Positions 1 through 64,000 of a stretch of DNA of 64,000 nt are shown here, one piece after another (positions within the stretch are counted from its first letter, which is position 1; each line of letters opens with the position of its first letter). The position numbers were made by a program, and so were the translations under genes. Source of the stretch: Hypanus sabinus (taxonomy: Eukaryota). The notes under the pieces were generated by a model. It made no database searches. It saw nothing but the letters and a program-made list of their open reading frames with translations, and was not told the origin of the DNA. The stretch spans positions 81,716,001 to 81,780,000 of the forward strand of contig NC_082707.1 of NCBI RefSeq assembly GCF_030144855.1, given 5' to 3'.

Positions 1-519
1 ATTATCTGTATTCCTATTGTCTTTCAGATTGTTCCATGCCACGTGTTCACTTTGTGATAGAAATGTCTCTCATCTTTATGCATTGAGACTATATAGAGTT
101 GCTGATGAGATCTAGGCGGGTGGAACTGCTCATTGGAATTATTTCTCTCTGCAAACCATTGCAAGGAAAGGATTTTCAATATGACTATTAAAATTCAAGG
201 TGGCCTCCACAGGAATGTAGATCAGAAAGTTGCATCTTTGGCTTTTGTCTGTGCTGAATAATCTGATCATGGTTGCAATGCTATTTTATCCATTACAGAT
301 CGCTTTCAGATCAGGCTGAGAATGGGAAAATCAGATTTGGTGCCTTTTTTCTGAAAGCCCTGTTGTGTGATTTGCACATGCTTAAAACCAGAAAATGCAA
401 ATCAGAAATTTTAAATTTCAAAAGAAAAGCAAACTAGATGATTGATAAAATTATCAAAACAATTTATTTTTGTTGATTTATTTTCTATCTTCATCAAAAA
501 GTAAAAGAAGCTTTATTCA

Positions 520-780
520 TGGAAAGGAATGCTCTTATGATCCATGTGTTTCTTAAATGTACCTAATGTATCGGCCTCTACCAGCACCTGTGGCAGGGTG
601 TTTTGCTCCCTTACTTAACTCTGAATTCCTCCCCCCCTTTAATTTTCTCCAATCACCTTAAAAGTATCAACTCAATCTATGCCACTTACCTTCTACACCT
701 CTATCAAGTCACCTCTCACCCCCCCCCCTTATGATCCAAAGAGAAAAGCCATAGATTGCTCAACCTATCCTTATAAGACA
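520..780 (-). mobile_element. Degenerate CR1 LINE 3' fragment
   Basis: Reverse complement resembles the CR1 ORF2 C-terminal region (e.g. ctctatcaagtcacctctca = RGDLIE); boundaries approximate. Confidence 0.6.
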
Positions 781-1319
781 ATTGGATGAAACATAATAAT
801 TGTAGGATAATTATTTAAAAGCAACTGTCAAGGATTAAAGCAACTTGCACTTGAAGACGCTTTAATTTTCTGTGACAGCCACCATGGATATGTTAATATC
901 AAGTTGTGTCAGACATAATTGATTCAGTTTGTGATGGAATAGAATCAATAAAAGTCATGCAGTAGGTGCTTGTATGGGATTTAGACATTATAAAGTGAAA
1001 GAAGGAAGATGGCAAGGCAGATTGATAGTTGTGTGGAATTTTACATGATTTTCCCTTTGTAAATAAGGGCATTGAAAATAAAGTGGAGGAAGTCATGCTT
1101 AACTTTTACAAATTAACGTTTAGCCCTAAATTAGAACAATGAATACAATACTGGACATTATATTTATAACAAATGTCAAAAAACTTCAAGGCTTTAGAAG
1201 GAATGATGAGAAAGTTTATTAGAAATTATATATGCAGTCATTGGTAAACCTGTGATTGTTTTTCTTTGAGAAGAAGATGTTCAAGAAAGAGTCCTAATTA
1301 TGAAAAACATATAATTATA

Positions 1320-3170
1320 AAACCTCAGTTACATTTCTCATTCTTCTACACTTTAGGGAATGAAGTCCTAACTTATTCAAGCTATCTATATCACTCCTGT
1401 CCTCAAGTTCTGGCAACATGCTTGTAAATTTTCTCTGTATTCATTCAATCTTATTGATATCTTTCCAATAAGTAGGTGACCAGAACTGCACATAGTACTT
1501 CAATTTAGGCCTCACTGAATTCTTGCACAATATCAATATAACATCTCAACTCCTGTACTCAATACTTTGAATTGTGAAGGCAAATGTGCCAAATTTTCTC
1601 TTTATGGCCCTATATACTTGTGCCACCACTTTCAAGGAATTATGATTTATATTCCCATATCCCTTTATTGTACCACACTCATCTGTGCCCTACCACTGTA
1701 AGTCCTACTCTTGTATGTCCTCACGAAGTGTAACACTTCACACTTGTCTGCATTAATTTCCATCTGGCATATTTCAGCCCATTTTTCCAACTTTTCAACA
1801 TCCCGTTGCAATTTGAATAGCCTTTCTCACTTTCTACTTGCTCCCAGCCTTGGTATCATCCACAAATCTGCTGATACAGTTTTCTACATTACCATCAGAT
1901 CAATGATATAGAAGACAAACTACAAAGGACCCTGCATCAATCCTTGTGACACAAAACTTATCACAGGCCTATAGTCAGAGAGGCAACCAGTCTCTAGTTT
2001 CCCCCACAAAGCTAATGTCTAATCTAATTTACTACCTAATCCTTAATGCCAAGTGACTGAACCTTCTTGACCAAACTCCCATGTGTGAACTTGGTATAGT
2101 CCATGTCTAAGATCTTGGTATAGTCCATGTCGACAACATCCACTGCCTATAGTCCATGTCTAAGATCTTGGTATAGTCCATGTCGACAACATCCACTGCC
2201 TTCCTTTCATCAACGTTCCTGGTAACCTCCTTGAAAAATTCTATAAGATTGACTAGACATGACCTACCATGTACAAAGCCATATTGACTATTCCTAATCA
2301 GTCCCTGTCTCTCCAAATACTTACATATCCAATTCTTTAGAATACCTTCCAATACCTTACCCATTACTGATTTCAGGCTTACCAACCTATTATTTTCTAG
2401 CTTATTTTTAGAGCCTTTCTTAAGCAACAGAACACCATTTGCTAACCTCTAATCCTCTAGCATTTCACACAATGCTAGGGTCATTTTAAATGTCTCTGCT
2501 AAGGCCACTGCTATTTCTACACAAGCTTCCCACAGGGTCCAAGGGAACAGCTTCTTAAGCCCTTGATATTTATCCATCATAATTTGCCTCAAGACTGCAA
2601 ACATCACCGCTTCTGTAATCTGTATAGGGTCCATGACCTCAATGCTGCATCACCTAAATTCTCTAGGCTCTGCGTTCATCTCCCATGTAAATACAGATGC
2701 AACAACTCCATTCAGGATCTCCACCACCTCTTTCAGCTGCATGCATAGATGACTACACTGACCTTGAAGAGAGCCAATTTTGTCCCTCATGCTTTTGGCC
2801 AGACTTTTATGCTTAATGTATCTGCAGAAGCCCTTAGAATTTTCCATCATCTTGTCTGCTAGAGAAACATTATGATTTCCTTCCTAAAGGTTGTCCTGTA
2901 TTCCTTATGCTCCTCAAGTAACTAATTTGTTCCTTCTTGCCTATACCTGATATATATCTTCTTCTTAACCAGGGCTTCAATATCTCTTGAAAACCAAGGT
3001 TCCATAAACTTGTTATCCTTAACTTTTATTCTGACAGGAACGCACAAAATCTTTACTCTCAAACCTGCCCCAATCCACACCTGTCAGGTCCATTCTAATA
3101 TCAACAAACTTGACCTTTCTCCAGTTTAGAATCTCAATCCAAGGACCAGATCTAGCCTTCTCCATAATCA
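1320..3170 (-). mobile_element. CR1 LINE ORF2 remnant (RT region), multiply disrupted
   Basis: ORFs 2107-2427 (KKGSKNKLENNRLVSLKSVMGKVLE...SQYGFVHGRSCLVNLIEFF), 2449-2634 and 2650-2850 match CR1 ORF2 motifs also present in the young copy at 15030-17649. Confidence 0.9.
2095..2200 (+). repeat. Perfect 53-bp tandem duplication containing an internal 24-bp-period repeat
   Basis: tatagtccatgtctaagatcttggtatagtccatgtcgacaacatccactgcc at 2095-2147 and 2148-2200. Confidence 0.95.
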
Positions 3171-3586
3171 TATCAAAAAAGTCCATTTGTCACATTGTGT
3201 ACATGCTTGCATTCTATGGAGTAATCCAATTACTCCATCATCATAGCCCTGAAAGATATTTCTCCTCTTAATTGTCTGTCTACTTTCCTTTCAAAATCAT
3301 TGATCATCTCAGCTTTCAGTGGTTTACGAAGTTCCATTACCACTTTCTACATGAAGAAATGTTTTTCCTCACATTTCAGTTTATCAACTGACCAAAAAGT
3401 TTAACATTACATTCTTCTCCTCATTCCTGTTAGTGAAACAACTGTTCTGCAGAAACCAATAATATTCATATGTATACAGCTCTGTCACATCTGTCAAAAT
3501 AACATCCTGCAAAGGAACAAGCATAAGCACTTGTAGCCAACTTTATAGTCGGTCATCCTAAGAAACATTTTGGTAAATTTGAGTTT

Positions 3587-4343
3587 AAAATGGCGCTGGC
3601 GAAGCATTGCAGCAATTTGGTGTCAGCAACCAAAACTGCTAATTACTTTATTTCTCAAAAACGATCACTGCCATCAATAGTCTGTAACTTCCCTTTCATT
3701 TTTGCAATGTGAATTAAAATCTTGAAGGTGCAGGATGGGTGCGGTGCAGCATGTATGGGTCGAATCAAAGCAGTGGGGTATGGGGATGAGTGTGGGGAAT
3801 GAACCAGTGTTTGACCATTGTTAGAGCGGACGGAGTTGATTCAAAACAGCAGATCTGAGGCGAGGTGAAGTGGAGGTGAGGTGGTGGGGCAGAGGTCTGA
3901 GAGCGTATCAAAGTGGCAGGGCCCAGGTCCAAGAGCAAGAAGCAAGGCACGGTTTGACTGATTTAAGTGCCACAGCAGATTGGAAAATTTGAGCATGTCA
4001 GGGCCTAGAGAGAGGGACAGGCTGATGTTCAGCTTGCTGCTTGAGATTTTCACTCATCTTTGCTGAACTGAAGCAGTGATCTACAACTAAAAGCTTCCTA
4101 GATCGGATGTGACTAGCTTTATGGCTGTGAACTCACTTCCATGAACTTCAGTTCTGAATGCTATTTGCTTATTTTTATTATTTGCATGATTTGTTTCCAC
4201 ACATTGGGTGTATGACCATCTTCTTTTAAGAATGCTTTCTATTGTACATCTCTGTTTCGTGACTGCCTGTAAGGAGTTGAATCGCAAGGTTGCATAAAGT
4301 ATACATACTTTGATAATAAATGTACTTCGACTTTGACTTTGAA
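3587..4343 (+). mobile_element. Non-coding non-autonomous LINE derivative with Rex1/Babar-type 3' tail
   Basis: Starts AAAATGGCG; ends with the tail (aataaatgtact..ctttgactttga) shared with Rex-like copies at ~24400-24460 and ~63800-63862; no RT ORF. Confidence 0.6.
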
Positions 4344-5184
4344 TCCTCACGGGTTTCTTCTGAAAGTTGATCATCAGGACTGGATGCAGTGTTCTGGTCG
4401 TGCTATTATAAGTTTTAGTAGTGTGCTATTTTTATGAGCACACTAGTTCCTGTGTTCTTTGCCAAGTACCCTCTCAACATATCCTGTCACATTCAAAGAT
4501 TTATGTCACAAAACCCCAGGTACTTCTTTTTTCCAAGTTATCCTACCTTCATTCTACCATATTTCTAATTATGAAATTCCATCGCCCACATGATTGCTCA
4601 TTGTTGCAATCAATGCATCTCATCTTACTGTTCACCACACCTTCAAAGTTTGAAAATTTACTCTGTGTTGAAATCCCCTAGTCATAAATTATCTAAAGGA
4701 AACTTCTTGCACTGTCAGATCAGGAGTTTCAGATTAAAATTTATCATAGAAAATATCAATAGCAGGTATATCCACGTCTGGTGCAGATTGACTTGAATGT
4801 GATACCTTTTAATCATTGATGAGTTTTAATGGATGGATAAATTGCAACTTTTCAGTATCAATATGACAATACATTTCTCAGTTCTAATCATCCTTATTAA
4901 GATTTTAAAGAAATAAGATTAAGGCTAAGAGGATTTCAAGAGACACAAGCCACTATAATAGATTCTCAATGTCATTAAGGTTTCTGCCAAAACTAAAGGT
5001 TTCAGGAAATTATGGGAGAAGTAAGTTAACATGCTTCAATATAGTTGTCAGAAACATGAACAGCACTCTGTCAATACACTGGACATAACATTGCACCTTC
5101 ATCTTTACTCCAACTCCTACAAAACTCAGCTCTATCCTCCCAATCATCAGTGGGAATCCATTAATTTCAAAATAAAAGAAACTA

Positions 5185-6490
5185 TAGATCTGGAACAGAA
5201 AGCAGAATACTGGAAGAACTTAGTGGGACGAGCAGTACTTCAGGAGGAAAAAGGTGTAAGTATGTTTTATGCTAAATGTCTGCATGAAGACTGAGAGGGA
5301 AGATGAGAGATTGCCAGTACAGGTACGTAGCAGTACCAGGGGACTGAACAGATGCTGGTAGATAATTGGTGGAATCAGATGGTGTGTTGATGGTGGGCAG
5401 ATGGAACCAAGTGGAGGAAAGGGAAAGGGGAACAATGGGAGAAAGAAAAATTAGGTGGATGGGTAAGTGTGTGTAAGGGAGGTATCAGTACTGTGGATTA
5501 TCTCCAAATGACATATTCAATGCTCAAAGCAATTGGTTGTAAGTTATCCGAGCAGAATAAGGAATGTTATTCCAATTTGCACTTATCCTCTCTGTAGTAA
5601 TGAAGAAGGCTGAAGAGAAACAAGTCAGTGTGGGAGTGGGGAAGAGAGTTAAAATTACATGTATTCAGAAAATCGTGATTGCTATTGCAATTGATTGCAG
5701 ATGATCAGCAAAGTGATTACTGAATCTACACTTGGTTTCACCAATGTTGAGGAAGGCACAGCCTGAAAAACAAATGCAGCTGACCAGGATGGAAAAGGAA
5801 CTGGTGAATCTCTGTGTCAGCTGGAAGGGCTCTTTAGATCCCTGGATGGTGGTGAGGAAGGCAATAAAGGGACAGGTGACAGTATTCCTATGGTTGCAAG
5901 GGAATGCACCTGGAGACAGAGAGAGGTGGATGGAAAGAAATGAGTGGATGAAGGATTTATGAAGAGAGTGGTCACCATGGAAAACAGAAAGAGGATCATG
6001 CTGGAGTAGAGGACCGGGTAGAGGATGATACGTTAAATCCAGAAGCTGGTGGAGTGCTAGGTGAGGAAACGTTATTGCTATTCTCTCTGAGGAGTGATGG
6101 ATGGCAGTAGACACTCAGAAAATGCAGAAATATGTGTGCAAGCTCCATCAACTGTGGCAGAGGGGAAACCACATTTCCTGAAAAAGGAGAACTTTCCAGA
6201 TGCCCCAAATTGCAATGCCTCAATGTGAGAACAGATGCAGCAGAGACAGGAAAACCAAGAGAAAGGGGTGCTATCCTTAGAGGAGGAGATGCAATTGAGG
6301 TAGCTGGGGGAATTAGAGAGTTTATCATAAATGTCAGTGGTTAGTCTGGCTCCTGAGATGGGAATCGAGAAATCCAGAAAAGAAACTGTTAAAAATAATC
6401 TAGGTGAATTTGAGGACAAATCGGTGGTTTGTGGCAAAGGTGATGCAATGGGGATCATGTGTGAGTGTGGGAAACAGCATGAATCATTAA
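5185..6490 (-). mobile_element. Penelope-like element 3' part (RT thumb + GIY-YIG endonuclease + terminal module)
   Basis: ORF 6078-6458 (SFLDFSIPISGARLTTDIYDK...SYL) and 5665-6114 (CPF...FLNIGETKCRFSNHFADHL, a GIY-YIG 'YIGET' motif); decayed terminal module at 5190-5295. Confidence 0.85.
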
Positions 6491-6559
6491 ATTCCTGGTT
6501 TTATCACTAAATACTCTTAGAATGGAAAATAATGACCATTCACATAAGATTGGGTTTAA

Positions 6560-7264
6560 ATTAGTTGATAACAATACATGATATGCACAGGTTGATTGGG
6601 TGGTTAAGAAGACATATGGCATGCTTGCCTTATTACTCAATGCATTAAGTTCAAAATTCAGGAAGTCATGTTGCAGCTTTATAAAACTCTAGACCACATC
6701 TGTTGTATTGCTAACAGTTCTTGTTGACCATTATAGGAAGGAAGTGTTGGAGAGGATGTAAAGGTTTACCATGATATTGGCTTGATTAGAGGGCATGTAC
6801 AGTAATGAGAAGTTGAACAAACTGGAGTTATTTTCTCTGGAGCAGCAAAAGCTGAGAGGAGATCTGGGAAAGGTTTATAAGATTATATGAGGCATAAATA
6901 GAGTTGACAGACAATATCTTCTTCCCAGTGTTGAAATGTCTAAAACCAGAGGGCATACATTTCAGATGAGAGAGGGTAGTTTCAAAGGAGATGTGAGGGG
7001 CAAGTTTTTTACACAAGTAGTGATAGGTTCCTGGAATGAGCTGCCTGGGCTGGTGATAGAGGTAGATACACTAGGTACATTTAAGAGCCATTTAGATAGA
7101 CCCATAAACATGAGGAAAATGGAAGGATATGGACATTGTGTAGGTGGAAGTGATTAGTTTAGTTAGCCATTTGGGTACTAATTTAATTGGTTTGGTACAG
7201 CATTTTCAGACTGAAGGGCCTGTTCCTGTGCTGTACTCTTTTGTGTCCTATGTTCCATGTTCTA
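6560..7264 (+). mobile_element. CR1 LINE 3' fragment
   Basis: ORF 6936-7157 (TRGHTF...FFTQVVIGSWNELP); 3' hairpin region and (CTATGTT)-type tail. Confidence 0.85.
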
Positions 7265-8739
7265 TATAGGGCACAATGAGAAAAATTAATGTAGGACTGG
7301 TTTTGCATGCAAGATGGTCAGCCACTTTGGTACAGCATTGGAAGTTTGAGTATAACCACTAAAACTCCTCTTGATTCAATAGTAAAATAAAAGGGAAATA
7401 TTTAGTGCTTTGTATTCAGCTTTCAACGGTGACTTCAAAGTCCAATGGCAAGGTCATAGAATAAGCCAGAATAAATGAACATGAGCTCTGGTTTATGATT
7501 CAAAGTGTTTGGCAAAAGGGTTTGAAAAGAATTTGCTTTTTACCTTGCATTTATTAATAAATTGCATAATTCCTGCTCAAAATGGTTTCCATGGAGATGT
7601 GAGCATTATTTGTTGCACTTGACATATCATTGTATATCCTAGAATTTAGGGATCAGATTCATAATTAGATTTTTCCACCGTCATTTTTACTGCATCCAGT
7701 TTGAAATTTAATGGAAAATATAATCAGTGGGCTGTAATAACAATAGTTACTTTATTGAATACCTGTGCAGTAGTAGATACAAATACCCCTTAAGTTTATT
7801 TTATTTTTTTCTTAGCATCAAGCTAGGAAAACTTCACTCCGATGCACTTTCATTTCTTCTTTTCATTATCAAGTTCAGCATTGTCTCTCATATATAGAAT
7901 CATAAATAAGGCCACTAACATGAATGCACGTAATAAAACAAAATAATACAGATAGTCAATGAATATTAAAGTATATTTTTCACTCAAAGCGGTGATGGAA
8001 GGCCAACATTATGGTCGTAATTTGCCACATTTTCTATTTTGGCATCTTTTCAGCCTCTAGATAGATTTCATTGGTGTGCTCACTACATAAACATGTTAAT
8101 GCAAAAAAAAATCACATATTCCAATCTTGTAGGGTATGAGTGAATTTAGTCAATGTTACCACAATCCTCCAAAGAAATGATGACTGCCTTTGAATTGAAA
8201 GCATGTATTTTTCATAGTTAGGAGAAGGGAAATGCATCTTAATGTGAAAGGAATGTGAAATTTCTAAGGGGTAAAATTGATAGGATATTTTTAAATAAAT
8301 ATTTTCTGGGAATGGACAGAAATCACTGGAAATTGAGATTTTGAAGAATGCAATATATCTCAATAAGGGAAGTACCACAAAGTTGATTTTTAACTACTTT
8401 GGTATTCAAAACTTGACTGATATCTAGTGCTTAAAAGTGCACGAATAAAGAATTAGTAATAGGGGTAAAGTGTAGATGCCTCACAGTGATAAGAAAAGTT
8501 GATTTTCTGTTTTGTCCATTGTATTAAGTTTGAGCAACAACTCGTAGTATGCACTATAACTTGCAACCCCAATGATAATTGAACTGAAACTTCCTAGAAG
8601 ATAAAAACTGTATTAATATTAAAACTTTTGGTCATTATTTATTTCAATTTAATACAGGTCCATAATGTATTTGCAACACAAAAATGCAATGAATTCAGAT
8701 TACCTATAGAAATTATATTCTGAAAGTACTTGCAGTTTT

Positions 8740-9512
8740 CATTAGACAACAAAGATTTTGTTTCCTGAATACTTTTGGGTGCATCTTATCAATTTTGGGC
8801 TGCCGGTCATAAAAATCGCCATGAAATTTCCCTATCATGCACCATTGTTTTTAATCGCCAAATTTATTATTTCACTTCATAATTCAAGTCAGAATAACTG
8901 ATGCCAAGATTAAGGAATGCATTTATGCTGGTCTGCAAATCAACAGGGTCATCAATAACAGGAAGCTCAAAGAATTCCTAGTGGGACAGGAGAAAACTGC
9001 ATGGAAGGCAATCAAGGATGCACTGAACATTTTTTTGGCAACTATGGAGCATCAAACTGGTTGACTTCAAACATACAAAACTATGAAGTGCAATTTGTCA
9101 TTAAAGATTCATTTTCTGCATTCCCATTTAGACTTCTTCCCTGAAAATCTTGTCTCTGTCAGTGACGAGCATAGTGAAAGATTTCACCAGGATATTGCAG
9201 TAATAGAAAAGCGGTATCAGGGCGACTGGAATCCATCAATGCCAGCTGATTATTGTTGGATACTTAAGCAAAAAGACTCAAACACTGAGTACAAATGAAA
9301 ATCATCAACAAAACATACTTAGCTTTGTTGAACAATTGCAAAGCATCAGCACCATTATGCAATTAAATGCATTATATTTAATAAAAGTTAATTGCTTGTT
9401 CCTCCAAATTCTTACATGACACAAGTAGTCTGAAATTTAGCTTCAACTAGTCTATTGTAAACAAAAACATTTTCTGAGGAAGCAACAGATTTAAAAAATG
9501 TGCTGTCCAGTG
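8740..9512 (+). mobile_element. Internally deleted DNA transposon, Chapaev3-like (CMC superfamily)
   Basis: Transposase C-terminal motif SLKIHFLHSHLDFFPENLVSVSDEHSERFHQDIAVIEKRYQGDWN (9083-9298) plus upstream DAKIKECIYAG...EKTAWKAIKD; imperfect TIRs cattagacaaca (8740) and tgctgtccagtg (ends 9512). Family assignment is from recall of the motif. Confidence 0.75.
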
Positions 9513-10074
9513 TATTCAGCCTAGTTCTTGCCCCTTCATATCTATGTGTTCACCTGTGCAATGTGCATCATGAATTGCACATTTTCAAACATGTTGAACT
9601 TTTTTGAGGAGTAGATGCATTTTAATCAATTGAAATGTTTTTCTTCAGGCACTGATAATCTAAATGAAAACTGATTTTACTGCATTGTTTTGATTCAGTG
9701 CTCCATTAATGTAAAATATGAGCATACTTTTCATACAGTTTTAAGAACAAAATCAAACAAAAACACACATTTGGTAGATTTATTTGAAACTTCCCATTGA
9801 GGTGAATATTAGAAATCCACAAACGTAATAAGATAAAGATTAATATCATTCTCTTTTCAAGGATGCTAATTTACTGCAGATTGAAGACCAAAGTATTAAC
9901 AGCCATTTTAGATTTGCTAAATTGCAATATTAATCCAATTCATTATAGTAATTTAATTCCTCAAACTGCATTAAGTTTCATACAGTTAGTAAACTCAGGT
10001 CACTTTACAAAAGAATTTACTTTGTAACTTGAGCATTCCTATGTAACCTTGCGCATTTCCTGTTCAATGAAGTT

Positions 10075-10550
10075 GAACGCATTGGTGAGATCACACTTGG
10101 AGTACTGCATGCAATTTGGGTCATCCAGCTTTAAGAAGCATATAATCAAGCTGGAAAGGGTGCACAAAGGTTCACAAGGATATTATCAGGACCAACAGGC
10201 TTGAGTTATAAGGAGAGGTTTGTTAGATTAGGGCTTTTTCCCTGGAGCCAGGACAGCTGAGATATGACCTTGTGGAGGTATGTATAACCAAGTGGTGTGT
10301 AAATAATATCTCATAGAGTATAAAAATTGACTTATTTAAGGTGAGGGGGTAAGATTTAAAGAGGACTTTCACACAGAGGTTGGTGGGTATATGGAAACAA
10401 GTGATAGAAGAAATTGTAGAGGTGGGTATTTAAGAGACATTTAGATTAGTTAAGTACAGGGATAGACCAGGTTTGGAAGAATATGGACTACACTCTGGCA
10501 AATGGGAATAATTTGGATGGATTCATTGTTGGTTATCATGGACAAGTAGG
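10075..10550 (+). mobile_element. Old CR1 LINE 3' fragment
   Basis: cacacttggagtactgcatgcaatttggg (HLEYC.QF) and downstream decayed CR1 3' motifs. Confidence 0.7.
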
Positions 10551-11029
10551 GTTGTTATTATCTGGAAGTAATATAAGGTTGTCATCATCACTGTTATTAA
10601 CCTCACTGAAGAAAGTCTGAATTCACAGAGATAACAGCAAAATGTAAAATCCACTTAGAATGACTAACAACTGTTCATTGGGAAATACATCGGGTCATGG
10701 ATAAAGTTATGGCACAGTATACATCCTACGTTAAGAGCCAATGCTTCCTCATAATTTGTGTAAGTAATATAATAATTGATGCCTGCCAAAAAAAAATTAC
10801 CGCACCAAAGGATCTGCAGGTTGAATAAAGCATAGAGTACTGGGATTACTCAAGAGGTGAGGTAGCATCTGTAGAAAGAGAAACAAAGCAAATATTTTAG
10901 TTTAATATTAAACATTTTCTCCCTAGAACAGAGAAAAGCTAGAAATAGAATATCTATGAAAAAATGGCACGGAGGTACATGTGGTACAACTGCAACCACA
11001 CATCTCTAGTAACTCATCTTCAGTCCTGA

Positions 11030-11135
11030 TCTCCAGTGCTCCCTGTGGATTTTGCCTGCTCCCTCTGGGTGATCCTGTTTCCTCCCTTAGTCCAAAGACA
11101 TGTAGATTAGTAAAGTATTTTGGTACTCCAAATTG
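11030..11135 (+). mobile_element. V-SINE core fragment
   Basis: ctgtggattttgc...gtttcctcccttagtccaaagac resembles the V-domain of the copy at 48740-49060. Confidence 0.5.
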
Positions 11136-11174
11136 TGACTGCGTTGAGTAATTACAATAAGATTAATGTAAGTA

Positions 11175-12105
11175 GGTGCTTGATTGTGGACTTCAGGAAG
11201 GGTAAGAAGAGGGAACATGAACCAATCCTCATAGAAAGATCAGAAGTGAAGAGAGTGAGCAACTTAAAGTTCTTGATTGTTAAAATCTCTGAGGATCTAA
11301 CCTGGTCCCAAAATATCAAAGCAGCTATAGAGAAGGCAAGAAAGCAGCTATATTTCATTACTCCATTAGGAGTTTGGTTTTGTCACCAAAAACACTCAAA
11401 AACGTCTATAGATAGATGTGCCTTGAAGAGTATTCTCAAAGGCTATATCAGTGCCTGGTATGGTGGAGGGAGGGGGGGGGGATGGGGGGGTTGGTTGCTA
11501 TTGCGCTGTAGTGAAAGAAGCTATAGAAAGTTGTAAACAAGGGAAAATCTGCAGATGCTAGAAATCCAAGCAACACACATTAAAATGCTGGAGGAACTCA
11601 GCAAGACAGGCAGCATCTATGGGAAAAAAGTACAGTCTACATTTCAAGCTGAGACTCTTTGTCAGGAAAGTTGTAAAATCAGTCAGCTCCATCTTGGGTA
11701 GTATCCAAGAAATCTTCAAGCAGTGGTGCCTCAGAAAGGTGACATCCATTATTAAGAACACCCATCACCAAGGGCATGCACTCTTCTCATTGTTTCCATC
11801 AGGAAGGAGGCACAGAAGCATGAAGGCATAGATTCAGCAATTCAGGAGCAGCTTCTTCCCCTCTGCCATAGGATTCCTAAATAGATATTGAACCCATAAA
11901 CTCTATCACACTTTTTAAAATATATACTATTTCTGTTTTGCACTATATTAATTTAACTATTTGATATACATATATAATTAGTGTAATTGATTTACTTATT
12001 GATTTTTTTCTTTTTATTTTATCATGTATTGCATTGAACTGCTGCTGCTGCTAAGTTAACAAATATTATGTCACATGCTGGTGTTAATATCCATGATTCT
12101 GATTC
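11175..12105 (+). mobile_element. Rex1/Babar-like LINE 3' fragment (post-RT region), interrupted at 11538-11665
   Basis: IVDFRK...EVKRVSNLKFL..ISEDLTWS...KARKQLYF and SIIKNTHHQGHALFSLFPSGRR; (GATTCT)n-like tail near 12095. Confidence 0.8.
11538..11665 (-). mobile_element. Stand-alone Penelope terminal module with CpG-decayed hammerhead core
   Basis: Flanked by the 12-bp direct repeat gaaagttgtaaa (11526-11537 and 11666-11677); minus-strand core cctgacaaagagtctcagcttgaaatgtagactg. Confidence 0.85.
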
Positions 12106-12299
12106 AGTAATTCAAAGGGTTTATTCCCATGCAGTATAACTATAAGGAGCTGTCTTATTGACTGCGTATTTCTAGTATTGTCTTTTATTCTGGACTTCCA
12201 GCATCGGCAATTCTCTTCTTATTTTGGAGTCGGTGGGCAAAGATTCAACATTTCTCTATGATTAAAAACCATCTCTATCTTTGCATTTGCTCGTAAATT

Positions 12300-13108
12300 G
12301 AATTCAAAGATTCAAAGTGCATTTATTATTGAAGTATGTATGTAGTGTACAACCCTGAAATTCTTCTTCTCCACAGACAGTCATGAAACAAAGAAGAAAC
12401 ATGGAATCAAACTGATCAAAGAAAAATATCAAACATCAGATCCCCCTCCCACCACCCCATGCGCATTATCATTATCTGCAGGCCATCTTGATTCAAAAAT
12501 CGCCCCAGAGTAGTAACCAAAAAAAAGTAACCAGAACTAGAACTAGAATTAGAACACATCATAATCCTAAATTAGAGTCTGAGTCTATACCCTGCATTGC
12601 TCAAACCTTGCTCTGGCTCCACTTGCTGACTGCATCGAGGGAGAGAGACATCACGTGAATGCAAGGACCTTCCCTTGGGAGCTGCGGGTGAGATAGACGC
12701 AGACAGCTTCTCTGGCAGCAATGAGCAAGAGGCTGGTAGGCAGCATTGAACACTCACTCATCTTCCCCACCTGCCTTGATGATTTCAATCTTCCTTGATG
12801 CTTTAATTGGCAAGATCAGAGAGCAATAATGTTGATCTTGGTCTCGCACCCCATATCCAGGTTTCCTGGCCTCCATATTGCATACTCTGCTCACAGCCTT
12901 GTGAAACACTCCCAGAGACACCAAAGTACTAGATTGCCTGATCAGCCCGAAATCACACCTCCAGAATGTAGATGACAGGCTTTAATAGTAGAAGAACCAT
13001 GCATGAAATAAAAAGAAGATGTAAAAGAAGTGAAATAGATTGATTAATGAACGATCTTGAGGATGTCATCTTTAATAGTGTTGTCCATTGATGCCATCTT
13101 CTTCTGGA
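12300..13108 (-). mobile_element. Non-coding Rex1/Babar-tail derivative
   Basis: Tail ttcaaagattcaaagtgcatttattat...tacaaccctgaaattc at the left; 5' end aagatggca on the minus strand (gccatctt at ~13093-13100). Confidence 0.55.
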
Positions 13109-13389
13109 ATGCTTTGGTCTGCAAAACTTTATGTTTATTGTGTAATAGTGATATGATATTCAGTCCTTATAAAAGGAGCTAATTTCCAATGTTCCATTAA
13201 TTAAATGTGTGTTCCAGTTATTATGCTACAGCATCTGTTCACGAACTATTGCAACAGCTGCTGCCCAGCAGTTTAGTCAATGTCAAATAACGTAGTACAT
13301 TTGATCATTCCTGGTCTAAACAGTTCAGTTTCTTGCTGAACTGTTGTCTGAGCTCCTTGAAAATTCTCCTGAATTTAGATAGATGTTTT

Positions 13390-13475
13390 CTGGACATAAA
13401 AGATTCCATGGCACTTTTTTCAAAGAAGAGCAGGGGAGTTATTCCTGTTTTCCAGGACAATACTTATCAATTGAT
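13390..13475 (+). mobile_element. Deu-domain SINE relic (SacSINE1/AmnSINE1-like)
   Basis: ggacataaaagattccatggcactttttt.caaagaagagcaggggagttattcctg..ccaggacaatacttatc resembles the Deu core as recalled. Confidence 0.6.
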
Positions 13476-14269
13476 CAGAGAGAGTATTGGATTAAGTTCA
13501 ATTTAAAGGACTTTGCAATAGGCAAATAAAATATTTTTCCACATTTATGCAATGCCTTATACCCACCCCTGCTCCTGTTTTCTTGTGTTCTCTGAACAAA
13601 GCTCATAGGAACAATCAATACACCATATTAATGCGTCTTTGTCTCTCTTTTGCTTGTTCTTTCTTTCCATATTTGTATTTCATGCTTCGTCTGATAGATT
13701 TCCCACTTTGTTTCTTTGTCAGTGTATGTCTGTATGAAGGAATTGCTTCAGAATGATGAATATAGAGACTGTTGATTTTTTTTGATAAGGCTATTATGAA
13801 ACTCCAGACAGAGGCATCGTCATGTAGGTAGCTTCTGAAAGTAGAGTTAGTGCCAGCCAATTTTCAAACTGTTGTTCAGAAATTGAGTTTAACATATTAA
13901 CAACAGTTGAGTTATGTTTTATTAAAGTGTATTGTATAGAAGGTTATTCAAATTCAATGGGAAATTCTTGGTTTATTCATATATTACAAATGAAATCAAC
14001 TCTATAATGTAGTTTTAAAGGAGAAATGCATAGCTGTGCAAACCTTGCTGACAAGAGATTGCACTATCAATAAAGCAGCTATTTGATTAAAGGTACTCTC
14101 TGGGCCATACTGAATGTAAAGTCCAATTACTGAAGTATCTAGTAAAATGAAGTCCAAAATTATATCTACTGGATATCTACATTTACGTTAATCCCATCCG
14201 TTGGTATGCACATCTTGAGACATGAACCCAAAGACAAAATAAATAAGAAGTTAATGTAGATGATATTTG

Positions 14270-14425
14270 AAAAAACAGCATATCAGGGGCAGAACCTATG
14301 GAGTAACAAAAGAATTTAACATTTTGGAATGATGTTCTTTCAGCAGTTCTGATCAAACTATAACATTTCTATCCCTAAGATGCTGCCTGACCTTCTGAGT
14401 ATTTCCAGTATTCTCTTGTTTTATT
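14270..14425. mobile_element. Old fold-back pair of Penelope terminal modules
   Basis: Decayed minus-strand tail followed by the plus-strand tail (gatgctgcctgaccttctgagtatttccag) around a central cagcagttctga. Confidence 0.5.
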
Positions 14426-15029
14426 ATTGAAAGTCCAACTTATTTTCTCCACCAAAGTAAAATCAACTCACATTACATGCTAATTCATTTATGACAGAAA
14501 AGTGAAAGATGACATCAACAGGTCTCTTATTGTCTTCCATTAAACCACTACCATAAATGTGCAGGTCAGTGTAAAAGTTTTGGATCTTAATTTCATTGCA
14601 GCAGACTCAGGTTCTGGTTTTGCTTACTCAACTATTATGAAATGATTGTATAGAACATCTGATTATTTATGTAATGAGCAATTGATCTGCATCATACACT
14701 TACCCATCAGAGAGAGAAGTCGACCTATGATTTTTCTAACCTTTGAATCATCAATGTTAAAATATCAGTTAAAATGCCTCTTTGTCACTCCCTGTCATAA
14801 AACCTCAAGAATACAGGAGCAAGAATAGACCACCTGGTTGCTCAATCCCACTCCACCAGACAATATGAGTATAGCTGATCCCCAGGCCTAGAACCATTAT
14901 ATTATCTCCACATAATTCTCAATTCCAGATCTTTCAAAGTATACATCTATCTCCTCTTTAAATATCTCGGGTGTTCTAGTCTCCACAACCCTCTAAAGTT
15001 CAAAGTGCAAAGTAAATTCATTATCAGAG

Positions 15030-17649
15030 TGCTTTGGAAGGATAGATTAGAGAGCTCCTCCAGGGAGGCTATTTGGGTGGAATTGAGGAATGGGAAGGGT
15101 GTAGTAACACTGATAGGAGTGTATTATAGGCCACCTAATGGGGAGCGTGAGTTGAAAGAGCAAATGTGTAAGGAGATAGCAGATATTTGTAATAAACACA
15201 AGGTGGTGATTGTGGGAGATTTTAATTTTCCACACGTAGACTGGGAAGGTCATTCTGTAAAAGGGCTGGATGGTTTAGAGTTTGTGAAATGTGTGCAGGA
15301 TAGGTTTTTGCAACAATACATAGAAGTACCGAGAAGAGATGGGGCAGTGTTGGATCTCCTGTTAGGGAATGCGATAGGTCAGCTGACAGATGTATGTGTT
15401 GGGGAGCACTTCGGGTCCAGTGATCACAATAGCATTAGCTTCGATATAATTATGGAGAAGGACAGGACAGGACCTAGAGTTGAGATTTTTGAGATGCGAA
15501 GGGATTTAGAGAGAGTGGATTGGGTCAAGTTGTTTTATGGGAAGGATGTAATAGAGAAATGGAGGTCATTTAAGGGTGAAATTATGAGGGTACAGAATCC
15601 TTATGTTCCTGTTAGGTTGAAAGGAAAGGTTAAAGGTTTGAAAGCACCATGGTTTTCAAGGGATGTTAGAAATTTGATTCAGAAAAAGAGAGATGTCTAC
15701 AATAGATATAGGCAGCATGGAGTGAAGGAATTGCTCGAGGAATATAAAGAATGTAAAAGGAATCTTAAGAAAGAGATTAGAAAAGCTAAAAGAAGATACG
15801 AGGTTGGTTTGGCAAATAAGGTGAAAGTAAATCCAAAAGGTTTCTACAGTTATAAAAGCAAGAGGATAGTGAGGGATAAAATTGGCCCCTTAGAGAATCA
15901 GAGTGGTCAGCTATGTGTGGAGCCGAGGGAGATGGGAAAGATTTTGAACGATTTCTTCTCTTCGGTATTCACTAAGGAGAAGGATATTGAATTGTATAAG
16001 GTGTGGGAAACAAGTAAGGAAGTTATGGAACCTATGACAATTAAAGAGGTGGAAGTACTGGCACTTTTAAGAAATTTAAAAGTGGATAAATGTCCGGATC
16101 CTGACAGGATATTCCCCAGGACCTTGAGGGAAGTTTGTGTAGAAATAGCAGGAGCTCTGACGGAGATCTTTAAGATGTCATTAGAAACGGGGATTGTGCC
16201 GGAGGATTGGCGTATTGCTCATGTGGTTCCATTGTTTAAAAAGGGTTCTAGAAGTAAGCCTAGCAATTATAGACCTGTCAGTTTGACATCAGTGGTGGGT
16301 AAATTAATGGAAAGTATTATTAGAGATAGTGTTAATAATTATCTGGATAGACAGGATCTGATTAGGAGTAGCCAGCATGGATTTGTGCATGGAAGGTCAT
16401 GTTTGACAAACCTTATTGAATTTTTTGAAGAAGTTACGAGGAATGTTGACAAGGGTAAGGCAGTGGATGTAGTCTATATGGACTTCAGCAAGGCCTTTGA
16501 CAAAGTTCCACATGGAAGGTTAGTTAAGAAGGTTCAGTCATTAGGTATTAATGCTGGAGTAATAAAATGGATTCAACAGTGGCTAGATGGGAGATGCCAG
16601 AGAGTAGTGGTGGATAATTGTTTATCGGGATGGAGGGGTGCCTCAGGGATCTGTTTTGGGCCCAATGTTGTTTGTAATATACATAAATGATCTGGATGAT
16701 GGGGTGGTAAATTGGATTAGTAAGTATGCCGATGATACTAAGGTAGGAGGTGTTGTGGATAATGAGGTGGGTTTTCAAAGCTTGCAGGGTGATTTATGCC
16801 AGTTAGAAGAATGGGCTGAACGTTGGCAGATGGAGTTTAATGCTGAGAAGTGTGAGGTTCTACATTTTGGCAGGAATAATCCAAATAGAACATACAGGGT
16901 AAATGGTAGGGCATTGAGGAATGCAGAGGAACAGAGAGATCTAGGAATAACAGTGCATAGTACCCTGAAGGTGGAGTCTCATGTAGATAGGGTGGTGAAG
17001 AAGGCTTTTGGAATGCTGGCCTTTATAAATCAAGGCATTGAGTACAGAAGTTGGAATGTAATGTTAAAATTGTACAAGGCATAGGTAAGGCCAAATTTAG
17101 AATATTGTGCAGTTCTGGTCACCGAATTATAGGAAAGATATCAATAAATTAGAGACAGTGCAGAGACGATTTACTAGGATGTTACCTGGGTTTCAGCACT
17201 TAAGTTACAGAGAAAGGTTGAACAAGTTAGGTCTCTATTCATTGGAGCATAGAAGGTTGAGGGGGGATTTGATTGAGGTATTTAAAATTTTGAGAGGGAT
17301 AGATAGAGTTGACGTGAATAGGCTGTTTCCATTGAGAGTAGGGGAGATTCAAATGAGAGGACATGATTTGAGAGTTAGGGGGCAGAAGTTTAAGGGAAAC
17401 ACGAGGTGGTATTTCTTTACTCAGAGAGTGATAGCTGTGTGGAATGAGCTTCCTGTAGAAATAGTAGAGGCCAGTTCAGTTGTGTCATTTAAGGTAAAAT
17501 TGGATAGGTATATGGACAGGAAAGGAGTGGAGGGTTATGGGCTGAGTGCGGGTAGGTGGGACTAGGTGAGATTAAGAGTTCAGCACGGACTAGGAGGGCC
17601 GAGATGGCCTGTTTCCGTGCTGTGATTGTTATATGGTTATATAGTTATA
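15030..17649 (+). mobile_element. Young 5'-truncated CR1 LINE; ORF2 (APE endonuclease + RT) inactivated by few lesions
   Basis: 561-aa ORF (VYYRPP, VGDFN, SSDH, NYRPVSL, SQHGF, DFSKAFDKV) continues as PQGSVLGP..YADD (16638-17084) and a C-terminus (17107-17565); 3' hairpin cagcacgga...tccgtgctg; (TTATATGG)n tail. Confidence 0.97.
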
Positions 17650-17825
17650 TGTCATCATTTCCTACCCTGAGATTTATTTTCTTGCGGGCATTCATAGTAG
17701 AACAAAGAAATGCAATAACATCAAAGAAAAGCTACACACAAAGAGTAACAACCAATGTGCAAAAGTAGATGAATTGTGCAAATACAAAATGAAAACAAGT
17801 AATAATAATAATAATATGTAAATAG

Positions 17826-18443
17826 TGTCATGATGTGCACTGACAGGTGACTGAACTTAGAAACAGTGCAAAAACTTGGGAACCTGGACTAGTCCTTGGA
17901 AACATGGAGTGCCATGGGAGACCCAGGAAACCTTTACAACCTTGAATGTAGACTAGAGAAGCTCAGAATGTGGACTCAGGAAACTCTGAATTAGCCTCTG
18001 GAAAGCTGGAATGTAACTTTGGGACAAGCACTGAGAATAGAAGGTCCCTTTGCCTCCAGCCAACTAATGTCCAAGCCACTGTTGAACCACCATTAGGTCC
18101 ATTAATGGTCAGGTCCTACTTTCGCAGTATGAGCTGACAGCCAACAGAACCCGGGTGTGCAGGAATGACAGACTTCCATGTAAAGAGAGAAACATAAGTT
18201 TATTCATAGAGATTCCATCACAACATTGGCGGCTTGACCAAGTGACACTGTGAGCCAAATCATTCTCAAAACACAATGACCCCATGAAACGCTAATTGAG
18301 GGTCCACTTTAAGTAAACACAGTGCATAGAAAACCTGCACCAGTCAAAATGACAAGTTTAAGCAGAAAGCACAAGGGCTGAATGTCTCTAGATAAGACAA
18401 TAATTAACAAATACAGGTGTACAGGCCTGCAGGGTCCATAACA
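17826..18443 (-). mobile_element. Solo LTR (Gypsy-like)
   Basis: Termini TGTCATG...CATAACA; 5-bp flanks aatag/aatac (1 mismatch); host Rex sequence resumes after it. Orientation inferred. Confidence 0.65.
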
Positions 18444-20789
18444 AATACTAAGTAAATAATAGTGAGTACATGAGTTGTAGAGAAGTGAGTCCATAGGTTG
18501 TGGAATCAGTTCAGAGTTTAGGTGAAGTTTTCCATGCTGGTTCTAGAGCTTGATGGTTAAAGGGTAATAACTCTTCCTGAACTTGGTGGCATGGGAACTG
18601 AAGCTTCTGTACTTTCTTCTTGATGGCAGCCGTGAGAAGAGTTCAATAAGCTCTGGCACATAAAATTTCATAACTCACCATCCTTTGTGAGAAAAAAACT
18701 TCCTCCGCCCTTCAGTTTGAAATGCCTGCCTCTTGTAACCATATCTTCTTGGTCAAGCTTCTCCACTGGTAGAACTACTTTTGCATCTACTCCCTCATGC
18801 TCTTCAGGATCTTATGTATTTCAATAAGATTGCCCCTCATTCATCTAAGATCAAAGAAAACAAGTCTAGTATTTTAGGCATTTGTGATAGGATGACCCTC
18901 TTTCTACCAGTAACTTGCCTACTGAATCCCTTCTTGATTGTTTCCAATTCTAGTTTGTTCATTCATAAATACAGTGCCCAATACTAGATAATATCTCCAG
19001 TTGTGGCTATAACAAAGATATATGTATATGTAGTGATAAGTCTCTATGTTTAAATCGTGCCTTGATGCCATTTGCTTTCTTAGTTTTTTGTTCCACCTGC
19101 ATGTGATCTTTTTATAACTCATGTACAAGAACAGCTAGATCTCCTTGGTATCACATTCATTTGCAGTCGCCATTTAAAATTTACAAGCTAGAAGAACTGA
19201 AGTGGGGGAATTAAATGTTCACTCCAGAGATATAAAATGCCCAGATAGAAGAATTCTAATTTACATTGGGCCTCACTATGGCAGCGGAGTAGGCTACAGA
19301 TAGATAATTTGGAATGGTATTGTGATTGAGAATTGGGGTGGCTTGCAACAACAAACTTGGCATCATTCCTGTGAACTGCCCCACAGAGTATGAAAAGATT
19401 AATCGACAGGTGTGACATCTCCATTTGCATCAAAAGGCCGTGAAATGAGGAATGTTTGCTGGAGACAGTGGAGAGGACCAGGGTGTTGTGAAATGCAGAA
19501 AGAGAAGGAGAAAGGAATATGCGACTGGTGCTGAGGCTGGAGGAAAGTGCAGAGAACTATACATTTGGCATTTTCTTATTTTGCAGTTTCAGGAATGTGC
19601 GGCCCAGACTGTCATCATTATGTCTCCAATTACTTTTACCTTATTATGCATTGGCAACCTCCCAGCAAAACACAATAAAATTACATAACTGATGAATGCA
19701 AATCAGTTATTTTATACATTTTATACAGCTCCAGAAATGCAGTTGCTTTTCTCTGGGCATACATTTGGAATATAGTAATAAAGATTATTTCAGGATGTAT
19801 TAATCTTCATTTACCATGGTTACTACATTACCTTTCTAGGCATGCTGTAATTGGTGCCCACTAAACTGCTGGTGTTCTCCATGACCTTTGGAGCACTCCT
19901 CAGTATTTTCTTAGGAACTCTTATTTAACTGCCACCATAACTTCTAGTCATTGTTCCTTCTATTCAAACACTTAGCATTTCTTGGTATTAATTTCCTCCC
20001 TTGCTTTGTCTATATTTACCCTACTCTCCAGCAGATCATATCACAACCCCCCTCCTTCAATATATGCTTTCCCCCAATCCCACATCCTTTCCATGATCAT
20101 CCATTCTTCATCTTCCCCCGTGATCACAGGTTTGGGAGGAAAGACCCTTTGTCAAATTGCACCGAAGAGATGAGGATTAATTGATTCTTTTCTGTGTGCA
20201 CTTAGGGAATTATGAATATTTGAACATGACGTTTATTGCCCCACGTAAGTTCATATATGTACTCCGACCTTTAACCCTGCAACATCCTACACTGAAGAAT
20301 TTCCACATTGACAGCATCTTTATCATGATTCTACTGTGAAACATTTTCTTTTTCATTATCACTCATTCAGCCATGCTATTTTGCAGTTGTTTCCCACCTG
20401 CCTATTTTGTTAAGCTGTCTAACATCGTGAGGACTATAACAGTCAATACCCTGCCATATTCAAGAATGAAACATATATTCCAAAAGTCAAAGCAACCAAA
20501 TTTTGCATATTTCCATTAATTTTCCATTTCAATTATTCCCAATTTATGCTAAATCTTTCTTTCATGCATGAAAAATAATGTCATAATGTTTCCTCTCATG
20601 CTGAATTTTTCCAGCACATCTTTTGTGACCTCACATCAAGTACTTTCTGAACATCTCTATGCGCTGCATGCATTGCATTTACTTTGAATTTAAAACAAAT
20701 GTGTATATAATAGGAAATGGCAAGGGTATTAAACAGATATTTTATGCCTGTTTTCACATAAGTTATAGAAAACCTCTTGGTAAACAAGG

Positions 20790-21430
20790 AGAACCATAGA
20801 TTTAGACAGCACGCTAAGCTCAAATACATTAGTTTTGGTCAAATGTTATGGGAGAAATTAATGGGATGGAAAGATGATAAACCCCCAAACTAAATACCCT
20901 GCACTGTAGATTTCAAAGGAGGAATCTGTAAAGATAATGAATGCAAAGGTTGACATCTTGCAAAATTCTACAAAATGTAGGATGGTTCCTGCAAATAGTG
21001 CCACAAATTTCAAGAGGAAGGGAAAATGAAAAAGATAACTTTAGGAACAGGTTGCTGAACATCACTCATAGGGGAAATGCTAGGGTCAGTTATTATAGAC
21101 AATAGACAATAGGTGCAGAAGAAGACCATTCGGCCCCTCGAGTCTGCACCGCCATTCTGAGATCATGGCTGATCATTCACTATCAATACCCAGTCCCTGC
21201 CTTGTCCCCATATCCCTTGATTCCCCTATCCATCACATATCTATCTAGCCATTGAGGAAATAACAATAGGAATGAATAGTATCAACATAAAGCTATGAAA
21301 GAAAAATCATCTTTGACAAGTCTGATCAAGTTTTTCAGCATGTTGATGTGATGTATTTGATCAGTTGATGTAATGTACTTTGATTTTGAAAATTTTGATC
21401 ATTGGAAAGCAACCAGACAAAAGATTAAAA
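20790..21430 (+). mobile_element. Highly decayed CR1 RT fragment containing a younger minus-strand CR1 tail (21097-21249)
   Basis: tagacaatagacaataggtgcag...gatcatggctgatc is the reverse complement of the tail type at 33020-33114; flanks carry decayed 'KSSLTSLIKFF'. Confidence 0.65.
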
Positions 21431-21439
21431 ATGAAACAT

Positions 21440-22700
21440 AGATCTCAGAAAAATATAACATAGGACAGGTCCTTCAGCCCACAATGTTGTGCCGAACTAG
21501 TTATATTAGTAATCAAATGCCCAACCAAACTGAACCAGTCTGCCTACCTGGGGGAGAAAGAGACTGGCTGTCCAATCAAACTGTTCATCTCATGATGTTA
21601 TAAACCCTGAGTCTCTGTCACTCCAGAGAAAACAACCCACAGCGATCCAACCTTTCCTTTAATCCAGGTAGCAACTGGGTGAACCTCTTTTGCTCCCCCT
21701 CCAAAGCCTTAATATACTTCCTATGATGAGACAACAAGAAATGAATCAACTGGAGTTTTAGAAGTTTACAACATAATGTCCTAACTGTTGAACTCAGCTC
21801 CTCAACTAAGCAAGGCAAGCTTGCCTTATGCCTTCTTCACCACACTATCAATCTGTGTAGCCATTTTTAGGAAGCTATGGACTTGGACCCCAAAATCCCT
21901 CTGCCTTGATACTAACATTTGATCTCTCAATCTGCAATAATTTACAGTTCAGTGAATTAAACCATCTGTCATTCTTCCAATCATATCTTCAACTGATCTT
22001 GGGAGACAACCATCAATCCCAGAGGATCATGGGTTTGTGCCTCTGGTGGACTGTGTCCTCTCCAGGGCATGAGTCTGGGTGGGAAGATTTGAAGAACCGG
22101 CTGTTGCCCATGTCTCCTCTCCACGTCATTGATGTAGTCCAAGGGAAGGGCAAGCACCAATATAGCTTGACACCAGTGTCATTGCAAAGATTGCCACAGT
22201 GAAGTTGTAAACAGCATCACTCTACCTTAGGGACCCCAGCTCCAGATTTCTTTCTCGGGGTTCACTCCCAAACTCTTTTCTAAGGGTGGGTATGGCCATA
22301 AGGTAGCAGAGGTTTAAAATCAGAGTTTTCCTTCTTCTAGGTGGGCTGTCGTCCAAGGCAGATAAACCTCATCTGCCCAAAACAACTGGTTTTGAGGCAC
22401 TGTTGGTCCACCTTTGCCCTTTCCCTTGTCAGTAGAAACTGTTCCAACAGGCCTAGTAGATAAGCCACACGAGAAAGCCAAGAGATGAGCTTGGTTGTCA
22501 TGGTGTTAGTAATTACGCCATTGGAGCACTTTGTAGGTGATGGGAGCTTATCCCCACTACCATCCCTGGTTATGACAACCTTAGGAACCACACATAATCT
22601 ATATCATGCTGTATCATTCACCAGTCTTCTATATTGTCTACAACACCACTAGTATTCATATCATCTACAAAATTTACTAACCCACCTACCTGTTTGATAA
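21440..22700 (-). mobile_element. CR1 3' fragment interrupted by an RTE-derived element
   Basis: ORF 21618-21818 (ALEGEQKRFTQLLPGLKERLDRCGLFSLE). Confidence 0.7.
22000..22590 (-). mobile_element. Bipartite non-autonomous RTE-clade element (5'UTR fused to 3' tail)
   Basis: Minus-strand 3' end ggcacaaacccatgatcctctgggattgatgg and internal ggcaatctttgcaatgacactggtgtcaagctatattgg resemble RTE (AviRTE/BovB-type) 3' end and 5'UTR motifs as recalled; no ORF. Confidence 0.55.
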
Positions 22701-22939
22701 AAAGTCATAAGACAATTAAGACAACAGATCATGGTTTTCATGAAGGAGACATTTAAAACATAGAACAGTACAACACAAAGGTCTTTCTTCCCAAGATATT
22801 GAGCCAAGCTTTGAACTTACTCCAAGATGATTCCATTTACCTTTCACTCGTGTGACTATCTAAGGCTCTCTTAAATGTCTTTATTGCATCTGCCTTTAAT
22901 GGTACTCTGGCAGGATGTTCCATGCGTTTACCTTTAAAG

Positions 22940-24460
22940 GTCGTACAACAACAACCTCTCACTCAATTTCAGCAAGATTATTGTCTTCCTGAAGAGGAAA
23001 CCAGAGGTCTGTGAGCCAGTGCTCATTGGGGCATTAGAGTGGGAGACTGTCAGCGACTTTAAATTCCTCAGTATTATCTATCATGTCAGAGGATCTGTCC
23101 TGGGCGTATCATGTGACTGCAATTACAAAGAAAGCACAGTTCAGCATAATATCTAAATCAGGTGTATGGGGTTGAGTGGGATCCAGGATCTGCCATGATG
23201 GAATGGCATAACAGAATTAATGGGCTAATTGATTGTCTAATTCTGCTCCTATATCTTATGGTCTTACGTGTGGTGGAGAGTATATTGACTGGTTGCAATA
23301 TGGCCTAGTCTGGAAACACCAATGCCCTTGAAAAAAGTCCCACAAAAAGTAATGGTTACAGCCCAGTCCATCATGGGGAAAGCCCTCTCCATATTTGAGC
23401 ACATCTACATGGACTGCTGTCGCAGGAATGCAGCATCCTTCTTCAAAGGTCCCCTCCTCCCAGGCCATACTTTCTTCTCATTGCTGTCAAGAAGGTACAA
23501 GACTGGAACAAATTACAGGAACACAATTTCCTCATAATCCAATATTACTCTTATTAGGTGATATTGAAGGGATAAAACCGAAACTCAAACTAAATAAATA
23601 TCAGAAAGAATTTATAAAAATTGCACTGGCAGTAGCCAAAAACGCTATTGCAGTTACTTGAAAATCGGATACATATTTAAGTATAGACTCTTGGAAGAAA
23701 GAATTCTATGGTTGTATTCCATTAGAAAAAATTACTTATAATTTAAGAGATAAACATGAAACATTTCTGAAAATTTGGAGCCCTTATTTACAAAAGACAG
23801 GATTAAATCTATAGATGCTCTGAAGATGAAACAATTGGTTATTTGGGGAAAGAAATAAATATACATATTAAAGTTATTACAAATTCCATGGAGCATGTGG
23901 AGATCTTCCAACAACCAGACAATCTTTCTTTCTTTTTCTCTTTCTTTCTCTTTTTTTTATAGGGCAGTTAGGGGGGAGGGGTTAAGGGGAGGGGGGAAGG
24001 GTTATATACATTTTTTTTCATACTTCACTTTGTAACTACTTAAAAATGCAATAAAAAAAGTTTTCAAAAAAAAAGGTACAGGAGCCTCAGGATTCATATT
24101 ATCAGATTCAGGAATAATTTTTACCCTTCAACCATCAGTCTATTGAACCAGTGTGGATAACTTCACTTACCCCTTCACTGAACTGTTCCCACAACCTATG
24201 GACTCACTTTCAAGGGATCTTCATCTCATGTTCTCAATATTTATTGCCTACTTATTTGTTATTATTATTTCTTTTTCTCTTTTACATTTGCACTGTTTGT
24301 TGTCTTTTGCATACTGGTTATTTGCCCATCCTGTTGAGTGCAGACTTCCATTGATTATATTATGTTTCTTGGACTTACTGTGTATTGCCACAAGAAAACA
24401 AATCTCAGGGTTGTATATGATGACATATATATACTTTAGTAGTAAACATTCTTTGAACTC
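22940..24460 (+). mobile_element. Rex1/Babar-like LINE 3' fragment hosting a CR1 tail (23155-23265) and an L1 fragment
   Basis: ORF 23322-23537 (TAQSIMGKAL..IEHIY..CCRRNAASFFK..PGHTFFSLL); typical 3'UTR and tail to ~24460. Confidence 0.8.
23500..24072 (+). mobile_element. 5'-truncated L1-clade LINE (ORF2 C-terminus + 3'UTR + A tail)
   Basis: IALAVAKNAIAVT*KSD...CIPLEKITYNLRDKHETFLKIWSPYL; G-rich tract; AATAAA followed by an A-rich tail; TSD aaggtaca at 23492-23499 and 24073-24080. Confidence 0.85.
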
Positions 24461-24547
24461 TCTGACATCTCTGACTTCATTTCAATCGCCTTAAATGTAC
24501 TTCCTCTCATATTAATCATTGTTGCCCTGGAGAAAAGAAACAAGATG

Positions 24548-25088
24548 TCCATAAGACCAGAAGACATATGAGCAGTATTAGGCCATTTGGCCCATTGAGT
24601 CTGCTCCGTGATTCATCATGGCTGATTTATTATCCCTTTCAATCCCATTCTCTTGCCTTTTCTCTGAATCTTTAACACCCTTACTAATCAAGAACATATG
24701 AACCTCACTTTAAATATACCCAAGAATCTGGATCATTGTCCACCCTCTGGCTAAAGAAATTACTCCTCCTCTGTTCTATTGATACTATGTTCTTTGGTCC
24801 TCGGCTTCCTCACAATAGGAAACATCCTCTCCATGTTAGCTTTATATAGGTCTTTCAATATTCAAAAAGATTTCATTGACCCCCTACATTCTTCTAAACT
24901 CCAGTGAGTACAGGCTTAGAGCCATCAAATGCACCTCCTATGTTCACCCTTTCATTCTTGGGATTATTCTCATGAACCTCCTCTGTACCATCTCCAATGC
25001 TAGCATATCCTTTCCTGGATAGGAGGTCCAAAACTGCTCACCATATTCCAAGTAGTCTGACCAGTAAAGCCTCAGTATTACATCCATG
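24548..25088 (-). mobile_element. CR1 3' fragment nested in the older CR1
   Basis: Tail cataagaccagaagacatatgagcag..ggccatttggcccattgag followed by decayed ORF2 C-terminus. Confidence 0.75.
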
Positions 25089-27308
25089 CCACTCTATCAA
25101 AGCCACTTACCAACTCGTACACTTCTAATAAATTGCCCTTTATGTCACATCACTCCAATGGAAAAGCTTGAGCTCACTCAACCTATGTTCATAAGATCTC
25201 TAATCCAGACAGAATCCTGACAAATTTCCTCTATGCCTTCTGTAAAGCTTGGACATATTTCCTGAATTGGGTCTCCAGAACCGAACACAATACTGGTCTA
25301 ACCAGGGTTTTGTAGAGATGCAGTATTACCTTGTGGTTCTTGAATTCAGTCCCATGACTAATGAAGGCCAACACACCCTGCACCTTCTTAACAACACCAT
25401 CAACTGGTGTGGCAAATTTGAGGGATCTATAGACTTCTTCCTCAACACTGCTAAGAGTCCACCTCTCCAGAACTCCATCTGCTACTTCTCAGCCCAGTTC
25501 TGCATCCTATCATTGTCCCATTGTAACCTATGACAACCCTTTACATGATACACAATTCCACCAACCTTTGTGTCAAGTGCTAGCTTACTAATCCATAATT
25601 CACTTTCTCAGCCAAACGATTTATAAAAATTACAAAGAGCAGGGGACCCAGAACAGATCCCTATGATTCACCACTGGTCACAAATGTCCAAACAGAATAT
25701 GCTGTACCTTCATTGAATTGCTCTCTCACTACTTTGAAAAGTTGATTCAGGCTTGTGAGGGACATAACCTGCCCTTCACAAACGATGTTGACAATTCCCA
25801 GTCAACCCATACTTCTCCAAATGCTTGTGAATTCCAACTCTATGAACCTTCTCCAATAGCCCACCACTGAAGTAAGACTCACTGGTCTGTAATTCCCAGG
25901 ATTATCCCTATTATCTTTGTTTAACAAAGGAGTTACATCTGCCATCGTCCAGTTTTCTGGTATGACTCCTATGGCCAGTGAGGATGCAAGGATCATTGCT
26001 AGTGATGCAGCAATCACTTTCCTTACTTCCCATGGTAACCTGGGTCATATCCCATCCCACTCTGAGATGTATCGATCCTAATGTTTCCAGCACACGCTCT
26101 TTTTGAAAGACTACATATTCCAGCATAACAGCCGAGCTCACACTCATCATGGTCCTAACTCATTGGTTAATACTGAAGCAAATCATTAAAGACCTCCACT
26201 AACCTCTGACTCCAGGCATGTTTCCTCTTTTTTTCCCTGATCAGTTCCACCCTCACTCTTATCATCCTCCTGTTCTTCACATACATGTAGAAAGCCTTAC
26301 TTAATCCTACTTATCAATGCCTGCTCATGTCTCCTTTTAGCTCTCCTAAGTCCCTTCTTAAGCTCCTTCCAGACCACCTACTAACCCTCAGGAGCCCTGT
26401 CTGATCTTGCTTCCTAAACCTTAAGTATGTTTCTATTTTCCTCTTGAAGAGATGCTACGCTTCCCTTGTCAACGATGCTTTCTTCAATCTAATATCCTTT
26501 CCCACCTCACTGAGACAAACCTGTGAACATTTTCATAAACATCTTCTGCATTTCTGTTGTACATTTCTGAGAACATCTGTTCCCAATTTGCACTCCCAAG
26601 TTCCTGCCTAATAGCATCAGAATTAGCACTCCCCCAGTTAAAGACCTTTCCATACCATCTGCTTCTGTTCTTGTCCAATGTTGTGCTAAATGTCAGGGAA
26701 TTGAAGTCACTCTCTGAAATTTCACCCACCAAGAGATCTGTCACCTGACCAGGTTCATTGCGTAGACCTAGATCTAATGTGTCTCTCTTCTAATCAGCTT
26801 TCCCACATACTGTGCCAGTCATCCTTTCTGGGATAGCTAACAAATTCTACCCCATCTAAACCTCTTGCACTAAGCAGGTACCAATCAATATTAGGGAAGG
26901 TAATACACAGCAACAACCCTGTTATTGTTCAACCTTTACAATCTGCCTCCTGATCTGCTCCTCCAGATCACTGTTGCTATTGGGTGGCCTATGAAACCCT
27001 CTCAAAAGTGTGATTGCTCTCTTCCTGTTCCTTGACTTCCACTCTTCTGAGTTTCTGACTCAGTAGATAATCCCTCCATGATGTCCTCTCTTTCTGCAGC
27101 TGTGACACTATCCCTGATTAGCGATGCCACTCCCCCACCTCTTTTACCACATTCCCTGTCACTTTTGAAACTCATAAACCCCAGAATATCCAGCAGCCAT
27201 TCCTGCCCTTTGACAGCCAACTCCGTGTGATAGCCAAAATATCTTATTTCTATGTACTGATCCATGCTCAAATTTTATTACCCTTGTTTCTGATATTTCT
27301 CATATTAA

Positions 27309-27728
27309 CCCTTAAATACTGTTTGGGTCAAATTTGACCTGCTTTGTCATTTGACAGCTGAAAAAACACCCTAAATGACATTTTTTTTAGCCAGAATTTG
27401 ATGTCTTTTCCTAAAGTGACCTAAAATGCACAGAAATGAAAATATTTTAAAATGTAATACTTTTGTACAGGTGCTACAAATTTTTGTACATTAAGGTTGT
27501 TCTAGGTCAAACTTGACCCATATCTATTGAAATGGATTTTAGATCTCTGAAACATTAATTAAGGATTAATCACCCATTTATTAATGTCAGATAGGCTGTT
27601 TATACATTCTAAATAGATTTGTGGTTCAAAATTTGGTATAGACACTTGTTATGAGGGGATTCTTGGGCTGGGTTAAAATTGACCCGGATCATACTGTGAA
27701 GGTATAGAATATGAACAGGTTGCCTGGG
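27309..27728. mobile_element. piggyBac-type non-autonomous element (MITE), 420 bp
   Basis: TTAA TSD (27305-27308, 27729-27732); CCC...GGG termini; three palindromic GGGTCAAATTTGACC-like motifs; removing it restores the host CR1 endonuclease start (LKYVNLNMRNIRNK on the minus strand). Confidence 0.85.
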
Positions 27729-29048
27729 TTAAGGTTGACATATTTCAACTACATTATGCCCTATCCACTGCCTATACTTTCTAACAGTCTGTCTACCCAT
27801 TGCATCTACTTTACACCAACTACTCCAGTATCTGACTATCATTCTGCTTCCTATTCCCCCTACCCACCTAGTTTAAACCTTCCCCAACTGCTCAAGCAAA
27901 CCTGCAAACAAGGATATTGGTGTTGAGTTCAGGAGTTACCCATCCCTTTTCTGCATGTTATACCTTACCCAGAAGAGATCCAAATGATCCAGGAATCTGA
28001 CACCCTGCCCCTGTACCAATTCTTCAGCCATACATTCACCTGCCACATTTTTACCCTCACGGTGTGTAGCACAGGCAGAGCTTACTGCCCTTTTAGGTCC
28101 TGCTTTTTTGCATCCTTCGTCAGTCCCTATATTTGCTCTTCAAGACCTCATTTCATTGACGTCCACCATGCCTCAGACTTACCATCTTGTTTCACCAGAG
28201 CCCTTTAGGCCCTGCCACCCCCTGATTATTAGTTGATTATTTTTACCTGCATTTTGTTTTAGTTATCAGTACACGCATGCCTTGTTTTGTATATCTATTT
28301 AAGTTCCCTCTGTTCTATTCTTCTTTGCTCAGTCGTTCTTGATTCCTAGTCTGTGCTCTTCCTACAAACCAATCCACAAGTAAAGATTCCTTGTTCAACT
28401 CCATTAGGTCTCTGTTTTGCTCTGCACTATGGTCACCTGGTTTAGCTTCTCCTGGTAGTCCACTCGTTGAAGACACAATGCTTCACAACAACAACCACTG
28501 AACAAACCCAGTCTGGTAGCCACCACTGTTGTAGATGTTAATGTGCATCATAATATTTTGCGGCTTGCCCTATCCCTTTAGAATACTGTGGAATTGATCT
28601 GAGATGTCCCCGATTCTGGCATTTTGGAGAGAACATACTATCTAGGAAATCTTACACATCCACAGAACCTCCTGTTTGTCCCTTTACCTAATGAGTCCCC
28701 TATCAACTTCACTCTCTCTTCTCCTCCCTTATCTACTGAGCCAAAGCCAGTCTCAGTGCCAGAGACTTGGTTGCTGCTACTTTCCATTAGTATGTCATCC
28801 ACCTCAAAAGTATCAAAAGCAATTTACTTGTTATTGAGGGAAATGGCCACAGGGGTACTCTGCACTACCTCTCTATTCCCTCTCTCTCTTTTCAGTCACC
28901 CAGCTACTCATCTCCTACAATTTTGGTGTAAGTGCCTCCCTGTAGCTTTCATCTATCAGCCTCTGCTATCTTTCTTCCTGCATAGTCAGTATCGAAGTAG
29001 CCAAAATATAGTTTGACAAATTTGCTAGAATATCTTTAGGCATATTAT

Positions 29049-29574
29049 TGTCTGGACACTGGAGCAGGGACCCAATCACAGACCAAGTATTGTGCACATT
29101 GATATTTATTGAGTAACAAATCCAGAAGTGCAACAAAATCAGCTTAAAGTTCAGGCAGAGATCAAAAAATCCAGAGAAATCCAAAAATTAGAATCAGGAA
29201 ACAGGCAGAGTCAATAACCAGAACAATCGAGATAAACTGGTGAAATCCAGGTCAGCAAATAGGCCAGGTCAATACTCAGAGGGACAGAGTTCAGATATGA
29301 ATGCTGGAAAGGCTCAGGAAAACTCACTGGCACAATTTCAGCAAAACACAGGACTAAAATACACTGAGAGTTAAACAGAGAGGCAGATGATAGGTGGAGC
29401 GCAATGAAATACAGGTGGCAGCAATACAGGTAATAATGAAAAACAGGTGAGGGGTGGAGTAATCAGTATTGCAGGGGCAGGGGCAGGAACAAGAGCACAT
29501 GGCAATACAAAAACACAGAATAACGGCTAGGGGAAAACACACAAAAAGACAGAATCCAACTGAAGGTACTGACA
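29049..29574 (-). mobile_element. Solo LTR (Gypsy-like), 526 bp
   Basis: TGTC...GACA termini; perfect 5-bp TSD attat (29044-29048, 29575-29579); minus-strand AATAAA at ~29105; inserted in a CR1 RT fragment. Confidence 0.85.
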
Positions 29575-29899
29575 ATTATGTTTAAATGACTAAAGGGGAA
29601 CCAGTATATGCAGTGTATTTGGATTTCCTGAAGACACTCAGTAAGACAGCTCATTAAATTACATTTTGTTTCTAGGTTTTAACTTTGTTCCTAACTAACT
29701 TTGTCCTTTGATTATATATTAATGGTGAAATAGTTTTGAAGTTTACTTCCATGAAGACTGATCCAAGAAAGCCATTTCTCTAATGTTCATTGTTAAGTCC
29801 CATTCTCATTGTGTTACTCGCTATCCTTTTATACATCTGTAGAAACTTTCACTGCCTGTTTCTATATTACCCGGAATCTTAACCATATAACCATCTTAG

Positions 29900-32800
29900 T
29901 GCAGGAAGCAGGGTTTTAGATTCTTAGACCACTGGGATCTGTTTTGGGGTAAGGATGAATTGTACAAAAGGGATGGGTTGCACCTTAACAGGTGGGGGAC
30001 CAGCATTCTGGCAGGCAGGTTTGCCACTGCTACATGGGTGTGTTTAAACTAAGTAGTGGGAGGGTGAGGAGATGAACTGGAAATATAAGGATGGGGGTAA
30101 AGGGAAAGAGAGAATAAGAAAAGTTAAGAAAGACAACAGAATTAATGGGGCAGAAAGCTCAGGAAGGGATCAGAGAGTATGGCTAAGTGCAATAGGAATC
30201 GATGTGAAAAGTGAGGGGAGTAATGAATTAAAAGTATTACATCTGAATGCATGAAGTATAAGAAATAAAGTAGATGAGTTTGAGGCTCAGTTGGAAATTG
30301 GTAAGTATGATGTTGTAGGAATAACAGAGACATAGCTGCAAGAGGGCCAGGGCTGGGAATTGAATAGTCAAGGGTATACATCCTATTGAAAGGACAGATA
30401 GGTGGGCAGAGGGGGTGGGGTGGCTCTACTGGTGAGGAATGAGATTCAGTCCCTTGTGAGGGGTGACATAGAATCAGGAGATGTAGAGTCAGTATGGATA
30501 GAACTGAGAAATTGTAAGGGCAAAAAGACCCTAATGGGAGTTATCTACAGGCCCCCAAACAGTAGCCTGGATATAGGGTGCAAGTTGAATCAAGAGTTAA
30601 AACTGGCATGTTGCAAAGTAATGCTACGGTTGTTATGGGGGATTTCAAGCATGTAGACTGGGAAAATCAAGTTGGTACTGGACCCCAAGAAAGGGAGTTT
30701 GTGGAGTGCCTCCGAGATGGATTCTTAGAGCAGCTTGTACTGGAGCCTATCAGGGAGAAGGCAATTCTGGATGTAGTGTTGTGTACTTAACCAGATTTGA
30801 TAAGGGAACTCCAGGTAAAGGAGACATCAGGTGGTAGTGACCATAATGTGATGTTTAATCCACAATTTGAGAGGGAGAAGGGAAAATCGCAAGTGTCAGT
30901 ATTACAGTTGAACAAAGGGGACTATGGAGCCATGAGGGAGGAGCTGGCCAAAGTTGACTGGAAGGATACCCTAGCAGGGATGACAGTGGAACAACAATGG
31001 CAGGTATTTCTGGGAATAATACAGAAAGTGCAGGATCAGTTCATTCCAAAGAGGAAGAAAGATTCTAAGGGGAGTAAGGGGCGACCGTGAATGACAGGGG
31101 AAGTCAAGGACAGTATAAAAATAAAAGAGAAGTATAACACAGCAAAGATGAGCGGGAAGCCAGAGGATTAGGAAACTTTTAAAGAGCAACAGAAGATAAC
31201 TAAAAAGGCATTACAGGGAGAAAAGATTAGGTACGAAGGTAAGTTAGCCAAGAATATAAAGGAAGATAGTAAAAGCTTCTTTAGGTATGTAAAGAGGAAA
31301 AAATTAGTTAAGACCAAAGTTGGGCCCTTGAAGACAGAAACGGGTGAATTTATTACAGGGGACAAGGAAATGGCAGACAAGTTGAACAGGTACTCTGGAT
31401 TTGACTTCACTAGGGAAGACACAAACAAACTCCCAGATGTAATAGTGGCCAGAGGACCTAGGGTAATGGAGGAACTGAAGAAAATTCACATTAGGCAGAA
31501 AATGGTGTTGGGTAGACTGATGAGACTGAGGGCTAATAAATCCCCAGGGCCTGATGGTCTGCACCCCAGGGTACTTTAGAAATTGGCTCTAGAAATCATG
31601 GAAGCATTGGTAATCATTTTCCGATGTTCTATAGATTGAGGATCAGTTCCTGTGGATTAGGAAGTAACTAATGTTATCCCACTCTTTTAGGAAGGAGGGA
31701 GAGAGAGAACAGGGAAATATAGGCCAGTTAGCCTGACATTAGTGATGGTAAAGATGCTGGAGTCAATTATAAAAGATGAAATAGTGGCACATTTGGATAG
31801 CAGTAACAGGATCAGTCCAATTCAGCATGGATTTACGAAGGGGAAATCATGCTTGACTAATCTTCTGGAATTTTTTGAGGATGTAACTATGAAAATGGAC
31901 AAGGAAGAGCAAGTGTATATAGTGTACCTGTACTTTCAGAAAGTTTTTGATAAGGTCCCGCATAGGAGATTAGTGGGCAAAATTAGAGCATATGGTATTG
32001 GTGGTAGGGTACTGGCATGGATAGAAAATTGGTTGGCAGACAGGAAACAAAGAGTAGGGATTAACAGTTCCCTTTCAGAATGGCAAGCAGAGACCAGTGG
32101 GGTACCACAAGGCTTGGTGCTTGGACCACAGCTATTTACAATATACATTAATGATTTGGATGAAGGGATTAAAAGTAACATTAGCAAATTTTCAGATGAC
32201 ACAAAGCTGGATGGCAGTGTGATATGTGAGGTTATGAGAATGCAGGGTGACTTGGACAGGTTGGGTGAGTGGACAGATGCATGGCAGATGCAGTTTAATG
32301 TGGATAAATGTGAGGTTATTCACTTTGGTGGCAAGAACAGGAAGGCAGATTACTATCTGAATGGTGTCAAGTTAGGAAAATGAGAAGTACAACGAGATCT
32401 AGGTGTCCTTGTTCATCAGTCACTGAAAGTAGGCATGCAGGTACAGCAGGCAGTGAAGAAAGCTAATGGCATGTTGGCCTTCATAACAAGGGCAGTTGAG
32501 TATAGGAGCAAGGAGGTCTTTCTGCAGTTGTACAGGGCCCTGGTAAGACCATACCTGGAGTATTGTGTGCAGTTTTGGTCTCTAAATTTGAGGAAAGACA
32601 TTCTTGCTATTGAGGGAGTGCAACGTAGGTTCATAAGGTTAATTCCCAGGACGACGGGACTGTCATATGTTGAAAGATTGGAGTGACTGGGCTTGTATAC
32701 ACTGGAATTTAGAAAGATGGGAGGGGATCTGATTGAAACATATAAGATTATTAAGGGATTGGACATGCTAGAGGCAGGAAACATGTTCCCTATGTTGGGG

Positions 32801-33114
32801 GAGTCCAGAACCAGAGGTCACAGTTTAAGAATAAGGGGTAGACCATTTAGAACGGAGTTGAGGAAAAACTTTTTCACCCAGAGAGTTGTGGATCTGTGGA
32901 ATGCTCTGCCTCAAAAGGCAGTGGAAGCCAATTCTTTGGATGCTTTCAAGAAAGAGTTAGATAGAGCTCTTAAAGTTAGTGGATTCAAGGGATAGGGGGA
33001 GAAGGCAGGAACGATGTACTGATTGTGGATGATCAGCCATGATCACACTGAATGGCGGTGCTGGCTCAAAGGGCTGAATGGCCTACTCCTACTCCTATTG
33101 TCTATTGTCTATTG
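29900..33114 (+). mobile_element. CR1/HER1-type LINE: ORF1 C-terminus (SGNH esterase-like) + whole ORF2 region with many stops
   Basis: QGFRFLDHWDLFWGKDELYKRDGLHLNRWG; LKVLHLNA; IYRPPN; GPDGLHPRVL; GVPQGLVLGP; FSDD; (CTATTGT)n tail; possible TSD tcttag (29894-29899, 33115-33120). Confidence 0.95.
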
Positions 33115-33304
33115 TCTTAGGGTCATTATCTATTCTCTCCATTGCTATACATTTTTGTATTTCTTATTAAAATTCTGGAAACAGAATTTTTTCCAGAATA
33201 AAAATCAGTCAGCTAGTATCATAGCAACAAACTTTGTGCTGAACTTAGGCATCCCAAGAAATAGACTTTAGAACTTGGAAATCAGGTGAGACCTACCAGT
33301 CATC

Positions 33305-33875
33305 AGTGAAGGGTGTGGAGAAGGAGCTGTGGTTCCTGGGTGTCAGTACGTTCGGGGATCTCTCTTGGATCCTGCACATAGATGCAACCATGAAGAAGGC
33401 ACACCAGTGTCTCTACTTCTTTAGTTTAACAAGATTTGGCATATCATCAGAGACTGACAAAATTCTAGAAAAAATGGTAGAAAATATTCTAAGGAAAAGA
33501 ATACGGTCGAGGTTTCAGCCTGAAACTTCGACTGTATTCTTTTCCACAGATGCTGCCTGGCCTGAACAGTTCTGCCAGAACATACAGAACATATCTACAG
33601 TACATATGGTTCTGCCCATTTAATTAATCTGTAGATATGTACTGTAGAGTGTGTTGCTTGAATTTCCAGCATCTTCAGATTTTCTCTTGTTGTTGATTAG
33701 AAAACATTCTGACTGGTTGCATTATGTCCTGGTATGGAAAGTCCAATGCACAGGAATGCGAGAAGTGTCAGAGAGTGGTGTACTGAGCTCCATCAAGGGC
33801 ACAGCTCCCTGTTCTATCGAGGACATGTGCAAGAGGCGATGCCTGAGGGAGATGACATCTATCTTTAAAGACTGC
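33305..33875 (+). mobile_element. Rex1/Babar-like fragment interrupted at 33491-33697
   Basis: FLGVSTFGDLSW..HIDATMKKAHQCLYF; resumes at ttctgactggttgcatt. Confidence 0.7.
33491..33697. mobile_element. Fold-back Penelope terminal-module insertion
   Basis: 13-bp TSD tagaaaa(t/c)attct (33478-33490, 33698-33710); internal palindrome with 26-bp arms at 33493-33545. Confidence 0.85.
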
Positions 33876-33919
33876 TGCAATCTGCTACCCCAATTTCTCT
33901 GTATAATCCAAATAGATAC

Positions 33920-34270
33920 ACCTCCTGTGCTCCTTGATAAACGTTGCATTTGCAATGGCCACAAGATTAACCTTGAAGCCACAAAAGCCAGTGGCTGTTG
34001 GAACTGCCAGGTGAAGGAAGACTTCAAAACAAAATTATAGAAAAAGTATTTTAACCAAGACAAAAGTCTCACTCTAAGCAAGAACTGGAATTTGAAGGTG
34101 GGACAGTGGAAATCTGAATTGTTGAGGACTGAGCAAGGAGGGACAGACAATGGGGTATAAATACCACTGGACTAGACATGCCTGGGAACCATCCCTGATG
34201 AAGATGGCAGAGTTTGTCATCGAAACGTCAGTTAAAATCGACATCTGTACCCAGCTGAAAGCCTTCGTCA
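33920..34270 (+). mobile_element. Second Penelope-like family: GIY-YIG C-terminus + pseudo-LTR
   Basis: CICNGHKINLEATK..GCWNCQVKE..K.FNQDKSLTLSKNWN; TATA box ggggtataaata at ~34152; hammerhead core downstream. Confidence 0.75.
34187..34233 (+). ncRNA. Minimal type I hammerhead ribozyme motif (core intact, stem I weakened)
   Basis: CTGATGA (34195-34201), A, 8-bp stem II GATGGCAG/TTGTCATC, GAAAC, GTC cleavage triplet (34227-34229). Confidence 0.7.
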
Positions 34271-34534
34271 TAGCACTAGATCCTTTTTCCTGATACTATA
34301 TTTCAGACTCTATTTCTTCTATATCTCTCTCAATTTTTACTAATATTATTATATTTTTGTTGTGTAAACTTCATGTGTTTTTTAACTTACATTTATCATG
34401 TTTGTAATGTAGAGTTTTTTTTTGTGTGCCATACTCTGCCAAGCCTCAGCAACCACTTTTTTGTTTTCAAGTGGTTGTCTTGGGGGAAAGATTCTGTGAG
34501 TGGTCCCCCATGTCTTTCTTATAGTGCAGTGTTT

Positions 34535-34675
34535 ATTTTTATGAGGCTGAGCTGCGAGCTCAACGCTCAACCCAGCATGGATGGAAAGTGTGTCTGGGAG
34601 TGGCCCAACTGGATTCGAACTCGGCAACCTTCGCTCCGGAGTCCGGCACTGATGTCATTGCGCCACCAGCCAGGT
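34535..34675 (-). mobile_element. Short tRNA-derived SINE (tRNA-Arg-like head)
   Basis: Minus strand: A box TGGCGCAATG, B box GTTCGAATCC, A-rich end; TSD tg(c/t)agtgttt at 34525-34534 and 34676-34685. Confidence 0.8.
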
Positions 34676-36005
34676 TGTAGTGTTTTGCTGGTGCAAAAAG
34701 TTAACTTTGATGACATTTATATGCTGAATGTGAATGCCTGTGGCAATAAACTAAACTTGAATTCTAATCCTCCTCAAGAAGATCACAGCTGACAAATATC
34801 CCTGACACTAAAGAATACTCATCTTGTCCCCATCTAAAGGTGCTAAGGGTAATTATTGAAGGTTATTAAACAGTTTCCATATTTTTCAAAGACTTGTCAA
34901 GCGTTCATTAAATAGACTTGTTGAACTCTCTGAGGGAGCTATTGATGAGATTTTAATGATTCTATCCAGAGTTTCAGACAAGTTTCAATTTCCATTGAAG
35001 TGACTATACAACTATTCATGCTTTATCTTCATTAATAATCTGTGAAGTGTTTAAAGTTGAGCAGTGTCACAGTTCATTCTCTGCAAGGGATATTGGATCA
35101 GAGTTGAAGCTTTCTGCAAGTTTGGGCCCTTGTGAATTTTTTTCTGAACCATCTTGTGCTGCAAACTATATCTTGTTAAGCTCTTGCATTGAAAATATTC
35201 CTCCGTTCTTCTGGTATCAAATCCAAGGTATAAAATCAAGCTATATATGTATAATGCACTGATGCCTGGGAATTCATGCCAATTCAGAAAGGCAGAACAT
35301 GCTATATAATTACATAAGTGCATTGTTTTTAGCTTCTGAAATTTATTCCATTGTAAAGAACAAAACACAATATTTAGACCAATATCCTGACTAAGAACAA
35401 ATTTTGAGGCAAAAGGTGGAAATTGAGACTATAGATGAGGGATGTTTAAAATATAGGAGAAATTTTTGCAAGTACTCAGCAGGTTAGACAGCATACAAGA
35501 GAAATAAGCAGGTAACAAAGTGATGGGTAGACTGCTTTACCAAACCCTTGCACTCCGTCCACCAAGAATGTGAGGTTTCTATGTAGCCACCCATTTCAAT
35601 TCCACTTCCCATTTTCATTCTAACATGTCAGTCCTTGCCTCCACTAGTACAGCTATGAGGCCACATTCGGGTCAAAAACCAAACTGCATACTCCGACTCT
35701 GTTTTAACCCCCTAATTCAGTCCCTTCCTACCTACATCCATAACACTTCACACATTCCTGACCTTTTCAATGATTTCAAGGTTCCTGGCCCCGATCGTCT
35801 CATTTTCTTGGTGGATGTCCAGTCCCTGTACACCTCCATCCCCCATCAAGAGGGTCTTAAAGCTCTCAGCTTCTTTCTAGAGAACAGATTCGACCTTTTC
35901 CTCTTCACCACCACTCTCCTCTGTCTGCCGGAATTGCTCTCACTCTCAGTAATTTGTCCTTTGGCTCCTCCCAGTTTCTCCAAACCAAAGGTGTAGTCAC
36001 AGGTA

Positions 36006-36100
36006 ACACACACAAAATGCTGGTGGAATGCAGCAGGCCAGGCAGCATCTATAGGAAGGAGCATTGTCGATGTTCCATGCCGCGATGTTTCCTCGTGTTT
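36006..36100. mobile_element. 95-bp fold-back Penelope terminal-module insertion
   Basis: Perfect 15-bp TSD gtgtagtcacaggta (35991-36005, 36101-36115); minus-strand tail on the left, plus-strand terminus tttcctcgtgttt on the right. Confidence 0.9.
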
Positions 36101-36515
36101 GTGTAGTCACAGGTACTCGCTTGGGTCCCAGCTATGCTATTGCTCCCTAACTCTTCCTATGCTACATTGAGGACTGCATGCATGTTACTTTTCGCACCCA
36201 AGCTGAGCTCATAGACTTCATCGACTTTGCTTCCAACTTCCACTCTGCCCTCAAATTTACCTGGTCCATTTCCAACAGCTCCTTCCCTTTCCTCGATGTC
36301 TCTGTGTCCATCTCTGGAGACAGTCTATCTACTGTTATCTTTTGTAAACCCAAGGGTTCTCACAGCTACCTGTACTATACCTCTTCCCACCCTGTCACTT
36401 GTAAAATGCCAGATTCTTCTCTCATCCAGTTCCTCCGTCTCTACTGCATCAACTCTCAGGATGAGACTTTTCATTCCAGAACTAATAAGGTGTCCTCCTT
36501 CTTCAAAGAGAGGGT

Positions 36516-36815
36516 CATAAGAACATGAGAAATAGGAGCAGGAGTCGGCCAGCCAACCCATTGAACCTGCCCCGCAATTCAATAAGACCATGGCTGATCT
36601 GTCTGTAAACTCAGCTCCATCTACCTGCCTTTTCCCCATAACCCTTAATTCCCTTACTATGTAAAAACCTATCTAACTGTTTCTTAAATATATTTAGTGA
36701 AGAAGCCTCAACTGCTTCCCTGGGCAGAGAATTCTACAGACTCGCCACTCTCTGGGAAAAACAGTTTCTCCTCATCCCCGTCCTAAATCTTCTCCCCTGA
36801 ATCTTGAGGCAATGT
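36516..36815 (-). mobile_element. CR1 3' fragment
   Basis: cataagaacatgagaaataggagcaggagtcggcc...catggctgatct tail type. Confidence 0.8.
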
Positions 36816-37257
36816 CCCTTTCTTCCTTTCCTCCACCATCAATGCTGCCCTCATCCATATTTCTTCCATTGTAAGCAAATCTGCCCTCACCCCATCCTCC
36901 CACTGCCCCACCAGAGGTAGGGTTCCTCTTGTCCTCACCTACCACCCCATTATCCTCCACATCAAGAACATAATTTACCATAGCCTCTACCGTCTCCAAA
37001 GGGATCCTACCACAAAGCACATTTTCCCTTCCCGCCCCCCCCACTTCCCACTTTCTGCAGGGATTGCTCCTTATGTGACCTCCATGTCCCCTCATCCCTC
37101 ACCCTTGACCCTCCTGATACCTATCCTTACAAACAGAACAAGTGTCACACCTACCCCTACAACTCCTCCCTCACTACCATTCAGGACCCCAAACAGTCCT
37201 TCCAGGTGACGTGACACTTCAGGTCTATGGGGATCATCTGCTGTATCCGGTGCTCCT

Positions 37258-38235
37258 AGACCATAAGATATAGGAGCAAAATTAGTCCATACAGCCCATT
37301 GAATCTGCTCCACCATTCCATCTGGGCTAATCCTGGATCCCACTCAACCCCATACACCTGCCTTCTCACCATATCCTTTGATGCCCCAACTGATCAGGAA
37401 ATGATCAACATCCACCTTAAAATACCCACGTACATGGCCTCCACCACAGTCTGCAGAAGAGCATTCCACAGATCCACCACTCTCTGGCTAAAATAATTGC
37501 TCCTTACCTCTGTTTGAAAAGGTTGCCCCTCAATTTTGAGGCTGTGCTCTTGAGTTCTGGATACCTGCACCACAGGAAACATCCTCTCCACATCCACCTT
37601 ATCGTCCTTTCAACATCCAGTAGGTTTCAATGAGGTCCCTACACATTCTTCTCAATTCCAGTGATTACAAGCCCAAAGTTGCCAAACATTCCTCATGTGT
37701 TAACCCATTCATTCCCGGAATCATCCTTGTGAACCCCCTCTGGACTCTCTCCAATGACAACACATCCTTTCTGAGATATGGAGCTCAAAACTGTTAACAT
37801 TACCTTTAGTGTGGCCTGACTAGTGTCTTATAAAGGTTCAGCATTATCTCCTTGTTTTTATATTCTATTTCCCTTGAAATAAATGCCAATATGGGAGTCT
37901 TGCACGAGGACTCCCATGTCTCTCTGCAACTCTGATGTTTGAACCTTCTCCCCATTTAGATAATAGTTCACACTATTGTTAATTTTATCTGAATGCATTG
38001 TCATACATTTCCCAACACTGTATTCCATCTGCCACTTTTTTTGCCCATTCTTCCAATTTGTCTAAGTCCTGCTGCAATCACATTGCTTCCTCAGCACTAC
38101 CTACCCCTCCACCTATCTTCGTATCATCTGCAAACTTTGCATCAAAGCCATCAATTCCATTATCTAAATTATTGACAAACATTGCGAAAAGCAGCAGTCC
38201 CAGTACTGACCCCTGAGGAACACCCCTAGTCACTA
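37258..38235 (-). mobile_element. CR1 3' fragment (~1 kb)
   Basis: ORF 37394-37597 (YFSQRVVDLWNAL); minus-strand GVPQGSVLG at ~38200-38230. Confidence 0.85.
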
Positions 38236-38447
38236 GTCTCCTGATGCAGTTTCCTGTATATCGGTGGGACGCGACAGAGATTGGGAGACAGCTTCACTGA
38301 GAATTTACTGTCTGCCAGAAGAAGCAAAATCTGCTGGTGGCCACCCATTTTCATTCTACTTCCCATTCCTATTCTGACATGGCAGTCCATGGCCTCCTCT
38401 ACTACTACCACGATGAACCCACACTTGGGTTGGAGGAGCAACAGCTT

Positions 38448-39393
38448 CAAGTCAAGTCAAATCAAGTCAAGTCAATTTTTATTGTCATTTTGACCATAAT
38501 TGCTAGTACAGTACCCAGTAAAAACGAGACATTTTTCAGGACCATAGTGCAACATGAAACCATACAAAAACTACACTGGACTACGTAAAAACAACACAGA
38601 AAAAAACTACACTAGAATACAGGCCTACCCAGGACTGCATAAAATGCACAAGACAGTGCAGGCATTATAATAAATAATAAACAGGACAGTAGGCACAGTA
38701 GAGGGCAGTAAGTTGGTGTCAGTCCAGACTCTGGGTATTGAGGAGTCTGATGGCTTGGGGGAAGAAACTGTTACATAGTCTGGTCATGAGAAACCGAATG
38801 CTTCAGTGCCTTTTCCCAGAAGGTAGGAGGGAGAAGAGGTTGTATGAGGGGTGCGTGTGGTCCTTCATAATGCTGTTCACTTTGTGGATGCAGAGTGTAG
38901 TGTAAGTGTCTGTAATAGCAGGAAGAGAGACCCCGATGATCTTCTTAGCTGACCTCACTATCCGCTGCAAGGTCTTGCGATCCGAGATGGTGCAATTTCT
39001 GAACCAGGCAGTGATGCAGCTGCTCAGGATGCTCTCAATACAACCTCTGGAGAATGTGATGAGAATGGGTGGGTGGAAGATGGACATTCCTCAGCCTTCG
39101 GAGAAAGTAGAGATGTCACTGGGCTTTCTTTGATATGGAGCTGGTGTTGAGGGTCCAGGTGAGATTTTCCGCCAGGTGAACACCAAGAAATTTGATGCCC
39201 TTAACGATCTCTACCGAGGAGCCATCGATGTTCAGCAGGGAGTGGTCGCTCTGTGCCCTCCTGAAGTCAACAACCATCTCTTTTGTTTTGTTCACATTCA
39301 GAGACAGGTTGTTGGCTCTGCACCAGTCCATTAGCTGGTGCACCTCCTCTCTGTAAGCTGACTCATTGTCCTTGCTGATGAGACCTACAACAG
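38448..39393 (-). mobile_element. Rex1/Babar-like LINE 3' fragment
   Basis: WCRANNLSLNVNKTKEMVVDFRR...KFLGVHLAENLTW; IESILSSCITAW; (TTGAC)n tail; TSD aacagctt (38440-38447, 39394-39401). Confidence 0.88.
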
Positions 39394-40989
39394 AACAGCT
39401 TATGTTCTGTCTGGGTAGACTCGTGCCTGATGGCATGAAAATTGATTTCTCAAACTTCCAATAATTGGCCCCCATCATCGTTCCCCATTCCTGTTTCTCT
39501 CTCTCTCTCACCTTATCTCCTTACCTGCCCATCACCTCCCTCTGGTGCTCCTCCCCCTTCCCTTTCTTCCATGGTCTCCTATCAGATTCCCCCTCCTCCA
39601 GCTCTTTATCTCTTTCACCAATCAACTTCCCAGTTCTCTTTCTTCACCCCTTCTCCTGTTTTCGTCCATCACCTATCACCTTGTACTTCTTCCTTTCCTC
39701 TCCCAACCCTCTTACACTGACTCCTCCCCTTCCTTTTCTAGTCATGAATAGGATCTCAGCCCAGAACATCAACTATTTACTCTTTTCCATAGATGCTGCC
39801 TGACCTGCTGAGTTCCTCCAGCATTTTGTGTGTGTTGCTTTGGATCTCCAGCGTCTACAGAATTTCTCATGTTTGTCATTAACAGGATGGGTCTTGTTCC
39901 ACTAAAGTCCTTGCAGGTGAGGCTTATGAAATGAGTGATACCTCTTGACAAATTATTCTAAATTGAATGAACCAGTTATTTTTATCTTCATTCACAGGAC
40001 TTGTTCCTGATGTGATTAAGATATAAATTCAGTGCTCAATATTTAAATCAAAATCTTAAACCAACACCAGAAGTATAATTTAAGACTGTGTACCTTTCTT
40101 AATTGATCAGATACTTGATATTCTCAATGTTTTTAGTAAGTCATTTCCCAATAGGCAATGCAGCTTTTAAAGATATAATTGTGAACAAAATGAGCTTTGA
40201 AGCACTCTTCTCTTCATCACACAATGGTAATTATTGTTCTGTGATATAAAAAAATATGAATAAATGTGCACTGCAGTAAAAGTAACCACAAAGGGTTAGT
40301 CTAGCTGTGTAGAGGAGACTCCATTTCTGATTTTTTTTCTCAATTACATTATAATGTATAGGCCCAGAAGTACTTGGACTTTAATTCAGTTGAAATTCAA
40401 TACAAAAGCAGAATACAACCAGTTGTCTCATTTTGATTAAAACCTTCCTCCTGGAAAGATCGGAGTTTTGTCAGCTAATTTCCTCAAACCCAAGTGATAA
40501 CCCTTTTAATGTTTGGCCTACTGCTTGAATTTCCATTTTCTCAAGTGAACTGAAGCAGCTGTTACAGTATATATTGATGAACAATAAATATTAATATCTT
40601 TAAAGCAGAAGGAAAAGACATTCAATGATTTAATTTAACTTAACAAATTGAACAATAAGTGTACATTCAGAACATTTTAATGACTTAATGGATAGTTCTT
40701 TAATAATGGCTAGCATTTTTGCTGAGTATAATGAGTGTGTTGCTGTCCACCTGGCCAGCTTACCTTTTGTTATTTTTGGAGACAGTGCTTAACTACTTTT
40801 ATATATACTCTGTAAAGATATTTTTTTTAATTATATTTCAGATCTACTTCAGGTCTTGATAATACTGCTTTCTATTTTGATCAATTTATAAACTGTCCAT
40901 TTATATTAAGTGGTGACTGACACAGACTACTTTAAGTAATTACACCATAACTAGTTGATTAAAGTTCATATTCATGACAGTTGAGTCAA

Positions 40990-41770
40990 GAGAAAAACAC
41001 CAAAACTGCTGGTGGATCCCAGCAGGTCAGGCAGCATCTATCATTTTGGACCAAGACCCTTCATCTGGAGGAAACCAGAATAAGAAGGAGGTGTGAGGGG
41101 AAGAAGGACAAGCTGGAAGGGGGAAGGTAGGTGGGTGGGAGAGTGGGAATCTGAGAAGCAAAAAGTGGAAAAGGTAAAGGGCTGCAGAAGAAGGAATCTG
41201 ATGGGAGAGGAGAGTGGACTGTGGGAGAAAGAGAAGGAGGACTGGCACCAGAAAGAGGTGATAGCTGGGAAGGAGAAGAGAAAATGTAAGAGGGGAGCCA
41301 GAATTTAGAATGGAAAAGGAGAGAAGGAGTTGGGGGAAAGTACCAGAAGTTGGAGAAATTGATGTTCACATCATCAAACTACCCTGACAGAACATGAGAT
41401 GTTGCTCCTCCAACCTGAAAGTTGCCTCCTTGTGGCAGTAGAGGAGGCCATGGACTAACATGTCAGAATATGAAAGGGGAGTGAAATTAATATTTTGTCC
41501 TCCAGGAAATCCTCTCTGATATGGATGAAGCCAGGGTCCCCCAATCTATATTGGGTCTTATTGATGTAGAGGAGGTGGCACCAGGGAAACTCAGTACATT
41601 AGATGACCCCAACAGACTTGAAATGCTGCCTCACCTGAAGAACTGTTTGAATCATGAATGGCGATGAGAGAGGAGGTGAATAGCAGGTGTAGCTTGTTCC
41701 ACTTGCAGGAGTGAGAGCCAGGAAGGAGATCAGTGGGGAGGAATAACTGACAAGGGAAGCAGAGAGGGTG
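40990..41770 (-). mobile_element. Penelope-like 3' fragment with decayed hammerhead core
   Basis: Homologous to 38236-39875; minus-strand ccagatgaagggtcttggtccaaaat. Confidence 0.75.
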
Positions 41771-42273
41771 TGAGCCTGATGACTTTTCTCACTAATATTT
41801 GAGTAAAGGGCATTACCCTAGTGAACAATATATCACTTGATTTATATATTTGATGTGACAGTAATGTTTTGTATATTTTTCTTTGGAAGCAGTCATTCTG
41901 AAAGAGAAAAATAAGTAAATAAACTTCTGAAAATGGCAGTCAAATTATTTGTAAGTTTGGCTTTATTCTATTCGATTCAAATGCTGACCTTCAATCTTTC
42001 TCTTTTAATGTCAATAGGTCTTCTTATTAGCTTGTCACAACAACTAATTGCAAGGTACTTACAATCTGTCACATTATTGCAGGAGATGGCTGTTTATTTT
42101 TGTGCAGTCTGAATAATAGACACAGCAGGACTTGAAGAACTCATGCATCAGCAGATACTGTGAACCATCTGCTCAGAATATTCAATATCTTCAGAACAGA
42201 TAACTTAGAACCTATTCATAGCCTTGGGTCATCAGCTGTAACACAACTATAAACTGCTTCTTAAGTTCTGCTT

Positions 42274-43310
42274 TGAAGTTCAAAGTAAATTTATTATCAA
42301 AGCACATATATGTCACCATATACTACCCTAAGATCTATTTTCTTGTGGGCATACACAGTAAATCTAAGAAACACAATAGAATAAGAAAAGACCGCACCCA
42401 ACAGGATGAACAAACAACAAAACCAATTTGCAAAAGACAACAAATTGTGCAAATATAAAATAAAATATAATAATAAGAAGAACATTTTAAGCAATAAATA
42501 TCAAGAAAATGAGATGAGGAGTCCTTCAAAGTGAGTTCATAGTTTGTCCAAACAGTTCAGTGATGGGGAGAATGAAGTTATCTACTCCAGTTCAAGAGCA
42601 TGATGTTTGAGGGGTAATAACTTCTCCAGAACCTTGTGGTATGGCTCCTGAAGCTCCTGTAGCTTCTTCCTGATGGCAGCAGTGAGTCCTAGCAGTGAAC
42701 AGACTAAGGATTGGATGTGAGGAATTCAAGCAACCAATTGCACAAGGAGGTATTGAAGCCAAACCCTTGAAAGTAATTGATTAATTTTGTGAGGATGTTA
42801 GTATTGAACGGCAAGTGTAGTCAATGAAGAACATCCTAGTGTACAAATCTTTGCTGTCCATATGTTCCACAGTAGAGTGAAGAGCAAATGAAATGGAATC
42901 TGCAGTGGACCCTTTGTAATTGTAAGCACATTGGAGCAGATCCAAGTAGCTTCTCATGAAGGAGTAGATATGTTACATCGCCAACCTCGTGAAGCATTCC
43001 ATCACAGTGGATTTAAGTGCTACTGGATGATAATCATTGAGGCAGGTTACCACATTCCTTTAAGGCACCAGTATAATTGAAACCTGCTTGAAGCAGGTGG
43101 CTACCTCAGACTGCCGAGGTGAGGGGTTAAAGATATCGGTGACCTGTTGATCAAAACAGGTCTTTTGTACTTGGCCAGGTAACTTATCTGGGTCAGATGC
43201 TTTCCTTGGGTTCACCCTCCTGAAGGATGCTCTCAGATCAGCCACAGAGACAGAAATCACAGGGTTATTAGGTGCTGTAAAAGTTTCACCGTGTTTTGAT
43301 AGACAAAACT
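42274..43310 (-). mobile_element. Rex1/Babar-like LINE fragments (tail + RT)
   Basis: Tail aagttcaaagtaaatttattatc; ORF 43060-43332 (FRRVNPRKASDPD..PGQVQKTC..DIFN..CFKQVSIILVP). Confidence 0.75.
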
Positions 43311-44537
43311 TCTTCTTGCTCAAAGGTGGCATCAGGATTGAATGCTATCGCACTAAGGACTGTCTTTAGTTCTGTCCCACTAAAGAACTGGCTGTCTTTA
43401 CTTCTAGGTGGTTTCTCACAGGGCACTACAGGAGGAATGTTGGATAGTTAATGATGTAAATTAATACCCAGCGGGCAAGCTGAGAGTGTCAGATCAAATT
43501 TACAGAATGATCAAAATAGCCCAGGAACAGCCATTGTTATATCTCACTCAGTGTGCAACCATTTTCAATTGTCTAATGCTAAAATAGTGTAAAGCATCCT
43601 AATTTCTATACATGCATTGTGACTTTATATTCATGAGCTCAAACTAATTTAAAGTGATTGTAAAGATACATATATGGCCTTCCTCAAAGCTGTGTGTAAC
43701 GTAGGTCGTGTCCTTAGATCTTCACATGCATTTGATCTTTTCCCTGTAGTAGCTGACCATTTTTTGATGTGTAATGTAAAACTGCAATTGGCAAAAATGG
43801 GTCCTTAAAAATTTCCACAATGATTTCCACAAAATTTCCCATCCAATCAATGGTTAAGAACAACAATGCAAAGTCAATATCTGGATCGTGCAACTATCTC
43901 CTGTATTTGTGCAAATCCCATCTACTCGTATGGTATTAGTAGAGCAACGATGATATCCGTGAACCTCGGTCCTCAAGTTCTAATATGCCTGGAAGGTGAG
44001 CTGGATGGCTGTTACAACAGCAGGCTAATAACTATTTTGATTGGGTCTGTCATTGCTAACTTCAGTAGTGTTTTGGGAGTTTGCATATATTCCAGTAGGA
44101 TCACGGGCTGCCTATAAATTAAACAAGGGACCAGGGAGCGGTCTTGTGGCCATAGATCCAATTTTGACATCGTAAGACAGTATTAGTTCAAGGATTATAT
44201 CAATAGCATGGGAGGGCAGTCAGAGATTAGAGAGCAGAGACCTCATTGGGAGCAATATTAGATTGAAGGGTAACAGGTAGACCAGTGGATTTCGTGAGTG
44301 ATGTGGTCTAAATTGTCTGGTCAGAAGTATTAGATCAGGAGGATATAACGTGATCTGTGCTTCAGGAGTTCGGAAGGTTGCAGCCAGAAGTGACTAAGCG
44401 CTGGGTACAGCTTAGTTGATGGTAAGGGATAAAGATTAAAGTTGTATGATAGTTGATGAGATGTGGCTGTACTCTGAAGGACTGGCAGTCCCAGGGCATC
44501 CAATAATGATTACTTCTATTTGATATGGTTTCATTTT

Positions 44538-44810
44538 AGACCATAAAACATAGGAGCAGAATTAGGCCATCTGGCCCATTGAGTCTGGTCTGCCTTTCAG
44601 TCATGGCTGATCCATTCTTTTTCTCCTCCTCAACCCCAGTCCTCGACCTTCTCCCAGTAACCTTTGATGCCATGTCCAATCAAAAACCTATCAATCTCTG
44701 CCTTAAGTACAACCAACGATCTGGCCTCCACAGATGTAGGTGGCAACAAATTCCACAAATTCACCACCCTCTGGCTAAAAAAAAAATTCTCTGCATCTCT
44801 GTTTGGAAAA
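44538..44810 (-). mobile_element. CR1 3' fragment
   Basis: accataaaacataggagcagaattaggccatctggcccattgag...catggctgatcc. Confidence 0.75.
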
Positions 44811-46671
44811 CAGGATCTGTGGAGATTTTAAGGTCACTATCAACCTAGTACTGAAAGAAGATCAGTACTCTCTGCCCATGATGGAGGACATTTTTTCAGG
44901 ATCCTGATCAAACTTTTTTTTTCAAACTTTTCTGGAAGAAAACACTTCTGCAAAGTGGACAGCTGAGGCCTACTTACAGATAGAGAAGGCAGAATAATCC
45001 AAAGTATTTTTCACCCTAAACACTCACAAAGGGCTTTGTCACTATAATAGGCATGTGTTTCAGTAGCACCTGCAGCTGCACTCTGGCAAACATCTATAGA
45101 CCAGGTGCTGCAAGGCCCTGGCACTCAGTGTAATATGGATGATATCATCATTACTGATAAGGATGAGAAGGAACATTTCCAAAATCTCAAGGCAGTGTTA
45201 AAAAGATTAAGATTATGAACACAGAGCATTATGCAATAGATGTGAATTCTTGAAACCAAGCATCACTTACTGTGATCACACCATCGATGCACAAGATCTA
45301 CACAAGTGCACTGAGAAAATTCAAGCAGTGTTGGATGCTCCAAGGCCAAAGGATGTATTACAGTTGCAGTTCTCCTCAGTATTTGTCTATTGCTATAACA
45401 GGATCCTGCCAAACCTGGCTACTGTGCTCCACCCTTTGAACTCCTTATTATAGATCAGGAATAAATGGCAAAGGACAAAACAATGGGAGGTGACATTCCA
45501 AATGACACTGGAAACTGTGACATCAGACACTCTATTCATACATTATCATCTACATCGTCCAGATGCCTCACCTTATGGTCATGTCACATGTTATGAGTGA
45601 TGGAAATGATTTGCCCTTAGCCTTTATATCATGTTTACCACTGCAGAGGATGATTATGCACAGTTTAACAAAAAGGCCCTGAGTCTGGTTTTGTGTGTCA
45701 AGTGATTCAACCAGTACATGTATGGGAGAGAGTTTACTCTCTATAATGATCATCAACCAGTAGTGTCCATTTTCATTCCAAAGAAGGGTGTTGCACTATC
45801 ATTATTCACAGCACGAATGTAGAGATGGGCTTTGTTTCTTGGAGGATAGAATTACAAGACTGAATTCAAGATGATGACCAATCATGGAAATTCTGATGGA
45901 TTTTTCCCCTTTACCCTCAGACAAGTAAACAGCTAAAATGTTTACAAACGAGGACCCTCCTCTTGATATTATCTCCCTAATGCAAATCAAATGGCAGAGA
46001 TGGGCGAAAGAGAAAGCAGAAAAGAGCCCATATTGTCTCGGGTCTACATGGCAACCCAAAATGGCTGTAATGTACGGCGAAAACTCCAGTTCCCCCAGTT
46101 CTATCAGGGCCATGATGAATTTGCCCTTGACAGGGGTTGCCTTACGTGGGGATTGAGAGTTGTTGTACCACTCAAGCTGAGGGCTACAGTGTTGAAGGAG
46201 CTATTGTACATGTTGGTCATCATGACATAGTCAAACTGAAAGCATTGGCTTGAAACTTTGTCTGGTGTTCTGGAATAGATTAGCAGATCAAACTGATTGC
46301 CATGAGCTGCCTGGGATGCCAACATGTCCAGAAGATGACAAGAGCAGCACTTCTTCATCCATGGGAATGGCCTGCATTTCTCCAGCAGAGAAATAATTTT
46401 ACCAGACTATTCATAAACTTAAATTTTTTGGTAGTAGTGGAGGCAGCAATAGAGAGGTAAGAAATGGTCTCAATTGCCTCCACTACAGCCTCACACACTC
46501 TTGATATATTGAGAAGCCTCTTCTCAAGAATTGGTGTTCCAGAACACTTAGTCAGTGATAATGGACCACAGTTTGTTGCAGAACAGTTTCAGTCATGGCT
46601 AAAAATGAATGGAGTAAGAGATATTATATCTATACCATACTCCCCAACTACAGATGACTTTGATGAAAGAT

Positions 46672-47800
46672 TTCTCATTCAGGAAGTAATGAGGCATGGG
46701 ATCCAAGAAGACCTTGCTTTGTGGATCTAGAACTGGCTGTCCCCCAAAAGGCAAAGGGTGGTTGTAGATGGTTCATATTCTGCATGGAGGACAGTGACCA
46801 GTGGTGTTCCACAGGCAGCTGTTCTGGGATTCTTCGTCTTTGTGATTTTTATAAATGACCTGGATGAGGAAGTTGAAGGGTGGGTTAGTAAGTTTGCTGA
46901 TGACATAAAGGTTGGGGGTGTTGTGGATAGTCTGGATGGTTGTCGAGGGTTACAGCATGACATTGATAGGATGCAGAGCTAGGCTGAGAAGTGGCAGATG
47001 GAGTTCAACCCAAATAAGTGTGAAGTGGTGCATTTCGGTAGGTCAAATTTGAAGACAGAACATAATATTAATGTTAAGACTCTTGGCAGTGTGGAGGATC
47101 AGCGAGATCTTGGGGTCTGTGTCCATAAGACATGCAAAGCTGCTGCACAGGTTGACAGTACTGTTAAGGGTGTACGGTGTGTGGCCTTCAACAACCATAG
47201 GATTAAGTTCAAAAAACATGAGGTAATGTTACAGCTATATAAGACCTTGGTTGGACCCCTCTTGGAGTACTGTGTTCAGTTCTGGTCACCTCACTAAAGG
47301 AAGGATATGGATGCTATAGAGAGAGTGCAGAGGAGATTTACAAGGATGTTGCCTGGATTGGAGAGCATGCCTTATGAGAATAGGTTGAGTGAACTTGGCC
47401 TTTTCTCTTTGGAGTGACAGGATGAGAGGTGAACTGATAGAGGTGTATAAGATGATGAGAGGCACTGATCATGTGGATAGTCAAAGGTTTTTCCCAGGGA
47501 TGATATGGCTAACATGATGGGAGATAATTTTAAGGTGCTTGGAAGAAGGTACAAGGGGGATGCCAGAGATAAGTTTTTCACACAGAGAGTGATGAGTGTG
47601 TGGAATGTACTGCTGATGATGGTGGTAGAGAAGGATACAATCGGGTCTTTTAAGAGACTCTTAGGTGCATGGAACTTAGAAAAAGAGAGGGCTATGCCGT
47701 ATGGAAATTCTAGGCAGCTTCTAGATTAGGTCACATGGTCAGCACAACATTGTAGGCCGAAGGGCCTGTAATGTGTTGTAGATTGCTATGTTCAATGTTT
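46672..47800 (+). mobile_element. CR1 3' fragment inserted in the Gypsy integrase
   Basis: SGVPQAAVLG..FADD; MEFNPNKCEVVHFG; LEYCVQFWSP; tail ctatgttcaatgtt. Confidence 0.92.
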
Positions 47801-48257
47801 TATTAGTGCAGATTCTAAAGAATGCATTACAAGCAATGTCATCAGAACACACTACACTAAAGCTGAATCAGAAAGTCATCTATTTCCTCTTTGCATATCA
47901 CAAAGCAGCACACACCACAACCAACAACTCACTAGCTATGCACCAGTCTGGGAGAGAGTATGCAGGACAAACAGCTGAGACTATTTGAGAGCTCCTTAAA
48001 CAAGGAGGTTTCATGTTTCACTCCTGGACAAGCAGTCCTGATGAGGGACGACAGAAGTGATCAAAGATTAAGACAAAACTGGACCACTCTTACATACGGT
48101 TGGGTTTGCATCTGATGTCATCAGGAGTCAACACATCAATCAGTTGAGAGCAGAGTCACGTGTTAGAGAAGAAAGGTGTCCAGGAACTGAAGAAGAGAAG
48201 TTGAGATACACTCTATGGTATGTTGAATTGCAGTTTGTGTGGCTAAGCCGGGAAGGG

Positions 48258-48493
48258 TGTTTAATATTACAGTAATATTTGTGTAATGTAAATATATTGC
48301 TTGATTAGGCATTCTTTGTTAATTACATAATTTATTACAGGTTATATGTAAAAGTATGTGAATGGCATGTCATCATGTCACCGCACCACATTTGTGAGCC
48401 TCACTAACAGCAAAATGAAACCAAAGGCACATTATCCCTAGCTCCATGTTTTCTTTTGATTTGTTTTGTTTTTTGGAGTTACAAAACTTAACA
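48258..48493 (+). repeat. 3' LTR of the Gypsy element (~236 bp)
   Basis: Preceded by the purine-rich tract aagccgggaaggg; termini TGTT...AACA. Confidence 0.7.
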
Positions 48494-48739
48494 GATGGAG
48501 AATAAGTATAACTAAAGCATGTTGTTTCCTGTGTATGACACAAACATTGAAATGTCATGAGATTTCCAGAACATTGAGTAATGTTTTGAAATGGTCATTA
48601 TTTTATTCTGAGGTATTGGCCTTCTATTGGGAGGAGGGGAAGGGGAATAAGAAGTGCAATGCAACCTAATTTCTAGGCAAATCTCTATGTTCCAGTCATA
48701 CTCATGTGGAATATTTTTCATCTGTATTATTTAATACCA

Positions 48740-49060
48740 TATGGTAGCATAACGGTTAGCATAATGCTAACAATAGCAGCAAATACTGATCAGAGTTCAA
48801 TTCCCACTGCTGTCTGTAAGGAGTTTGTACATTCACCTGGTGACCGTGTGGGTTTCTTCTGGGTACTCTGGTTTCCTCCCACATTCCAAAGATGCACAGT
48901 TAGGGTTGGTAAGAGGTAGGCATGCTATGTTGGCACCGGACATATGGTGACAATTGGGTGCTGCCCAGCACAACCCTCACTGATTTGACGTGATGGACAT
49001 GATGCATTTAACTGTATATTTCAATGCTTCAATGTACATGTGACAAATAATATTTACTCT
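48740..49060 (+). mobile_element. tRNA-derived V-SINE
   Basis: A box tggtagcataacgg; B box gttcaattccc; V core gtctgtaaggagtttgtacattc...gggtttc..ctggtttcctcccacattccaaaga. Confidence 0.8.
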
Positions 49061-49589
49061 TTAATGAAATTTATTTGCCCATTTGCCTTACATATATATA
49101 TAATTTAATATTCCTGTATCATAGTAATATTAAATGCTTATGTTACAATAGTTATCTGGTAGTGCAGGAGAGTAACAACTATAAAATTCATTCTTGGATT
49201 TGTATCACTTTGGCAGCAATTAAGAAAAGCGGAAGACTATTCATGTAGCATATTTCACAAGAGCAGGACATCCCAAGGCATGTTAGAGCCTGATGTAATA
49301 TTAAAAATTCATTAATGAAATTGTAGTTTCATAAGCTGTTTGAAATTAATTTTATTGAAATTTTAACGATATTAAAAAAAAACTTTTAATAATACATATT
49401 GCATATGTTGTCACCAAAACAGTTCATTCACTGATAATTCACTGGAGATAAAACATTTATAAAATACTAATGAAACAAAGAAAAGAATACATTTACAAAT
49501 CAAATTTGCATGCTTCCCAATGTGCTTTAATTGCTTTGCAATGATCATATTGATTGTAAAATAAATATTGACTGAGGTCAACTGTACTA

Positions 49590-49770
49590 CTTACTGTATG
49601 CTCAAAACACTGCCATGGAATTTTTATGTTCTTGCAAGTAAATGACATTACAATTGGGGAGGGTGAGGCTCTCTCAGCACTGCAAAAGGGCATCAGCATG
49701 CATTTTTCTCTTTGACTCTCTGGAGTGGAACCAGACCTAGAATATTACAACTAAAAGAGGTATGACAAGC
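49590..49770 (-). mobile_element. Deu-domain SINE relic
   Basis: ctgccatggaatttttatg...ctctctggagtgg; complementary to the 13390 motif. Confidence 0.45.
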
Positions 49771-51049
49771 CATACGACCTCTGATACTCTCAGACAAAAG
49801 TAAGAAGAGTTGAAAAAATCTAAAAGAAATCAACTTCTCTAAACATTCATAGAAACTTGAGTAGTGACAAGACTAAATGCCAATGGTTATGTCATTAAAA
49901 CAAGTGTCTCAGATGTGTCATTCTGTTGATTAAAGTGAATCATGAGGAAAGGAAACAGGCCAAGGAGCTGAGTAATCACCAGAGTCTGTACTCTATCACA
50001 ATGGTGTATGACACCAAATATAATGAAAAATGCTGATATGCCTTTGTGAAAATAAGTGGAATATTGGAAGCAATATTATATCTGCATTTTCTGATGCCAC
50101 TATACCTGCGGCAAATCTCTGTAAACTGACCAGCAAAACTCTGATATGTGTAATTAGTTAGCTTGCCATATAACATAGACTTGTGCCTGTTTTCCTTTTA
50201 GCCAGAAAATAGGGCATGGCCAGAATTACAGGAGTTTTTTCAAGAACAAATGCATACAACAACAACACTAAACTAGTCTACAAGTTAAATAAAGGAACCT
50301 TTCAAATTCTCTTTGACATATCACTTGGTTAAGGAATCTCTCAATATGGAACAATTTTTCTGCTCTGTCAATGGATAGCACTCAGTGATTTCTGGAGGTA
50401 AGAGCTCTGGTTGGTGCAGCAACTCAGCTTGCTGTGTTTCTTTTTCAACGTGAAATTACCCATTTTAGATTCACCAGCAGTTGGTGCAGAAAAGTTGCAT
50501 AAAACACCTTGAAGGATATATTTTTGTCACACTTTATGAACCATTTAAATCTGTATAATGGAATCTTTTATGATGTTCATGTGACGGAGTTGTTTGCTTG
50601 CCCTTGCGGTTATAACATATCACAAGAAGTGTAATTATATAGATCTGAATTTCCCATTCTGTATTAACCTTAGACTATCCCTGATGGCCATGTCAAGGTA
50701 GAGTAGATGCAGAGGACTTATCACACAGGATTTCACTGAAAGGTATATTCAGTGGTACAGCTGCCATTGAATATGATTCTGTTTTGTTGTTCTGGAAGTA
50801 CCTAGAAAGGTCTTGCTATCATTATTTCCTTTAGCATGATGAACAAATTTTTCTATTTAATTTTGGCACTTGACCATCATGGTGTGATCTTGCAATTTGT
50901 GCAAATCAAATATTTTGAATAAAAGGCTGCTAATTCTCATTGTTTGTGATATGCCAAACAGTGCATAAGCACAATGAAATGTTTAATCAGTAGTTTTTGG
51001 ACAGAAAATACATGGTAAAAGTTCCTTCAGCCTAAGTCCACCTATTTAC

Positions 51050-51270
51050 AGGAATACTTCACTAACACATTGTTTATTTTACCCATATTTTCTTCACCCC
51101 AGGTTCTACCATTCATCAACATAGTAGAAGTAATTTACAGTGACCAAGTAACCAACCAACCTGTGTGAGGAAACCGGAACACTCAGAGGAAACCGACATC
51201 CGAGCTCAGGGCTGAAGGCAAATCTCCAACAATATGAAGGAGCGACTCTATTAGCTACGGCACTGTGCTG
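51050..51270 (-). mobile_element. V-SINE remnant
   Basis: gtgaggaaaccggaacactcagaggaaacc is the reverse complement of the V core. Confidence 0.6.
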
Positions 51271-53355
51271 TTAGATTTAGAATTAACAATTTGTCTAACA
51301 GAGAATTTGCAATAATTGTCAACAGCAACAAGCAAAAATCACCAAAGTGTAGGTCTATAAAATCAAAGTCACCACTAAACCATTGGCCCTGCCGTTTGTA
51401 AGCTTTCTTGCAAGTTCAATTTCTCTCATTGTCTTTGGCAGTATATTCATGCTCACAGACAAATATGTTGTACTAAACAACTTACTTTCTGACCAATGGG
51501 ATCAATTATAGGCAAAGTTTAAGATGAAATTTTATTTGCAGTATTTAAATTTATTGGGTGTTATGTGTTTTAGTAAACAGATTATTTGAATTTACATGTC
51601 CAGCAGTCAATGGCAATATATAGCTTCAAGCTCAAAGGATTGAAATTTCTTTTTGGCACCTTGCAGTCAGTAGCAACTTCAAAGATGTTATCATAAAGGT
51701 ACAGACAAACCCCCAAAGTGATAGAAAGTGCTTTACAAACTGGAAATAGTGCTCTTATACAGGAATTAGTGATCTGTGTATTGCCATGACAATTACCATT
51801 TGACTAGCTTTATTTTATTGTGTGATAGCACCAAGACTAATTGGATTTGCTTTTACAACTAGTTGAGTCACTCTCTCCCCTGGACATTGTGCAGCCAGCA
51901 GTCAAACACAACTTAATCAACTGAACACAGATGAGTCAGTTTTAGTCCATTTCCATTTTATTGGTGCTTTGAGTGGCAGATGCAGAACAGCTGACTACAA
52001 AGCTGAAGAGGGAATTAGTTTGCTCCAATTGATGATTTTGCTCATTGGTAGAGTTTGCGATCTATGCAGTGGCTTGGACTGTCTTTGGATTTGATGAGAC
52101 ACTGTGACTAGGAAAAATCAAAACTTTTGAGTTCATGAATCAAGTATTAGTCTTCTTTCAAGATAAGGCTACAATCTTCAAGTCCTTGCAAACACACTTT
52201 CAACTTCATTTGAAGATCATTTCCTGCATGGTCATGTATTAGAAAATCATCATTGATCTTCAGTCTGACTTCAAGTTCTCTGAGAGCAGACTCCATTAAC
52301 AACTAAAAATTTCATTTGCTGTTTTCACTCCACCTGCTGTCAAGATTTTTTTAAATTAGTGAGCTTCTTCCCCAAGTCTGGTCTGATGTTGCAGAGAGAG
52401 GGAGAAAAAATTGTACAAACAATAAAAACAGGCAAATTGCAGTCCAAACTGTAGTTTTACAGAAGACACAAAGCCAGGCATCACTGCAGCTAGAGCAGAC
52501 TACAAGCACATTTCAGCATAGGGCCGTGGAACATCACAGAGCAGCGAGCAGTACCAGGCAGAGCTGGCTGGACCTTGCCTACAGTCCCAACACCATGACC
52601 TTTTCAATCTGCCTCGGCATTTAAATGGTCCAAACATCGGGTCATTCCTCACTCACAGACAACTTTGGGGCCCGGACTCCTCTGCCACGATTTGGCTCTT
52701 ACCTGACCCTTCCAATTCAGCCTGGCACTTAAGTAAGTCCGTCATCGGTACTTCACTCAGCCCCACGTCCTCTTGCCTCCGCCATTCCTCACCTTTGCTT
52801 CCTCCACCACCTCCTTCTGCTCCCACATCTTTTTGCCTAGCCTGATTGTTATTAATAAAGTCTTATTAATAAGGTGTTTAGTGGTATTAGTAGTTTTCTT
52901 TGTTTTGTACTTTGCAATCGATAAGTAATCGCTGGGCATCACCAGCGCTATCTTAAATCTGCATTGGCTTCAACATTTGCTGAATGATCTGATGCGTTCT
53001 GATGCATTGTTTTTGCTGGGCAACAAATTCTTATGGACAGTTGAGATTTGGTCAGAGCTCATAATATATCCCCTGGAGAGGATTCAGTTTTTTGAGAACA
53101 GTTGCTATAACCATATCTTTGATGATTGTTCTGTGCAACTGATTTTGAATGGAGTATTCTGTCACAATGCTTATTTTCACATCTCAGACAACTTGATATA
53201 TTTTCCAGGAGCTTTCTATCAAAGTTGCAATGATCCTTCAGTGAAATTAATTTTCAGCTCTTGTTCAAGATCAGAAAAATTACATTGCATCTAATTATCT
53301 CAGACATGTGCAGTGCAAATCATTTGTTTGGCTGCTGCTAGGTCACATTCCAAAT

Positions 53356-53733
53356 GCAATGAACAAAATGCTGAAGGAAACTAGATGATCAGGAAATGCC
53401 TGTGGAGTGAAATGGACAGTCAGTGTTTCAGGACGAGACTGTTCAAATGGACCAGAGGAAGGAACTAAACTCAAGACCCTTGTGGCTAAAGGGATCGGGG
53501 GTATGGAGAGAAAGTAGGTACACCGTTCTGAGTTAGATGATCAGCCATGACCATACTGAATGGCGGTGCAGGTTTGAAGGGCCGAATGGCCTACTCCTGC
53601 ACCTATTTTCTATGTTTCTATGTTTCAGCACACCAAATGTCCATTTCCCTCCACAGATGTTGCTTATCCCACTGAGTTCCTCTAGCATTTGGTACGTGGT
53701 TCCACATTCCAGCATCTACAGTCTCCTGGGTCC
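53356..53733. mobile_element. Fold-back Penelope terminal-module pair with a CR1 tail (~53475-53625, +) inserted at its centre
   Basis: Minus-strand module 53360-53455 and plus-strand module 53630-53725; flanks tca(c/g)attccaaat at 53343-53355 and 53734-53746. Confidence 0.7.
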
Positions 53734-54134
53734 TCAGATTCCAAATTTCTATTGAAATTTACAATGCCACTTTTCTAAGCAGAACAGAAGTGAATGTAGC
53801 TCAGTGTTACGTTGAATGGCACAAGGTTGGCATGACCATCACATTTCTTGCATTGACTGACTGTGTTGTTGCTGTAAAAATGGACTGCACTTTGCCATTT
53901 ATCAAGCATGTCGCTGTGTTTCAAGGTTTATGATCCAAGATTGTTTATTAGCATTCTTCAGTACGTGTGTACGTATGTACTGAAGAATGGTAAAAAACAG
54001 TTGTTTGTTACTCCAAATCTGATGCAGCATTAAAAAAAACAATAAAAGCAAAAACAATCATATCTACTGTAAATATAAAGCAATCCTATAAAACACAATA
54101 TACATTTTATTGTGAGTGTGGTCATATGGGGTTA

Positions 54135-55080
54135 ATGGATCTGTGGCTAAATTTGCCGATGATACAAAGATAGGTGGCGGAGCAGGTAGTGTTCAGGAAA
54201 CACGGAGCCTGTAGAGAGACTTAGATAGTTTAGAGGAATGGGCAAAGAGGTGGAAAATGAAATACAATGTTGAAAAGTGTATGGTCATACACATTGGTGG
54301 AAGAAATAAACAGGCAGACTATTATTTAGATGGGGAGAGAATTCAAAATGCAGAGATGCAAAGTGACTTGAGAGTCCTTGTGCAGGATACCCTAAAGCTT
54401 AACCTCCAGGTTGAGCCAGTGGTGAAGAAAGCAAATGCAATGTTGGCATTCATTTCTAGAGATGAAGAATACAAGAGCAGGGATGTGATGTTGAGGTTCT
54501 AGAAGGCACTCATGAGACAACACCTGGAGTATTGTGTGCAGTATTGGACTCCTTATTTTAGAAAGAATATACTGACATTGGAGTGGGTTCAGAGAATATT
54601 CATGAGAATGATTCCAGGAATGAAAGGGTTACTGTATGAGGAACATCTGGCAGCTCTTGTCTGTATTCCCTAGAGTTCAGGATAATGAGGGGGTATAACA
54701 TAGAAACATTTTGAATGTTAAAAGGTCTGAACAGATTAGATATGGCAAAGTTATTTCCCATGTTGGGGGATTCTAGAACAAGAGGGCATGACTTCAAGAT
54801 TGAAGGACATCTATTTAGAACAGAGATGCAGAGAAATTACTTTAGTTAGAGGGTGGCAAATCTGTGGAATTTGTTGTCATGAGCAGCGTGGAGGCCAAGT
54901 CATTGGGTGTGTTTAAGGCAGAGATGGATAGGTTCTTGATTAACCAGGGCATCAAAGGGTAATGGATGAAGGCAGGGGAGTGGGGATGACTGGGAGAACT
55001 GGATCAGCCCATGATTGATTGGTAGAGCAGAGTCAATGGGCTGAATGGCCTACTTCTGTTCCTATATCTTATGGTCTTAT
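54135..55080 (+). mobile_element. CR1 3' fragment
   Basis: KFADDTKIGG; ORF 54257-54502 (MKYNVEKCMVIHIGGRN); tail cttatggtcttat. Confidence 0.9.
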
Positions 55081-55263
55081 ATACATATAGTTAGCTTATA
55101 CATATAGACTGATTTATAAGTATCTAAGAAGACACTAGCCACAGCAGTATCTGAACACAAGGGTGACTCTAAGAGGAAATGATAATGTGACAAAGTGACT
55201 CTTGGTAAGAGGAACTCTTCTCGGTGCATGGAAACACAGTAGGACAGTGACTGTGTCAGTGGA

Positions 55264-56122
55264 TTGAATTGAATTGACTTTATTACTTATATCCTTCATA
55301 TACATGAGGAGTAAAAATCTTTGCATTACATCTCCATCTAAATGTGTAATTTATAGTAGTTTAGAATAAACAGTATGTACAACAGGACAGCCAATATAAC
55401 ATAGAAATACAATTGTATTAGCATGAATTAATCAGTCTGATGGCCTGGTGGAAAAAGCTGTCACAGAGACTGTTGGTCCTGGCTTTTATACTGCAGTACT
55501 GTTTCCCGAATGGTAGCTGCTGAAACAGTTTGTCGTTGAGGTGGCTCGGGTCCCCAATGATCCTTCGGGCCCTTTTTACACATCTGTCTTTGTAAGTGCC
55601 CTGAATAGTTGGAAGTTGACATCTACAGATATGCTGGGTGGTCCACACCACTGTCTGCAGAGTCCTGCGGTTAAGGGAGGTTTATTTCCCATACCAGGCA
55701 GTGATGCAGCCAGTCAGGAGGCTCTCAATTGTACCCCTGTAGAAAGTTCTTAGGATTTGGGGGCCCATACCAAACTTGTTCAACCGTATGAGGTGAAAGA
55801 GAAGGTTTTGTGCTTTTTTTCACCGGACAGCCCATGTATGTACAGACCATGGGAGATCCTTGGTGATGTGGATGCCGAGGAACTTAAAGCTGTTTACCCT
55901 CTCAACCCCAGATCCATTGATGACTATAGAGGTTAGCCTGTCTCCATTCCTCCTGTAATCCACAACCAGCTCCTTTGTTTTTGCGCCATTGAGGGAGAGG
56001 TTGTTTTCCTGACACCACTGTGTCAGGGTGATGACTGCTTCTCTGCAGGCTGCCTCGTTATTATTTGAGATTAGGCCAATCAATGTAGTGTTGTCAGCAA
56101 ATTTAATTAGCAGATTGGAGCA
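55264..56122 (-). mobile_element. Rex1/Babar-like LINE 3' fragment
   Basis: ORFs 55820-56083 (WCQENNLSLNGAKTKELVVDYRR..FKFLGIHI) and 55418-55651; (TTCAA)n tail. Confidence 0.88.
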
Positions 56123-56530
56123 GTTTAATTAGCAGATAGGTATGAGGTGTGGAGTGCAAGGTAGATGTGCATTAGGGGATTAGGTGTGCTGAGGGGCTGT
56201 GGAGAGGATTGGCTGGCATGGATATAGTGGTGGTGGGGAATGGTGTGTAGGTTTATAGGTGGAGATTGTAGGTTTGTGCATTACTTTGGCTGCAGGGTTA
56301 AATCATATACTGAATGTATTGATTTAGTTACAACCACAATTAGGAAGAGATCCCACCCATTGGATTAAAATCAAAATAGCCAGCACACATGCTCAATGGT
56401 TTGCAAACACTTAAAAAAAAACAACTTTTGGAATGAAACCTACAGTACTTAAATTATCTGTATCCTCATTGCCAGAGTGAACTAAAGCCAATGAGTAATT
56501 AATTAAAGAAACTCATTGCTTTGTAATTAT

Positions 56531-56660
56531 GCCAAGCAGCATCTATGGAAAAGAGTACATTCAATGCTCTGGGCTGAGACCCTTCATCCTGATGAGTTCC
56601 TCCAGCATTTTGTGTGTGTGATGCTTGGATTTCTAGCATTTTCAGATTTTCTCTTGGCTG
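56531..56660. mobile_element. 130-bp fold-back Penelope terminal-module insertion
   Basis: 9-bp TSD tgtaattat (56522-56530, 56661-56669); strand switch at cccttcatc|ctgatgag. Confidence 0.85.
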
Positions 56661-57284
56661 TGTAATTATAGCTGCTTTCTCTGTTCTGGGTCATGCTTAG
56701 AAATACACTTGGAAGTATACAAAATATTCTTAAAATGGAAAGGTACTAAGAAAACAACGTTCTATCCGTTGTGGGAAAGTGCCAGTGGAGTTTTTAAGTG
56801 TCAGTCTGTGGTATGTTATGACCATGTTGATTTGTTACGTTACATTTGTTTCATATGTGAAGTCCTATAAAGTTATGTTTTAGTGAAGGATAAGACTGCT
56901 GCAAGTTTAGCTCTAGGTTATGTCAAAATGATCAACAAAAGAACTATCCTCTTGCATTTGGCCTCTCCCTCATATCAAGTCTGCCTTTTGGCAATCAACA
57001 TGTTGCAACATTGTGTGACAACATGGCTAATACACTATTACACAGACACTGATTGATAATATTGAGGATATTGATGATAATTGAACTTATTGTTGACATT
57101 GTTCCTAAGATAATGAACATTTGACTGTTTCTGTTCCTAGCTCGGCCAGTAAGTGTTTGTACAACTGAACCTGATCCTTATCACCTAGGTAACACATTGC
57201 ATTTTTCTTAATGGGATTACACAGGCGTACCAAACAGTTATTCCTTCTAGCAGGAGCAGAGCACAATTATCACCATAAAATAGA

Positions 57285-57762
57285 GTCATGTCAGTCCTCT
57301 ACTGCCACGACAAGGCCACACCTTGTATTCCGTATGGGTACCCTCCAACCTCAATTCATGAACATCAATTTCTTGAACTTTCAGTAATTTACCCCACCCC
57401 CACCATTCTACATTCCAATTTCCATCTCTAATCTGCCAATCTCCTTCTTCTGGTTCTCTTCCCCTTTCCCTTTATTCCATGGTCTTCTTCCCTCTCCCAT
57501 CAGATTTCACCTTCTTCAGCCCTTTATCTTTTTCACCAACTTTCCAGCTCTTTACTTCATCCCTCCCCCTCTCCCTTTCCTGGTTTCACCTAACACCTAC
57601 CACCCTGTACTTCTTCCTCCCCTCCTCCCATATTCTTACTTTGACTTATCAACTTTTTGTCCAGTCCTGATGAAGGGTCTTGGCCCGAAACGTTGACTAT
57701 TTATTTTTTGCCATAGACACTGCCTGGCCTGCTGAGTTCCTCCAGGATTTTGTGTGTGTTGC
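57285..57762 (+). mobile_element. Penelope-like 3' fragment
   Basis: Homologous to 39400-39875 (atgaacatcaatttc, pyrimidine-rich UTR, terminal module). Confidence 0.8.
57663..57698 (+). ncRNA. Minimal type I hammerhead ribozyme motif (intact core)
   Basis: Stem I AGTC/GACT; core CTGATGA (57667-57673) + A; stem II GGGT-CTTG-GCCC; GAAA; palindromic stem III AACGTT; predicted cleavage after GTT (57694). Confidence 0.8.
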
Positions 57763-57774
57763 AGAGAATTGGTA

Positions 57775-58250
57775 GTAGGTCTATTGTCATATGTATTGAA
57801 GGACAGTGAAGAAATTTGTTTTGCATGTCATTCCAAAAATAAGCACATCAAGATAGGACAAAGGGAAATACATTAGAAGAATGCAGAATATAGTGTTATG
57901 GAGAAAATGCAGTGCAGGTAGACACATAATGTTTAAGGCCAAGAAAGAAATAGAGAGATCAAGATTTCATCTTTATCATACATTTAACCGATTTGTAACA
58001 ATGGCTTAGAAGCTCTTCTGGAACCTAGTGGTACATATTTTCAAGCTTTTCGATCTCCTGTCTGATGTGGTCTCATTGAGGAAGGGGAGGGCGAAGAGGA
58101 GAAATAATGACCAGGATGGGTGGGGTCCTGGACCATGTTGTCTTCTTTCCCAAGACAGAAGGAAATGTAGGCTGCCTCGGTGGAAGAGATACTGGTTCCT
58201 ATGATGGCCTGTGCAGCGTTCAAAACTCAGCAATTTCTTGCGCTCTTAGG
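57775..58250 (-). mobile_element. Rex1/Babar-like 3' fragment
   Basis: ORF 58041-58223 (NAAQAIIGT...VQDPTHPGHYF). Confidence 0.65.
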
Positions 58251-60209
58251 CAAAGCAGCTGCCATTGTGATGGTATTGGGTTTGCTGTCTGTGAAGTTCT
58301 AACCACAAGTGAAGATCTTAAGCCTTGTTCAAGATAGATATCTACAGGTACTCTCAGCAAAGGGAGGTTATGTTGTATCCACCTGCACTTCAAAAGCTAG
58401 ATCACTTCTCAGTTTAGCCTCCATGGGAAGCTTGTCTGTCAATACCGACCAGTTGTGCATTGGGTCCATCTTCCCTACTAAGGAGAATATTCTTTCCTGT
58501 AAAGAAAGTAGTTTAAACAATATACATTTTAGTTTAGTGATACACATTTAAATTTACATAGATAAAATTCTATGTAATTTTATTTAAACATTTAAAACTC
58601 ACAAAGGATTTTTTGACATATGCCAGTGATACTAAACCTGATTCTCATTCTTATCACCCCCCATCTTTCTGTCATTCTTCTTGTTATTCTTAACAATCCT
58701 GACTGCTCTCTCATATTTTGCTACTTGGTAACTTCACCTGCATGCGATTTTTTTCAGTTATATTTGTCAGGATAGGTGAATGCATTGTTTGATTAAACCC
58801 AAGATGACCTCAATATTTTCTCTGATTAAATAATGGATTAATGAGGACCCTATTGTTCACTTGCTGAAGATAAGAGGCAGAGCGAGGAATATTGGTTGGA
58901 AGTTTAACTTACTCAAAAGTAACTCTTTGACCCTTGAAAGGGTAACAGCTTTATTAGAAAGTTGAGCTTGTCAAAAAGCCCTTTCAGCCATGGAAATTAA
59001 GTGTCCATCAGACCATAACAAGGTAGAGTGCATCCAGTTAGGATATTTTCTATGAAGCATCTGTGAAATCTAGTAAGATTCAATAGGGACATGGCAAATT
59101 TCCTTAGCTTTCTGAGGAAGTCAAGACACTGCTGTACTTTTTGGCCACAACATTTGCATTATTGGATCAGGATAAGCTAGTGATGCTATTTATTCTTAGG
59201 AACTTGAAACTCGCAACCATCTTCTCCTCAGCACGATGCTTCACAATATTTACACCTTCTTTGCTTTATCACTTCATAAAACATTCCTTCACATTTATTC
59301 TTACATCTTTTTGGTTTCATATCATCAAGTCTTCAGAAGCTTAAAAACTATATATTTCACTCTTTCCTATCAATAAATGTCAGTTGCTGCAATCCTCTGT
59401 ATTACACAATAAAGCATTAAGTTTCATATTTAGATTTGTCTTCCGGGATATGGGAAACGCCAAGTGTTATATTCAATATGGACTGTGAGCTCAAGAAACA
59501 GAATTTTAACTACAATATTATCATTATAAGTATACTTTACCTTTTTGATGTTGCACCATAACCAGATAAAGAAGGTGAAGCTCATTTTAGTGACGACCAC
59601 CTAACCATTGCTCATGTAGTCAATCCTGTGGTCCTTGGAAATATCTTAACTGACATATGCCTTAATTTTTATGCTACTTGAGCTGCCTGCAAAATAACAT
59701 GTGAAGGGAAGAAGTGTCATAGTGTTAGTAAACATCAGCTGCTGTGGGAAAAAGACACAAATGTCAATCCTCAAATTCAGATATTTTCCAAACTGCAGTG
59801 AGAATACATGTGTGTCATTCCTTTCAAGGAAAGAGGTAAGAAATTTGAAGCTTTTCTAACTTTTCTGAAATTTTATTTATGTATTTATATTGAAGTGGAT
59901 TGTGCTGAAAATCCTAAACATTTTCTACACACCCAATACAATTAATTCAAAAATCTGCCCAATAATTTCCCACACTTAAACCCCACTGTAATCCCAAAAG
60001 TTCTCTATTTCCCTGCCATCTTACTAAATCTAGTTTTTTTTCCCCACAACCTACACTTTTCTAAACAAACTCCTCCGGTTCAATATATAATCTATTTGTC
60101 GCCTACATGTCTCACTGAGACTATAGTGCATTCTTCCTGCTTTTTACATTTTCATATCTTCTTACAACATGGAATGAGGACCTTTATGCTAATTATTTGT
60201 GTAATCCAA

Positions 60210-60405
60210 TCAATCCCATTCACCAATCATTATTCCTTTTACCTATTTTCTCACATGTGCCCATTAACACTCCACAATTTTCCTCCCACTTGCTTGTACA
60301 AAAGCAATTTACAACAGCTTACCAACCATCTAATGAGCACATCTTTGAGATGTGGAGTGAATGTGAGCCCACAGGGAAATCAGTATGGTTACCAGGAGAC
60401 TGTGA

Positions 60406-60436
<31 letters not shown>

Positions 60437-60500
60437 CATTTTAGGTTAAAATGAAACACAAGTCAATGAAGGTGAAAGAGAGATCTACTCCTGCCACTTT
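60210..60500 (-). mobile_element. V-SINE remnant containing an (AC)13 microsatellite (60411-60436)
   Basis: caatttacaacagcttaccaacc..cacatctttgagatgtggag; AC run seen directly. Confidence 0.55.
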
Positions 60501-62303
60501 TGTTCTAACAATTGTTTCATCACCGCACAGATCGTTCAGATACATATCAGGTGCCGGATGGTACATGGATGTTAAGCGATAGTAGAAAGCAAAGGAATGA
60601 AATGAACTGCACATATTTGTCAGAACCCAGTTCCATAGGGAGATGATCAGAAGCCAAAAGAGGCCTCAGAAACCTCATCATCTCCTCCTTTGAGGTATGC
60701 AACCCCATCAATGAATTTCCAACTACTCTGCATGTCTCTGAAACAGTGAGAGAAATACTGCTATCCCAGTTGAAAATAGTCAAAATTCTCCTTTTACAAG
60801 GAATACAATAATAATGCTTTGCATTTGCATCAGAACTGTGGGCAGTTGTGACTCATGGAGCTGGACTATACTTGAACTTCAATGAACTGAAGAAGCAGTC
60901 TGGTTGATGTTATTTGGCCAGAATCTTCATACGCACCATTCCTAAGTGCTGTACATGGACACTCCATTAAGTATATTTGTTATAAGTTTGAAATGACCAC
61001 TCTGTGCTCCTTCCACCTTCCTAAAGATTCTGATCTCCTCACTCCCGTTTTTTTTTTACCACCCACATGATCTTTTCACATACTTGTCTCGACAGAATAT
61101 TTGTACACATGGCTCCAGTTGTCACTGGAAATCATCAACAAAACCTTGCTTGCAATGAATAATGGCCTGTCCTACAATAATCATTCCCTCTTCAGAAGCC
61201 AGGCAGCATCATATCATATGTCTGATTGAACCTCATACCAGCATCTTGGAAGAAGAATGGAATAGCCGGACAGGGAATTGAACATACAATGGATAAAATG
61301 ACAATAGTTTAGTCGTTAATGTGTAATTGAATTACTTTAACTCTACATAAAGCATATAACTCACATAAGGGTGTGTACATATAAGAACTGATGAGTGACT
61401 CTTGATTACACCAAACGCTGACATCAATTGAGAGTTACTATCTTCAGTAAAGGATATTCTTCTGATCAGCAAATACCAAACAATTGGCGATGTAATATTG
61501 TACAACACCGTAAGTGACAGTACAGAGAAGCCTTGCAGAAACTGCATTAATGTTGAGTTTGGGGTATTGCTGCTTTCAGCTTCAGTCTTCTCCTTTTAAA
61601 AGTCACCTCTATCCATGCTTTAGTTGCCTGTCACATTAATGCATGCAGTTTTGTGTCAAACTGGCAAGTAACAAACACTCCTTTAAAGGGTTTTGTTTTG
61701 CTTTACATCATTATAGATGCCAAAAAGTTGCAAGCTGTTGCTTTGTTGCTGTTACAGGAATGTTGCTGAAATTTAATGTTGATTTTGCATTTACTGACTA
61801 TGTCCCAATGACTATTGATTTATATGTAATTACAGCAGTTATATCTATAAATATATTTTGGTCCTCTGGGTTTGGTTTTTATTAAAAAAAATTCATAAGA
61901 TTCTTTACCACATGACAGATCACTTTAACTATTCCATCTAGTATTTGATTAGGTATGACTTTTATAAGATATGCTTCAAACCTCCGAGGTAATTTTGTAG
62001 TTTAAGATTTAATTTTGAAAATGTAGTTTTACAGATTAAACGAGTTCAAATGGTAATTGTACTAAACTTGGTGATAATCATGATAAATTGCTGAAAAGCT
62101 AATTTAAATTCTCTCCATGTTTTCATGTTACGTCTGTGATAATTGTTGCTTTGGCTAAAGGCGACAGTTTATTTACAACATTGGCAGCATGTTTCACCTT
62201 CTGTACTGAGAATGTGGTAAATTTTATTAATGCAAACTAATGTTGTCCAAAACTGGCAACACAATATTGAGAGAACGGGGTTGATAGTCTCTGGCCCAGT
62301 AAG

Positions 62304-62948
62304 TGTAAAGGTTTCTTATGTTACTGCGTATGTTAATCAAAATGGCTTCTTTGTTTATTAAAAGTAAAAATGCTTCTTTGTTAACTGGTGAGAGAGCGCT
62401 TTTTCTCGCAGAGCACTCTCGCAGTTTGTTTGGGTTATAATTACTGATTATGAGAATTGTATTCATTTGTTAACCAGTTGGGATAGATGTTATTCTTTCT
62501 TGTGGGTCTGTGAGCTGTAGTTGTGCAGGCTTTTGGGGAGTCGGGGAGGAGATCGCGAGGAAGGTGGATGATGCTGGAGGTGTTGCTGGTTGATCACCAA
62601 GGGTGGTCCCAGACGCGCGGGTCGTGGAGGTCGGAGAAGATCGAATTGTAGACCGAAGACTTGGTGATTGAGCTCCAACAATGTGCACTAATTGACTGAA
62701 CCTTGATAAGTTCTGGTTCCTTTTCTTTCCTTTCTTTTCTTTCATATATATTGTATCGCTATTAATCACTTAGTTCTAGTAAGATTTATAAAGTGTATTC
62801 TGTAAACATACATGATGTGCGCTTGATATTGTGTGTGCGAGTTTGTATTAGTGTGCATTTTACAGCATCCACGTATACGGGAGGCACGGTTTGGCGGGTG
62901 GACGAATCTTCCCCTAGACATACACCAGCCAATCGCGTAAGTGTTACA
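62304..62948 (+). mobile_element. Young solo LTR, 645 bp
   Basis: Perfect inverted termini TGTAA...TTACA; 4-bp TSD taag (62300-62303, 62949-62952); CpG-rich relative to flanks. Orientation inferred. Confidence 0.88.
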
Positions 62949-63319
62949 TAAGTCATAACCTCTGATTGGAAGCATAGAGTGGACTTGAAAAAGGATTAGT
63001 GTTTTAAGCATCCAAAGCATTTTGTTTGAAAAGGTTCATCTCTCTTTAACCATTTAACATAATTAGGATAAAAGTTGTGGTATTTAGTGGGTCATGGAGA
63101 GGTCTGGATGGTAATGTGGAAATGGAGGTTATGCTCATCATCAACTACCGTTAAGACTTTTGAAGTTGTTTTAATCATCCAGAAAATTACCTCAATAACC
63201 AGGTCATGTCAGAAATGATGTATATCAAGCAGCTTGCCTCTTAACTGCCCAAAGCTTATGTGGATTCAGAAGACACAAGATCAACATGAAATAATCTTTA
63301 CATGCTTGAATAGTGTATT

Positions 63320-63862
63320 TATTGACTGTCTGCATTACGACCTGGTATGGGAACACCAATGTTTTTGAGTGGAGGATCCTGCAAAAGGTCATGGATTTGG
63401 CCTAATAAATCATGGGTAAAGCCCTTTGAACCATTAAGCACATCAAGATGAAACATTGCTGTAAAAAATCAGCATCCTTCATCAAAGATCCTCATCACCC
63501 AGGACTTGATCTTTCCTTGGTGCTGCCATCAATAAGAAGATACAAGAGCCTCCGGACTTGCAATACCAGGCTCAAGAAAAGTTACAACCCTTCAAACATC
63601 AGACTCTTGAACAAAAGAGGATGGCTGCACTCATTCTATTTCTGATGTTCTCACACTTTTAAGGACTCTTTATCTTGTTATTTTATGCTTGTTATTTATT
63701 GCTATTTATTTTCATTTGTATTTGCACAGTTTGTTGTTCATTGATCCTGTTCACAGTTACTGTTCTGTAGCTTTGCTAAGTATGCCTGCAGGAAAATGAA
63801 TTTCAAGGTTGTATGTGATGACATGTATGTATCCTGATAGTAAATTTTACTTTGAACTTTGA
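63320..63862 (+). mobile_element. Rex1/Babar-like LINE 3' fragment
   Basis: ORF 63448-63645 (ASFIKDPHHPG..LPSIRRYKSLRTCNTRLKKSY); tail tttactttgaactttga. Confidence 0.85.
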
Positions 63863-64000
63863 TAAGAAGATCTGCAAAACATTCTAAATATTGCAGCGTA
63901 ATCCATGGCCAAGCTAGCCATGTGATCAGTACATCACTCATGAGCCTAAGTATCTACTTCCACCTACCTGCACCATGTACTATCTCCATCAGTCACACTG

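What the first reader, a model, noticed from the sequence alone, without database searches (positions are those of the whole stretch)
57663..57698. Intact minimal hammerhead ribozyme at a Penelope-like element terminus
Seen: agtc-CTGATGA-A-gggt(cttg)gccc-GAAA-cgtt-gact, with all conserved hammerhead core nucleotides, stem I AGUC/GACU and stem II. Stem III is reduced to the palindrome AACGUU. Established: Penelope-like elements carry minimal type I hammerheads in their terminal repeats, and these are thought to cleave as dimers through the palindromic stem III. Inference: this copy may still self-cleave after GUU if transcribed on +, unlike the CpG-eroded siblings at ~11630-11665, ~39740 and ~41045.
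Basis: partly seen in the sequence, partly recalled or inferred. Interest (0 to 1): 0.7.

Follow-up and report, generated by a model that had tools for sequence, protein, structure and literature searches.

The report
Relic hammerhead motif in Penelope tail
The 36-base hammerhead-ribozyme motif is really there, but it is the already-described minimal hammerhead that all Penelope-like retrotransposons carry near their ends. Here it sits in an old, truncated, dead copy in a cartilaginous-fish genome, so it is an ordinary repeat feature.

Summary
Observation confirmed. Window 57663-57698 (+) reads AGUC-CUGAUGA-A-GGGU(CUUG)GCCC-GAAA-CGUU-GACU. It is the only match to a min-hammerhead descriptor in the window, with 0 matches in 300 dinucleotide shuffles.

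It lies about 280 nt downstream of a frameshifted remnant of a GIY-YIG endonuclease C-terminus. Homologues of that remnant in rays and sharks carry RT plus GIY-YIG, so this is the 3' end of a 5'-truncated Penelope-like element (PLE).

The motif shows every published hallmark of PLE minimal hammerheads:
- 4-bp helix I
- an unpaired nucleotide between A9 and G10.1
- a G10.1-C11.1 pair
- a palindromic ACGU in place of helix III

The copy is old (about 12% lineage-specific divergence, CpG o/e 0.22). Its motif differs from sibling copies only at two CpG/TpG sites, in loop II and at position 17.

Activity is unproven and doubtful:
- there is no partner motif in cis
- the cleavage triplet is GUU
- a copy-specific alternative hairpin is predicted to sequester the 3' half
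- published PLE hammerheads cleave poorly, as dimers or with protein help

Rfam models do not detect the motif. The same scan has already noted this family many times elsewhere in this genome. Known kind, low interest.

The parts
57285..57384 (+). Frameshifted remnant of the C-terminal end of the PLE ORF (GIY-YIG endonuclease domain). A stop codon follows at 57385-57387.
   Evidence: The last 21 codons (57322-57384) align to P0019 residues 431-451 with E=5e-7. The preceding 15 codons, in another frame (57285-57329), align to P0002 with E=3e-4. Alignment A2 places both on the GIY-YIG C-terminus of RT+GIY-YIG homologues. No support was found further upstream.
57385..57662 (+). CT-rich 3' untranslated region of the PLE copy.
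   Evidence: Homologous to 39395-39838 (69-73% identity) and to 41165-41398 on the minus strand.
57663..57666 (+). Helix I, 5' strand (AGUC, positions 2.4-2.1).
   Evidence: Pairs with GACU at 57695-57698.
57667..57674 (+). Core box CUGAUGA (C3-A9) plus an unpaired A between A9 and G10.1.
   Evidence: Seen in the sequence. The extra nucleotide is a stated hallmark of PLE min-hammerheads (PMC4209133).
57675..57686 (+). Helix II hairpin GGGU-CUUG-GCCC (G10.1-C11.1 closing pair, 3 G-C pairs plus a U-G, 4-nt loop).
   Evidence: Loop position 57681-82 is TG here and CG/CA in sibling copies.
57687..57694 (+). Core GAA (G12-A14), then A15.1-C15.2-G16.2-U16.1 (palindrome ACGU, no loop III), then U17. 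The predicted cleavage site lies between 57694 and 57695.
   Evidence: Position 57694 is T of a TG that is CG in some siblings.
57695..57698 (+). Helix I, 3' strand (GACU, positions 1.1-1.4).
57699..57762 (+). Terminal segment of the element downstream of the hammerhead (…CCATAGACACTGCCTGGCCTGCTGAGTTCCTCCAGGATTTTGTGTGTGTTGC). Homology to siblings ends at 57762.
   Evidence: This is the most conserved part of the family, with at least 10 copies in the window. This copy and the one at 36002-36106 end here. Others run about 45 nt further.
57649..57662 (+). Copy-specific upstream segment predicted to pair with 57675-57696 and so compete with the hammerhead fold.
   Evidence: The MFE hairpin has dG -13.9, against -9.4 kcal/mol for the hammerhead-compatible fold. 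The UCAAC:GUUGA pairs have probability 0.89-0.998. The complementary bases are substitutions specific to this copy relative to 39716-39739.
39740..39774 (+). Sibling hammerhead region with a broken core, in a second 5'-truncated PLE 3' end (39378-39880).
11634..11669 (-). Sibling hammerhead region with a broken core, in a tail-only copy.
41042..41071 (-). Sibling hammerhead region with a broken core and a deleted 3' part, in a third PLE 3' end (40985-41790) that keeps GIY-YIG remnants.

Best explanation
Window ~57285-57762 (+) is an old, 5'-truncated, non-autonomous remnant of an endonuclease-positive Penelope-like retrotransposon in an elasmobranch genome. Its 3' untranslated/terminal-repeat region carries the minimal type I hammerhead motif typical of PLEs. 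In this copy the motif (57663-57698) has kept all core nucleotides and both helices, so it is 'intact' at motif level.

Mechanistically (inferred from the literature, not shown here), such a motif has no helix III of its own. It can reach an active fold only by pairing its ACGU with a second copy (a double hammerhead) or with help from the PLE protein. Cleavage would then fall after U17, between 57694 and 57695.

For this particular copy the intactness is best read as chance survival in a dead insertion, and in vivo self-cleavage is unlikely.
For: The motif is present and non-random: 1 hit against 0 in 300 shuffles.

PLE context:
- ORF remnants of this copy and its siblings align to elasmobranch proteins (Hypanus sabinus, Rhincodon typus).
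- Homologues of those proteins have RVT_1 plus a C-terminal GIY-YIG domain.
- RT and EN remnants of the same family occur elsewhere in the window.

Every textual hallmark of PLE min-hammerheads is met (PMC4209133): 4-bp helix I, an unpaired nucleotide between 9 and 10.1, G10.1-C11.1, and a palindromic 15.2-16.2 pair.

Dead-copy status:
- The copy is 5'-truncated and the ORF remnant is frameshifted.
- Lineage-specific divergence is about 12% (46/389) and CpG o/e is 0.22.
- No second motif-intact PLE-family hammerhead occurs in the window.

Doubtful activity:
- An alternative hairpin is predicted to dominate.
- The double-hammerhead pairing scores -14.1 kcal/mol, against -27.1 for the dimer MFE and -17.0 for two free monomers.
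- In the literature, a PLE min-hammerhead monomer is inactive and dimers cleave weakly (PMC4209133).
- The Anolis Poseidon hammerhead cleaves only with protein and is dispensable for insertion in vitro. No RNA-seq ends were found at its cleavage site (PMC11167929).
Against: - No experiment or read data were available, so activity cannot be excluded.
- Nearest-neighbour folding ignores the tertiary contacts of the hammerhead core, co-transcriptional folding and proteins.
- The motif has fewer changes (2 in 36) than the copy average. Two of the copy's four surviving CpGs lie in the core. This is weakly suggestive of constraint but not significant (about P 0.1-0.2 by rough estimate).
- Rfam hammerhead models do not recognise the motif.
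- The covariation test on the nine decayed window copies is not significant.
Confidence: 0.8

Rival explanations
1. The copy is still a working self-cleaving ribozyme. When transcribed on +, it dimerises through ACGU with another PLE transcript and cuts after U17.
For: All core positions, helix I (4 bp) and helix II (4 bp) are intact. U at position 17 is an allowed H (established hammerhead rule, from my own knowledge). The genome holds very many related copies that could supply partners in trans (lead; at least 10 tails in this window).
Against: There is no partner in cis. A competing hairpin is predicted at more than 0.99 probability. GUU is a poorer triplet than GUC (own knowledge). A14-U17 pairing in the AACGUU duplex would distort the core. 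PLE min-hammerheads are weak even as designed dimers (PMC4209133) or need the element's protein (PMC11167929). Transcription of this locus is unknown.
Confidence: 0.1
2. For the family as a whole, the hammerhead-like module is kept mainly as a structured recognition or template-switch element for the PLE reverse transcriptase, not as a ribozyme. Cleavage would be incidental.
For: In the Anolis Poseidon element, hammerhead catalytic mutants do not affect insertion, and cleavage needs the protein (PMC11167929). In this window an inverted tail duplication is joined exactly inside helix II/loop II (33488-33518 / 33520-33550). Another head-to-head junction abuts the hammerhead 5' core (56529-56668). 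Both hint at template switching at this hairpin.
Against: Strict conservation of catalytic nucleotides across PLE clades, and canonical active hammerheads in fungal and plant PLEs, argue for cleavage (PMC4209133). Two junctions are anecdotal. Nothing here tests protein binding.
Confidence: 0.08
3. The motif belongs to a non-autonomous hammerhead retroposon (an animal 'retrozyme' or SINE-like element) rather than to a PLE copy itself.
For: Short tail-only copies that start near the hammerhead exist in the window (11567-11674, 36002-36106). Animal retrozymes derive from PLE terminal repeats (bioRxiv 10.64898/2026.07.22.740005).
Against: This copy is contiguous with the PLE ORF end and 3' UTR. 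There is no tandem repetition of the unit around 57663.
Confidence: 0.02
4. Chance resemblance to a hammerhead in unrelated sequence.
For: Rfam hammerhead covariance models give no hit even at E<=10 on 63 nt.
Against: There were 0 descriptor hits in 300 shuffles. The motif is homologous to a repeat family whose other copies show the same layout in decayed form. The PLE context is established.
Confidence: 0.005

Closest known systems
Minimal hammerheads of metazoan Penelope-like elements (Cervera & de la Pena 2014, PMC4209133; Lunse, Weinberg & Breaker 2017, as summarised in PMC6765202)
   Same: Same location: the terminal repeat/3' region of an RT+GIY-YIG PLE. The motif is type I. Helix I is 4 bp. 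There is an unpaired nucleotide between A9 and G10.1, a G10.1-C11.1 pair, no loop III, and a palindromic 15.2-16.2 pair giving ACGU. Many dispersed truncated copies are present.
   Different: Helix II is only 4 bp with a tetraloop, whereas 6-8 bp is described as usual for the Schistosoma/Drosophila families. The host is an elasmobranch, a group not named in the 2014 survey. Position 17 is U in this copy.
Poseidon element of Anolis carolinensis (PAc) hammerhead (PMC11167929)
   Same: A vertebrate PLE with a hammerhead in the terminal repeat. There is a short downstream 'tail' with alternative insertion ends.
   Different: In PAc the ORF start overlaps the hammerhead. Here the motif is seen only downstream of the ORF, because the copy is 5'-truncated. 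PAc activity (protein-assisted) was measured; nothing was measured here.
Double-hammerhead self-cleavage of newt satellite 2 and ASBVd RNAs (Forster et al. 1988, cited in PMC6155905 and PMC6765202)
   Same: An unstable or absent helix III means activity is expected only when two motifs pair through a palindromic helix III region.
   Different: Those RNAs are tandem multimers, so the partner is supplied in cis. This locus is a solitary copy.
Animal non-LTR retrozymes (PMC7229834; bioRxiv 10.64898/2026.07.22.740005)
   Same: Type I hammerheads derived from PLE terminal repeats. They are present in Chondrichthyes according to the preprint.
   Different: Retrozymes are tandem arrays that give circular RNAs. 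No tandem array exists here, and the unit is joined to a PLE ORF remnant.
CChMVd (+) hammerhead with an extra A between A9 and G10.1 (De la Pena & Flores 2001, cited in PMC4209133)
   Same: An extra unpaired nucleotide at the same core position, known to be tolerated.
   Different: That is a viroid type III hammerhead with full helices and tertiary contacts.

Membership tests
PLE minimal type I hammerhead (Cervera & de la Pena 2014) | Conserved core boxes CUGANGA and GAAA, with H (not G) at position 17 | tested here: met
   CUGAUGA at 57667-73, GAAA at 57687-90, U at 57694
PLE minimal type I hammerhead (Cervera & de la Pena 2014) | [quoted passage not shown] | tested here: met
   A at 57674. 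The feature is listed in PMC4209133
PLE minimal type I hammerhead (Cervera & de la Pena 2014) | G10.1-C11.1 pair closing helix II | tested here: met
   G57675-C57686. Helix II is GGGU/GCCC
PLE minimal type I hammerhead (Cervera & de la Pena 2014) | No or minimal helix III, with palindromic 15.2-16.2 (dimer interface) | tested here: met
   A-C-G-U at 57690-93 with no loop
PLE minimal type I hammerhead (Cervera & de la Pena 2014) | Short helix I (4-5 bp) open at the ends (type I) | tested here: met
   AGUC/GACU, 4 bp. The next pair would be C/A
PLE minimal type I hammerhead (Cervera & de la Pena 2014) | Covariation or compensatory changes in helices I and II across family copies | tested here: inconclusive
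   Nine decayed window copies were tested. 66.7% of cells are paired, against 63.6% in shuffles. The covariation score was reached by 62 of 500 shuffles. No further copies could be fetched
PLE minimal type I hammerhead (Cervera & de la Pena 2014) | Mg2+-dependent self-cleavage after position 17 | not testable with these tools
   Needs in vitro transcription or RNA end mapping.
Rfam hammerhead families (Hammerhead_1, _3, _II, HH9, HH10) | Score at or above the gathering threshold of the covariance model | tested here: not met
   No hammerhead hit at gathering, nor at E<=10 on 401 nt or 63 nt. This is expected (inference), because these models include a helix III hairpin that min-hammerheads lack
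Endonuclease-positive Penelope-like element | C-terminal GIY-YIG endonuclease encoded just upstream of the terminal region | tested here: met
   The remnant at 57285-57384 aligns to the C-terminal end of homologues. Their GIY-YIG domain passes Pfam PF01541 in P0116, P0043, P0072 and P0057. The window pieces alone give no Pfam hit
Endonuclease-positive Penelope-like element | Reverse transcriptase in the same ORF | tested here: inconclusive
   Absent from this copy because it is 5'-truncated. Present in homologues (RVT_1) and in another window copy of the same family at 35547-37256
Endonuclease-positive Penelope-like element | Pseudo-LTR: the same terminal region repeated upstream of the ORF (partial tandem) | tested here: not met
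   No upstream repeat of the 57385-57762 region is adjacent to this copy. This is as expected for a 5'-truncated insertion
Endonuclease-positive Penelope-like element | [quoted passage not shown] 2021, PMC8557442) | tested here: met
   Seen in homologue P0004 (CKWNKCYTC … VVYCVRCSWCGLLYIGET) and, decayed, in the sibling at 41594-41788. Not retained in the 57285-57762 copy itself

The most novel reading that the evidence does not exclude
Despite its age and truncation, this solitary copy is a functional trans-dimerising ribozyme. It pairs through ACGU with transcripts of other PLE copies and cleaves the host transcript it sits in, which would make it a repeat-borne RNA-processing switch.
Probability: 0.04. 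Interest if true: 0.45.

Novelty: already known. Interest (0 to 1): 0.12.

Why it matters
It matters little as a discovery. Minimal hammerheads in the terminal regions of Penelope-like elements have been described since 2014, and the same scan has flagged this family many times in this genome. It is a clean, well-anchored example from an elasmobranch: ORF end, 3' UTR, hammerhead, then tail. It could serve as one test substrate for the open question of whether PLE min-hammerheads cleave at all in vivo. It also shows how a motif can stay 'intact' by chance in a decayed copy.

Tried and rejected
- Rfam gave no hammerhead hit at gathering threshold or at E<=10. A weak SNORD111 match (E 0.7-0.95) is chance.
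No expression or RNA-end evidence exists.
- A metagenome pattern scan for family copies returned two chance matches in prokaryote-like coding DNA (L001, L002).
- Pfam on the short window ORF pieces gave nothing. The PDB sequence search with P0004 gave nothing.
- RNAalifold on nine copies predicted no consensus structure. Pair counting was not significant.
- The Lunse et al. 2017 paper is not held; it is cited only through a review.
- I considered whether the hammerhead-like motif at 34190-34230 is the upstream terminal repeat of the PLE copy at 35547-38516. No N-terminal PLE homology lies between them, so this was rejected or left open.

Full report
OBSERVATION. The window contains no N.

In standard hammerhead numbering the parts are:
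- helix I 5' strand: 57663-66
- C3-A9: 57667-73
- an extra unpaired A: 57674
- helix II, GGGU/GCCC with loop CUUG: 57675-86
- G12-A14: 57687-89
- A15.1-C15.2-G16.2-U16.1: 57690-93
- U17: 57694
- helix I 3' strand: 57695-98

Cleavage would fall between 57694 and 57695.

I wrote a descriptor modelled on the published min-hammerhead search: 4-bp helix I, CUGANGA, a 0-1 nt bulge, helix II of at least 3 bp closed by G-C, GAAA, a Watson-Crick 15.2/16.2 pair, U16.1 and H17. It matches only this site on either strand and matched nothing in 300 dinucleotide-preserving shuffles. The looser pattern CTGATGA-N(8-24)-GAAAC occurs three times, against 0.25 expected. So the motif is real and not a chance string.

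WHAT IT SITS IN. The motif is part of an interspersed repeat. Window 57318-57762 aligns with 39395-39838 at about 70% identity. Shorter pieces align with 41165-41398 (-), 11570-11667 (-), 36005-36052 (-), 33518-33578 (+), 56588-56619 (+) and others.

Upstream of three of these copies, translation shows the end of an ORF of the form …LEEQHL(I/M)F.LG.LQP.G(M/I)N(I/V).F.NF*. A 59-residue piece from the sibling at 41369-41545 (-) was searched against 1.84 billion representatives. It found 12 proteins; the five looked up come from the stingray Hypanus sabinus and the whale shark Rhincodon typus.

One of these, P0004, has 334 relatives. [quoted passage not shown] I confirmed RVT_1 followed by PF01541 in P0116, P0043 and P0072, and PF01541 in P0057.

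In a joint alignment the window pieces fall on the C-terminal end of that GIY-YIG domain. For the copy in question:
- the last 21 codons (57322-57384) match P0019 with pairwise E=5e-7
- the preceding 15 codons, in another frame, match P0002 with E=3e-4
- nothing is detectable further upstream

[quoted passage not shown] Craig et al. 2021 describe these for endonuclease-positive PLEs (PMC8557442).

RT and EN remnants of the same family occur at 35547-38516 (+) and 5516-6389 (-).

The locus is therefore a 5'-truncated PLE copy laid out as:
- ORF end: about 57285-57384
- CT-rich 3' UTR: 57385-57662
- hammerhead: 57663-57698
- terminal segment: 57699-57762

The hammerhead is on the same strand as the ORF. 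The host is an elasmobranch, judged from the nearest proteins. This is an inference and the species was not determined.

COMPARISON WITH THE KNOWN FAMILY. Cervera & de la Pena 2014 (PMC4209133) reported minimal hammerheads in the terminal repeats of all PLEs examined. They listed the features that emerge beyond the search descriptor:
- a short helix I (4-5 bp) with ill-defined loop 1
- a conserved G10.1-C11.1 pair
- palindromic 15.2-16.2 positions, allowing a dimeric helix III

All four are met here. The only difference is a shorter helix II (4 bp against 6-8 bp).

Rfam's hammerhead covariance models do not report the motif at gathering threshold or at E<=10, even when only 63 nt are searched. 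I attribute this to the absence of a helix III hairpin. This is an inference, in line with the need for a special descriptor in the 2014 work.

STATE OF THIS COPY. In a three-way alignment with the two other ORF-bearing copies, 46 of 389 aligned positions are changes specific to this copy, about 12%. Its CpG observed/expected ratio is 0.22, like the window average of 0.19. So it is an old, methylation-decayed insertion.

Across the copies, four dinucleotides of the hammerhead are CG in some and TG/CA in others: in loop II, at C11.1-G12, at C15.2-G16.2, and at 17-1.1. This copy reads TG at two of them (loop II and position 17), both tolerated positions. It keeps CG at the two that involve core or pairing nucleotides.

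Two changes in 36 nt, against about five expected, and two of four CpGs retained, are not statistically remarkable by my rough estimate. The site was also flagged precisely because it is intact. I read the intactness as survival by chance.

The siblings at 39740-39774, 11634-11669 (-) and 41042-41071 (-) have substitutions or deletions within CUGAUGA, at G12, or downstream.

WOULD IT CLEAVE? Nothing here measures that. The points against are as follows.

1. A min-hammerhead has no intramolecular helix III, and the published S. mansoni example showed no monomer activity and only weak dimer or trimer activity (PMC4209133). The Anolis Poseidon hammerhead cleaved only in the presence of the element's protein, was dispensable for insertion in vitro, and left no RNA-seq ends at its site (PMC11167929).

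2. This copy is solitary. No second motif-intact hammerhead of this PLE repeat family lies in the window to form a cis dimer. The only other core-intact motif, at 34190-34230, lacks helix I.

3. In its local context the RNA is predicted to fold into an alternative hairpin, in which 57649-57662 pairs with 57675-57696.
- This fold has dG -13.9 kcal/mol, against -9.4 for the hammerhead-compatible fold.
- The helix I and II pairs have probability about 0.001.
- The complementary bases are substitutions specific to this copy.

4. The double-hammerhead pairing of two 36-mers evaluates to -14.1 kcal/mol. The dimer MFE is -27.1 and two free monomers total -17.0.

5. U17 gives a GUU triplet, which is active but poorer than GUC in classical kinetics (my own knowledge). 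It also makes the palindrome AACGUU, whose outer A14-U17 pair would engage two catalytic-core positions.

The caveat is that nearest-neighbour energies ignore core tertiary structure, kinetics and proteins.

Covariation in helices I and II across the nine window copies is not significant: 66.7% of cells are paired against 63.6% in shuffles, and 62 of 500 shuffles reach the covariation score. RNAalifold predicts no consensus structure. With such decayed copies this is uninformative rather than negative.

WHAT COULD NOT BE DONE.
- The single metagenome scan gave only two chance matches.

Expression, RNA ends and genome-wide or cross-species covariation therefore remain untested.

EARLIER NOTES OF THIS SCAN. 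A word search shows 341 notes on hammerhead/Penelope features in this genome. Two follow-ups concluded 'truncated Penelope tails carrying the known minimal hammerhead' and 'fold-back Penelope end with hammerhead at its centre'. My own tests on this window agree. I also see a fold-back tail at 33488-33550 whose centre lies in helix II.

VERDICT. The suggestion of residual activity is untested and unlikely. This is a known kind of element in a common repeat, so interest is low.

Noticed in passing
window 34190-34230 (+): A second hammerhead-like motif with an intact core: catcc-CTGATGA-a-GATGGC(agagttt)GTCATC-GAAA-CGTC-agtt. It has a 6-bp helix II, the bulged A, ACGU and a GUC triplet, but no recognisable helix I. 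It is a single copy in the window. No PLE N-terminal homology lies between it and the PLE copy at 35547.
   Followed up: partly
window 33488-33550 (+): Fold-back of the PLE tail. There are two inverted arms of 31 nt, 87% complementary and 1 nt apart. The centre falls in the helix II/loop II region of the hammerhead. The right arm continues into the normal tail, which is then interrupted at about 33580-33650.
   Followed up: partly
window 56529-56668: Head-to-head junction. An inverted partial copy (hammerhead plus the first part of the tail, 56529-56597 on -) abuts a direct copy of the tail end (56588-56668 on +).
   Followed up: no
window 35547-38516 (+): The longest PLE remnant in the window, with RT then GIY-YIG. 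It is interrupted by a reverse-oriented tail-only copy at 36002-36106 and by another insert at about 37256-38245. An extra GIY-YIG-end fragment at 35574-35699 lies directly before the RT part.
   Followed up: partly
window 5516-6389 (-) and 5204-5276 (-): Another PLE ORF remnant (thumb plus GIY-YIG) with a strongly decayed hammerhead/tail region downstream. It is likely a different subfamily.
   Followed up: no
window 57762, 36002 versus 39880, 11535, 33690, 56668: Copies of the tail end at one of two places. Some end right after GTGTGTGTT(G/A)C and others end about 45 nt further (…TTGGATTTCCAGCATCTGCAGATTTTCTCTTG). This resembles the optional 30-40 bp 'tail' and internal RT initiation described for PLEs (PMC11167929, PMC8557442).
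   Followed up: partly
window 4353-4377 (-): ccagtcCTGATGAtcaactttcagaaGAAAC shares the 13-nt 5' edge with the motif at 57661-57673 but has no helix II. It is probably a decayed hammerhead of a related element.
   Followed up: no
window 15005-17565 (+) and 30400-33110 (+): Two non-LTR LINE remnants. One has an apurinic-type endonuclease plus RT ORF of 561 aa. The other is CR1/L2-like and ends in the repeat …GGCCGAATGGCCTACTCC…, which recurs at 53536-53618 and elsewhere.
   Followed up: no
window 2095-2200 (+): A perfect tandem duplication of a 53-nt unit.
   Followed up: no
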